The notes under the pieces: model-generated
The model's input: only the letters and a program-made list of their open reading frames with translations
What the model was told of the DNA's origin: nothing
Database searches by the model: none
Made by a program: the position numbers and the translations under genes
Shown here: positions 1 through 39,326 of the stretch, in pieces
How the letters are laid out: the number at the start of each line of letters is the position of its first letter
Numbering within the stretch: position 1 is the stretch's first letter
Assembly (NCBI GenBank): GCA_964525595.1
Contig: CAZGHF010000004.1
Coordinates: forward strand, 1-39,326
Length of the DNA: 39,326 nt
DNA from: an uncultured Candidatus Saccharibacteria bacterium
Lineage (GTDB): Bacteria > Patescibacteriota > Minisyncoccia > UBA6257 > GWB1-50-10
Direction: 5' to 3'

Positions 1-819
1 TGTTACGGCATTGGGTTCAAGTTTAGTTTTCTCGACAACATTGTCAATATGGAGCGGTTCGCCGGCTTCCTGAATTGTTTTAAATATCACCAGTTGAACT
101 TGGTCTTCAATTTTTATCTCCGGAGCCGGTTTTGACCCGATTACGGAGAGAAAATCGGGATTTATGCCTTTTAAATCTTCCAGAATATCTTCGGCACTCG
201 TTACGATTCGCGCTCCGTTTCGGAGGAGCATGTGGGAGCCGGTATAGTTCGGGTGGTCGGCCGGTCCCGGCGTGACGAATACTTCCCGACCTTGCTCCAG
301 GGCATGCTTTGCGGTTGAGAGCGAGCCGGACTTAATGGGCGCTTCAACGACAGTGGTGGCAAGGGAGAGACCGCTTATAATTCTGTTTCTTTCCAAAAAC
401 TGGCTTGGATAAGAAGGCGTACCCTCGGGATATTCCGAAATTATTGCTCCATCCGCCTCCAGGATTTTTCGGGCTAGATTCAGATTTTGGTGGGGGTAAA
501 TGTAATCAAGTCCGTTTCCCAAGACCGCTATGGTCCTGCCCCGGGCTTTGAGTGCGCCTTCGTGGGCGGCGGCATCAATCCCAAGTGCCAAGCCGCTTAC
601 AACCGTGATGCCGTTTTTTGCCAGGTCACGGCCAATCTCTTTTGCTATTTTTATTCCTTCGTGAGTTGCTTTTCTCGTGCCCACGACCGCAACTGTAATC
701 TCCTCGGCGGTAGGGAAGCGTCCCATGTAGAAAACCTGCTCCGGCGCTCCCGGAATTTCTTTTAAGAGCGGGAGAAAACTTTCATCGGAAGGAGATAGTT
801 TTTTGATTGGCAAGTTCAT
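1..819 (-). CDS. dprA: DNA-processing protein DprA (3' end runs off window)
   Basis: Not in the ORF track. Manual minus-strand translation from ATG at 819 gives MNLPIKKL...VAVVGTRKAT...VVSGLALGIDAAAHEGAL...IAVLGNG...FLERNRIISGLS...VVEAPIKSGSLSTAKHALEQGREVF, the DprA/SMF motifs. Confidence 0.95.
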   Translation of the reverse strand, partial: MNLPIKKLSPSDESFLPLLKEIPGAPEQVFYMGRFPTAEEITVAVVGTRKATHEGIKIAKEIGRDLAKNGITVVSGLALGIDAAAHEGALKARGRTIAVLGNGLDYIYPHQNLNLARKILEADGAIISEYPEGTPSYPSQFLERNRIISGLSLATTVVEAPIKSGSLSTAKHALEQGREVFVTPGPADHPNYTGSHMLLRNGARIVTSAEDILEDLKGINPDFLSVIGSKPAPEIKIEDQVQLVIFKTIQEAGEPLHIDNVVEKTKLEPNAVT

Positions 820-857
820 TTAGCTTATAATAAGACGAATATTCAAGAACTGTAAAT

Positions 858-1205
858 ATGTTCACTAAATCGGTTATTTTCAGAGAGAAAATTTTAACGG
901 TTTTTACGGCTTTATGCCTCCTTTTCCTTATAATCGGCTTCTTTTTGGTTTATTTCAACATATCAAAGCTTACCTCGCCTTTAATTCTTCATTTTGACAA
1001 TGTTTTGGGGATAGATTTTTTCGGTGAGACCCAGTCCCTTTGGTTTATGTGGGTAACCGGTCTCCTTGTGATTTTGTTTAACCTTTTTCTTGGGTACTAT
1101 CTTTTTTACCGGGAAAGGACTCTTTCTTATCTCTTATTTGGAATTACGGCTCTTTTTTCTCTTTTTAATCTCGTCGCAATACTCCAGGTAATTTCTTTAA
1201 ACTGA
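858..1205 (+). CDS. Small integral membrane protein (3 TM), hypothetical
   Basis: 115 aa, three hydrophobic segments, PLILHF...GID loop. Confidence 0.7.
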   Translation: MFTKSVIFREKILTVFTALCLLFLIIGFFLVYFNISKLTSPLILHFDNVLGIDFFGETQSLWFMWVTGLLVILFNLFLGYYLFYRERTLSYLLFGITALFSLFNLVAILQVISLN

Positions 1206-1206
1206 A

Positions 1207-2322
1207 ATGGAAATAATTCTTGCAATAATCATAGCTACCCTCCTTGTTATTCTTGGAGTTCTTTTGCGATTGGTTTTGAAGCGTGGTGATGTTGGCGGTG
1301 AAAACAATGAAATTTTATTTAAGGAAAAAATTAAAGACAGAGAAACTGAAATCACTTCCCTAAAAAACCAAATTGACAAATTTAGTAAGGACAACTTGGA
1401 TCTTCATAAAGAGAACACAGCTTTTAAGCAAAGAGAAAACGATCGCCAGAGTGATTATGAAAAGAGAGTTGCGAATTTGAGTTCCACAATAGATAGAATT
1501 CAGGATGAACGGAATAAAGAAGTTGAGAATAAGCATAAGGAAGAACTTGAAAGAATTAATAAGTTAAAAGAAACATGGTCAAAGCATGAAGATAAGGTAA
1601 AGGAAACGATAAAGGCAATCTGTCAGAAGCACATTATTGAATACGTTGATAAAGTCCCGTTTCGTGGCAAGCCTGATAATACAATTAAAATCAGCGGTGA
1701 ATACATCATCTTTGATGCAAAAAGCCCAGCTTCAGATAATCTGGAAAACTTTCCAACCTACATGAAATCCCAGACTGAATCAGTTAAGAAATATATAAAA
1801 GAGGAAAATGTTAAAAAGGATATTTTCTTAGTAGTCCCATCAAATACGGTGGATACTTTTGATGAGTTCTCATTCAATATGGCTGATTACAATGTTTATG
1901 TAGTCACTCTAGACGCGCTTGAGCCAATAATACTTAACTTGCAAAAGATAGAGGAATACGAATTCGTTGAACAATTAAGCCCCGAAGAACGTGATAATAT
2001 TTGCAGATTGATTGGGAAATTTGCTCATGTAACAAAAAGAAAAATTCAAATTGATACATTTTTCGTTAGGGAATTCTTAGGAATTCTTTCTAAGTGTGAT
2101 AGTTTGCCTCGAGACGTTCTTGAAAAAGTTGTTGAGTACGAACGGTCAGAAAAATTAAATCCACCCCAAGAGAAAAGAGCAAAGTTGATTTCTAGCAAAG
2201 AACTTGAAATTGATAGTCAGAACATAAAAAAAGAAGCTAATGCAAAAGGTATTGCTTCTCCTAAGTCTTTGCATCGCGCAATTGAGGATTTGCCCTTAAA
2301 CGTCGAAGATGAATCAGAGTAA
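1207..2322 (+). CDS. RmuC-like protein (N-terminal TM, coiled coil, PD-(D/E)xK nuclease-like domain)
   Basis: N-terminal TM, long charged coiled coil, KPDNTIKI..IIFDAKSP motif as in RmuC. Confidence 0.65.
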   Translation: MEIILAIIIATLLVILGVLLRLVLKRGDVGGENNEILFKEKIKDRETEITSLKNQIDKFSKDNLDLHKENTAFKQRENDRQSDYEKRVANLSSTIDRIQDERNKEVENKHKEELERINKLKETWSKHEDKVKETIKAICQKHIIEYVDKVPFRGKPDNTIKISGEYIIFDAKSPASDNLENFPTYMKSQTESVKKYIKEENVKKDIFLVVPSNTVDTFDEFSFNMADYNVYVVTLDALEPIILNLQKIEEYEFVEQLSPEERDNICRLIGKFAHVTKRKIQIDTFFVREFLGILSKCDSLPRDVLEKVVEYERSEKLNPPQEKRAKLISSKELEIDSQNIKKEANAKGIASPKSLHRAIEDLPLNVEDESE

Positions 2323-2989
2323 TCTCTTAGGGGTTAAATGGTGGAAATTTTTGCGCCTCCGGCCTCTTTTCTCTTTTATTCCTTTTTTGGATTTTGTTAT
2401 TGTTTCGGGTTCGCTTGCTTTTGGCAACGCTCACGAGGATTCAGATTTTGACGTGATTGTCGGGGCGAGAGAAGGACGGATTTTCACCGTCAGAATTTTT
2501 TGTCTTTTGATTTTCGGGTTGTTGGGTTTAAGGCGGCAGGGGACTGATTCTAAAAAACTTTCAAGTGATAAAGTTTGTTTCAATCATTTTGTAACGCCAC
2601 CCGCTTATAAACTCTCTCCGCCTTATGACGATTATTGGAGAGGGCTCTATCAGAACCTTGTGCCGGTTTATGGCAGAAAGAAAAAGATTGAGAGCTTCTT
2701 TAGTGCGAATGATTGGACGGGAGGGGAATTGGTCGTTGATTGGGCGCGCTTCAAGCCGACGAAATTTAATCCGGCAAGAATTTTTTTGGAGTTCGTTCTT
2801 CACGAATTTTTAGGAGATGTCTTCGAAAAACTTGTGAAGAAAACCCAACTTGAACGGATAGAGGAAAGTTTGAAACGGGACATCGGTTACAAACCCCGCA
2901 TTCGCTACAATGACAAAGAATTGGAATTCCACTCCGACACCCGGCGGATAGAGGAGACGTTGAACCGAGGTTCCCACCAGAGTTCTTGA
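2309..2989 (+). CDS. Nucleotidyltransferase-domain protein (Pol beta fold)
   Basis: GSLAFGNAHEDSDFDVIV = GS..DxD motif. Confidence 0.7.
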   Translation: MNQSNLLGVKWWKFLRLRPLFSFIPFLDFVIVSGSLAFGNAHEDSDFDVIVGAREGRIFTVRIFCLLIFGLLGLRRQGTDSKKLSSDKVCFNHFVTPPAYKLSPPYDDYWRGLYQNLVPVYGRKKKIESFFSANDWTGGELVVDWARFKPTKFNPARIFLEFVLHEFLGDVFEKLVKKTQLERIEESLKRDIGYKPRIRYNDKELEFHSDTRRIEETLNRGSHQSS

Positions 2990-3029
2990 AAAACGTTTCG
3001 AGGTTTCTGGTGGAGAAATCATCCGGGAC

Positions 3030-3058
3030 TTGACATCATCAATAATATAGTTTATTCT
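3030..3058 (+). promoter_or_regulatory. Sigma70-type promoter of the CheY-like islet
   Basis: TTGACA-17 nt-TATTCT; SD GGAGG ahead of ATG 3113. Confidence 0.6.
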
Positions 3059-3112
3059 TTGGGCATACAGTAGAAACTGTTGCCCTTTGTCATATTTCGG
3101 GAGGAATGGTAG

Positions 3113-3482
3113 ATGAAAATTTTGGTTGTGGACGACTCGGAAGCCGTTCGTCGCGTTACCGTGAGATTCCTGAGGCGGCTCGGCTTTGAGGAGTATTATG
3201 GAAGCCGGGGATGGAAAACAGGCTCTGGAGATCTTCGACGATTCCTTTGATCTCGTGATTACCGACTGGAGCATGCCGGAAATGGACGGCATCGAGTTCG
3301 TGAAAACACTCCGTGCCCGGCCGGACGGGGAGAGAATACCCGTCCTCATGACGAGCTCTAACAACATGCCCACTGATATCGCTTCTGCGACCAAAGCGGG
3401 TGTGAACGGCTACATCGTCAAGCCGTTTGAGCTCGAGGCATTCCAGAAGAAGATTAGGGAGGTGCTCTCGCAGTCCGGGTGA
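3113..3482 (+). pseudogene. CheY-like single-domain response regulator with a +1 frameshift
   Basis: ATG 3113 MKILVVDDSEAVRRVTVRFLRRLGFEE continues in another frame as IMEAGDG..DLVITDWSMPEMDGIEF..AGVNGYIVKPF; one extra base near 3193. Confidence 0.8.
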
Positions 3483-3531
3483 CGCCTAACTAACTTCTCT
3501 TTATCAAGTCCAACGCACAGTGAGGTGAATT

Positions 3532-3735
3532 GTGGGAAATCAAAGACCCAACCCAGTAGCGGTCACCATACCCATTCTTCTGGTGATCATGGGGGGTATG
3601 TTCGCCGCCCCTTACGTACCCGAGAACCTCTTCTCTTACTACAAGGGAGGAGTGATTACCGTGATCATCGCCGCGATCGCTTTCGTCTTTTGGCTCGCCC
3701 TGAAGGGTATGGTCAAGTCTCAAGCGGAGGAGTGA
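3532..3735 (+). CDS. Small 2-TM membrane protein, hypothetical
   Basis: GAGGTG SD before GTG, two hydrophobic helices, followed by a terminator. Confidence 0.55.
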   Translation: MGNQRPNPVAVTIPILLVIMGGMFAAPYVPENLFSYYKGGVITVIIAAIAFVFWLALKGMVKSQAEE

Positions 3736-3760
3736 GACGGTCTCACGGGGCAGTACAGCG

Positions 3761-3793
3761 AGCAGCTTGACTTCGGTCGGGCTGCTTTCATTT
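3761..3793 (+). terminator. Rho-independent terminator
   Basis: AGCAGCTTGAC-TTCG-GTCGGGCTGCT then T-rich tail. Confidence 0.6.
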
Positions 3794-3834
3794 CGGGACT
3801 TGCAATCTTGAGAAATGTGTGCTAGTATCCTCAC

Positions 3835-3914
3835 AGTGAGTGCTGAGCATTCCCTTGCGATGATATCGACAGAGGAATGCCCTTCCAAGTCCGCCCCCTT
3901 TCGGGGGCGGTTTT
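3835..3914 (+). ncRNA. Candidate small RNA
   Basis: Promoter TTGCAA-17-TAGTAT (3800-3828), hairpin GCATTCC..GGAATGC (3847-3880), terminator CCGCCCCC-TTTC-GGGGGCGG-TTTT (3891-3914), no credible ORF. Confidence 0.35.
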
Positions 3915-4063
3915 GTTCTTCACGGGTCTTGCCCTCCTATTTTCTTTAATTTAATGTAATAGAGGGCTGTATGAGCGGTCATGGACCAGAGCACTCATGA
4001 AATAAATAAAAAATTTGGAGGTCACCACCATGGCTGCTTATACGGTCTCCCTTGTTTTTTACT

Positions 4064-6622
4064 ATGTCGATATTAAGAAAAATATTTCCCGATAGAACGA
4101 TAAAACGCCTGGAAGGCGTTGTTTCGTCTATTAACGCTTTGGAGGCGGGGATTAAGAAGAAATCGGACGAGGAGCTGAAAAAAGCCTCCACCGATTTGAA
4201 AAAGAGAGCGGGGGAAGGAGAGTCGCTTGACGCACTCCTGCCCGAAGTGTTTGCTTTGGTTCGCGAGGTGAGCCGCCGGACGCTGGGTCAGCGTCACTTT
4301 GACGTCCAGCTCATGGGCGGGGCGGTTCTTCACGAAGGAAAAATTGCCGAAATGTTGACCGGTGAAGGAAAAACTCTTGCTTCAACGGCGCCGATTTATT
4401 TGAATGCTTTGGCGGGTAAAGGGATACATGTGATTACGGTAAACGATTATCTCGCCAAACGTGATGCCGTTTGGATGGGACAGATTTATGATTTTTTGGG
4501 ACTTAGCGTCGGGTGTCTCATTCACGACACGGCCTTCATTTATGACCCCACTTTTACGAAAGAAAAATCGGAGGAAGAAGACAAGAGCGAACTGGACAAG
4601 CAAAGGGATGTGCTGGGAAGCTTTAAAGTTTTTGAAGAATTTTTGCGGCCGGTAGGCCGGCAGGAGGCTTACAAGGCTGATATTACTTACGGCACCAATC
4701 ACGAGTTTGGATTTGATTATTTGCGGGACAACCTTACTCTTCGCTTAGAGGACCGGGTTCAGCGCGAGAGAGGCTACGCCATAATTGACGAGGTGGACAG
4801 CGTTTTGATTGACGAAGCCCGGACGCCGCTTATAATTTCCGCGCCTGACGTTGAGTCAAGTAATTACTACAAGGTTTTTGCCGGGGTGGTCAGAAACCTG
4901 AAACCGGAAGAAGATTACGACGTTGACGAGAAATTAAGAATAGTAAACATCACCGAGGCCGGCATTGAGAAAGTTGAGAAAGCGCTCGGTCTTACCAATA
5001 TTTTTGCTCCGGAGAATGCCCGGCTGGTTCATTTTCTCCAGGAGAGCTTGAAAGCGAAGGCGCTTTTTCACAAGGACAAGGAGTATGTGGTGAAAAATAA
5101 TGAGGTAATTATTGTTGACCAGTTCACCGGGCGGCTTTTCCTCGGTCGCCGCTACTCCGGCGGTCTCCATCAGGCGATTGAGACGAAAGAAAGTGTACCG
5201 GTAAAGGAAGAGAATCGGACTTTGGCTCAAATCACCATTCAGAATTACTTTCGGCTCTACGACAAGGTTGCCGGCATGACCGGCACCGCATCAACCTCCG
5301 CCGAGGAATTTCACAAGGTTTATGACCTTGAGGTGATGAGCGTTCCGACGAATAAGCCAATGATTCGTCTGGCTTTACCGGACGTCATTTATAAAACGAA
5401 AGAAGCAAAGTTCAAAGCGGTTACCGCGGAGGTAAAGCGCCGCCACGAGAAGGGCCAGCCGATTCTTTTGGGTACGGCAACAATTGAGCACAACGAAGTC
5501 ATCTCGGGATTTTTGAAAGAAGCCGGCATTCCTCACGAAGTTTTGAATGCCAAGAATAACGAACGGGAAGGGGCGATAATCGCCCAAGCCGGAAAAGGGG
5601 GAGCAGTGACGGTTGCGACCAACATGGCCGGGCGCGGTGTGGACATTGTTTTGGGAGGTAATCCACCCGTTCCTGAAGAAGCGGACAAGGTCTGTGAGGC
5701 CGAGGGACTTTTCGTTATTGGTACGGAGCGGCACGATGCCCGCCGGATTGACAACCAGCTCCGGGGACGGGCCGGTCGGCAGGGCGACCCGGGCGGAAGC
5801 CGGTTCTTTTTGTCGCTTGAGGATGACCTCTTGCGCATTTTCGGCGGCGAGCGCATCGGAAACTTAATGAAAACACTGAACGTCCCGGAAGATATGCCGA
5901 TTGACTCAAAGAATGTTTCAAAGGCAGTCGGGCAAGCTCAGGCGAGAGTTGAAGGAATTAATCTGGACATTAGAAAACATCTTCTTGATTTTGACGACGT
6001 TTTAAACAAACAGCGGACCGCAATTTATGTGAGGCGCATAAAAATTCTTGAGGCGGGAGAGAAAAACGAGGTTTTGTCGATTGTTAAGGAAACGCTGGAG
6101 TTTTTCGTTGAGGCAAACGAAGAGAATTTTAAAAATGCTCTTGAAGCCGGTTTGGCAAAAAGAGAAGAGGAAGGAAAGGTAAAAGAGTTGCGGGAGAGGC
6201 TTCTAAAAATACCGGAGAAGATTGAGGGCGAGCGGGCAAAACTTTTGGGTCACCAGATGGTGAGAGTTTTGGATACTCTTTGGATGGGACACCTGGAAAA
6301 TTTGGAAGCGCTCCGGGAGTCGGTGAACATCCGCGCCTACGGCCAGCATGAGCCGCTTGTTGAGTACCGCCGGGACGCTCACAAGCTCTTTAAGGAACTG
6401 GACCTCAATTATGCATCGATTATTTTCAACATCGCTTTCAAAATTTTTGAGGTGGATTTAGGTGAGGTTGCCCGGCGGCAGGAAGAAGAAGTCAAGCGTC
6501 GTGAAAACGCCCAGGCGGAGGCAATTTTGGGCAAAAAACCCGGCCGTAACGATCCCTGCTGGTGCGGAGCGAAAAACTCGGACGGTAGTCCAAAGAAATA
6601 CAAAAAATGCCATGGAAAATAG
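4064..6622 (+). CDS. secA: Preprotein translocase subunit SecA
   Basis: MLTGEGKT, VITVNDYLAKRDA, IIDEVDSVLIDEARTPLIIS, VATNMAGRGVDI, RRIDNQLRGRAGRQGDPG, C-terminal GRNDPCWCG..KYKKCHG; ATG start at 4064 preferred. Confidence 0.98.
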   Translation: MSILRKIFPDRTIKRLEGVVSSINALEAGIKKKSDEELKKASTDLKKRAGEGESLDALLPEVFALVREVSRRTLGQRHFDVQLMGGAVLHEGKIAEMLTGEGKTLASTAPIYLNALAGKGIHVITVNDYLAKRDAVWMGQIYDFLGLSVGCLIHDTAFIYDPTFTKEKSEEEDKSELDKQRDVLGSFKVFEEFLRPVGRQEAYKADITYGTNHEFGFDYLRDNLTLRLEDRVQRERGYAIIDEVDSVLIDEARTPLIISAPDVESSNYYKVFAGVVRNLKPEEDYDVDEKLRIVNITEAGIEKVEKALGLTNIFAPENARLVHFLQESLKAKALFHKDKEYVVKNNEVIIVDQFTGRLFLGRRYSGGLHQAIETKESVPVKEENRTLAQITIQNYFRLYDKVAGMTGTASTSAEEFHKVYDLEVMSVPTNKPMIRLALPDVIYKTKEAKFKAVTAEVKRRHEKGQPILLGTATIEHNEVISGFLKEAGIPHEVLNAKNNEREGAIIAQAGKGGAVTVATNMAGRGVDIVLGGNPPVPEEADKVCEAEGLFVIGTERHDARRIDNQLRGRAGRQGDPGGSRFFLSLEDDLLRIFGGERIGNLMKTLNVPEDMPIDSKNVSKAVGQAQARVEGINLDIRKHLLDFDDVLNKQRTAIYVRRIKILEAGEKNEVLSIVKETLEFFVEANEENFKNALEAGLAKREEEGKVKELRERLLKIPEKIEGERAKLLGHQMVRVLDTLWMGHLENLEALRESVNIRAYGQHEPLVEYRRDAHKLFKELDLNYASIIFNIAFKIFEVDLGEVARRQEEEVKRRENAQAEAILGKKPGRNDPCWCGAKNSDGSPKKYKKCHGK

Positions 6623-7028
6623 GCCAAAAGTAGGCGTCGGGGTGACGATTCTCAAAGACGGGAAAGTTTTACTTGGAAAGCGAAAAGGTTCTCACGGAGA
6701 AGGCGAGTATGCTTTTCCCGGCGGCCACCTTGAGTATATGGAGTCTTTTGAGAATTGTGCTAAGCGCGAGACGCTGGAAGAATGCGGGATTGAAATTGAA
6801 AATATTAAGTTTCTTTTCTTGGCTAACGTTAAGAAATATTACCCGAAACATTATGTTCATATTGGTATGATTGCTGATTGGAAAAGCGGCGAGCCAAAGG
6901 TATTGGAACCGGACAGGTCTGAGAACTGGGATTGGTATGATTTAAATAAACTCCCCGAGCCGATATTTGAATTCTGTAAACTATCTATAGATAGTTATAA
7001 GACAGGAAAAAACTATTTTGATTTATAG
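6612..7028 (+). CDS. NUDIX hydrolase (NUDT15/MutT-like)
   Basis: RPKVGVGV..LLGKRKGSHGEG.YAFPGGHLEYMESFENCAKRETLEECG Nudix box; ATG overlaps the secA end. Confidence 0.9.
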   Translation: MENRPKVGVGVTILKDGKVLLGKRKGSHGEGEYAFPGGHLEYMESFENCAKRETLEECGIEIENIKFLFLANVKKYYPKHYVHIGMIADWKSGEPKVLEPDRSENWDWYDLNKLPEPIFEFCKLSIDSYKTGKNYFDL

Positions 7029-7127
7029 TTTATGAAATATAACAAATTATTATTATGAAGCGGGGGACAAAAATCAAACATAATGTAATTGAGGACATTG
7101 TACCGGAACTTAAGAGAGTGTTTCAAA

Positions 7128-7643
7128 ATGCCGGCTGATAAAATCAGTTTAAAAAACGCGAAAGAAGAAAAGTTGTTTTATTTTGTCGCTAATGTCGTAG
7201 TGTATCGTGAAAGCGACGGCAGATGTCTCATTTTAAAACGAAGTGAAACGGAGAAAGTTCATCCGGGTAAATATTGCGTCCCGGGCGGGAAGCTGGAATG
7301 GGACGAATTAGATATTTCAAAACCAACCAGATTGAACGGCGATGTGCTGGATTTTGAAAACACAGTGGAGGATTTGCTGGTAAGAGAAACAAAAGAAGAA
7401 GCGGGAATTGATATTGAAAAGGATTTAAAATATATCAACAGTGTTGCGTTCGTGAGACCGGACGAGATTCCCGTCGTTCTCGTGAAGTTTGCCGCCAAGT
7501 ACAAAGGCGGGGAAGTGAGGGTTGAAGACGGCGCCTTTTCAGGTCACGCCTGGGTAAACGGGGCCGAAGTGAAGGATTACGAGTGTATTGACGGTATCCC
7601 CGAAGAAATCGTAAGAAAAATTAAAATTTTTGAAATTGCATAA
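7128..7643 (+). CDS. NUDIX hydrolase
   Basis: LILKRS..PGKYCVPGGKLE...RETKEEAGI (Nudix box with insertion). Confidence 0.85.
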   Translation: MPADKISLKNAKEEKLFYFVANVVVYRESDGRCLILKRSETEKVHPGKYCVPGGKLEWDELDISKPTRLNGDVLDFENTVEDLLVRETKEEAGIDIEKDLKYINSVAFVRPDEIPVVLVKFAAKYKGGEVRVEDGAFSGHAWVNGAEVKDYECIDGIPEEIVRKIKIFEIA

Positions 7644-7693
7644 AAGATAAAGAAAGGAGTTGAAGGAGTTGTTTGTGTTAAAATTATTGTAGA

Positions 7694-8212
7694 ATGAAAC
7701 CCTTCCATAAAAAGGTTACCGTTAAACTTTCCATATCTCTTGGTATTATTGCTGTCTTGGTTTTAGGGATAATATTCTTTGGCTTTCGAGTTGATAGTTT
7801 ATCAGAAAAGGTTATTACAACAAGACAGGAACTAGGTGAACGGTCACGTTCCCTTCAGTCGCTTGCTTCTCTCCGGTCTGATTATTCAACCAAGGGCCAG
7901 TCTTACTTAAATGTTCTCTATAACGTGATACCCGAGAAAGATGAACTTATTGACCTTTCCAAAAATTTCCAGGTAATTGCTCAAGAGGGTCAACTTGATT
8001 ACGGATTCACTTTTTTGGGCGAGAATCCTCCCATTGCGGAAAATTTGGGTTCGGTAAAGTTCAGTCTTAGTTTGGGCGGTTCGCTTAACGAACTTTTAAG
8101 TTTCCTCAAAAATTTGGAGAATTTCAGGTATCTCATAAGCTTGGAAAATGTTTCACTAAATCGTGCTGACCGAATGAGGATGAATATAAGAGGAGACGTG
8201 TTTTACAGATAA
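7694..8212 (+). CDS. Type IV pilus assembly protein PilO-like
   Basis: N-terminal TM, coiled coil, then LSLGGSLNELLSFLKNLENFRYLISLENVSL, typical of PilO/GspM. Confidence 0.65.
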   Translation: MKPFHKKVTVKLSISLGIIAVLVLGIIFFGFRVDSLSEKVITTRQELGERSRSLQSLASLRSDYSTKGQSYLNVLYNVIPEKDELIDLSKNFQVIAQEGQLDYGFTFLGENPPIAENLGSVKFSLSLGGSLNELLSFLKNLENFRYLISLENVSLNRADRMRMNIRGDVFYR

Positions 8213-8214
8213 AA

Positions 8215-8460
8215 ATGGTTAAACCAAGCTTAAAATCCCTTTTTAAATTAAAAGGCAAGAATCTCCTTAAGTCATGGAATCATAATTATATTTTTGTCTT
8301 TTTTGCTCTTTTGATGCTCGCGATAGTAAGCGTTCTTGTTATCTGGAGCGTTGTTTTCCTTGTTTCTGAGTTAACCAAACCTTTTGATGATTCTGGGGTG
8401 CCTGTGCCCACGGAAAAATTTGACATTAAGGGGTTTGAGGAATTAAATTTAATTAGGTAA
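8215..8460 (+). CDS. Small single-TM protein, hypothetical
   Basis: 81 aa with one long TM, 2 nt after the PilO-like gene. Confidence 0.6.
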   Translation: MVKPSLKSLFKLKGKNLLKSWNHNYIFVFFALLMLAIVSVLVIWSVVFLVSELTKPFDDSGVPVPTEKFDIKGFEELNLIR

Positions 8461-8493
8461 AAAAAGTAAGCCCCCATCCAGGATAGGGGCTCC

Positions 8494-8565
8494 GGGCGCA
8501 TAGTTCAGTGGTAGAACGCTATCCTGATAAGATAGAGGTCCATGGTTCGATTCCATGTGCGCCCA
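8494..8565 (+). tRNA. tRNA-Ile(GAT)
   Basis: GGGCGCA acceptor stem / TGCGCCC-A, anticodon arm CTATC-CTGATAA-GATAG, GGTTCGATTCC T-arm; CCA not encoded. Confidence 0.95.
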
Positions 8566-8580
8566 CAAGATTCATAGAAC

Positions 8581-8775
8581 TTAATTGTCTTGTTTTAACT
8601 TTTCTGCGTCGTCTTTGGAGAGAAACTTGAACATCTTTCCCTCACACTTTGAGCAGGTACCTTTGGCGGAATATCGGCCTTTTTTCTCTTCAACCTGAGG
8701 GTCTTTCATCACCTGCTTTGTTGGCTTTTTGTTTTCGTCTCTGCATGACATACAGAGTGCTTGAAGCTCTGCCAT
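8581..8775 (-). CDS. Small zinc-ribbon protein (DUF5679-like)
   Basis: ALCMSCR...GRYSAKGTCSKCEGKMFKFL, two CxxC pairs. Confidence 0.7.
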   Translation of the reverse strand: MAELQALCMSCRDENKKPTKQVMKDPQVEEKKGRYSAKGTCSKCEGKMFKFLSKDDAEKLKQDN

Positions 8776-8829
8776 ATTTTAGTGAATCATGATTATAGCG
8801 ACCTTTTACTTGTATAATTATTGTAACCT

Positions 8830-9528
8830 ATGATTTCAATTATATACAAAGATGATAACCTTATTGCCCTTTCAAAGCCAGCCGGTATGCTGGTTCACCC
8901 CTCACCTTTCTCAAAGAAGAGTGAAGGGCAAAAAACGGTGGCAGATTGGCTAAAAAAGCACTATCCGGAGGTGGGCAGCGTCGGGGACAAGCCGGAAGAA
9001 CGGCCGGGCATAGTCCACCGGCTGGATAGGGAAACATCCGGAGTCTTGATAGTTGCTAGAAACCAAAAAACCTTTGGATATCTGAAAAAACTTTTTCAGG
9101 AGCACAAGATAAAGAAAACTTATCTGGCGCTTCTGTGGGGCAGACTTGAGGGAAGAGGAGTTGTTGACTCGCTGATTGGTCTGAAACCGGGAACGGTGAG
9201 GCGCGTTACGCGGGGCAAAAACCTCAAAATGGTAAAAGAGGCGATTACCGAATACAAGGTTCTGAAAAACCTTGAAAAAAGTGGTGAGGAATTTACTCTG
9301 GTTGAGCTTACCCCAAAAACTGGCAGGACTCACCAGCTTCGGGTCCATATGAAAAGCCTGAACCGGCCGGTGGTGGGGGATGCTGTCTACGGACCAAAAA
9401 GTAACCCTTTTGGTTTGAGCCGGCAGTTTCTCCATGCCAAATCTATTGAGTTCACCAAGCCCGATGGCGGCCGCCTCAAACTGGAAGCCGACCTGCCCCT
9501 ACAGCTAAAGACGATTGCGAGGTTGTAG
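8830..9528 (+). CDS. RluA-family pseudouridine synthase
   Basis: KPAGMLVHP, GIVHRLDRETSG, TGRTHQLRVH, RQFLHA. Confidence 0.95.
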   Translation: MISIIYKDDNLIALSKPAGMLVHPSPFSKKSEGQKTVADWLKKHYPEVGSVGDKPEERPGIVHRLDRETSGVLIVARNQKTFGYLKKLFQEHKIKKTYLALLWGRLEGRGVVDSLIGLKPGTVRRVTRGKNLKMVKEAITEYKVLKNLEKSGEEFTLVELTPKTGRTHQLRVHMKSLNRPVVGDAVYGPKSNPFGLSRQFLHAKSIEFTKPDGGRLKLEADLPLQLKTIARL

Positions 9529-9597
9529 TTTTTTACCTGAAAAATTTAGGTGTGGGGGCTTGCCCCCGGAACTCGCGGATGTTATATTGTAATGCTT

Positions 9598-9915
9598 ATG
9601 GACGAGAAAATTTTGGAGCAAATAAAACCCGGAGCGAAAATAAAGCTCTGGGAAAAAATCAAGGAGGGCAAGAAAACCCGGGAAACTCCTTTTGAGGGGA
9701 TAGTAATTGCCAGAAAGCATGGCGGGGAAGCCGGGGCGACCTTTACCGTCCGGACCACTCTTCAGGATGTCGGTGTTGAGAAAATTTATCCGATTCACTC
9801 GCCGAACATTTCCAGGGTTAAAATACTGTCGTCTCCCAAGAAAATTCACCGTTCAAAACTCTACTATCTCCGCGGCCTCTCACCAAAGAAGATAAGAGAG
9901 AAACTTAAAAAATAA
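9598..9915 (+). CDS. rplS: 50S ribosomal protein L19
   Basis: KIKEGKKTRETPFEGIVIAR..ATFTVR..GVEKIYPIHSP..RSKLYYLR. Confidence 0.95.
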   Translation: MDEKILEQIKPGAKIKLWEKIKEGKKTRETPFEGIVIARKHGGEAGATFTVRTTLQDVGVEKIYPIHSPNISRVKILSSPKKIHRSKLYYLRGLSPKKIREKLKK

Positions 9916-9919
9916 AAAC

Positions 9920-10003
9920 GCCCAGATGGCGGAATTGGTATACGCAATAGGTTGAGGGCCTATGTCTCTATGAGGCGTGTGGGTTCGAGTCCCACTCTGG
10001 GCA
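9920..10003 (+). tRNA. tRNA-Leu(GAG)
   Basis: GCCCAGA/TCTGGGC-A, D-loop GGAATTGGTA, anticodon arm ATAGG-TTGAGGG-CCTAT, long variable arm, GGTTCGAGTCC. Confidence 0.95.
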
Positions 10004-10010
10004 CAAAACA

Positions 10011-10044
10011 AAAAACCGGCTCAAACACGTTTGAGCCGGTTTTT
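10011..10044 (+). terminator. Terminator hairpin after tRNA-Leu
   Basis: AAAAACCGGCTCAAAC-AC-GTTTGAGCCGGTTTTT perfect inverted repeat. Confidence 0.8.
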
Positions 10045-10130
10045 AATCCGGGGAATTTGAGATTTTTCCGGATATCAGTTAATCTTGATTTCAGCAACCT
10101 ATCATTATCTCAGGAGAAAGGAACGTCAAG

Positions 10131-10778
10131 ATGAGCAGAAACGCGCTTTTGTCGGTCTCTGACAAGGCTGACATCGTGGAGTTCACCCGCGGCTTGGTTG
10201 CCCTCGACTGGAGAATCATTTCCACAGGTGGGACGGCGCGGAAGCTTCAGGAAGCCGATCTTCCCGTCACGGACATCGCCGAAATCTCCGGCGTGTCGGC
10301 GATTCTCGGTGATCGTGTGAAGACGCTCGTTCCCCATGTTCATGGCGGCCTGCTCGCCACGGAAGGGCACCGCGAAGAACTAAACGAGCTCGTCTATCCG
10401 TGGATTGACCTCCTCTGTGTGGACTTCTACCCCCTCGAGAAGGAAATAAGGCGGGCCGGTGCAACCAGAGAGTCGGTCATCGAGGAGACGGACATTGGCG
10501 GGCCGGCCATGGCTCGTTCGGCCGCCAAGGGGCGACGCATCGTCATCGTCGATCCTGCCGACCGCAGCATGGTTCTTCGCTGGCTCGAGTCGGGTGAGCC
10601 GAACGACGAGCGATTCCGGGACTTGCTTGCCGCAAAGGCAGAGGCGGTGGTGGCTGCTTACTGCCTGAAGTCCGCCAGTTACCATTCCAGCGGTCTCATC
10701 GACGGCCGGGTCGTTTTCTCAACATCCATGGCGGATGAACTGAAGCGTCTCGCCTCCGGCGAAGTCGGTGCTCAGTAA
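10131..10778 (+). CDS. purH: IMP cyclohydrolase (MGS-like N-terminal domain of PurH only)
   Basis: ALLSVSDK, IISTGGTARKL, DRVKTL.PHVHGGLLA, DLLCVDFYP, DIGGPAMARSAAK; no AICAR transformylase domain. Confidence 0.85.
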   Translation: MSRNALLSVSDKADIVEFTRGLVALDWRIISTGGTARKLQEADLPVTDIAEISGVSAILGDRVKTLVPHVHGGLLATEGHREELNELVYPWIDLLCVDFYPLEKEIRRAGATRESVIEETDIGGPAMARSAAKGRRIVIVDPADRSMVLRWLESGEPNDERFRDLLAAKAEAVVAAYCLKSASYHSSGLIDGRVVFSTSMADELKRLASGEVGAQ

Positions 10779-10802
10779 CCGCCACCAGGAAAGAAGAGCA
10801 AG

Positions 10803-10835
10803 AAGGGGCTCGTAGCCAAATTGGTTACGAGCCCC
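10803..10835 (+). terminator. Hairpin after purH, copy 1
   Basis: GGGGCTCGTAGCCA-AAT-TGGTTACGAGCCCC; near-identical copy at 13408-13440. Confidence 0.7.
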
Positions 10836-10947
10836 GAATATTTTTGGCTAAAACGGGTGAGGTGTTACGACGCGTCATAACTAGGATTTTATTGGCGGGG
10901 AGTTATAATGAAAATCTGTAATTAAATGCGGAGTATGAGCTGAATTG

Positions 10948-12156
10948 ATGAAAAAGAAGCTTCAGTCAAACATTTGGAAATACACCCTTCTTCTTATTGC
11001 AAATAAGCGGATTTTTGTCGCGATTCTGGGAGCTTACTACTTAACGATTCCCGGCGTTGCCCCGCAGGGAATCGGTATCATCCTGCTTGCGGGGAGCCTT
11101 GCGGGATTTTTATTTGAAATTCCAAGCGGATATGTATCCGACAAAATCGGGCATAAGACGGCGCTTGTATTGTCCAGGCTGTTAATGTTCACATCAACTC
11201 TTTTTTTCCTCTTTGCAAACAATATAACTTTTCTTATCCTTGGAGGAGTTTTCTTGAGTACGTCAATCGCTTTTCACAGCGGGACCGGTGGTGCTTTTAT
11301 GCACGAGACCCTGCGGGGACTGAAAAGAGAAAATGAATACGCAAAAGTAATGGGAAAGGTGGGTTCAATAGGATTTGCGGTTCCCATCGTATTAACGGTA
11401 CTCATACCTTTTCTTGTAAGTATAAGTTTTAAGGTTCCGTTTCTGGTAGCGCTTGTCGTTGATGTCGTCGGTATATTAGCGGCTTTACTTTTGGTTACCC
11501 CTCCCGTTTCACAGGAAGAAATTGATGAAATAAAACTTACTAAGTTTGGTCAGGTTATGAGAGAAGGACATCGTCTGAATTTTTTCATTTTTGCGCTGTT
11601 TTCGGGAATTGTAGGCGGCACGCTCTTTAGTGTCGGCGGATTTCGGGCGCCGTATCAGATGTTTCTGGAAGTGCCCGTGATTTGGTATGGAGTGTTTTTC
11701 GGTGCGGGGAGATTATTCGCTTCGCTTATGATAGCGTATAGCGGGAAAATCAGAGAGAAGGTTTCTTTGTTTTCATTGTATAAATTCCGGTTGATTCTTT
11801 ACACGTTTCTTATTCTCGTTTTAGGCCTTGTCTCAAGTTGGCAGATTATTGTTGTTACATTCATCGTAATAAACGCGTTTCAGTGGGGATTGAGTAAGGT
11901 GGGAGAGAGTTATCTAATTGATATTATCAGAACCAGCAAATTCAAAGCCACGCTGTTGTCAATTCGTTCACAAATTCATCAAGTTGTTGCTGCGGCAGCC
12001 AGCTTTGGCGTCGGTTTTTCAATTGAGCGTTTGTCGTATCAATCCGGGTTTTTGTGCTTGGGATTGATTTTCTTTGCGGTTTTATTCCCCTTGTATTTAT
12101 ACATAACCAGCAAGCATAAGGAGATTAATATTGCCCTGAAGAGGTTAGACGGTTAG
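10948..12156 (+). CDS. MFS transporter
   Basis: ~12 TM, EIPSGYVSDKIGHK MFS motif A. Confidence 0.9.
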   Translation: MKKKLQSNIWKYTLLLIANKRIFVAILGAYYLTIPGVAPQGIGIILLAGSLAGFLFEIPSGYVSDKIGHKTALVLSRLLMFTSTLFFLFANNITFLILGGVFLSTSIAFHSGTGGAFMHETLRGLKRENEYAKVMGKVGSIGFAVPIVLTVLIPFLVSISFKVPFLVALVVDVVGILAALLLVTPPVSQEEIDEIKLTKFGQVMREGHRLNFFIFALFSGIVGGTLFSVGGFRAPYQMFLEVPVIWYGVFFGAGRLFASLMIAYSGKIREKVSLFSLYKFRLILYTFLILVLGLVSSWQIIVVTFIVINAFQWGLSKVGESYLIDIIRTSKFKATLLSIRSQIHQVVAAAASFGVGFSIERLSYQSGFLCLGLIFFAVLFPLYLYITSKHKEINIALKRLDG

Positions 12157-12167
12157 AAACAACCGGG

Positions 12168-12216
12168 AGGCGGTTTTTTGGCCGGGTTTTTAGCCAAAAC
12201 CCTTGAGTTTCCTTAC
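12168..12216 (+). repeat. 49-bp direct repeat copy 1 (contains the purM -35 box TTGAGT)
   Basis: AGGCGGTTTTTTGGCCGGGTTTTTAGCCAAAACCCTTGAGTTTCCTTAC; 48/49 identical to 13517-13565. Confidence 0.9.
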
Positions 12217-12272
12217 AAACCTCATTAGTATGGTTTTAGCAATTCGTTAACTTTCGGAAAAGGAGTAGCCCG

Positions 12273-13391
12273 ATGACGGAGCAGATGACGTACGCCGGCG
12301 TTGGCGTGGATTACGACGCGATGGATCCGTTCAAGCGGATGGCTCAACTTGCCGGTCGTGAAACTGCGGCGAACATCAATCGTTTCGCTGACGGTGAGTT
12401 TCGGGAAGTTGAGGCGAGCCGCGGCGAGAGTACCTATCTCATTGAGACGCCGTTCGGTTTTCTCGCTCACGTTGAAGAGGGTCTTGGCACCAAGAATCTC
12501 GTCGCTGACGCGATGTATGCCTTGACCGGTCAGTTGTATTACGGCCAAGCTGCTCGATGCACTGTGGCGATGATCGTGAATGACTTAATCACGCTTGGCG
12601 CCCTTCCTCTCTCGGTTGCGATGCATCTTGCCGTCGGCGACTCAAGCTGGTTCGAAGACGAGGCGAGGTGTCGCGACCTCGTAGAAGGCTGGAAGAAAGC
12701 ATGTCACTTGGCACGCTGTGTCTGGGGAGGCGGTGAGACGCCGACCTTGAAGGACGTTGTCATGCCGGGAACGTTCGTTCTCTCTGGCTCGGCGATGGGA
12801 ATCGTGGAGTCGAAGGAACGGCTCATCAGTGCAGAGAATATCCAGCACGGCGACGCGATTGTCTTCATCGAGAGTTCCGGTATTCACGCGAACGGTCTTA
12901 CGATGGCAAGGAGAATCGGCGAAAGGGAAGGTTCGTCCTATCTCACCCAACTTGGAGATGGACGGACCTATGGAGAGACGCTTCTTGACCCCACGCACAT
13001 CTATGTCGGGCTCGTCGAGGATTGTCTCAATCGCGGAGTGGATATCCACTACGCAGTGAACGTCACGGGGCATGGCTGGCGTAAACTCATGCGAGCACCG
13101 CAGCCGTTCGCTTACATCATCGAGTGCCTGCCGAGTCAACTTCCGATTTTCGACTTTCTGCAGGAGCATGGTCCGGTGGATGACTACGAGGCCTACGGTA
13201 ATTTCAACATGGGTGCGGGCTTCGCGCTCTATGTGTCGGACACTGATGTGGACACGGTTCTGCAGGTTGCCGCTTCGTACGGACTTGGTGCACTCTGGGC
13301 CGGATACATCGAGCAAAGCGGTAAGAGGAAGAAGGTTGTCATCAAGCCGAAGAGCCTCGAGTACGCGGGGAAAACACTCGGCGTTCGGTGA
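12273..13391 (+). CDS. purM: Phosphoribosylformylglycinamidine cyclo-ligase (AIR synthetase)
   Basis: MTYAGVGVD, EGLGTK, VAMIVNDL, GGETP, SSGIHANG, NVTGHG, FNMGAGF. Confidence 0.9.
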   Translation: MTEQMTYAGVGVDYDAMDPFKRMAQLAGRETAANINRFADGEFREVEASRGESTYLIETPFGFLAHVEEGLGTKNLVADAMYALTGQLYYGQAARCTVAMIVNDLITLGALPLSVAMHLAVGDSSWFEDEARCRDLVEGWKKACHLARCVWGGGETPTLKDVVMPGTFVLSGSAMGIVESKERLISAENIQHGDAIVFIESSGIHANGLTMARRIGEREGSSYLTQLGDGRTYGETLLDPTHIYVGLVEDCLNRGVDIHYAVNVTGHGWRKLMRAPQPFAYIIECLPSQLPIFDFLQEHGPVDDYEAYGNFNMGAGFALYVSDTDVDTVLQVAASYGLGALWAGYIEQSGKRKKVVIKPKSLEYAGKTLGVR

Positions 13392-13407
13392 CCACAAACA
13401 CAAAGCA

Positions 13408-13440
13408 AAGGGGCTCGTAACCAAATTAGTTACGAGCCCC
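13408..13440 (+). terminator. Hairpin after purM, copy 2
   Basis: GGGGCTCGTAACCAAATTAGTTACGAGCCCC, 2 differences from the purH copy. Confidence 0.7.
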
Positions 13441-13447
13441 TATACGT

Positions 13448-13496
13448 TTACGTAAAGATTTACCCGCCCGTAGCCTTGGCGAAGGAGGGGAGGGTT
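13448..13496 (-). repeat. 49-bp inverted repeat, left arm (contains REP-like element)
   Basis: TTACGTAAAGATTTACCCGCCCGTAGCCTTGGCGAAGGAGGGGAGGGTT is the reverse complement (48/49) of 21831-21879. Confidence 0.9.
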
Positions 13497-13516
13497 GGAG
13501 AAAATAAGCCGCCGAA

Positions 13517-13565
13517 AGGCGGTTTTTTGGCCGGGTTTTTAGCCAAAGCCCTTGAGTTTCCTTAC
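13517..13565 (+). repeat. 49-bp direct repeat copy 2
   Basis: Matches 12168-12216 with one mismatch. Confidence 0.9.
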
Positions 13566-13773
13566 TATTGACATAAAGTTAGTTAAGTATAATATGCAAA
13601 TATATTAAAGGTCGAATTAGTGCGATAAATATGGGCATTTTGGGATGAATTAGTCGAATATTCTCAAATTGCCACCTACTAAAAGAAACAATTAAAGGAT
13701 GGTTTGGCTGATTTGGGTGGGGTCGTATACACCTAAACCAACCAAACTATTTAAATAAATTAATAAAAAAAAT

Positions 13774-16700
13774 ATGAATTACCAAAATAAAACACTCAAA
13801 ATTTCGTCTTTCTCTAGTTCAAAAGTTATTAGAACGTCGTCTCTTGTATTTATAGCCGCAGCGTTAATCGTTGGCGGTTTTTTTGCGCCCAATTTGGCTT
13901 TGGCGGCAGCAACGGTTACGCCAGCAGGTGGCGGTACTAACATTTCTATTGACACGACGTCTGTTGGCGCAACCCCGAGTTTTACGCTTTTAAGTGGTCC
14001 TACTATTACCGAAACTGCGCCCGGGGATATTTCTGCTGGTACTCACACTATTACACTGCCTGCTGGTTGGAAATTTGATACTAGCCAAGTTGTTAAAGTT
14101 AATGGGGGGGCTTTTATCCCAACAACTCAAGACGCAGTGATAACTGATACTACTTTGTCATTTACTATAACAGGGATTTCTAGTAGTCCTGGTGTTTTAA
14201 GCTTCATTTCTGATTTAAGTGGAAATAGTATCAAAGTTATGCCAACTGGGACTGAGTCAGGAATTTCTGGTGATATGACTCATTCCGGTGCGGTTATTGC
14301 CGGTGTAACAGATGGAAGCACGCCTTTTGGGACGCTTTCAACGGTGGCTGGCACAGTTACGCAACTTGCGTTTACAGAACAACCTGTTAATACAGAATAC
14401 GGCTCAGTTTTGAGTCCATCGCTAGTAGTTGAAACCCAAGATCAATTTGGCAATCATTCCACAAGCGGACTTGGTGAAAATCTTGATGTAACGCTAGCTG
14501 TTACATTGGGAGACGGAGTATTACAAGGAACAGCAACAATTGACATTGGAGCAAATGGCGGTGTCGCAATTTACACTGACTTGTATGTGGATACAGTAGG
14601 TGCTGGAAAGCAATTGACAGCTTCCGCTACAGGTTTGACTTCTGCTGTCAGTAATTCTTTTGAGGTAACTCAAAAAACTCTTACCGCAACAGTTACTGCT
14701 GATGACAAAATTTATAATGGTGACAATATAGCTATAGTTACTGCGACTGATATTTCGGATGGATTGGTATATGGCGATGTCGTAACCGCTGATATTGGAA
14801 TTTCAGCGACCTTCTCTGATGAAAACGCAGGAACAGGAAAAACAGTAACTGCAGCAGGAATTATTTTAAGTGGCGATAAAAAAATAAACTATAGTTTTAG
14901 TGGGGAAGGGACAGGTACAGCAGATATTAATCCACTGCCAATCATCGTTACTCCGACCGCAGGACAGACCAAAATTTATGGTAACGATGACCTAACATTC
15001 ACTTATGACTTTGCCCCTGATTTAATCGGAGCTGATACTTTCATCAGTGTTTTAGGTCGTGTTGTGGGTGAAAATGTCGGTACTTACGCTTATACTCTCG
15101 GCGATTTGTCTGCTGGCGGTAACTACACTTTGGCTCTTGTTCCGGAAACATTTGAAATTACAGCAAGAACTCTTAATGTTACAGCAACTGGAGTAGACAA
15201 AGTTTACGATGCTAATACGACTGCCGAGGTCATCCTTTTAGACGATAGAGTTGACGGAGATAATGTAACGCTCGGATACACAGCAGCTTTTACTGATGAA
15301 GATGTTGGTAATGGTAAATCTGTCAGCATCTCTAATATCTCTATCACAGGTGGCGTTGACGGTGGTAATTATAGTCTTGGTAGTGTGCCGACCAATACGA
15401 CAGCTGATATTACAGCTAAAGAACTTACAGTTGATAATTCAATAGTTACATCTAAAACATATGATGGTACTAAAGTAGCTGTTATTACAGGCGCTACTTT
15501 AGTGGGAGTAATAGGTGATGATACTGTTGAGATTGCAACTCATGAATTTGGTACCTTTGACACTAAAAATGTTGGTACAAACAAATCCGTTGCTATGGCG
15601 ATAACAATTACTGGTGCTGACGGAGGTAACTATACTGTAACCCAACCAATCTTAACCGGTAATATTGCTAAAAAAGAAGTCACTCTTACTGCTATTGCTA
15701 ATGAAAAAATTTACGATGGAGGTATGATGGCTGTGGCAACACCGGAACTTACGGGAGAATTAGCTCCCGACGATAATGGTGTCTATATTGAAACTTACGG
15801 TGATAAGAATGTTGGTACTTCAAAAACACTTACACCGGCTGTAGTTTCGATTGTGGATGATGCAAGCGCTGATATGACTGGCAACTATAATGTAACTTTA
15901 ACATCTGCCGATCTTGGTACAATCACTCACGCCCTGCTTACTGCTACCGTTACGGTTGAAAATAAAGTTGTTGATGGTAGCGATTCGGCAACAATTACTG
16001 GCCGCACTCTTATTAGTGTGGTTTCAGGCGATGATGTCACTGCCGAGGGTGGTACAGCAATCTTTGCTGGGGTAACTGTTGGTACACATGATGTTTCAGC
16101 TGCTGGTATTACTATTACAGGCGCCGACGCTAGCAATTACTCTTATGATGGTCCAGCGGCAGGAACAGGAAATATTCTCCCAGTACCAACGGTAGTTTAT
16201 GTAGATGGTAGCTGGGCTGGAACAACAGCATGGGAAGACCCAGATGGTGCAGGTCCAGCAACTTATTATGGCTACGACGCTTTTGCTGATATCCAAGAAG
16301 CTATTGGTGCAGTTGAGGTTAGCGGTACAGTTAATGTTGCTGCAGGAACATACGTTGAAAGCTTAACAGTTGATAAAACACTCTCAATTATTGGTGTAGG
16401 AGATACAGCAATACTTGCTCCAGTTCAAGATTCAGATGGAATTGCTATCGCTGCTAACAATGTATTAATTCAAGATTTGAAAATAGTTACATCAAGCTCT
16501 GGTGCTGACTCAAATATGGCGATAAAGATAGAAGGAACAGATTCAGTTACAATCTCCGGAACAATAATTGAAACAACCGGGAATAAAGCACTGGGTATAT
16601 GGATTGGCACATCTGCGTCAACAAATCTAAACATAGTAGACAACATAATTACAATAAATGGGAAATCAACTGGAATATATACCGGTAATGTTAACCCCGC

Positions 16701-19700
16701 ACATTCAACATGGACAATATCTGGAAATACAATAAGTGCACCAAACGCTGGTGTTAATTTAGAATTGTATGATGTTAATAATGTTACTGTTTCTGGAAAT
16801 ACTTTTGGAGTATCGGGAAGCGTGAGTTTAACCTATTCTTCTGAAATATCTGATGTTTCTGGATTAGTTTTACAAAACAATATATTTAATGGCAATGGAG
16901 ATATTGCTGGAGTAACCCCTACAGTTTGGATAGAATCGGGTTTCACGGCAGGAGATGGGCTTACAACTGTTTCAGGAATTACAATAACTGGTAACACTTT
17001 TAATGATTGGGTAAATACAGCCATTAAAATTGGAGAAGTAGATTCAAGTTCGCCATATAGTAAGGTTTCTGGAGTAACTATTAACCAAAATAAATTCTTG
17101 AAAACAAACCCCGCAAGCATACTAGAAAGTTATATATCAGAATCTGTTAATGCTGAAAATAACTATTGGGGAACGGCTGTTTTGGCAACAATTGACACAA
17201 AAACAACTGGAATGATTGACCATGATCCTTACTGGGTCAATGTAGGAAAAACAATTTTAAGTTCTACTGCAGTAGATGCTGTATATGTGGATGATAATTA
17301 TTCAGATGGTAATTCTGGCCTGCATTACTTTGGTTATGATGCTTTTGCAACAATCCAAGAAGGTGTTGATGCGGTTGCTACTGCTGGAACCATTACTGTT
17401 ACTGCTGGAACCTACGATGAACAAGTACTTATTGATAAAAGCCTAACACTACAAGGTGCTGGAGATACTACAATCATACAGCCTCCTGCAGTGGAATTGA
17501 CGGTTACATCTAACATTCCTTGGATTGGTGGTGGCTCTAGTACAATGTCGACAATAGTTTCTGTTGAAACCACAGGCGGCACTGTTACAGTGAAAAATCT
17601 AAAGATCGATGGTTCTCTAATTCCAAGTAAATCAACTACGTGGCTTGCTGGTCTAGTTTATCTTGAGACCAGCGGTACAATAGATTCTGTGACAGTCATT
17701 GGAAACCCAGATATGGCTGATCGTACTGCGGGCATATTTGCCGCTGCTACAACTAATCCTGTTACCTTAGAGGTAACTGGGTGCACTGTAGAAGTCTATA
17801 CTAGGGCAGGTATATACGCTCTTGGTGGAACAATGACAGCTGACTATCATCACAACGAGATTAACGGTCCAGGAGACTCTTCAGCAGGAGTTCCTAATGG
17901 AATGTTCTTCCTTGAGGGTGCAAAAGGTTCAGCCACTTACAACACAGTTACAGATCTATCATATACTGGAGATCCAATATATAAGAGCACAGGTATAGGA
18001 ACCTATAATGCTGGAACTGGAATTGTATTCAGCAATAATGAAATCTTCTATGTTCAGAATGCTTTTGCTCTATCCACAGGTACTAGTGGCACAACAGTCG
18101 AATATAACGATGTTCATGACAGCCATACAGGTGTAAAGCTTGAGGCAGGAGTTACCAACAGCATCATCCAGTACAATGACATATACGACAATGATTTTGC
18201 AATACGTGGTGATGATGATATGGGAGATGGTAATGTAGTTCACTTCAATAACTTTACTGGCAATATGGGCGCTGAGGAAATCGTTTCAGGAAGCACTTAC
18301 ATAGGTGCTATCAGCAATATTCACGCAACATACATACTTAATACCACTAATAACTGGTGGGGTCATCAAGATGGACCACAACATTTTACTAACCCAGGTG
18401 CAGATGAAAGTGCTGATAGTGTAAGTGATAATGTTCTCTTTCGCCCATGGTGTACTGAATCAACTTGTACTGTCGAAGATAACGATTCTCCAACTGTGGA
18501 AATTTCTTCAATCGAGACTTCACCAACAAACGCTTCACCAATTCCAATAACAATCACATTCAGTGAAAATGTGACTGACTTAATAGCGGATGAAATTATT
18601 GTAACTAACGGAAGTAAAGGATCTCTGGTTGGATCTGGATCTGACTATAGTATTGATGTAACTCCTGTTGGTGATGAAGAAGTCGCTGTAAATGTTGCGG
18701 GAAGTGTAGCTTGGGATCTGGCTGGAAATTATAACATAGCCGCTACTACCGAGTTTAGCATTACCTTTGACTCAGCTGTTCCAGAACTCACCTCAGTATC
18801 AATCGCTTCAAATAACTTCGATACAACCCTTGCTATGGTGGGTGATGTAGTTACATTATTATTTACTTCTGACGAAGCCATTGATACTCCGATTGTAACT
18901 ATCGCAGAAAATTCAACTGTAGTGAGCGGAGGTCCAACTGATTGGACGGCTACTTATACAATGGCAGGGGGCGATACAGAAGGTTTGGTTGCATTTGCAA
19001 TTGATTTCGCTGACTTAGCTGGAAACAATGGCGCTACTGTAATAACTGTAGATGATGCAAGTAGTGTTACGTTTGACAAAACTGCTCCTACTGTAACGTT
19101 AACCTCAATTGCAGGCGATGGATACATTAATGATTCAGAAAAAGCTGCTATTCATGTAATTGGAACAGCCGAAGCAGATTCTACCGTCAATGTTTCCTTA
19201 ACCGGTGGAGCTACTGTTAGTGGTAGCGGTACAGCTACAGGAGGTGATTATGATATTACGATAGATGGAACGACATTAACTGACGGCACGATTACTCCAT
19301 CAGTTACAGCAACGGATGCGACAGGAAATGTAAGCACTGCGATAGTTATTCCTGTTGCGGTTAAAGATATAGTCGCTCCAACTGTTGTTTCTCACACACC
19401 AGGAGTTAATGCGGTTAATGTTGAGAGCGGGGCAGTTACGATAACTTTCAGTGATAATATGAATGTTGATCAAGGAGACATAACATTTGGTCCAGAAGCT
19501 ACGTATGCAATTGGTGGAAATGGTACTAATGTTATAACTTTGACACCAGACTCAATTCTTGATAGTAACACTGTTTATACAATGACTGTTACAACAACTG
19601 CTACTGACGAAGTAGGCAATGCTGTAGTTGGGTATGATTGGCAATTTACAACCGCGACTCTTTATGACATAGCACTTAATGCATCAAGTGGTGGATGGAA

Positions 19701-20205
19701 CCTTATCTCTCTTCCTGTAGTGCCTAATGTTATGAATATAAGTACGGTTCTAGGGGATGCTGAAAGTGATATTCAGGTGGTATGGGCATATGATCCAACA
19801 CACCCTAACGCAGACCCAGATACAGGGTGGTTGGTATATACCCCAGGTAATCCTGAAGGAACCAATAACTTGGATAATATAACTGCTGGTTATGGGTATT
19901 GGATAAGTGTAACCAGTAATACTAATATCAGCGGTTCTGGCAGCTTGCTCTCCGTAGGTCCAATACTTCCACCGTCCAGAAGCCTTTCCGCAGGGTGGAA
20001 TCTAGTGGGTTATTACCAGATTCCCGGAGAAGCCGAAAGTAACTCTGCTAAAGCATTTTCTAGCTTAGGTGACTCTTACACCAGTTTGTGGGGGTTCAAT
20101 AACTCTACAGGGCAATTTAAGTCAACAGTGGATCCGATATTACCGGGTGATGCTTTCTGGGTTTCACTTCCGAGCGTGAAGGTGTACACCCCGAGCAATC
20201 TCTAA
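13774..20205 (+). CDS. Giant secreted/surface adhesin-like protein (YDG/MBG-type repeats, two beta-helix modules, Ig-like domains)
   Basis: Signal peptide (..NLALAA), repeated KxYDG..A..D.NVG.GK.V...G.D..NY units, two VYVD..GYDAF..IQE..V.AGTY.E beta-helix starts, D..APTV Ig repeats, C-terminal GWNLISLP/GYWI/GWNLVG domain. Confidence 0.85.
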   Translation: MNYQNKTLKISSFSSSKVIRTSSLVFIAAALIVGGFFAPNLALAAATVTPAGGGTNISIDTTSVGATPSFTLLSGPTITETAPGDISAGTHTITLPAGWKFDTSQVVKVNGGAFIPTTQDAVITDTTLSFTITGISSSPGVLSFISDLSGNSIKVMPTGTESGISGDMTHSGAVIAGVTDGSTPFGTLSTVAGTVTQLAFTEQPVNTEYGSVLSPSLVVETQDQFGNHSTSGLGENLDVTLAVTLGDGVLQGTATIDIGANGGVAIYTDLYVDTVGAGKQLTASATGLTSAVSNSFEVTQKTLTATVTADDKIYNGDNIAIVTATDISDGLVYGDVVTADIGISATFSDENAGTGKTVTAAGIILSGDKKINYSFSGEGTGTADINPLPIIVTPTAGQTKIYGNDDLTFTYDFAPDLIGADTFISVLGRVVGENVGTYAYTLGDLSAGGNYTLALVPETFEITARTLNVTATGVDKVYDANTTAEVILLDDRVDGDNVTLGYTAAFTDEDVGNGKSVSISNISITGGVDGGNYSLGSVPTNTTADITAKELTVDNSIVTSKTYDGTKVAVITGATLVGVIGDDTVEIATHEFGTFDTKNVGTNKSVAMAITITGADGGNYTVTQPILTGNIAKKEVTLTAIANEKIYDGGMMAVATPELTGELAPDDNGVYIETYGDKNVGTSKTLTPAVVSIVDDASADMTGNYNVTLTSADLGTITHALLTATVTVENKVVDGSDSATITGRTLISVVSGDDVTAEGGTAIFAGVTVGTHDVSAAGITITGADASNYSYDGPAAGTGNILPVPTVVYVDGSWAGTTAWEDPDGAGPATYYGYDAFADIQEAIGAVEVSGTVNVAAGTYVESLTVDKTLSIIGVGDTAILAPVQDSDGIAIAANNVLIQDLKIVTSSSGADSNMAIKIEGTDSVTISGTIIETTGNKALGIWIGTSASTNLNIVDNIITINGKSTGIYTGNVNPAHSTWTISGNTISAPNAGVNLELYDVNNVTVSGNTFGVSGSVSLTYSSEISDVSGLVLQNNIFNGNGDIAGVTPTVWIESGFTAGDGLTTVSGITITGNTFNDWVNTAIKIGEVDSSSPYSKVSGVTINQNKFLKTNPASILESYISESVNAENNYWGTAVLATIDTKTTGMIDHDPYWVNVGKTILSSTAVDAVYVDDNYSDGNSGLHYFGYDAFATIQEGVDAVATAGTITVTAGTYDEQVLIDKSLTLQGAGDTTIIQPPAVELTVTSNIPWIGGGSSTMSTIVSVETTGGTVTVKNLKIDGSLIPSKSTTWLAGLVYLETSGTIDSVTVIGNPDMADRTAGIFAAATTNPVTLEVTGCTVEVYTRAGIYALGGTMTADYHHNEINGPGDSSAGVPNGMFFLEGAKGSATYNTVTDLSYTGDPIYKSTGIGTYNAGTGIVFSNNEIFYVQNAFALSTGTSGTTVEYNDVHDSHTGVKLEAGVTNSIIQYNDIYDNDFAIRGDDDMGDGNVVHFNNFTGNMGAEEIVSGSTYIGAISNIHATYILNTTNNWWGHQDGPQHFTNPGADESADSVSDNVLFRPWCTESTCTVEDNDSPTVEISSIETSPTNASPIPITITFSENVTDLIADEIIVTNGSKGSLVGSGSDYSIDVTPVGDEEVAVNVAGSVAWDLAGNYNIAATTEFSITFDSAVPELTSVSIASNNFDTTLAMVGDVVTLLFTSDEAIDTPIVTIAENSTVVSGGPTDWTATYTMAGGDTEGLVAFAIDFADLAGNNGATVITVDDASSVTFDKTAPTVTLTSIAGDGYINDSEKAAIHVIGTAEADSTVNVSLTGGATVSGSGTATGGDYDITIDGTTLTDGTITPSVTATDATGNVSTAIVIPVAVKDIVAPTVVSHTPGVNAVNVESGAVTITFSDNMNVDQGDITFGPEATYAIGGNGTNVITLTPDSILDSNTVYTMTVTTTATDEVGNAVVGYDWQFTTATLYDIALNASSGGWNLISLPVVPNVMNISTVLGDAESDIQVVWAYDPTHPNADPDTGWLVYTPGNPEGTNNLDNITAGYGYWISVTSNTNISGSGSLLSVGPILPPSRSLSAGWNLVGYYQIPGEAESNSAKAFSSLGDSYTSLWGFNNSTGQFKSTVDPILPGDAFWVSLPSVKVYTPSNL

Positions 20206-20216
20206 TGGAATATAGA

Positions 20217-20251
20217 GATACAGAAACCCTCACTCGGGGGTTTCTGTGTCT
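20217..20251 (+). terminator. Hairpin terminator after giant protein
   Basis: GATACAGAAACCCTC-ACTC-GGGGGTTTCTGTGTC. Confidence 0.65.
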
Positions 20252-20284
20252 TGACAATCATAATAGATTATGCTATAGGTTAAT

Positions 20285-20905
20285 ATGCTTATGAAATCAG
20301 TTCTGAAAATATTTGCATTATTCATTTCTATCGGCCTATTCCTGCCAGTTTTTGTATTTGCTCAAAGTCCCAGTTTGCCCCACCAATTTTTTGGAGCAGT
20401 AAATTTCAGTGACGGTCTAGCTCCCGATGGGTTCGTTGTAGAAGCAAGTATAAATGGTGTTGTTGTGGGAAATTCGGTAACGGCGGCTGGGAATTATGGT
20501 TACAGCCCAAATTTGCTTTTTGCACTTGATAATCAAGGAGTATATGCTGGGGAAATCGTTGAATTCTACGTCGACAGTATTAAAGCGAATGAAACTGCGA
20601 TTTTTGCGAACGGCAATCCCAGCCAGATTAATCTGACCATACCGGCATTGATACCAACTACTCCAACACCAACTCCGACGCCGAGTGGCGGTGGAGGTGG
20701 CGGTGGCGGTGGAGGAACCCCAACCACTGAAACAATTGCCCAAAAAGTAGATATGGATAATAATAGCAAAGTTGACGTTCTTGATTTCAATACCCTAATG
20801 GTTCATTGGGGGGAAACAGGTTCGAATAATGTCGCTGATATAAACAGCGATGGCGAGGTCGATGTATTTGATTTCAACTTGCTGATGATTAATTGGACAC
20901 TCTAA
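20285..20905 (+). CDS. Secreted protein with C-terminal dockerin-type duplicated Ca-binding repeat
   Basis: Signal peptide, PT and poly-G linker, DMDNNSKVDVLDF..L / ADINSDGEVDVFDF..L. Confidence 0.75.
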   Translation: MLMKSVLKIFALFISIGLFLPVFVFAQSPSLPHQFFGAVNFSDGLAPDGFVVEASINGVVVGNSVTAAGNYGYSPNLLFALDNQGVYAGEIVEFYVDSIKANETAIFANGNPSQINLTIPALIPTTPTPTPTPSGGGGGGGGGGTPTTETIAQKVDMDNNSKVDVLDFNTLMVHWGETGSNNVADINSDGEVDVFDFNLLMINWTL

Positions 20906-20909
20906 TACT

Positions 20910-21674
20910 ATGAAAAAAACTTTACTTACAATTTTACTGGGAGCGTTCGGGGCAACAATTCTTGCCGCGCCGGCACTTGCCGCCACGAGCGTGTCGTTTA
21001 CACCGGTCAATGTGAGCGTGAGCCAAGGACAAACTTTTACTCTTATAATCGGAGTAGACCCCCAGGGAGTGAAAAATTATACCGCAAAAACGGAGCTTCG
21101 CTATCCTGCCGATCTTTTGGAGGTAAAATCATTTACTTTCGCGAACGGTTGGACGTCGCTCTCTCAATCCGGCTATGACCTCACCGATAACACGAACGGA
21201 GTGTTCATAAAAACCGCCGGTTACCCGGGAGGCGTGTCTTCAGCGATTACTTTCGGGACGGTGTCATTTTTCGCAAAGAAAAGCGGCAACGGAATGATTG
21301 CTCTCAATAGCAACTCGTTCGTGCTTGACGCAAACAACCAGAATGTTCTTGCTGACTCATCGGTTCTAACTGCGGTAGCAATATCGGCTCCAGTCCCAAC
21401 TCCAACAACCCCGACGACTCCAACAACTCCAACAACCCCGACGACTCCTGTGGTAGAACCGACAGAAGAGGCGCCAGTTGTTCCAGAACTGATAACCGCT
21501 CCGCAACCGATAGAGTCACAGTCCCTATTAGCCGCGGTCGGCAGTCTCATAACACTCGGTACTGATAACACCTTCGTTGGCGTATTGGTTAGCGTGATAA
21601 TCCTTGCTCTTATCGGGTATGGAATCTACACCGTCATCTGGAGGACGCGCCGCAAGAATTTGGAAGAGTTGTGA
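20910..21674 (+). CDS. Cohesin-domain protein with PT linker and C-terminal membrane anchor
   Basis: Signal peptide, VSVSQGQTFTLIIGVD..ELRYPADLLEV..FGTVSF cohesin-like strands, (PTT)n linker, TM + RTRRK tail. Confidence 0.7.
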   Translation: MKKTLLTILLGAFGATILAAPALAATSVSFTPVNVSVSQGQTFTLIIGVDPQGVKNYTAKTELRYPADLLEVKSFTFANGWTSLSQSGYDLTDNTNGVFIKTAGYPGGVSSAITFGTVSFFAKKSGNGMIALNSNSFVLDANNQNVLADSSVLTAVAISAPVPTPTTPTTPTTPTTPTTPVVEPTEEAPVVPELITAPQPIESQSLLAAVGSLITLGTDNTFVGVLVSVIILALIGYGIYTVIWRTRRKNLEEL

Positions 21675-21830
21675 TAAATTGATTCTCTTTTTTGAGTAAT
21701 ACAAAGCCCGATCCGAGCATCGGGTTTTTGTATGATTACATCGTCGCTGAAAAATTCTTAAGCCCAAACGAGGGTGGTTCAGCAGGCGGATGGTTGGTGG
21801 ATGGTTTTTGATTTATGCTTAGAAAACATT

Positions 21831-21879
21831 AACCCACCCCTCCTTCGCCAAGGCTACGGGCGGGTAAATCTTTACGTAA
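21831..21879 (+). repeat. 49-bp inverted repeat, right arm (contains REP-like element)
   Basis: AACCCACCCCTCCTTCGCCAAGGCTACGGGCGGGTAAATCTTTACGTAA. Confidence 0.9.
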
Positions 21880-21886
21880 GCCCTAG

Positions 21887-21912
21887 AGGTGGTCTACTTA
21901 AGTAGACCACCT
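21887..21912. promoter_or_regulatory. 26-bp perfect palindrome upstream of the AbrB-like gene (operator candidate)
   Basis: AGGTGGTCTACTTAAGTAGACCACCT is its own reverse complement. Confidence 0.5.
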
Positions 21913-21942
21913 GGGGGGTTGGTGATTAAATCAAGTAATTTT

Positions 21943-22173
21943 ATGGCGAGAAGAAAGACAACTGAACAAAATGTGAGGAAAATTACCAAGCTCGGCGGGC
22001 ATAGTTTGGCGGTTACGATTCCCATCGAAATGGTCCGCAAACTGAAATGGAGGGAGCGTCAAAAAGTTGTGGTGAAATTGAGAGGTAAGAAATTAACAGT
22101 GGAGGATTGGCCCGTTCGACAAGCTCAGGGTAAACCTGCCTCGCCGAAGCGCAGCAAAGGCGGGGAGAAGTAA
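21943..22173 (+). CDS. AbrB/MazE/SpoVT-family DNA-binding protein
   Basis: VRKITKLGGHSLAVTIPIEMVRKLKWRERQKVVV..LTVEDW. Confidence 0.85.
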   Translation: MARRKTTEQNVRKITKLGGHSLAVTIPIEMVRKLKWRERQKVVVKLRGKKLTVEDWPVRQAQGKPASPKRSKGGEK

Positions 22174-22214
22174 AATTATTGATGCTTCCACACTAAATTG
22201 CTACTCTATAGATT

Positions 22215-23474
22215 ATGAGTGACAGCGAACAAAAAATTAAATGTCCAAAATGCGGAGAATTAATTTCCCCTGATGAAGTTTTAACGCGTCAAATTGGAGA
22301 AGAAATAAGAAAAGAAATTGAAGGTGAGCAAAAAGTAAAAGAAGCAGAGATTGCTAAAAAGCAAAAAGAGTTGGAGGCACAGACAATTCAATTAGAAGAA
22401 GTAAAGAAAAATACACAGATCGAAGTTGATAAAAAAGTTGCGGAAAAACTCGCGGCAGAAAAAACTGCATTATGGAAACAAGCACAGATAGAGGCTGGTA
22501 AGGAAAAAGAGGCGGAAAAGAAAATGCTTGAAGAGCGACTTGCGGAAAAAGACGCTAAATTACGAGAAGCAAACGAAAAAGAGTTACTTTTGCGTAAAGA
22601 AAGAAATAAACTAGACGAAGAAAAACGAAGTTTCGAGTTAGAAAAGCAAAGGCAGTTAGATGAGGAAAGAAAAAAGATTACAGAGGATGCAAATAAAAAA
22701 GCTACAGAAGAACAGCGATACATAATTGCTCAACTTCAGAAAAAACTCGCCGATGCGACTAAGGCCAAAGATGATTTATCGCGGAAACTGGAACAGGGTT
22801 CGCAACAAACACAGGGTGAAGTTTTAGAGTTAGAGCTAGAGGAAATTTTGAAAGTTGAATTTCCTCACGACGAGATTGTGCCTGTGCCTAAGGGTATAAG
22901 TGGAGCCGATGTTATTCAGAAGGTAAAAGATCATTCCGGTCGAGTGTGTGGACAAATTGCATGGGAATATAAAAACACTAAAGCATGGAGTGAAGGCTGG
23001 ATACAGAAATTAAAAGATGATCAGCGAACGATCAAAGCAGATTTAGCTGTGATTGCTTCTGCGGTCTTGCCGGAAAATGTAAAAGGATTTGTATTCCGCG
23101 ATGGTGTGTGGATTTGTGATATTAAATTGATAGTAGCGCTGGCTATAGCCTTGCGTATGAATTTATTAAACGTTAGCCGTGAACGTGCTATGTCAGTTGG
23201 AAAAAACGAAAAGATGGAAGTTCTCTACTCTTATTTAACGGGTGTGGAATTTAAACAGCGGGTGGAAGCAATTGTGGAAGCATTTACTAATATGGATGTG
23301 GGTTTGAAAAAAGAAAGATTAGCGTACGAAAAGATTTGGTCTGAGCGAGAAAAGCAAATTAAAAAAGTTATTACAAACACTGCTGGCATGTACGGTGATT
23401 TAAGCGGACTAGTCGCTTTGCCGCAGATAAAAACATTGGAGTTGCCAGAGAATAAAGATAGCAACGAAAAATAA
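22215..23474 (+). CDS. DUF2130-family coiled-coil protein (RmuC-related)
   Basis: IKCPKCG, coiled coil, GSQQTQGEVLELELEEIL..FP.D.I.PVPKG..GAD, EYKNTKAWSEGWIQKLKDDQR. Confidence 0.85.
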   Translation: MSDSEQKIKCPKCGELISPDEVLTRQIGEEIRKEIEGEQKVKEAEIAKKQKELEAQTIQLEEVKKNTQIEVDKKVAEKLAAEKTALWKQAQIEAGKEKEAEKKMLEERLAEKDAKLREANEKELLLRKERNKLDEEKRSFELEKQRQLDEERKKITEDANKKATEEQRYIIAQLQKKLADATKAKDDLSRKLEQGSQQTQGEVLELELEEILKVEFPHDEIVPVPKGISGADVIQKVKDHSGRVCGQIAWEYKNTKAWSEGWIQKLKDDQRTIKADLAVIASAVLPENVKGFVFRDGVWICDIKLIVALAIALRMNLLNVSRERAMSVGKNEKMEVLYSYLTGVEFKQRVEAIVEAFTNMDVGLKKERLAYEKIWSEREKQIKKVITNTAGMYGDLSGLVALPQIKTLELPENKDSNEK

Positions 23475-23492
23475 TTAAACACCTTAAATAAT

Positions 23493-24656
23493 ATGATAGA
23501 GAAGATAAAAATTACAAAAAAGAATAAAACTATTAGGAAAGATTTTGAATTGCCCTTAACGCAAATGACAGTCATCACCGGAGAAAATAATTCTGGGAAG
23601 ACTAATTTTATTGAAGCTGTTGTCAAAAAAGATAAAGAAACCGAAAAATTTACATCGGAATTTCTTACAAGAGAGGGTAATCCTATTATTCCAGAAATAG
23701 TCTATATATCGGATAAAAATATAAGTCCATCTGATGATGAGTTAAGTAGCTCCAAGCAAACATCGTCATTAGTTAGTAACCTGTCGAAATTGTTCTCTAA
23801 TATAGGGATAGAATTCGAGTTGACAAAAAAAGATGAGATTTCCAAGGTAATAAAAGACTTAATTATAAAGACGAATGATAATCTTGAGAATCTCACAGGA
23901 AAGGAAACGCATACAATTGAATTAGACCCAGTAGAGAAAATTGATTCCAAAATTGTAGTCCAGAAATTGATTGGCGATATTTTCGTATTTGAGAACGGGA
24001 GCGAGAATAAAAGGAAATTATCTGAGTTAGGGCAGGGAACACAGAGAGTAATTGTTGTCTCTGTGCTAAAAGCATATGCAGATATCCTAGTTGAGAAAGA
24101 GATTGTTCCTAAAGAACAAGTACTTATTGTCTTTGAAGAACCAGAAATTTATTTACACCCTAGACTAAAGAGAGTGCTTAATGCGACACTATGGAAAATT
24201 GCCGAGCAAGAAAAACACCAAGTTATCGTAACAACCCACGATCCATATTTTGCATTTCTAAACTTTGAAGGAAAGGGAAAAAGTATTTTTTCTTTCGAAA
24301 AAAAGAATGGTATTACCGTGATATCAGACAAAGACGTAGTTTATGGTATAGAGGACGAATTGCTGTTTATATTTTTATATAGTTTCTTACTAAAAGAAGG
24401 GAAAGATTTATCTACAACAATGATAGGAGGATTTGAAAGAAGAAAGTATTTTAGAAATGATGAAAACGGTGATAAGAAAGAAGAAGATCATAACGATTTA
24501 ACGTATATCAGACATCAAATACATCATCTCGGTGATAACCCTTATACCGTAGGATTAGTTTCCGAAAAACCAGAAGATTGCAACGATAAAAATTATTATA
24601 CAGAAAAAGAATTAACAGATGCTATAAAAAAAATGAGTGAGATGTTGGGTGTGTAA
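23493..24656 (+). CDS. ABC-type (OLD/AAA_15-like) ATPase with possible C-terminal HEPN motif
   Basis: Walker A GENNSGKT, signature LGQGTQR, Walker B VFEEPEIYLHP, H-loop TTHDP; C-terminal YIRHQIHH (Rx4H). Confidence 0.75.
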   Translation: MIEKIKITKKNKTIRKDFELPLTQMTVITGENNSGKTNFIEAVVKKDKETEKFTSEFLTREGNPIIPEIVYISDKNISPSDDELSSSKQTSSLVSNLSKLFSNIGIEFELTKKDEISKVIKDLIIKTNDNLENLTGKETHTIELDPVEKIDSKIVVQKLIGDIFVFENGSENKRKLSELGQGTQRVIVVSVLKAYADILVEKEIVPKEQVLIVFEEPEIYLHPRLKRVLNATLWKIAEQEKHQVIVTTHDPYFAFLNFEGKGKSIFSFEKKNGITVISDKDVVYGIEDELLFIFLYSFLLKEGKDLSTTMIGGFERRKYFRNDENGDKKEEDHNDLTYIRHQIHHLGDNPYTVGLVSEKPEDCNDKNYYTEKELTDAIKKMSEMLGV

Positions 24657-24745
24657 ATGTACGGAAATAATATCTGAATTATATAACCTTCATTTTATCT
24701 CTTCCCTTTTCACCGACAAACTAGGAGAACTGGTAAAACTAAGCA

Positions 24746-25459
24746 ATGGATAAGCTCATTTTCCTAGACACAGAGACGACCGGCAATGACGTATTAAAGG
24801 ATCGCCTGTGTCAAGTTTGTTACAAAACTTCTGATGGAATTTACAGCGGTTATTTTAAGCCGCCAATCCCGGTATCAGTGAAGTCAATGAGTATCACTAA
24901 TATCACTAATAAAATGCTTCAAGATAAAGAGGCGTTTGGGGACAGCGAGATGAAAAAAGATCTCGAAAGCCGATTGGTTAATGGAATATTGGTAGCTCAT
25001 AATGCAAAATTTGATTGCGCAATACTGGAAGCTGAGGGAATATCCGTACCTCAGCGCATTTGCACTTTACGGGTAGCAAGGCATTTGGATCCTAGTAATC
25101 TTATTCCGGAATACGGATTGCAGTATCTCCGTTATTATTTAGATCTTGAAATCGGAGACACTATCGCCCATAGTGCCGAAGGCGATGTGAAAGTGCTTTG
25201 CGCCCTTTTTGATAGATTATTAGCTAAAATGGGAAAGAGAGGGTTATCGGAAGAAAAGATAATTGCCGAGATGATTGATGTTTCCAGCAGGCCGTCATTA
25301 TTTAAATTATTTAATTTTGGTAAATATAGAGATAAAAAAGTTGAGGAGGTGGTAAAAGCCGACAGGAACTATTTGGAGTGGCTGCTTGATAGAAAAATAG
25401 AAGAGGGCAGTCAAGATGAAGATTGGATTTATACTCTTGAACACTATTTAAAAAATTAG
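24746..25459 (+). CDS. DEDDh 3'-5' exonuclease (DnaQ/ExoX-like)
   Basis: FLDTETTG, VAHNAKFD, AHSAEGD, C-terminal FNFGKY..YLEW. Confidence 0.9.
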   Translation: MDKLIFLDTETTGNDVLKDRLCQVCYKTSDGIYSGYFKPPIPVSVKSMSITNITNKMLQDKEAFGDSEMKKDLESRLVNGILVAHNAKFDCAILEAEGISVPQRICTLRVARHLDPSNLIPEYGLQYLRYYLDLEIGDTIAHSAEGDVKVLCALFDRLLAKMGKRGLSEEKIIAEMIDVSSRPSLFKLFNFGKYRDKKVEEVVKADRNYLEWLLDRKIEEGSQDEDWIYTLEHYLKN

Positions 25460-25471
25460 AAAGGTAGATTT

Positions 25472-26803
25472 ATGACCCAAAAACAGGCATTAGATATTTT
25501 AAAAATGGGGCATAACGTGTTTTTAACTGGTCCGCCGGGGAGTGGAAAGACTTATCTTTTAAATCAATACATTAATTATTTAAGAAAGAATAGAGTTGCT
25601 GTTGCTGTTACCGCTTCGACGGGCGTTGCTTCTACCCACTTAGACGGCAGAACTATACATTCTTGGTCAGGGATAGGTATTAAAAAAGGAAGTCTTTCTA
25701 AAAAAGATTTGAGAGAAGTCTTATCAAGACCTCGCGTTATAGGTAGGGTAAATCAATCCATAGTCCTTATAATAGACGAGATATCCATGTTGCATGCCTA
25801 TCAACTTGATATGGTTGATAGAATTTGTCGTGAATGTAAGCAAGATGCTCAACCATTTGGGGGAATTCAGGTTATATGCTCCGGTGATTTCTTTCAATTA
25901 CCTCCCATAGAGAGGAGAAAGGATAGAAAACCAAAATTTGTAACGGATTCCTATGTATGGCCAAATGCCGATATTAAAGTTTGTTATCTTGGAGAGCAAC
26001 ACCGTCATGCCGCCGATGAAAAGTTCACCCGTGTTTTAGATAATATTCGTGGGAGAACCGTAGAAGAAAACATAATCAGAGCATTGCTTAGTAGAAAAAA
26101 TAAGGAAATTAACTCTAAGATCAGACCTACTAAGCTTTATACACATAATGAAGACGTTGATGCTATTAACCAATTAGAACTTGATAGACTTACCGGAGAA
26201 GAGCATCAATATCTTATGAGAAGCGAAGGAGAAAAACATCTTGTCAAAATTCTAAAAAAAGATTGTCTGGCTCCGGAAGTTTTGACTTTAAAAAAGGGGG
26301 CTGAAGTTATGTTTTTGAAAAATAATTTTGAAAAAGGTTATGTGAATGGGACTCGTGGTAGGGTGATTGGATTTGACGATGATGATTATCCGATAGTAGA
26401 AAAATTTGACGGAAAAAAAATTATTGTTACACCGGCAAGCTGGGCTATCGAAGAGAACGACATTGTCTTAGCTCGCATTTTTCAAACTCCACTTCGTCTT
26501 GCGTGGGCTATTACCGTCCACAAAAGTCAAGGAATGACTTTGGATACTGCTGAAATTGATTTAAGCAAGGCCTTTGAGAGAGGGATGGGATATGTTGCTC
26601 TGTCTAGGGTTAGGGGCTTGGATGGTTTAAGGCTTCAAGGTTTTAATGAAACTGCTTTAGAGGTTAGCGATAAAGCGGTAGAATTAGATAATGAATTTCT
26701 ATCTTCTTCTGAAAATAGCGAACGATTTCTGGCAGATATAAGCGCTGCAAAGAAGAAAAAACTACAGCGGGATTTTGTGGAAAGAAATAAAAAAACACGA
26801 TAA
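25472..26803 (+). CDS. PIF1-like SF1B DNA helicase
   Basis: NVFLTGPPGSGKT, TASTG, TIHSWSG, IIDEISM, GDFFQLPP, NGTRG, PLRLAWAITVHKSQG, YVALSR. Confidence 0.92.
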   Translation: MTQKQALDILKMGHNVFLTGPPGSGKTYLLNQYINYLRKNRVAVAVTASTGVASTHLDGRTIHSWSGIGIKKGSLSKKDLREVLSRPRVIGRVNQSIVLIIDEISMLHAYQLDMVDRICRECKQDAQPFGGIQVICSGDFFQLPPIERRKDRKPKFVTDSYVWPNADIKVCYLGEQHRHAADEKFTRVLDNIRGRTVEENIIRALLSRKNKEINSKIRPTKLYTHNEDVDAINQLELDRLTGEEHQYLMRSEGEKHLVKILKKDCLAPEVLTLKKGAEVMFLKNNFEKGYVNGTRGRVIGFDDDDYPIVEKFDGKKIIVTPASWAIEENDIVLARIFQTPLRLAWAITVHKSQGMTLDTAEIDLSKAFERGMGYVALSRVRGLDGLRLQGFNETALEVSDKAVELDNEFLSSSENSERFLADISAAKKKKLQRDFVERNKKTR

Positions 26804-26855
26804 AGATTTTAGAGGTGAACTCAAAAAGTCGGAGAAATGATTGAGGAGTGAAAAT

Positions 26856-27722
26856 ATGAGCGATTACTACATTAAATATATCACTGGACCCGGGGGCCAA
26901 ATGGGTTATCCTGAAAACAACGGCTACCTTGTTGCTTTTGCTCCTAGACAAGAAAAACCCTGTAATCGTTTTAAGGAGTGTGATGGATTTCTTCTCTATG
27001 AAACTGGTCACAAAACAGGAGATAGGGCAGGGGCAAAGGCTATTTATGCCCGCGGAGTTGTTGCTGTGGACCAAAGCTCTTTTATTAATTTGCCGGAATT
27101 TGGCGTGGGAGAAAAATGGCCGTATGTGGTTAAAGTTAACATACAAAAAAGGGTTGATCCTGCGAAAGGAGTTCCTCAAAAAAGAATTGAAGAAATAGTT
27201 GGGAAAAAACTAAGAGATAAACCTGGCGGAATTTGGAAAATAACAAAAGAGGAGTTTGATGCGCTATCATCCGAACTCAATAATGCTCGGAGAGCATCGT
27301 TTTGGTTAAATAAAATTAAGCAAAAAATTAGGGGAGATATGAAGCCAAAAAAGTTTTACATAGGGGATTATAAGGAAGATGTAATAAAAGAAAATCACGG
27401 AGGGTGGTTTATTGGTAAGTTTATGGAGGTCGAACCGAGAAAAAATGACGAAGTAGAAGTTAAGTATTGGGAATTTGGGGTTGGAAATCCAAATCATGAC
27501 ACTAAAACATCTAAAACGATTGAGTGCACCCTCATTTTAGAGGGAGAAATAGAAGGCTATGTTGATGGTGAGAAGGTTAATTTGTATGGCGGTCAGTATA
27601 TTGTTATCAAGCCCGGCACGTCCAATGGTTTTCCCAAGAAAGTCTATAAAAGAGTAAGGGGAATAACAATTAAGGCACCCAGCGATCCTAGTGCTAAGAA
27701 AGTTTTAAAGTCGGAGAAATGA
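26856..27722 (+). CDS. EVE/PUA-like domain fused to a cupin domain (probably two fused genes; second ATG at 27339)
   Basis: N-half FLLYETG..AIYARGVV..WPYVVKV..ITKEEFDAL; C-half GWFIGKFM..EVKYW..ECTLILEG..YIVIKPG; internal GGGGAG-ATG. Confidence 0.55.
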   Translation: MSDYYIKYITGPGGQMGYPENNGYLVAFAPRQEKPCNRFKECDGFLLYETGHKTGDRAGAKAIYARGVVAVDQSSFINLPEFGVGEKWPYVVKVNIQKRVDPAKGVPQKRIEEIVGKKLRDKPGGIWKITKEEFDALSSELNNARRASFWLNKIKQKIRGDMKPKKFYIGDYKEDVIKENHGGWFIGKFMEVEPRKNDEVEVKYWEFGVGNPNHDTKTSKTIECTLILEGEIEGYVDGEKVNLYGGQYIVIKPGTSNGFPKKVYKRVRGITIKAPSDPSAKKVLKSEK

Positions 27723-27737
27723 TTGAGGAATAAAATT

Positions 27738-28514
27738 ATGGATCAAAAACTAACCTTTTCTAACTCCAGAGGCGATAAACTTATTGGTGTTCTTTCAAAT
27801 CCGACAGGGGATAAAACAAAGCCGATTGTTATTTTGGTTCACGGTTTCAACTCGAAGAAAGAAACTCGCAGCCTAGTTCAGCTACAGGAGATATTCGATA
27901 AGCAAGACCTGTCTTCGTTTAGGTTTGATTTGTATGGGCATGGAGAAAGCGAGGGTGAGTTTGAGAACATAACAGTAAGTGAGGCAGTTGACGATATTTT
28001 ACGAGCAATTATCTTCCTCAAAGCTGAGGGATATACTAGAATTGGTCTTGTTGGTTCAAGTTTTGGGGGATTGGCTAGCATAATCGCTACCTCACAGACG
28101 GAAGGCATTTTCGCACTTGCCCTCAAGGCACCTGTGTCTGATTATGAAGAAACACGACGTCTCAAGATAGGAGAAGAAGGTATCGAACAATGGGAAAAAG
28201 AAGGATATGCAATCTACGAGGGTAATGGTTACGAGAAATTAAAGTTGAATTACTCGTTTTTTGAAAATGCAGGGAAGAATAAAGCGTATACAGTTGCGCC
28301 TAGCATCAAAGTTCCTACACTCATTGTGCATGGTGACCAAGACAAAACAGTACCGATTAAGCAAAGCATTAAAACCATGAAACTGCTCCCAAAAGGCGAA
28401 TTGGTGACCATCAAAGGGGCATCACACAGCTTTGAAGGTGAATACTGGCAGCAAATGCTAGAAACTATATCGTCATTTATGATTCGACATGCAAATTCCG
28501 TTTCGGAGAAATGA
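27738..28514 (+). CDS. Alpha/beta hydrolase
   Basis: VILVHGF, RFDLYGHGESEG, GSSFGG nucleophile, HGDQD, GASH. Confidence 0.92.
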   Translation: MDQKLTFSNSRGDKLIGVLSNPTGDKTKPIVILVHGFNSKKETRSLVQLQEIFDKQDLSSFRFDLYGHGESEGEFENITVSEAVDDILRAIIFLKAEGYTRIGLVGSSFGGLASIIATSQTEGIFALALKAPVSDYEETRRLKIGEEGIEQWEKEGYAIYEGNGYEKLKLNYSFFENAGKNKAYTVAPSIKVPTLIVHGDQDKTVPIKQSIKTMKLLPKGELVTIKGASHSFEGEYWQQMLETISSFMIRHANSVSEK

Positions 28515-28543
28515 TTAAGGGGTAATCTGATATACTCAAGCCA

Positions 28544-29926
28544 ATGGGTAATAGCTATCTTGTTTCTACAAACCCCGCAAAAGGATACGAGGAAGTTGGC
28601 CGAGTGCCAGTTTCCACAAACGAAGAGATAACAAATGCGGTCAAGCAGGCGCACGAAGTATTTCCCGCATGGAAAGAATTACCAATCCGGGAGAGAATTA
28701 GGTATTTTAAAAAATTCCTTGAGCTATACGAAAAACAAATAGAGGAAATCGCAAAACTGCAGACGCAGGAAATGGGAAAACCGATTAAAGACTCTATAAG
28801 CGAATGCAGTAACGCTAAAGATTGGCTCGAATGGCAATTAGAGAACGCCCCAAAATTCTTAGAAACCCAAATTCTTGATAAGTTTGACGACTATCAAACA
28901 GAACTCCATTTTGAACCATACGGCGTTACAGCCTCAATTGCTCCATGGAACTATCCTACGTATCAATTCTTCCTTGCTGTTATGCAGCAATTATTAGTCG
29001 GTAATACCGTAGTTTTTAAGCACTCCGAGGAATGCCCGTTAACATCCCAAATTCTTGTGGAGCTAATGAACAAAACTAGTTTTCCAAAAGGTGTTTTTAG
29101 TTGTATTTATGGAAACGGACAAGTAGGGCAACAGCTTCTTGAACAAGACGTTAACCTCATTCACTTTACGGGTAGTTCTCGGATTGGTCAGTTGGTTTAC
29201 GAAGCGGCTGCTAAAAAGTTCATTCCAGCCGTTCTTGAAATGGGAGGATCTTCACCGGCAATCGTCTTTGACGATGCTAATCTCAAAAATACATGTGACT
29301 CCGTGTACGCCGAGCGCTTCGACAACTGCGGGCAAATCTGCTGCGCCCTTAAACGCCTAGTCGTCCACGAGAATATTCACGATAAGGTAGTTGAGCAACT
29401 TAAAGCCATTATTGAGTTACAGGTTGTGAGTGATCCATTAGACAAAAATACAACCATGGGTCCGCTTGTCGCAAAAAGACAACTTAACCTTTTAGAAGAA
29501 CAGGTAGACGATGCTAAAGCGAAAGGCGCTACTATTGTCGCCGGTGGCGAGAGACCAAGTGAGCTAAACGGAGCTTTCTATAAACCAACCCTCATCACCA
29601 ATACCACTCAAGACATGAAAGTTGTTAATGAAGAAGTATTTGGCCCAGTTCTCCCCGTTATTAAGTTTTCAAGCGAGGAAGAAGCTGTAAAAATAGCCAA
29701 TGACACCCCATACGGCTTAAGCGCTTTTGTGTATACTGATGATTCTAAACGTGCAGATAGAGTAGCGAAGAAACTTGAGGCCGGACAAATAAGTATTAAT
29801 GGATGTTCATACTTCTCAAGTCATGCCCCATTTGGCGGCTACAAAAAATCAGGCATCGGCCGTGGTGATGGAAAATATGGTTACTACAACATAACGCAGA
29901 TGAAAGTAATTTCTCGCCCATGTTAG
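28544..29926 (+). CDS. Aldehyde dehydrogenase family protein, copy 1
   Basis: PWNYP, FTGS, LEMGG, GQIC, EEVFGPV, YGLSA, PFGGYKKSGIGR. Confidence 0.95.
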   Translation: MGNSYLVSTNPAKGYEEVGRVPVSTNEEITNAVKQAHEVFPAWKELPIRERIRYFKKFLELYEKQIEEIAKLQTQEMGKPIKDSISECSNAKDWLEWQLENAPKFLETQILDKFDDYQTELHFEPYGVTASIAPWNYPTYQFFLAVMQQLLVGNTVVFKHSEECPLTSQILVELMNKTSFPKGVFSCIYGNGQVGQQLLEQDVNLIHFTGSSRIGQLVYEAAAKKFIPAVLEMGGSSPAIVFDDANLKNTCDSVYAERFDNCGQICCALKRLVVHENIHDKVVEQLKAIIELQVVSDPLDKNTTMGPLVAKRQLNLLEEQVDDAKAKGATIVAGGERPSELNGAFYKPTLITNTTQDMKVVNEEVFGPVLPVIKFSSEEEAVKIANDTPYGLSAFVYTDDSKRADRVAKKLEAGQISINGCSYFSSHAPFGGYKKSGIGRGDGKYGYYNITQMKVISRPC

Positions 29927-30020
29927 CGAGATGAAATAGGATTAAAGCAGTTCCAATGTCGTCCCAGGGCTCAGCACCTCACTCCACCAAAAAATTAGGG
30001 GAGTGATAGAATGAATTTAT

Positions 30021-30650
30021 ATGAAAAAAGAAATTACCCCAAAAGATAGTCGTTATATTCCGTTCACACAACAGCATTCCTGCTGTGTGCCGACGTGCAT
30101 TCTCATGATCATGTACAAGCATGGTATTCCACTTATACCCCAAGAACTTCTCGGTCATCACTTGGGATTAATCGTTGAAGAGGAGAATAAAAATCTTTTT
30201 TGGCACGTTCGCACTGGCGTTCGGCCAGAAAGGGGCTGGGGTACTCAGATGTACAGAGAAGAATACGAACCGAACACCGTTTTTTCAAAACTTGGTATAC
30301 CGTTACATGTTATATCTCGTTCAGTAAGCTCCTTTGATAATAACGGCTTTAGAAAATTTTTAATTGATGTGGTCGAGCAAGATAGAGATGTACTTGTTAA
30401 CTTTGATCACACGCACTTAAATAAGAAAAAAGGGAGCCGCCAAGGCCACGTCTGTATACTTGATCGGGTATATCCAGACAAAAACCAAGTTCGGCTTATT
30501 GACCCATCATCTAAACAGCCGAAGTGGAGAATAGTGAACATCGATGAACTCAAAGAGGCAATGGAAGCACACGAGGGTTTCTTTTTTGAGTTTGAGTTAA
30601 AGAGAAGAATTACTAAAATTAACAAACGCTACGAGAAGGAAGAAAAATAA
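30021..30650 (+). CDS. Papain-fold (C39/phytochelatin-synthase-like) peptidase
   Basis: FTQQHSCCVPTCILM, GHVCIL, LIDP: Gln-Cys-His-Asp arrangement. Confidence 0.55.
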   Translation: MKKEITPKDSRYIPFTQQHSCCVPTCILMIMYKHGIPLIPQELLGHHLGLIVEEENKNLFWHVRTGVRPERGWGTQMYREEYEPNTVFSKLGIPLHVISRSVSSFDNNGFRKFLIDVVEQDRDVLVNFDHTHLNKKKGSRQGHVCILDRVYPDKNQVRLIDPSSKQPKWRIVNIDELKEAMEAHEGFFFEFELKRRITKINKRYEKEEK

Positions 30651-30653
30651 TTG

Positions 30654-30690
30654 CCCACCCCTCCTTCGCTAAGGCTACGGGCGGGCAAGC
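30654..30690 (+). repeat. REP-like GC-rich hairpin element
   Basis: CCCACCCCTCCTTCGCTAAGGCTACGGGCGGG, nearly identical to the core of the 13448/21831 inverted repeats. Confidence 0.85.
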
Positions 30691-30719
30691 AAAAAATTAA
30701 GGGGATGTATAATGAATTT

Positions 30720-31055
30720 ATGGACCTAAAAGAATTACTACAATTTATCACTATCGAAGATGAAAGGTTGAAAAAATATTACGGAAATTATCCCGACCAA
30801 GAAAAAAGGATACTTGCCAGGACTGTGAAATTGTCGGAAGAATTGGGTGAGCTTTGCGATGAGATTTTATCTTTTAACGCTATGCAAAGAAAAGATAAAA
30901 TGGAAAATTATGACGGCGAGAATTTATCCGAAGAATTCGCCGATGTTTTAATAACCACCTTATTGCTTGCCAAAGCTATAGATGTTGACATTGAAGAAGC
31001 ATTAAAGAAAAAAATTACTAAAATTAACAAACGCTACGAGAAGGAAGAAAAATAG
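30720..31055 (+). CDS. MazG-like NTP pyrophosphohydrolase
   Basis: KLSEELGELCDEI..LSEEFADVLI, two ExxE/ExxD helices. Confidence 0.85.
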   Translation: MDLKELLQFITIEDERLKKYYGNYPDQEKRILARTVKLSEELGELCDEILSFNAMQRKDKMENYDGENLSEEFADVLITTLLLAKAIDVDIEEALKKKITKINKRYEKEEK

Positions 31056-31096
31056 TCACCCGCCAAAAAATTAGGGGAGTAGGTCAGAATAGATTT

Positions 31097-31657
31097 ATGA
31101 CAAAAGAGGACATTCAAGTAGTTAATGAAGACGACCAGGTTATTGGTCATAAATCCAGGTCTGAGGTTGATTCTGCGGGGGATACTTACCGCGTATCTGC
31201 CCTTTGGGTTACTAATAAGAAAGGTGATGTTTTAATTGCTCAGAGAAAGTTAACGAAGAAGCATTGTCCCGGCAAATGGGGTCCGGCCGTTGCCGGAACC
31301 GTTGACGAAGGCGAGACATATGAAAGCAACATATATAAGGAAGCGGAAGAAGAGATCGGACTGAGAGATGTTAAGTTTGAACTTGGCCGGAAACGGAGAA
31401 GATATAAACCTCATTCCCACTTTACTCAGTGGTTTTTAGTGACTCTTGACCGTGATATTAATGATTTTAAACTTTGTGAGGACGAGGTGGAAAAACTAGC
31501 CTGGATTCCAAAAAAAGAACTGCAGGAGGACATTGATAAGAACCCCGAAAAGTATTTACCGTCAATGCCCGAAATCGTTAAAACTTTTTCTAAACCCGCC
31601 CCTCCTTCTCCGGCAGTCGCCGGATACGGGCGGGCAGGCAAAAAATTAGGGGAGTAG
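31097..31657 (+). CDS. NUDIX hydrolase (IDI-like)
   Basis: VVNEDDQVIG, LIAQR..PGKWGPAVAGTVDEGETY..KEAEEEIG. Confidence 0.9.
   Translation: MTKEDIQVVNEDDQVIGHKSRSEVDSAGDTYRVSALWVTNKKGDVLIAQRKLTKKHCPGKWGPAVAGTVDEGETYESNIYKEAEEEIGLRDVKFELGRKRRRYKPHSHFTQWFLVTLDRDINDFKLCEDEVEKLAWIPKKELQEDIDKNPEKYLPSMPEIVKTFSKPAPPSPAVAGYGRAGKKLGE
31595..31639 (+). repeat. REP-like hairpin variant inside the NUDIX 3' end
   Basis: CCCGCCCCTCCTTCTCCGGCAGTCGCCGGATACGGGCGGGCAGGC. Confidence 0.75.
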
Positions 31658-31661
31658 GCTT

Positions 31662-32288
31662 ATGTCAGATAATTTTATAAGATTGAATACTGTTTTTAAG
31701 TTGCCTGACGATGTGGCAAGAGAAGCAATAGCTTTAAGTCGTGAAATTGGCGGAAAGAATGAAGCGTTTTTTGTTTTGGATGATATTCAATTCCTTCCTC
31801 ACATAACGATTTACTCACCCGAATATCCTAAAAAGAATTTGGATAAAGTTTTGAAGAAAGTTGGAGAAATTGCCAACAATACGGAAAAAGTTAATTTGAT
31901 ATCAAAAGAAATAAGTAGCGGCGAGAGATTTATCATTGTAGAGTTTGATTATACACAGGCGATTAAGAAAATTCACGAGGAAGTTGTGCTGACGATTAAC
32001 TCTTTAAGAGAAGGACGTTTATGGGAGAAATATACTTCTGGTGATTATAAAATAAAATTTAATCCAGAACAGCAAAAGAATATTGAGAAGTACGGATACC
32101 CCAACTCGATGAGTTTATATCTTCCCCATTTAACGATCATTAGATTAAAGGATGAATTGTCGGCTGGAGCCATATCAAAAAATATTAAGTGGAGTATTCC
32201 CAGATTTACAGTTGATAAAATTGCCATTTATGAAATGGGGAAGCACGGTACTTGTAAGTCGTTAGTTAAAGAATTTAAGCTGAAATAA
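31662..32288 (+). CDS. 2H phosphoesterase (2'-5' RNA ligase-like)
   Basis: Two HxT motifs: PHITIY and PHLTII. Confidence 0.75.
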   Translation: MSDNFIRLNTVFKLPDDVAREAIALSREIGGKNEAFFVLDDIQFLPHITIYSPEYPKKNLDKVLKKVGEIANNTEKVNLISKEISSGERFIIVEFDYTQAIKKIHEEVVLTINSLREGRLWEKYTSGDYKIKFNPEQQKNIEKYGYPNSMSLYLPHLTIIRLKDELSAGAISKNIKWSIPRFTVDKIAIYEMGKHGTCKSLVKEFKLK

Positions 32289-32369
32289 CCCACCGAAAAA
32301 TTAGGAAAGACATGACTAGGGGGTAGGTGATAATTGATAGGTGATAGGGAAAATGGTATTATCATACAT

Positions 32370-32585
32370 ATGAAGAAGATCATCTTTAAAAATACAGTGT
32401 GGAAAGAGAGCAAGTACTATGTAGCCCAGTCATTGAACGTTGATGTTTCAAGCTTTGGTAAAACCAAAAAAGAAGCTCTTAAAAACTTGAGTGAGGCGCT
32501 GGAGCTTTATCTTGAAGACGCGAAAAAATCGGACATTACCAAAGTTGAGCGGCCGGAGCTGGTTGCGCTCTCCGTAGATGCCTAA
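32370..32585 (+). CDS. hicB: HicB-family antitoxin
   Basis: YVAQSLNVDVSSFGKTKKEALKNLSEALELYLED. Confidence 0.85.
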   Translation: MKKIIFKNTVWKESKYYVAQSLNVDVSSFGKTKKEALKNLSEALELYLEDAKKSDITKVERPELVALSVDA

Positions 32586-32793
32586 ACTGTATTCCTCGGC
32601 ACACATTGTTAAGGTCCTTCAGGAAGAGGGCTTTTTCTATGTTTCGCAAAAAGGAAGCCATGCAAAATTTAGGAAACGGGTTGGCACCAAAGTGTATACG
32701 GTTATTATTCCGGTGGGCCGCAAAGAGGTACCCCGTGGTACATTTAGCTCAATATTGAGACAGTCGGGGTTAAAGGAAGGAGATTTTAAATAA
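32578..32793 (+). CDS. hicA: HicA-family mRNA interferase toxin
   Basis: VKVLQEEGF..SQKGSHAKF..IIP..EVPRGTFSSILRQSG; overlaps hicB. Confidence 0.88.
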   Translation: MPKLYSSAHIVKVLQEEGFFYVSQKGSHAKFRKRVGTKVYTVIIPVGRKEVPRGTFSSILRQSGLKEGDFK

Positions 32794-32819
32794 TAAATCT
32801 ATCCGCCGAAAAATTAGGT

Positions 32820-33536
32820 ATGAATAAATCAATTTTAATTATTGTTATTGCGGTTTTGGTTGGGTTGGGAGGCGGATTTTTGTTGAATAAGAGCAGGGCG
32901 CCGGAGAAGGCGGCCGATGATGATTTGCATACTGTTTTGGAAGTGATTGACGGGGACACTCTGGCGATAGAGGATAGCAAAAAGGTGCGGCTTTTGAGTA
33001 TTGATGCGCCGGAGAGGGGAAGCTGTTACTACCAAGAATCGCGGGAGGCGCTAAGGGCGCTAATCGGCGAGAATCCTGTGAGGTTGGAGAAGGACATATC
33101 GAACGTTGATAAATACGGCCGGCTCTTGCGGTACGCGATAATACCGGTTGAGGGCGGGGACAACATCTTAGTGAACGAATATCTTGTCCGGGAGGGTTTT
33201 GCGGTGGAGAGCGGCAAGTCGCCGGATAATCGTTACGAAAGATTTTTTATGTCGGCTGAGGAAGAGGCAAGAGAGAATAAACGGGGTTTGTGGGGCGCTT
33301 GCGAGATTGAGGAAGGAGATGAAGCCGAGCTTCGGGAAATAGACGCTGAGCCGCCGAGTCCGGATTGCATCATAAAAGGGAATATATCGGAGAAGGGTTA
33401 TGGAATGACGTATTTGGTGCCGGGGTGCGACAATTACAACCGGGTGAAAATTGATTTGCGGAAAGGGGAGAAATATTTTTGTTCAGAGGAGGAAGCGGTT
33501 AAGGCGGGATTCAGGAAAGCGACAAATTGTCCGTAA
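32820..33536 (+). CDS. Thermonuclease (SNase-like), membrane-anchored/secreted
   Basis: VIDGDT, VRLLSIDAPE, DKYGRLLRY, NEYLVREGFA, AEEEARENKRGLW; C-terminal IKGNIS..FCSEEEAVKAGFR. Confidence 0.92.
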   Translation: MNKSILIIVIAVLVGLGGGFLLNKSRAPEKAADDDLHTVLEVIDGDTLAIEDSKKVRLLSIDAPERGSCYYQESREALRALIGENPVRLEKDISNVDKYGRLLRYAIIPVEGGDNILVNEYLVREGFAVESGKSPDNRYERFFMSAEEEARENKRGLWGACEIEEGDEAELREIDAEPPSPDCIIKGNISEKGYGMTYLVPGCDNYNRVKIDLRKGEKYFCSEEEAVKAGFRKATNCP

Positions 33537-33585
33537 TGACGACTTATGACTTATGACGTATAACAAATTGGAGTAGAATTAAGGG

Positions 33586-34968
33586 ATGAATAATAACCAT
33601 CTCGTCTCTACAAATCCCGCAAAAGGATACGAGGAAGTTGGCCGAGTGCCAGTTTCCACAAACGAAGAGATAACAAATGCGGTCAAGCAGGCGCACGAAG
33701 TATTTCCCGCATGGAAAGAATTACCAATCCGGGAGAGAATTAGGTATTTTAAAAAATTCCTTGAGCTATACGAAAAACAAATAGAGGAAATCGCAAAACT
33801 GCAGACGCAGGAAATGGGAAAACCGATTAAAGACTCTATAAGCGAATGCAGTAACGCTAAAGATTGGCTCGAATGGCAATTAGAGAACGCCCCAAAATTC
33901 TTAGAAACCCAAATTCTTGATAAGTTTGACGACTATCAAACAGAACTCCATTTTGAACCATACGGCGTTACAGCCTCAATTGCTCCATGGAACTATCCTA
34001 CGTATCAATTCTTCCTTGCTGTTATGCAGCAATTATTAGTCGGTAATACCGTAGTTTTTAAGCACTCCGAGGAATGCCCGTTAACATCCCAAATTCTTGT
34101 GGAGCTAATGAACAAAACTAGTTTTCCAAAAGGTGTTTTTAGTTGTATTTATGGAAACGGACAAGTAGGGCAACAGCTTCTTGAACAAGACGTTAACCTC
34201 ATTCACTTTACGGGTAGTTCTCGGATTGGTCAGTTGGTTTACGAAGCGGCTGCTAAAAAGTTCATTCCAGCCGTTCTTGAAATGGGAGGATCTTCACCGG
34301 CAATCGTCTTTGACGATGCTAATCTCAAAAATACATGTGACTCCGTGTACGCCGAGCGCTTCGACAACTGCGGGCAAATCTGCTGCGCCCTTAAACGCCT
34401 AGTCGTCCACGAGAATATTCACGATAAGGTAGTTGAGCAACTTAAAGCCATTATTGAGTTACAGGTTGTGAGTGATCCATTAGACAAAAATACAACCATG
34501 GGTCCGCTTGTCGCAAAAAGACAACTTAACCTTTTAGAAGAACAGGTAGACGATGCTAAAGCGAAAGGCGCTACTATTGTCGCCGGTGGCGAGAGACCAA
34601 GTGAGCTAAACGGAGCTTTCTATAAACCAACCCTCATCACCAATACCACTCAAGACATGAAAGTTGTTAATGAAGAAGTATTTGGCCCAGTTCTCCCCGT
34701 TATTAAGTTTTCAAGCGAGGAAGAAGCTGTAAAAATAGCCAATGACACCCCATACGGCTTAAGCGCTTTTGTGTATACTGATGATTCTAAACGTGCAGAT
34801 AGAGTAGCGAAGAAACTTGAGGCCGGACAAATAAGTATTAATGGATGTTCATACTTCTCAAGTCATGCCCCATTTGGCGGCTACAAAAAGTCAGGCATCG
34901 GCCGTGGTGATGGAAAATATGGTTACTACAACGTAACGCAGATGAAAGTAATTTCTCGCCCACGTTAG
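33586..34968 (+). CDS. Aldehyde dehydrogenase family protein, copy 2
   Basis: Near-identical to 28544-29926. Confidence 0.95.
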   Translation: MNNNHLVSTNPAKGYEEVGRVPVSTNEEITNAVKQAHEVFPAWKELPIRERIRYFKKFLELYEKQIEEIAKLQTQEMGKPIKDSISECSNAKDWLEWQLENAPKFLETQILDKFDDYQTELHFEPYGVTASIAPWNYPTYQFFLAVMQQLLVGNTVVFKHSEECPLTSQILVELMNKTSFPKGVFSCIYGNGQVGQQLLEQDVNLIHFTGSSRIGQLVYEAAAKKFIPAVLEMGGSSPAIVFDDANLKNTCDSVYAERFDNCGQICCALKRLVVHENIHDKVVEQLKAIIELQVVSDPLDKNTTMGPLVAKRQLNLLEEQVDDAKAKGATIVAGGERPSELNGAFYKPTLITNTTQDMKVVNEEVFGPVLPVIKFSSEEEAVKIANDTPYGLSAFVYTDDSKRADRVAKKLEAGQISINGCSYFSSHAPFGGYKKSGIGRGDGKYGYYNVTQMKVISRPR

Positions 34969-34972
34969 CGAT

Positions 34973-35572
34973 ATGAAAAAACAGGTAATACTAATTCACG
35001 GGGGAACGGCCTTTGACACATACAAGGATTATTTATCGTTTTTGAAAAGGCAAAAAATTGATTTGGAGAGATTCAGGCAGGAAAAATGGGCCAGTTCCTT
35101 GAGGGTGAAACTTGGCAGGAGTTTCGATGTTCTGTTACCAAAAATGCCGAATCCGGCAAATGCCAAATATGAAGAATGGAGGATTTTATTCAGAAAAATT
35201 GCACCGGCTCTGAAAAACAACGTTGTTTTAGTCGGCCACTCCCTCGGAGCAATATTTTTGGCAAAATACTTGTCGGAAAATAAGTTTCCGAAAAAGATTC
35301 GGGCGACGTTTCTCATTGCGCCGCCGTATGACGACAAAAATATGGAAGAATCGTTGGGAGATTTCAAGTTGCCCAAAGGCTTGAAAAGGTTGGAAAAGCA
35401 GGGTGGTAAGATTTTTCTATATCACAGCGAGGACGATAAAGTCGTTCCATTTTCCCACTTGGGAAAATACAAAAAAGTCCTACCTAATGCCACTGTTAGG
35501 AAATTCAAGAAAAAGGGCCATTTTAGCCAAGCGAGCTTTCCGGAGTTAGTAAAAGATATTAAGTTGCTTTAA
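34973..35572 (+). CDS. RBBP9/YdeN-family alpha/beta hydrolase
   Basis: VILIHGG, MPNP, LVGHSLG, HSEDDKVVPF, GHF. Confidence 0.88.
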   Translation: MKKQVILIHGGTAFDTYKDYLSFLKRQKIDLERFRQEKWASSLRVKLGRSFDVLLPKMPNPANAKYEEWRILFRKIAPALKNNVVLVGHSLGAIFLAKYLSENKFPKKIRATFLIAPPYDDKNMEESLGDFKLPKGLKRLEKQGGKIFLYHSEDDKVVPFSHLGKYKKVLPNATVRKFKKKGHFSQASFPELVKDIKLL

Positions 35573-35589
35573 CCGCTAGCCAATAGCTT

Positions 35590-36108
35590 ATGACTTTAAA
35601 CGAAGAATTATTATTAATCTTAGAATTTTCCGAAAATAAGGAAATTGAAAAAGAGTACCGGGAGCGGATAACAAAAGGAAACCTTACAAAAGACGAAGAC
35701 CCGGTTTCTCATTTTTGCGTATATTTTCTCCCTTTTAGTTCTGAAACTAAAAAAGTTTTTTTCGGGCATCATAAAAAATCCGGGTTATGGCTTTCTCCTG
35801 GAGGCCACATTGATAAGGGAGAGTCTTTTCTTGAGGCCTTGAACAGGGAAATTAACGAGGAATTAGGCATTAAAGATTTCTTCAAGGAAAAGCCTGCGCC
35901 CTTTCTTTTGACTGTCACAAACATTGATAGAGACCCACGGCAGTGCAAGAAGCACTTTGATGTGTGGCATTTAATGGAGACGGACGGGAGTAATTTCGAT
36001 ATTGATATGACCGAATACCATGAAACAAAGTGGTTGACGATTGCGGAAGCGAAAGAAATCACTGACGCTGCGAATAAAGCGGCGTTAAGAGTTGTTGAGA
36101 AAATGTGA
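35590..36108 (+). CDS. NUDIX hydrolase
   Basis: HHKKSGLWLSPGGHIDKGESFLEALNREINEELG. Confidence 0.9.
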   Translation: MTLNEELLLILEFSENKEIEKEYRERITKGNLTKDEDPVSHFCVYFLPFSSETKKVFFGHHKKSGLWLSPGGHIDKGESFLEALNREINEELGIKDFFKEKPAPFLLTVTNIDRDPRQCKKHFDVWHLMETDGSNFDIDMTEYHETKWLTIAEAKEITDAANKAALRVVEKM

Positions 36109-36191
36109 TGGATGACAATCGAGGGTTTTGACTTTTAGCACCAACAGGTGTTATTTTGGTCTTAGTTCACCTTAGACGGAGAGAGATAGAA

Positions 36192-36413
36192 ATGAACATC
36201 CCGAGACGTGGAAACTATCCGAACAACTCCGTTCAGTGTAATGACTGCGGAGGTTTGGGATGCCTCGCATGCGGCTTCAGGGGATGGCTTACTCCCCAGG
36301 ACCATCTCGGGGGCAGGCGATGCGAGAGAGTTGGCTGCGACAACCCCATCCTGCCGGCTCAGGTGGTTATCTACTGCACCGACGAGTGCGCCCGGCTGGA
36401 CGCCCAACCGTAG
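36192..36413 (+). CDS. Small cysteine-rich putative Zn-binding protein
   Basis: CNDCGGLGCLACGFRG, CERVGC, CTDEC; SD GGAGAG, TTGACT promoter upstream, terminator downstream. Confidence 0.55.
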   Translation: MNIPRRGNYPNNSVQCNDCGGLGCLACGFRGWLTPQDHLGGRRCERVGCDNPILPAQVVIYCTDECARLDAQP

Positions 36414-36433
36414 GCGGTGAAGTATTCGCGCTT

Positions 36434-36473
36434 GGGGGCGGTTTCCTTACAGGAGACCGCCCCCGTTTTTTTT
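36434..36473 (+). terminator. Rho-independent terminator
   Basis: GGGGGCGGTTTCCT-TAC-AGGAGACCGCCCCC-G-T8. Confidence 0.8.
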
Positions 36474-36639
36474 ATGATAGGTGATAGGTTGTAGGTTGTA
36501 GGTGATAGCTGATGATGTATGACAAGTAAGGTAGCCCCGCCGGTGGCGGCCCTTCGACTCGAAGAGTCTCAGGATCGAAGAGATGCTCAATTTTCTGACT
36601 TCGCTTTGCTTAGAGAAAATTGGCAGGTAGAATTAAGGG

Positions 36640-36840
36640 ATGAAAAAACAAACAAAAATAACTTTTATTCTTCTCGGTTTAACCGTGTTGTCCACTATTT
36701 TGCACAATGTGTTTTATGCTATTTTTGAAGTTGAGGAGCCGGTGTTCTTTATCCTTACCCTTCTGTTTGCCCTGGGTTTTGTAGTGTCAGTTTTTTGGAG
36801 TTTGATTCTTATGCTTAGGAAAAAGAAGCCGAAAGATTAG
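36640..36840 (+). CDS. Small 2-TM membrane protein
   Basis: 66 aa, two TM, ILHNVFYA..EEPVFF. Confidence 0.65.
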   Translation: MKKQTKITFILLGLTVLSTILHNVFYAIFEVEEPVFFILTLLFALGFVVSVFWSLILMLRKKKPKD

Positions 36841-36854
36841 GGAAAAATAGATTT

Positions 36855-37535
36855 ATGACCATTAAAGACAAAGTCGTAGTGATAACCGGGGCGAGTCGGG
36901 GACTGGGCAAGGCGTTGGCCGCTCTTTTTGCAAATGAAGGCGCAAAGCTGGTTTTGAGTTCGCGGCCGGGCAAGGAACTGGAGAAAGCGGGCCGGGAGCT
37001 GGGGGTTGAAACTTTTCCGGCGGATGTAACCAAGGAAGATGAAATAGTTAAGCTGGCGGACTTTGCCCTGGAGAAATTCGGCCGAATTGATATTTGGATT
37101 AACAACGCCGGGATTTGGATGCCTCACGCGCTAATAGAAGAAATGGACTGGAAGAAGGTGCATGAGCTTGTGGAAGTAAATTTGTTCGGGACGGTATATG
37201 GTTCAAAAGCGGCCTTGATTCAGATGAAGAAACAGCAAACCGGAGTAATAATAAACATTATTTCGGTAAGCGCCCTTGAGGGCCGTCCCGGTTCATCGGG
37301 CTATTGCGCGAGCAAGTACGCCGCCGTCGGTTTTACCAAATCGCTCCGCCTTGAAGTAAAGCAAGACAACATTAAGGTATTAGCAATTTATCCCGACAAG
37401 ATGAAAACAAATTTGTTTGATGAGAAAAAACCGGAAAACTACGGTGGATTTATGAGCCCTGAATTTGTGGCGGAAAATTTGCTTAAAAATCTTAAAAAGG
37501 ACAGTCCGGAGGAGGAATTGATTATCAGGGGGTGA
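36855..37535 (+). CDS. Short-chain dehydrogenase/reductase
   Basis: TGASRGLG, NNAG, YCASK. Confidence 0.93.
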   Translation: MTIKDKVVVITGASRGLGKALAALFANEGAKLVLSSRPGKELEKAGRELGVETFPADVTKEDEIVKLADFALEKFGRIDIWINNAGIWMPHALIEEMDWKKVHELVEVNLFGTVYGSKAALIQMKKQQTGVIINIISVSALEGRPGSSGYCASKYAAVGFTKSLRLEVKQDNIKVLAIYPDKMKTNLFDEKKPENYGGFMSPEFVAENLLKNLKKDSPEEELIIRG

Positions 37536-37558
37536 TTTTCTTGTGTTATAATAAGCCC

Positions 37559-37804
37559 ATGAAGGAAAAAATGCCTGTTCCCAGCGAATCTGGAGAGGAG
37601 CAAGTGGAACTCTTTGATGAGGACGAGATTACAGATGCCAAGAAAGAGACGCAGGAAGAGCAGGCAGAAATATTTAAACAGGGTGAGTCTGAAGATCCTG
37701 ACAGGGATATGAAAAAAGTCCTCGCGCTTATTGCCGAGTCCGATGCCAGGATAAAGGCGGAAAAGAAAAGAAAACAAGGCAGGAAATCCCGAAAAACAGC
37801 TTAA
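37559..37804 (+). CDS. Hypothetical highly charged protein
   Basis: ATG 6 nt after TGTTATAAT; acidic N-half, basic tail. Confidence 0.5.
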   Translation: MKEKMPVPSESGEEQVELFDEDEITDAKKETQEEQAEIFKQGESEDPDRDMKKVLALIAESDARIKAEKKRKQGRKSRKTA

Positions 37805-37854
37805 GGCACTTCATTGCCCCTCTTGTCGGATTAGAGGGCGAATTATCTATGAAC

Positions 37855-37975
37855 TTGACTTATTATTAATAATATGTTATTCTCTAAGAATCGAGGCTGA
37901 ATCTCGATCTGACTGCTGAACAGTCAGTAAGACAACGTCTCCGGGCTGAACCGGAGCAATTCTCTGAAGGAGTTG
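37855..37975 (+). promoter_or_regulatory. Promoter plus structured leader with four CUGAA-loop hairpins
   Basis: TTGACT-17-TATTCT; hairpins at 37890-37908, 37909-37927, 37939-37956, 37957-37975; the last contains the GGAG RBS. Confidence 0.7.
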
Positions 37976-37979
37976 TACC

Positions 37980-38687
37980 ATGCTAAACGCAGGGATGTTG
38001 TCCAGGTTCTTTCGCATCACGGCCTACGTCATGTTAGTGATCGGACTGGTCGGATTCGTGGCCGATGTCACGACCTGGTTCGGGCACGAGTGGAGCGATA
38101 GGTTTCCATTTACCACGTTCGGGCACGAGTGGAGCGATAGGTTTCCATTTACCACCCATCTGGGGGTGGGGTTGCCACTGGGTGTTCTCGTCTTCTTCTT
38201 TAACCAGAAGCTCGGGCATGCGGCCTACTGGTTCCTGGTCTACGTTTGGGCCAAGACCTTCGGTATTCCGTTCCACTTCAGGTGGCGGGACCAGGAACAT
38301 GTCAACGAAGGTCTCATCAACCAGGCCATGCTCATTCAAGAACTGCATGACGAGCAGCACTCTGTCCGGCAGGCGTTCTCGAAGCTTGAGCGCAACGGTA
38401 AGGGAAATTCCTACCAAGCCAAGGAACTCGGGAGACGGCTGAAAGAGCTCAACCGGAAGGTCGACAGGTCCTTCAACAGGTTCTACTTCTTGAGGGACGT
38501 CGCCTGGGCTGCCGGCTACACGGTCGGCCTCAGCATTTTCGCCTACCTTGAGGAAGACGGGATGGCCATCCTCAGGGCGAGTACGGCCGAGAGGAATCGA
38601 CCTGACCGGGTCCTGGTGTTCGACGACGACATCGCGGGTGGGAAGACCTGGATCAAGACCACCATGAAGGTGGCTCGCAGACGGTAA
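37980..38687 (+). CDS. Hypothetical membrane protein with coiled coil
   Basis: AAGGAG RBS, N-terminal TM segments, GC-rich codon third positions, own terminator. Confidence 0.7.
   Translation: MLNAGMLSRFFRITAYVMLVIGLVGFVADVTTWFGHEWSDRFPFTTFGHEWSDRFPFTTHLGVGLPLGVLVFFFNQKLGHAAYWFLVYVWAKTFGIPFHFRWRDQEHVNEGLINQAMLIQELHDEQHSVRQAFSKLERNGKGNSYQAKELGRRLKELNRKVDRSFNRFYFLRDVAWAAGYTVGLSIFAYLEEDGMAILRASTAERNRPDRVLVFDDDIAGGKTWIKTTMKVARRR
38078..38155 (+). repeat. Perfect 39-bp tandem duplication
   Basis: GTTCGGGCACGAGTGGAGCGATAGGTTTCCATTTACCAC x2 (FGHEWSDRFPFTT x2). Confidence 0.95.
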
Positions 38688-38704
38688 GGTCGTCAATAAG
38701 CACC

Positions 38705-38748
38705 GAGTCCCCGCACGATAGCAATATCGTCGTGCGGGGCTCTTTTTT
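38705..38748 (+). terminator. Rho-independent terminator
   Basis: CCCCGCACGA...TCGTGCGGGG stem followed by T6. Confidence 0.75.
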
Positions 38749-38852
38749 GCCCTCTAAATAAAGCCTCTAAATCGCTCAAAAAGCCAGTTTTTAAGCTTGT
38801 TTTTGGGGTTTTGGTATGATACAATAATAGTGCCCGAAAGGTGGGCGTTTTT

Positions 38853-39326
38853 ATGTCAAAAAAGGCGAAAAAAGAGGTAAAAAAGGAGCCAAAAGGACGG
38901 AAAAAATCCTCCTCTACGGCGGACGAGGAGAGAGCAAAGAACAATCCTTCTTACAGCGCCAAGGATATTTACGTTCTTGAGGGGCTGGATCCGGTCCGGA
39001 AAAGACCAGGAATGTATGTTGGTTCAACCGGGGTTGACGGCTTGCATCACCTTATTTGGGAGGTGGTGGACAATTCCATTGACGAGGCGATGGTTGGATA
39101 CGCCAAGCGAATTAAGATTGAGCTCTTGAAAGGCGGCCGGGTAGCGGTAACGGACGACGGCCGGGGAATTCCGGTTGACATTCACAAGCAAACGAAGAAA
39201 TCCGCGCTGGAGACGGTAATGACTACCCTCCACGCCGGCGGAAAGTTCGGCGGCGAGTCATACAAAGTCGCCGGTGGTTTGCACGGCGTAGGCGCTTCGG
39301 TAGTGAATGCCCTCTCGTCGTATTGC
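38853..39326 (+). CDS. gyrB: DNA gyrase subunit B (5' part, runs off window)
   Basis: Manual translation: [69 protein letters not shown]. Confidence 0.95.

Follow-up and report, generated by a model that had tools for sequence, protein, structure and literature searches.

In the window, i.e., the whole stretch of 39,326 nucleotides analysed here, an array of unrelated, co-oriented accessory genes is punctuated by two short repeats, J1 and J2, and we lean towards the reading that these are portable stop, ribosome-binding-site and promoter linkers which double as crossover points for short-homology recombination. The cassette-like character of the array, as originally predicted, is supported, and its setting is bacterial, with secA, rplS and gyrB as flanking genes. 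According to Pfam, it contains PIF1, a cupin, alpha/beta hydrolases, two ALDH, MazG, two NUDIX proteins, a 2H/LigT phosphoesterase, a HicB-like protein with HicA, SNase and SDR; from the cupin onwards this agrees with the gene content given before, whereas the supposed peptidase (ORF 30021-30650) has no Pfam match. A junction does exist at 25450, where the array had been thought to start (a degenerate J1), but the variable array begins at around 21743, the point at which a contig 90% identical to the window (L038) possesses an intact CCACC-A6-TTAGGGGAG followed by a different gene.

J1 consists, in this order, of a stop codon, CCRCC, A6, TTAGGRGAG and often a TAGAAT-like hexamer situated 6-8 nt before an ATG; its orientation is always that of the downstream gene, and it contains AGGAG or GGGAG. 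The nine copies of the original prediction (at 25450, 27322, 29984, 30691, 31059, 31640, 32289, 32803 and 36828) are all present, such that the recurring motif stands, but not its length of around 17-20 bp: the core (CCRCC-A6-TTAGGRGAG-TA) measures 22-24 nt and the full unit, with hexamer and ATG, up to around 45 nt. Upstream stop codons supplied by the motif, likewise noted before, are found for the ExoX-like gene in TTAG (25457-25459), for the TM66 ORF (36838-36840) and for NUDIXa in GAGTAG (31655-31657); altogether, the stop of the upstream gene lies inside J1 in 8 of 44 copies. Between TTAGG in the core and the start codon lie 1 to 411 nt, most commonly 11, and at most 34 nt in 27 of 43 copies. 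J2, a second junction repeat unrelated to J1 and overlooked before, combines a TGA stop with a GAGGA Shine-Dalgarno and exists in three copies (at 26829, 27711 and 28503; span 26829-28525), and hence two different linker types are in use within the array. The ATGAC-type spacer of the ALDH2 linker is also found after J1 in two metagenome contigs (L038, L056) and in genome G003.

Table 1. Linkers, stem-loops and recombination scars of the array (positions counted from the first letter of the window).
Feature	Position	Strand	Remarks
Decayed J1, 5' edge of variable array	21743..21762	+	comparison with L038
GC-rich stem-loop copy (CCCACCCC...GGGCGGG)	21833..21864	+	just before MazE-like gene
Degenerate J1 before PIF1	25450..25474	+	TTAG holds stop of ExoX-like gene
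J2 copy 1	26829..26851	+	after PIF1; strain contig L056 diverges from window inside this copy
J1 read through in frame	27317..27338	+	fuses unknown 161-aa domain to cupin (ORF 26841-27722)
J2 copy 2	27711..27733	+	gives cupin stop (..KSEK, then stop) and Shine-Dalgarno of alpha/beta hydrolase
J2 copy 3	28503..28525	+	gives hydrolase stop (..SEK, then stop); strain contig L058 diverges here
ALDH copy 1 with 6-nt remnant ATGAAA of the gene following copy 2	28544..29939	+	repeat comparison
J1 long form (core, TAGAAT, 8 nt, ATG)	29984..30023	+	before unknown ORF 30021-30650; 32.6 bits with weight matrix
Copy of MazG 3' end (..ITKINKRYEKEEK, then stop) fused to unrelated ORF 30021-30650	30597..30659	+	recombination scar
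GC stem-loop (30651-30688) and J1 long form	30651..30722	+	before MazG; TATAAT 6 nt before an ATG
J1 long form between MazG and NUDIXa	31060..31099	+	best weight-matrix match, 36.1 bits; insertion site of L061 cassette
GC stem-loop variant and J1	31595..31661	+	both read as NUDIXa C-terminus (stop in GAGTAG); Shine-Dalgarno for 2H gene
J1 with TGATAGG-type spacer	32290..32362	+	before hicB-like/hicA
J1 short form	32803..32822	+	directly before SNase ATG
ATGAC-repeat spacer, TAGAAT 6 nt before ALDH2 ATG	33537..33588	+	different linker type
Degenerate J1 before SDR	36828..36857	+	TTAG is stop of small membrane ORF

The clustering of J1 in arrays exceeds chance. In the 677-kb genome (G000), the exact 10-mer AAAAATTAGG occurs 13 times on both strands, six times at 27323-32809 of the window contig and two more times, with the same flanks, at the join of contigs C1 and C17. 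A weight matrix trained on 41 copies, all taken from other genomes, gives seven matches of at least 17.8 bits in this genome, all of them in two accessory-gene arrays (that of the window and a second one at the C1/C17 join) and none before any core gene; at a threshold of 14 bits, 14 matches are found vs. 6 in the reversed genome. By both scans the motif is not the generic core-gene signal that had been considered as its alternative nature. Taken alone and with one mismatch allowed, the 10-mer does not reach significance in the window (15 copies vs. 9.1 +/- 2.9 expected; 4 of 100 shuffles reached 15).

The carriers of J1, among them the very small bacterium of the window, are Candidatus Jorgensenbacteria, in several genera of which arrays exist; of 96 genomes of the family, 8 possess the strict 16-mer, the reversed pattern yielding 3 matches in total. 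Dense series are exhibited by contig 2 of genome G012, with about a dozen copies (11 by one criterion) in around 10 kb, and by a metagenome locus (L041) with 13 copies in 5.6 kb. Upstream of gyrB, different J1-preceded genes are situated in three genomes of one genus (G000, G002 and G003), and the interval from rplS to gyrB extends over 29 kb in G000 vs. around 7 kb in G002. Several families (SDR, PIF1, HAD, Ser hydrolase, NUDIX, TM188 and a pair of 62 and 217 aa) recur in different neighbourhoods, mostly with J1 at a border; the SDR ortholog in G012, for instance, has a better-kept J1 and different neighbours. Within a genome the copies are uniform (GGGGAG in G000, GGAGAG in G012), as expected if they exchange among themselves.

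Gain, loss or reordering of genes at the junction elements, as had been predicted for relatives, is seen in near-identical metagenome contigs; these were found by searching for J1, and the sample is therefore biased towards J1-containing junctions, and they are short and in principle misjoinable at repeats. Contigs 94-98% identical to the window exhibit both a whole cassette between two J1 copies and reordering at J1 and J2. In L061, whose flanks are 94.7% and 98.5% identical to the window, a cassette of 642 nt is bounded exactly by a J1 copy on either side; GGAGAG is found in the inserted cassette and GGGGAG in the resident J1 copy, which places both crossovers inside A6-TTAG. In L056 and L058 (flanks 98% identical), PIF1 is followed by J2, an RNaseH-like gene, J1, the hydrolase, J2, two TM genes, J1 and unk161, compared with PIF1, J2, unk161-cupin, J2 and hydrolase in the window. 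Of seven strain breakpoints, five are situated within a J1 or J2 copy or at its border; the remaining two are at start codons, and since the two strains carry different linker types there, homology between J copies cannot have produced them. Neither a clean J1-to-J1 deletion joint nor a joint of a circle formed by neighbouring units was listed among the assembled contigs of the sequencing runs.

Two scars of imprecise joining, a MazG tail carried by ORF 30021-30650 and the ATGAAA after ALDH copy 1, argue against precise site-specific cutting. The former is one copy of a 63-nt direct repeat (90% identical to 31002-31064) and lies, in MazG itself, within the Pfam MazG domain. Apart from 3 sites, ALDH copy 1 is identical to 33617-34967, the first 30 nt or so and the flanks being different.

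Judged by its sequence, J1 itself carries putative expression signals: it has stops in two frames and a Shine-Dalgarno, to which a -10-like hexamer is often added. J1 and J2 would each close the upstream frame with stops in two frames and offer a Shine-Dalgarno to any following gene, to which the long form of J1 would add a -10-type promoter positioned for a leaderless transcript. Use of the hexamer at J1 is supported by a genome-wide peak in the spacing of TA[GT]AAT-N-ATG opening an ORF of at least 60 aa, at N = 6-9 (23, 17, 11 and 11 cases, with 1-6 at other spacings), several array genes being among the cases at the peak. In the long form, the Shine-Dalgarno of the core would fall upstream of the predicted transcription start, and its conservation there is not accounted for by this reading. 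The 42 promoters given by a sigma-70 scan are no excess over expectation (33 +/- 7), and none was called at J1, where no recognisable -35 box was found either; the best sigma-70-like match (10 of 12, TG-extended) lies at 32334-32362, in the J1 spacer before hicB-like/hicA. Fold z-scores of the junction stem-loops, between -0.3 and -1.3, are not significant (-13.9 kcal/mol and z -1.3 for that at 21833-21864).

As the same 23-45 nt recur as a direct repeat along the array, the linker would also serve as a crossover point. Short-homology recombination, either RecA-dependent exchange or replication slippage, could there remove, copy, add and rearrange gene modules, both within strains and between strains that co-occur; incoming DNA would arrive most likely by natural transformation (RecA, ComEC and DprA are all present), and occasional illegitimate joins would set new genes beside a linker and leave scars. 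The data show the anatomy of the linkers, their confinement to variable arrays, their occurrence in several Jorgensenbacteria genera and strain differences with breakpoints in them, whereas the use of the signals, the enzyme acting and the direction of each event are what we infer in this scheme. Counting against it, 23 nt is at the lower limit for RecA-type exchange known from work on E. coli. Two mechanisms had been proposed originally, among which short-homology recombination, possibly of transformed DNA, fits better, and a dedicated recombinase is unsupported.

Such a recombinase is demanded by an explanation to which we give only a small chance, namely that J1 is a genuine target of site-specific recombination, functionally a minimal counterpart of attC/attI, with excision and insertion at a fixed point in A6-TTAGG by an unlinked enzyme (the single Xer-like tyrosine recombinase or an unrecognised one). 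In an alignment of 35 copies from four genera the core hardly varies, with conservation extending beyond the Shine-Dalgarno; that A6-TTAGG is more conserved across genera than a plain Shine-Dalgarno requires counts against the linker reading and hints at a specific binding partner. The location of both L061 crossovers and the existence of noncoding, 'empty' units fit this explanation as well, and diverse palindromes (stems of 8-18 pairs, 3-19 nt upstream of J1 in 12 of 49 copies) recall sites conserved by structure instead of sequence. However, a hairpin of at least 8 pairs within 70 nt upstream is absent in the other 37 of the 49 copies, J1 has no dyad symmetry, the unrelated J2 behaves alike at breakpoints, and scars and start-codon breakpoints misfit precise cutting. 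Nor is any recombinase linked to or co-distributed with the arrays in five genomes, the Xer-like genes being far from them: PF00589 is represented by one Xer-like gene of around 297 aa in four of the five and by two contig-end fragments in G001, the gene in G000 (C1:36712-37224) being far from both arrays; a Y1 (HUH) transposase was not found in G000, and the one large serine recombinase exists only there.

A somewhat larger, though still modest, chance is given to J1 serving only in expression or regulation, moving along with its gene and having no causal part in shuffling, either a start-associated sequence or an island-controlling site of a repressor or RNA-binding protein; rearrangements would then coincide with J1 only because it fills short intergenic gaps. 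Its constant orientation, the AGGAG or GGGAG inside it and its position mostly 1-34 nt from the start agree with this, as do the orthologous SDR and PIF1 genes, which retain their own J1 across genera, and the anatomy, which matches the SAS of Cluster K mycobacteriophages as far as outlined in PMC3203893. On the other hand, the insertion in L061 has J1 exactly at both of its ends, within near-identical flanks, five of seven breakpoints fall in or at linkers, which are a small share of the DNA, the copies are uniform within a genome, and the spacing between J1 and the start codon (1 to more than 400 nt) is far looser than in SAS. That the pattern is an artefact, i.e., a chimeric bin, assembly errors at short repeats or an A-rich ribosome-binding site that recurs by chance, is hardly credible: the genome is a bin of 29 contigs, run contigs break at the ALDH and MazG-tail repeats, gene order across the 1.35-kb ALDH repeat is not verifiable, and the 1-mismatch 10-mer alone lacks significance, but other genera exhibit the same motif and architecture in assemblies made independently (among them that of a published genome, with a 237-kb contig), weight-matrix matches are exclusive to arrays, and run contigs span the whole region with even depth and at least 99% identity.

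Integron arrays are delimited by attC sites, imperfect hairpins of around 57-141 nt which close each cassette on its 3' side and whose cores, RYYYAAC and GTTRRRY, are complementary. J1 arrays resemble them, and CALIN, in their co-oriented, small, unrelated accessory genes including a toxin-antitoxin pair, in an element repeated at each border, in some noncoding units and in a content varying between close relatives, but they have neither IntI nor attC, most borders lack a hairpin, the joints are imprecise, and the border element bears predicted expression signals for the downstream gene. The absence of attC sites had been noted before and is borne out by a crude regex-plus-fold scan of 21701-37000: its one candidate falls within the coding sequence of DUF2130, the junctions have none, and block-shuffled sequence yielded 1.2 candidates on average; an integron integrase was not found in the window. 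With no attC-like site, hairpins at only 12 of 49 J1 copies and no linked recombinase, an integron was rejected.

Modules bounded by short conserved sites or flanks and exchanged without a transposase are also known as pdif modules of Acinetobacter plasmids (28-bp XerC/D sites in alternating orientation) and as minimal mobile elements of Neisseria, exchanged by transformation and homologous recombination with whole flanking genes as homology; J1 lacks XerC/D-type symmetry, and the homology in its arrays is a linker of 23-45 nt. The stoperators of Cluster A mycobacteriophages, asymmetric repressor-binding sites of the 13-bp class, equally occupy short intergenic gaps in many copies and in one orientation relative to transcription, but a link to gene gain and loss is not known as a stoperator feature, and a repressor is known for them and none for J1.

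SAS/ESAS of Cluster K mycobacteriophages are situated 3-7 bp from the start, half of the copies having inverted repeats just upstream (Pope et al. 2011, PMC3203893). Going by that account, they share with J1 an asymmetric repeat with AGGAG in a single orientation, conservation beyond the needs of 16S pairing, around 10-20 copies per genome before unrelated non-core genes, an upstream stop that sometimes lies inside, and inverted repeats upstream of part of the copies, whereas J1, with gaps of 1 to 411 nt, does not keep their fixed position. Furthermore, they reside in phages and J1 in cells, and indel boundaries are not among the features ascribed to them in the SAS sections of PMC3203893.

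Most similar in its working is the PeSL (promoter-early stem-loop), a mobile regulatory cassette of T4-type phages for which promoter and terminator activity and mini-circles have been demonstrated (Arbiol et al. 2010, PMC2839356; Comeau et al. 2014, PMC4122927). As portrayed in the relevant parts of these papers, PeSLs are short intergenic composites leading from an upstream stop to the Shine-Dalgarno and start of the next gene, with an AT-rich stretch, promoter elements and, optionally, a G/C-rich stem-loop in between, and they are concentrated in hyperplastic regions beside small accessory ORFs; indels or replacements between close relatives end in them, an exchange attributed to homologous recombination. 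J1 likewise possesses stop, A-tract, Shine-Dalgarno and start, with a -10-like TA[GT]AAT in several copies, is concentrated in a variable region, and forms the end of differences between relatives (L061, L056, L058 and L038, a J1-biased sample). Unlike PeSLs, it has no recognisable -35 box, its core (CCRCC-A6-TTAGGRGAG) has no sigma-70 consensus, only around a quarter of its copies have a stem-loop, and its promoter and terminator roles are putative. The J1 pattern has 0 matches in IMG/VR, and the linkers would work in a PeSL-like manner, but in the chromosome of a bacterium, Jorgensenbacteria, instead of the genome of a T4-type phage.

The window is the complete contig C4 of an assembly of 677 kb in 29 contigs (G000); scanning named genome records for the exact pattern assigned the genomes that bear the motif to Candidatus Jorgensenbacteria, a lineage of the CPR. 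Around 25 genes, all on the plus strand, are situated between ~21.7 kb and 36.9 kb; they were identified with Pfam and PADLOC and are given in the table, together with the short repeated linker J1, the second linker type J2, and the associated stem-loops. All nine motif copies of the original prediction, which had proposed an integron-like cassette array punctuated by a short non-attC junction motif, were found again at their positions, and the gene named there as a peptidase turned out to be an ORF without a Pfam match. The region 26841-27722 is a single stop-free frame of 293 codons that passes from the 161-aa domain (unk161) through J1 into the cupin, such that J1 is translated as ..KQKIRGD... 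At 22215-24656, DUF2130 is followed by the ABC ATPase (best E 2e-26), adjoining the exonuclease and the PIF1/RecD-like helicase; this group may constitute a defence-type module within the variable island. Just 5' of gyrB, an unknown ORF (37980-38687) contains a 39-nt unit in tandem duplicate (38073-38150, 95% identical).

Genes, linkers and stem-loops of the array (positions in the window unless another G000 contig, C1 or C17, is named)
Feature	Location	Strand	Identified with
MazE/AbrB-like, DUF2130, OLD/AriA/GajA-like ABC ATPase, DEDDh exonuclease, PIF1-type helicase		+	Pfam/PADLOC
Unknown 161-aa domain and cupin, in-frame fusion		+	Pfam/PADLOC
Alpha/beta hydrolase, ALDH, 209-aa ORF (originally 'peptidase')		+	Pfam/PADLOC
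MazG, NUDIX, 2H phosphoesterase, HicB-like with HicA, SNase		+	Pfam/PADLOC
Second ALDH, Ser hydrolase, second NUDIX, two small ORFs, SDR		+	Pfam/PADLOC
J1, long forms in G000 (TAGAAT/TATAAT/CAGAAT, 6-8 nt 5' of ATG)	29984, 30686, 31060, C17
J1, short forms in G000	27317, 31635, 32803
GC-rich stem-loop CCCRCCCC...GGGCGGG 5' of the A-tract	30651, 31595, C1 141032
GC-rich stem-loop without J1	21833; inverted copy ~13440-13494
J2, unrelated to J1, with TGA stop and GAGGA Shine-Dalgarno	26829, 27711, 28503

An alignment of 35 J1 copies from six genomes (G000, G002, G003, G012, G008, and G009) exhibits a conserved core of ~22-24 nt, consisting of CCRCC, A or G, AAAAATTAGG, RGAG, and TA; the flanks from -6 to -1 and from +10 to +15, which lie outside the pattern by which the copies were selected, are clearly informative. 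In other lineages, the basic unit comprises ~30 nt, i.e., a stop codon, 2-10 nt, and CCRCC-A6-TTAGGAGAG-TAAATTT-ATG. J1 is uniform within a genome, with GGGGAG in G000 and GGAGAG in G012. According to statistics drawn from 50 copies, the next start follows the end of TTAGG within 34 nt in 27 of 43 copies (mode 11, maximum 411 nt); in 8 of 44, the motif itself contains the stop of the upstream ORF (the TAG of TTAG, or GAGTAG), and in 17 of 44 that stop lies 6-19 nt 5' of the core.

Other lineages possess different long palindromes 3-19 nt 5' of J1, and a hairpin of at least 8 pairs is found within 70 nt of 12 of 49 J1 copies, compared to 33 of 300 random windows. The stem-loops at 13440-13494 (minus strand) and 21833-21864 (plus strand) are inverted copies of one GC-rich element of ~55 nt, including the TAAATCTTTACGTAA tail, and bracket 8.3 kb that encode a YDG/Big-domain surface protein of 2143 aa and, 3' of it, two further ORFs. 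Low-complexity spacers rich in stops, built either of TGATAGG/TTGTAGG or of TTATGAC/TAATGAC repeats, recur 3' of J1 or 5' of promoter-like hexamers in several genomes (window 32317-32347, 33537-33585, and 36475-36517; loci L013, L016, L038, and L056). On contig 2 of G012 (locus L014, minus strand, 12060-12420 and 15340-15720), two copies of a GC-rich segment of ~400 nt (~90% identical, 372 nt aligned), whose gene strand lacks a long ORF, are found, one 5' of PIF1, the other 5' of a His-phosphatase gene; each interrupts a J1 unit, the TTAGGAGA..TAGAT half of which is duplicated at the 3' end of the segment. This segment had no match in Rfam and was absent from G000-G003 in our search.

J1 recurs more often than expected by chance. 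In the G000 genome, 13 exact occurrences of the 10-mer AAAAATTAGG were counted; six of them fall inside a 5.5-kb stretch on the window contig, and two others, with the same flanks, at the termini of C1 and C17. Since C1 overlaps the reverse complement of C17 by 55 nt, these contigs can be merged, which reveals a second, small array (104-aa ORF / J1 / 194-aa ORF / GC stem-loop and J1 / MBL-fold gene / YwbE-like / MOFRL). A weight matrix trained on 41 copies, exclusively from genomes other than G000, gave 14 matches of at least 14 bits in G000 versus 6 in the reversed genome, and all seven matches of at least 17.8 bits are situated inside the two arrays. The possibility raised originally that the motif is equally frequent upstream of core genes is thereby dismissed, and J1 is thus not a generic ribosome-binding site or promoter. 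A strict 16-mer is present in 8 of 96 family genomes, compared to 3 reversed-pattern matches overall. J1 clusters are found in G000, in G002 and G003 of the same genus, and in G012 of another genus, where some twelve copies (11 under the ORF-clustering criterion) occupy ~10 kb 5' of the YwbE-like gene and four more lie on a different contig. A metagenome scan yielded 33 loci, nine of which resemble Jorgensenbacteria arrays; the remaining ones seem to be fortuitous hits from unrelated organisms. Locus L041 contains 13 J1 copies within 5.6 kb, some with nothing but a palindrome between them. A pattern scan of IMG/VR gave no match to J1. In the literature on integrons and cassettes in Patescibacteria, on islands and repeats of Jorgensenbacteria, on leaderless transcripts and Shine-Dalgarno sequences in CPR, and on hypervariable cassettes in Parcubacteria, neither the motif nor similar arrays were found described; PMC6851277 concerns a hypervariable repeat within one gene and is unrelated.

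Gene content changes at J1, as had been anticipated, and three lines of evidence bear on this: differences upstream of gyrB, the neighbourhoods of gene families, and four metagenome contigs of close relatives. The genes preceded by J1 5' of gyrB differ among three genomes of a single genus, and the interval from rplS to gyrB measures 29 kb in G000 versus ~7 kb in G002. When all ORFs of 16 array loci were clustered, SDR, PIF1, HAD, His phosphatase, Ser hydrolase, NUDIX, HicB-like, TM188, and a pair of 62 and 217 aa recurred in different neighbourhoods, mostly bordered by J1; the SDR ortholog of G001-G003 has no J1 and belongs to a conserved SDR / ATP-grasp / YwbE / MOFRL block.

The strongest line is provided by the four short contigs close to the window (L061, L056, L058, and L038). 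L061 corresponds to the window in the 3' end of MazG (170 nt, 94.7%) and in the 5' part of the first NUDIX gene (273 nt, 98.5%), and carries in its middle 642 nt missing from G000, i.e., J1, a 198-aa membrane protein, and a GC stem-loop, after which comes the resident J1. L061 and G000 differ here by an indel with a J1 copy on each side; because GGAGAG is found in the incoming copy and GGGGAG in the resident one, both crossovers lie within A6-TTAG, and a misjoin hardly explains the contig, since both flanks are in G000 order. L056 passes from PIF1 (323 nt, 98.5%) through J2, an RNase H-like gene with zinc ribbon, and J1 with spacer and TATAAT to the start of the hydrolase, and L058 from the 3' end of the hydrolase (287 nt, 98.3%) through J2, two membrane ORFs, the second of which reads through J1, and 72 nt to the start of unk161 (143 nt, 97.9%); their combined gene order differs from that of G000. 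Where G000 has a decayed copy (21743-21762), J1 is intact in L038 (90.3% over 2084 nt), and the hydrolase follows immediately. Among these contigs, all short assemblies that were retrieved by the J1 pattern and are thus biased towards J1 junctions, five of seven strain-level breakpoints fall inside J1 or J2 or at their margins, and the other two at start codons, with linker types differing between the two strains. Contigs of four runs of one sample, which cannot reveal rare variants, contained no reliable J1-to-J1 joint (two listed joints had sides of merely 21-22 nt).

The joints of the array are imprecise. An unrelated ORF (30021-30650) terminates in the last 17 codons of MazG (63-nt repeat, 90% identical), the six initial bases of the gene downstream of the second ALDH also follow the first ALDH, where they give way to unrelated DNA, and upstream genes often extend into the linker and end at its stop codons; J1 and J2, two different linkers, behave alike. 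The ALDH copies themselves (28544-29939 and 33586-34981) share ~1350 nt identical except for 3 sites, with different flanks and first ~30 nt. The assembly graph is equally compatible with a chromosome carrying one ALDH copy plus a circle of 5042 bp (ALDH through SNase), and the depth of the segment between the copies is about that of its flanks.

We lean, with some reserve, towards J1 and J2 being portable linkers that double as preferred short-homology crossover points. They would terminate the upstream reading frame and then start the downstream gene, and as direct repeats of 23-45 nt they would be preferred sites of short-homology exchange, both within the array and between co-occurring strains; RecA, ComEC, and DprA are present. 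It appears quite improbable that J1 is instead the recognition site of an unrecognised Jorgensenbacteria cassette-recombination system, with exchange inside the invariant A6-TTAGG core by an unlinked enzyme, for which the lone Xer-like recombinase or proteins recurring in the arrays (PIF1-type helicase, exonuclease) would be candidates. The dedicated recombinase considered in the original prediction was not found linked to the arrays in five genomes, each of which has one Xer-like tyrosine recombinase distant from them. A large serine recombinase occurs in G000 only, no Y1 transposase was found in G000, and no recombinase was found to be co-distributed with J1; PIF1 was found in G012, though not in G002 or G003, which both carry J1. 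The array is not an integron, and a crude scan agreed with the original prediction in finding no attC at the junctions.

Rather unlikely, too, is a purely regulatory motif without a causal part in shuffling, against which the strain-level breakpoints at J1 and J2 speak. Putative expression signals, on which the linker reading draws as well, are seen in the sequence: in the short and basic forms of J1, the core contains AGGAG or GGGAG, spaced suitably for an ATG start. Across G000, TA[GT]AAT-N-ATG (ORFs of at least 60 aa) peaks at N=6 (23 cases), N=7 (17), and N=8 and 9 (11 each), with 1-6 at other spacings; in the window, the hexamer stands 6-9 nt 5' of ATG at, e.g., 30708, 33574, and 36628, and MazG, the second ALDH, the small membrane ORF, and the MBL-fold gene exhibit this geometry. 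Such a spacing is that expected of leaderless transcripts and, judged from sequence, suggests that many G000 genes are transcribed as leaderless or near-leaderless mRNAs. A scan for sigma-70 consensus and terminators revealed no enrichment and called nothing at J1, which is not an intrinsic terminator, as no T-run follows 3' of it. RNA folds of six junctions gave GC stem-loops of -14 to -27 kcal/mol, a stability that shuffled sequences matched (z -0.3 to -1.3); pairing of CCRCC with GGGG that hides the Shine-Dalgarno sequence was seen in one copy only and is impossible in copies of the GGCAGGC type. Rfam yielded only tRNAs at the gathering threshold for the window and five related loci; in the G012 array, no match of E<=1 was credible. 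An uptake sequence was ruled out by the number of copies (only ~10 per genome), and a tRNA 3' end (CCACCA) because no tRNA-like context was found. Both the site-specific and the purely regulatory explanation are kept alive by the near-invariance of A6-TTAGG across genera, which a plain Shine-Dalgarno role leaves unexplained.

CPR bacteria have tiny genomes, and to our knowledge little is known about their gain and loss of accessory functions. J1 and J2 provide a defined short linker that marks sites of strain-level gene turnover (98% identical flanks, different gene order), with a mixed cargo of nucleotide-cleaning hydrolases (MazG, NUDIX, 2H), nucleases, a toxin-antitoxin pair, and a defence-like ATPase/exonuclease/helicase. 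Should the linkers both express and shuffle genes, they would constitute a cellular counterpart of the PeSL (promoter-early stem-loop) cassettes of phages and a simple alternative to integrons; J1 would then be a sequence tag with which metagenomes can be searched for the flexible gene pool of such organisms, and a natural 'plug-in' expression unit, testable given a CPR culture system. If exchange does prove site-specific, the system would instead amount to a minimal equivalent of integrons in which hairpins are optional and captured genes also receive stop and start signals.

The PeSL cassettes of T4-type phages are likewise described as linkers and crossover points in PMC2839356 and PMC4122927, and the start-associated sequences (SAS) of Cluster K mycobacteriophages (PMC3203893) are similar to J1 in anatomy. 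Compared with these systems, J1 is located in a bacterial chromosome, lacks a -35 box, and has another core and looser spacing; it belongs to neither the PeSL nor the SAS family.

Follow-up and report, generated by a model that had tools for sequence, protein, structure and literature searches.

A leader of four hairpins, each displaying the word CUGAA in its loop, lies directly downstream of a sigma-70-type promoter and upstream of ORF X, an orphan membrane-protein gene, in the window (the whole 39,326-nucleotide stretch of DNA analysed here). The reading that we prefer, held tentatively and at a little under an even chance, is that this leader is a cis-acting translational operator of an acquired gene, whose loops are read by a factor acting in trans. 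Coordinates of the features are collected in Table 1.

Table 1. Features of the promoter, leader, ORF X and cassette (G002, genome of the same genus; L003, related locus from the metagenome scan; energies in kcal/mol).
Feature	Position	Strand	Description
Sigma-70-type promoter	37855..37883	+	TTGACT 37855-37860, 17-nt spacer, TG 37875-37876, TATTCT 37878-37883
Hairpin h1	37890-37908	+	7 bp, closing pair G.U, loop CUGAA, -5.8
Hairpin h2	37909-37927	+	7 perfect bp, loop CUGAA, -8.4; adjoins h1
Linker h2-h3	37928..37938	+	11 nt
Hairpin h3	37939-37956	+	6 bp, loop GCUGAA, -10.6
Hairpin h4	37957-37975	+	7 bp including two U.G, loop CUGAA, -4.0
Conserved block	37855..38035	+	Promoter, leader and first ~18 codons
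ORF X	37980..38687	+	235 aa, GC 56.9%, no known family
Tandem duplication in ORF X	38073..38155	+	39 bp, 13 aa repeated; missing in L003
Cassette	37805..38757 (approximate, ~950 bp)	+	Absent from G002
Hairpin 3' of the upstream acidic-protein gene stop	37816..37839	+	Left cassette edge
Intrinsic-terminator-like hairpin	38709..38748	+	10-bp perfect stem, then T run; closes cassette

The promoter shows nine of 12 consensus matches and an extended -10 (TGt) in the consensus scan. Transcription would presumably proceed from it, with a start predicted from its position at about 37889-37892, at the foot of h1, and h1 would form the extreme 5' end of the predicted transcript. The hairpins stand in two pairs of abutting units, with spacings of 19 and 18 nt inside the pairs and an 11-nt gap between them, and the loop context is mostly G-CUGAA-C, GCUGAA being displayed at three of the four. 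Hairpin h4 is the weakest (-4.0 kcal/mol). Its 3' arm opens with a GGAG Shine-Dalgarno (SD) sequence at 37969-37972, 7 nt 5' of the ATG at 37980, and two U.G pairs contribute to the pairing of the SD with UUCU. The minimum free energy (MFE) fold of 37885-37990 contains the four hairpins and nothing else, at -31.8 kcal/mol (z -2.46; 4 of 200 shuffles are as stable). Three G.U pairs form on the + strand only, so the fold is strand-specific, and h4 has -4.0 kcal/mol on the + strand against -0.9 on the - strand. All the elements claimed by the first-pass annotation, namely the TTGACT/TATTCT promoter, the four hairpins, the SD and the ATG at 37980, are present at the coordinates in Table 1; the SD does lie within the last hairpin, as it had proposed, and the promoter score and the MFE fold agree with its structured leader directly 3' of a good promoter. 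Its invariant loop holds for the word, with CUGAA in 4/4 loops, but not for the length, the h3 loop (GCUGAA) having 6 nt instead of 5. The separate sponge sRNA that it had offered as an option is unlikely, because no terminator separates h4 from the ATG 4 nt downstream; within 37885-37980 the consensus scan shows no terminator-like site on the + strand.

The array is not due to chance. Counted over both strands (677,015 bp), the genome contains 61 hairpins with a CTGAA loop and a stem of at least 5; four of these lie here within 87 nt. This is the sole genome cluster of at least four hairpins with a common loop 5-mer; there is one other cluster of three, and no cluster of at least three arose when the genome was shuffled 10 times with a second-order Markov model. 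The word CTGAA itself occurs in the window about as often as expected (96 matches, 92.8 expected), and no tandem repeat is present within the leader. When the four hairpins are aligned as rows, 26 of the 27 cells pair, the single unpaired cell being a consequence of the h3 register, 7/7 pairs change on both sides, and none of 500 shuffles equals this; CTGAA is the only invariant block, with 5/5 loop letters fixed on unrelated stems. Covariation, which had been put forward as a check in this and related genomes, is found here among the four paralogous units, at 7/7 stem positions around a fixed loop. A CUGAA regulon in this genome was rejected, as there is no enrichment at starts or among strong hairpins: 6 of the 61 CUGAA-loop hairpins lie at most 15 nt from an ORF start, which corresponds to the all-loop background of 10.4%, and CUGAA loops are not enriched among the strong hairpins of this genome.

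A longer fold contains a predicted 9-bp helix of 37931-37939 with 37994-38002, formed by GACAACGUC and GAUGUUGUC. It links codons 6-8 of ORF X with the linker, and inside it lie h3, h4 and a small hairpin that covers the AUG. The fold containing this helix has -62.3 kcal/mol (z -3.05, 2 of 200 shuffles as stable), and the L003 substitution at 37928 is within the linker and outside the predicted helix. The linker-codon 6-8 helix, the cassette insertion and the likeness of h1 to a palindrome, both described below, were absent from the first-pass annotation.

Such a fold also fits a leader that works by structure only, as a stabiliser of the mRNA 5' end and translation throttle or as an RNA thermometer, with loops that are alike through duplication or because they fold well, an explanation that we consider unlikely. 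It would account for h1 at the extreme 5' end of the predicted transcript, for h4, which is weak (-4.0 kcal/mol) and pairs the SD partly through two U.G, such weak SD hairpins being present in fourU/ROSE-type thermometers, for the predicted long-range helix that encloses the SD and the AUG, and for searches that yielded no partner protein (CsrA, and ANTAR with a silent control) or regulon. However, if the units were duplicated, their stems diverged at 7/7 positions while their loops stayed fixed at 5/5, the reverse of what unconstrained loops would show; CUGAA loops are not otherwise favoured in the genome, where only three such hairpins have a stem of at least 7, two of them in the array; and no ROSE or other thermometer family of Rfam matches the leader.

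The comparison set contains three or four close lineages, with L003 and L004 as the sole relatives from the metagenome scan. Over the 186 nt from 37855 to 38040 there are four differences in L003 and five in L004, against a baseline of 85/681 and 30/273 differing positions in the flanking genes. The 30 nt of the promoter show one difference in L003 and two in L004, and the leader 1/95 and 3/95, respectively, none of which disrupts a pair: the closing G.U of h1 becomes G-C in L004, and h2, h3 and h4 are invariant in 3/3 sequences. Between lineages, 26 of the 27 pairs are invariant, and the covariation signal comes from the four paralogous units. With the flanking SDR gene as reference (85/681 differ, pS 0.35), the binomial probability of at most 3 differences in 95 is 0.0016; the baseline divergence of L003 is low, and with an assumed 5% baseline the probability is 0.046. 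In a contig from another study the likeness to this stretch extends over 37909-38033 and ends there. Past codon ~20, ORF X shows a dN/dS of 0.755, against 0.16 for gyrB. At the sequence level, then, hardly any change is seen in the promoter, the leader and codons 1-18, while the remaining ORF X diverges; a shared recombination tract could be an alternative cause of the conserved block.

In the same-genus genome G002 the gyrB promoter and the acidic-protein gene have no cassette between them. The cassette has a GC content of 54.2-57%, against 44.2% for the genome, and codes for ORF X alone; the promoter-leader-ORF X unit is an inserted GC-rich cassette. The hairpin at its left edge is a putative remnant of the acidic-protein gene terminator. 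In L004 the changes 37823 T>C and 37833 A>G hit both sides of one pair of this hairpin and are therefore compensatory, and L004 retains 35 nt, including a T run, that are missing from the window. The terminator-like hairpin at the other edge was missed by the consensus terminator scan. Inverted repeats of 12 nt (37831-37842 and 38746-38757) flank the cassette, which by our own estimate is about the chance expectation in 1.5 kb.

ORF X shows about four hydrophobic helices and a long helical hairpin, and its only homologues are P0001 (74% identity) and the remote P0003 (25% identity), encoded on a 5,574-nt contig, which agrees with the orphan membrane protein of the earlier annotation. Pfam, PADLOC, PHROGs and NCBIfam gave nothing significant: the best PHROG match, hemolysin-like, has a non-significant E of 0.019 and is all that speaks for the toxicity offered as a possibility by the first-pass annotation, and PADLOC shows no match below E 0.026. 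The Atlas search gave unnamed clusters only, and the AlphaFold model has a mean pLDDT of 57.8, too low for a fold search. Among 61 relatives, only the genome under study (G000) contains ORF X. The 401 phylum genomes show, besides G000, two short matches of 16-18 bits, and the 401 order genomes one match of 19 bits, none of them counted as homologues. No relatives were found in viral contigs, and the metagenome scan found L003 and L004 only. The repeat-rich surface proteins P0002, P0004 and P0005 were taken as spurious, and a stretch of 29% identity in Agromyces, from the genome-contig scan with ORF X, as chance.

Hairpin h1 matches the palindrome ATCGAGGTTSAACCTCGAT of related genomes at 17 of 19 positions, and at 18 of 19 in L004. 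Unchanged copies of the palindrome, one to five per genome, occur in six of the other 95 genomes of the family, as well as in a single genome from another family, and all of them are intergenic; one copy pair adjoins a Y1_Tnp gene, and another, diverged copy is located in G000 on contig C2. For h1 at least, the likeness hints at descent from a DNA element. This likeness and recurrence, together with the insertion of the cassette, speak for an origin at the DNA level, in which REP-like or terminator-like palindrome relics piled up at the cassette edge have no regulatory role. We regard this as decidedly unlikely, for several observations oppose it: elements like h2, h3 or h4 were not found with the covariance model in 150 related genomes; C replaces the T of the palindrome in 4/4 loops, the same break of the palindromic centre each time; the G.U pairs make the fold strand-specific; and the block is conserved above its flanks. 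Moreover, G000 has no Y1_Tnp (PF01797), which is carried by three of the six genomes with the palindrome, compared with 46 of 96 overall, and a REP-RAYT origin was rejected because palindrome and Y1_Tnp do not co-occur. The covariance model R1, run over 151 genomes, matches G000 itself at full length; the six other alignments inspected are dominated by the h1-palindrome likeness, and two weak matches, one to an h3-like hairpin of L008 (per-genome E 0.002) and one in L013, were taken as chance. In viral contigs, the fixed-spacing four-loop pattern occurs at at least 127 loci; none of the 274 matches listed shows three or more hairpins, and those looked at were set aside as Pro-Glu-type coding repeats.

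In the translational operator that we prefer, the four hairpins would constitute a 5' untranslated leader of ~90 nt on the ORF X mRNA, acting in cis on its translation. The weak h4 would sequester the SD, and the helix between the linker and codons 6-8 would enclose SD and AUG in a three-way junction, so that the default state would be poorly translated. One CUGAA pentaloop on four unrelated stems may serve as a multivalent docking site for a trans factor, which, if it exists, would most likely be a dimeric or tetrameric loop-reading RNA-binding protein; we infer protein binding to the loops from the anatomy of the leader alone. Binding of the factor at h3/h4 would probably hold the SD hairpin closed and thereby repress translation; activation through a rearrangement of the junction is the less likely outcome.

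Two further explanations give the loops another partner. In one, single-stranded CUGAA or GCU would be a cleavage or decoy site of an endoribonuclease, and a cut in the h4 loop would free the SD, making the leader a sensor of the RNase. The word is displayed single-stranded four times, three of them as GCUGAA, RNase toxins prefer loop sites, and PIN-domain and other toxin-antitoxin genes are present in such small genomes (G002, G016); but no candidate RNase of matching specificity was found and, to our knowledge, none with CUGAA/GCU loop specificity has been described, which leaves this explanation very unlikely. In the other, highly improbable, the loops would pair with another RNA, CUGAA being complementary to UUCAG at anticodon-loop positions 32-36 of tRNA-Leu(CAG), which in the ARAGORN prediction is the only one of 46 tRNAs with UUCAG in its anticodon loop (UUCAGGG). 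Any CUG-bearing loop fits this tRNA by definition, however, and a 5-nt loop is in general poorly suited to a kissing helix, hardly being able to offer all five bases. The leader likewise shows no T-box-like platform and no Rfam T-box match, and the UUCAG hairpin within ORF X (38273-38285) has only a 4-bp stem, with an amino-acid change there in L003.

A wider interpretation of the operator, which we consider doubtful, is that it represents a new CUGAA code, displayed on two hairpin pairs and read by a new oligomeric RNA-binding protein, for which the cytoplasmic helical domain of ORF X would be a candidate (autoregulation), and that the module of operator, promoter and 18 codons drives a fast-diversifying, self-contained cassette in an ultra-small CPR-like bacterium. 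Bacteria with genomes so small lack most classical post-transcriptional regulators. If the operator works, it points to an undescribed RNA-binding factor and provides a short, synthesisable bait for its capture. Its reach is limited: it is found in three or four close lineages, with one orphan gene, and would be a curiosity and not a general mechanism.

With respect to known systems, the Rfam check proposed by the first-pass annotation shows that the leader matches no family: Rfam 15 gave five weak matches at E <= 10 within 37000-39000, none of them overlapping 37885-37979, and only two tRNAs at gathering score in the whole window. One narrow whole-word query of the literature on CUGAA hairpin loops found no related description. 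T-boxes contain a specifier codon in an internal loop of Stem I and an antiterminator with a bulge that binds the tRNA acceptor, whereas the leader consists of four simple hairpins. ToxIN-like type III toxin-antitoxin systems show near-identical direct RNA repeats, a terminator and then a gene for a ToxN-like endoribonuclease; in contrast, the units of the leader share the loop only, with no tandem repeat, no terminator and no PADLOC match below E 0.026. REP families have many near-identical copies per genome and are tied to a RAYT gene. The leader is similar to REP/BIME elements in that h1 resembles the palindrome TTATCGAGGTTSAACCTCGATAA and in that intergenic hairpin clusters are typical of them, and differs in its four unrelated stems, its single array in the genome, the lack of Y1_Tnp and its strand-specific fold.

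The MS2/PP7 coat-protein operators and the lambda N boxB are small hairpins with a specific loop bound by a protein, and in MS2 the operator hairpin lies over the beginning of a gene, which it represses. Their loop sequences and bulges differ from those of the leader (boxB being compared through its loop sequence only), and no phage context was found, with no ORF X relatives in viral contigs and no PHROG match below E 0.019. The IRE/IRP system has a loop of fixed sequence on stems that vary, in one copy or several, and blocks translation from the 5' UTR; the leader shares the fixed loop, the variable stems and, as predicted, the 5' UTR position, but IREs are eukaryotic and have a CAGUGN loop and a bulged C, both absent here, and no IRE of Rfam matches the leader.

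The leader had not been recognised as a CsrA or ANTAR site, and the defining features of both, when tested, were not found in it. ANTAR targets (EutV, NasR, AmiR) are small abutting hairpins of which a dimeric protein reads the terminal loops and not the stems; each loop has six nucleotides, A being the first and G the fourth, and the second hairpin competes with an intrinsic terminator (PMC3369931). The leader contains two such pairs of abutting small hairpins, but three of its loops have 5 nt, the 6-nt loop of h3 (GCUGAA) shows G at position 1, and no terminator follows the hairpins on the + strand between 37885 and 37980. The ANTAR protein domain (PF03861) has no match in G000 nor in any of 14 control genomes, so that the control is silent. 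CsrA/RsmA leaders and sponge RNAs (PMC4894983, PMC13443453) carry several hairpins with one short loop word, and in the leaders the last site overlaps the SD, where binding blocks the ribosome. Their loop word is GGA, against CUGAA/GCUGAA here; GGA is confined to the point where loop and stem of h4 meet, within AAGGAG, and CsrA (PF02599) was not found in G000 (95.5% complete), with a positive control in three reference genomes. The likeness lies in the reiterated loop word and in a last site, h4 with GGAG at 37969-37972, placed on the SD. For the loop word of the array and for its organism no regulator is known, and the array cleanly shows the anatomy, reiterated loop words on variable stems, by which CsrA, ANTAR proteins, IRP and phage coat proteins find their targets.

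The leader of ORF X, an orphan membrane-protein gene, shows four hairpins (h1 to h4) with CUGAA loops, and the array starts directly 3' of a promoter for which the transcription start is predicted at about 37889-37892. GGAG opens the 3' arm of h4, and ATG 37980 comes 7 nt later. The MFE fold of 37885-37990 is exactly h1-h4 (-31.8 kcal/mol, z -2.46), and the hairpins folded singly give -5.8 (h1), -8.4 (h2), -10.6 (h3) and -4.0 kcal/mol (h4). On the opposite strand h4 gives only -0.9 kcal/mol, because its U.G pairs turn into C-A; therefore, the structure belongs to the + strand, the same as the promoter and ORF X. A longer fold (z -3.05) predicts a long-range helix of 37931-37939 with 37994-38002, which encloses h3, h4 and a small hairpin at the AUG. 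In the predicted folds, a weak hairpin contains the Shine-Dalgarno (SD), and a junction surrounds the AUG region. Hairpins that act only through structure, as a stabiliser or thermometer, are kept as an alternative reading of this anatomy.

Coordinates of the leader, its cassette and the palindrome related to h1
Feature	Position	Strand	Description
Cassette	37805-38757		Promoter, leader, ORF X and terminator-like hairpin
Sigma-70-type promoter	37855-37883	+	TTGACT, 17-nt spacer, TG, TATTCT; 9/12 score, extended -10
h1	37890-37908	+	7 bp, closing pair G.U
h2	37909-37927	+	7 bp, all perfect
Linker	between h2 and h3	+	11 nt
h3	37939-37956	+	6 bp; loop GCUGAA, 6 nt
h4	37957-37975	+	7 bp, two of them U.G
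ORF X	37980-38687	+	235 aa
Terminator-like hairpin	38709-38748		Strong; end component of the cassette
Palindrome loci (related genomes)	L006, L007, L009-L012, L016-L036		e.g. L007:1506-1524; L006:1550-1589

Within the window, CTGAA shows no enrichment (96 observed, 92.8 expected). The whole 677-kb genome contains 61 CTGAA-loop hairpins (stem of at least 5) on both strands, four of them inside 87 nt at the leader. When every loop 5-mer was scanned across the genome for hairpins at most 120 nt apart, the leader was the sole four-hairpin cluster with a common loop 5-mer; one other cluster reaches three, and clusters of at least three were absent from all ten second-order Markov shuffles of the genome. 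With h1-h4 aligned as rows, CTGAA is the only block in common, all seven stem positions change on both sides, and 26 of 27 cells pair, the single unpaired one being due to the register of h3; none of 500 shuffles equalled this. The finding of unrelated stems, all pairing, on a fixed loop is solid. The first-pass annotation had described a four-hairpin CUGAA-loop leader with variable stems on an invariant loop, the last holding the SD; this description is confirmed and statistically robust, with the 6-nt loop of h3 as a detail.

The leader shows the same arrangement in two metagenome contigs, L003 and L004. Its 95 nt differ from the window at one position in L003 and three in L004, and the 186 nt comprising promoter, leader and the first 61 nt of ORF X differ at four and five, respectively. 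Between the window and L004, 85 of 681 positions differ in the SDR gene and 30 of 273 in the acidic-protein gene. Measured by this divergence from L004, the leader has changed more slowly than the coding sequence around it (P(<=3/95) = 0.0016), as has the 186-nt block (P(<=5/186) = 2e-6); the L003 comparison gives weak evidence, P ~0.05 at a 5% baseline assumed from gyrB. The substitutions break no pairs, and one makes the h1 G.U into G-C. The lineages are too closely related for most pairs to vary: 26 of the 27 are invariant between them, and orthologous covariation is absent. Past codon ~20, ORF X shows patchy divergence, with a dN/dS of 0.755 (dS 0.17), compared with 0.16 for gyrB and 0.14 for the SDR gene. 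A short contig that comes from another study resembles the window over 37909-38033 with five differences, two of them at 37984 and 37988, and unlike it beyond 38033. Taken together, the comparisons show promoter, leader and the first 18 codons as one conserved block attached to a fast-changing ORF X body. The predicted long-range helix offers a possible reason for conservation of the first codons; a shared recombination tract is another possible origin of the block.

ORF X has a GC content of 56.9%, in the top 0.6% of equal-sized genome windows, and a low-confidence model predicts several hydrophobic helices and a long helical hairpin. Pfam, PADLOC, PHROGs and NCBIfam gave no significant family. 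A search among 5.8 billion proteins yielded one close relative, P0001 (74% identity), and a complete HMMER search of 1.84 billion representatives a remote one, P0003 (25% across 184 aa); three more HMMER matches were repeat-rich surface proteins and were discarded as spurious. No copy turned up in 60 relatives, and nothing convincing appeared among 400 phylum genomes or 400 order genomes. ORF X also contains a 39-bp tandem duplication (38073-38155; 13 aa twice, FGHEWSDRFPFTT) in the loop following the first hydrophobic helix. L003 is without it, and run contigs break at this repeat.

The source assembly has 29 contigs, a GC content of 44.2% and a completeness of 95%; its size and gene complement point to an ultra-small bacterium resembling CPR members. 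In the window a small acidic-protein gene precedes the leader; in G002, a genome of the same genus, the gyrB promoter comes next after that gene, and therefore ~950 bp of the window are an inserted, self-contained cassette. It is flanked by 12-nt inverted repeats (37831-37842 and 38746-38757, complementary at 11 of 12), and the word GCC(C)TCTAAAT recurs at its right edge. By estimate, repeats of this kind are about as expected by chance in 1.5 kb, yet their placement suggests insertion scars. The hairpin 3' of the acidic-protein gene (37816-37839) shows a compensatory pair between window and L004 (37823 T>C, 37833 A>G). L004 (1133-1190) retains a 35-nt stretch, including a T run, that is lost from the window, where transcription may therefore run on into the leader. 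The acidic-protein gene (37532-37804; G002 copy at L038:2019-2201, - strand) lies upstream of gyrB in both same-genus genomes compared and encodes 60-91 aa, very acidic with a Lys/Arg-rich C-terminal tail; its length differs among strains through internal indels, and neither copy matches a Pfam family. The gyrB leader (38821-38916), which contains a hairpin right before the start codon (38829-38849), is kept in G002 and L003 and weakly matches the ylbH-leader (20.8 bits, gathering score 50, E 0.13).

A covariance model of the leader, run on 151 related genomes including three of the same genus, found no second leader. Among six alignments inspected, most matches rest on a palindrome, ATCGAGGTTSAACCTCGAT, usually with TT/AA and A/T runs beside it. 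This 19-23 bp palindrome is invariant (TTATCGAGGTTSAACCTCGATAA) and has one to five copies in 6 of 95 other family genomes; a further genome, L007, from another family has it too. It is always intergenic and near gene starts or ends. Identity to the palindrome is 17 of 19 positions for h1 and 18 of 19 for the h1 of L004. Contig C2 of the source genome (3338-3358, - strand) carries a diverged copy, TATCGAGATTCAATCTTGATA, in whose arms a G-C pair has become A-T by compensatory change; therefore, h1 is not the only relic of the element in this genome. It is probable that h1 descended from, or converged on, the palindrome, which may itself serve as a bidirectional terminator or an operator, or may be mobile. 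The hairpins as DNA palindrome relics are kept as an alternative. The palindrome does not explain h2-h4, nor the C that all four loops have at its T, which makes a non-palindromic 5-nt loop four times. At one locus two copies lie next to a Y1_Tnp gene; Y1_Tnp is present in 46 of 96 family genomes and in only three of the six palindrome-bearing ones, showing no association. Many of these tiny genomes carry IS200-like Y1_Tnp genes (at most nine matches per genome); none was found in the source genome. L007:1200-1900 is a 700-bp AT-rich intergenic region containing the palindrome, two more hairpins centred on GTTGAAC, and CCATAGTTCA as three direct repeats, in an iteron-like layout.

On its anatomy, the leader best fits a cis-acting translational operator. 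The same loop on unrelated stems, in two abutting pairs, would suit the needs of a multivalent loop-reading trans factor, which on binding h3/h4 would lock the SD; we infer both the partner and the effect. The cassette encodes only ORF X, therefore either ORF X autoregulates or a host protein acts; that ORF X does so via a basic helical cytoplasmic part, or that a host protein serves, is speculation. Loops as RNase target or decoy sites are also kept, as is base-pairing between them and the tRNA-Leu(CAG) anticodon loop, the only one among 46 tRNAs that contains UUCAG. Of the genome's 61 CUGAA hairpins, six lie just 5' of an ORF start, the same as the 10.4% background, and their placement gives no sign of a regulon. 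The strongest outside the leader is a perfect 11-bp CTGAA-loop hairpin at C1:31250-31276. Contig C26 (4,281 bp) is unusually rich in hairpin clusters (e.g. 339-408, 1120-1247), including the only other three-hairpin cluster with a common loop 5-mer (TTTTA), and could represent either a structured RNA gene or low-complexity DNA. As far as searched, the operator-like leader occurs only in a few close lineages, ahead of a single orphan gene.

IRE, boxB and coat-protein operators offer analogies to the leader. The first-pass annotation had named an Rfam match as evidence against novelty, and Rfam 15 gave none for the leader; nor had it recognised CUGAA as a CsrA or ANTAR site, which agrees with the comparisons that follow. 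The leader resembles CsrA-type leaders in its reiterated loop words, the last at the SD, but its word is not GGA, and a CsrA gene was not found in the 95% complete genome. It resembles ANTAR targets in its abutting hairpin pairs with loops as the read part; however, PMC3369931 describes ANTAR loops as hexanucleotides with A1 and G4 beside a terminator, and none of these features holds for the leader. REP/BIME and type III antitoxin arrays both fail on repeat identity and partner gene. A whole-word full-text literature search brought up no account of a CUGAA hairpin loop that seemed related. The leader is a new form of an already known type of cis-regulatory leader.
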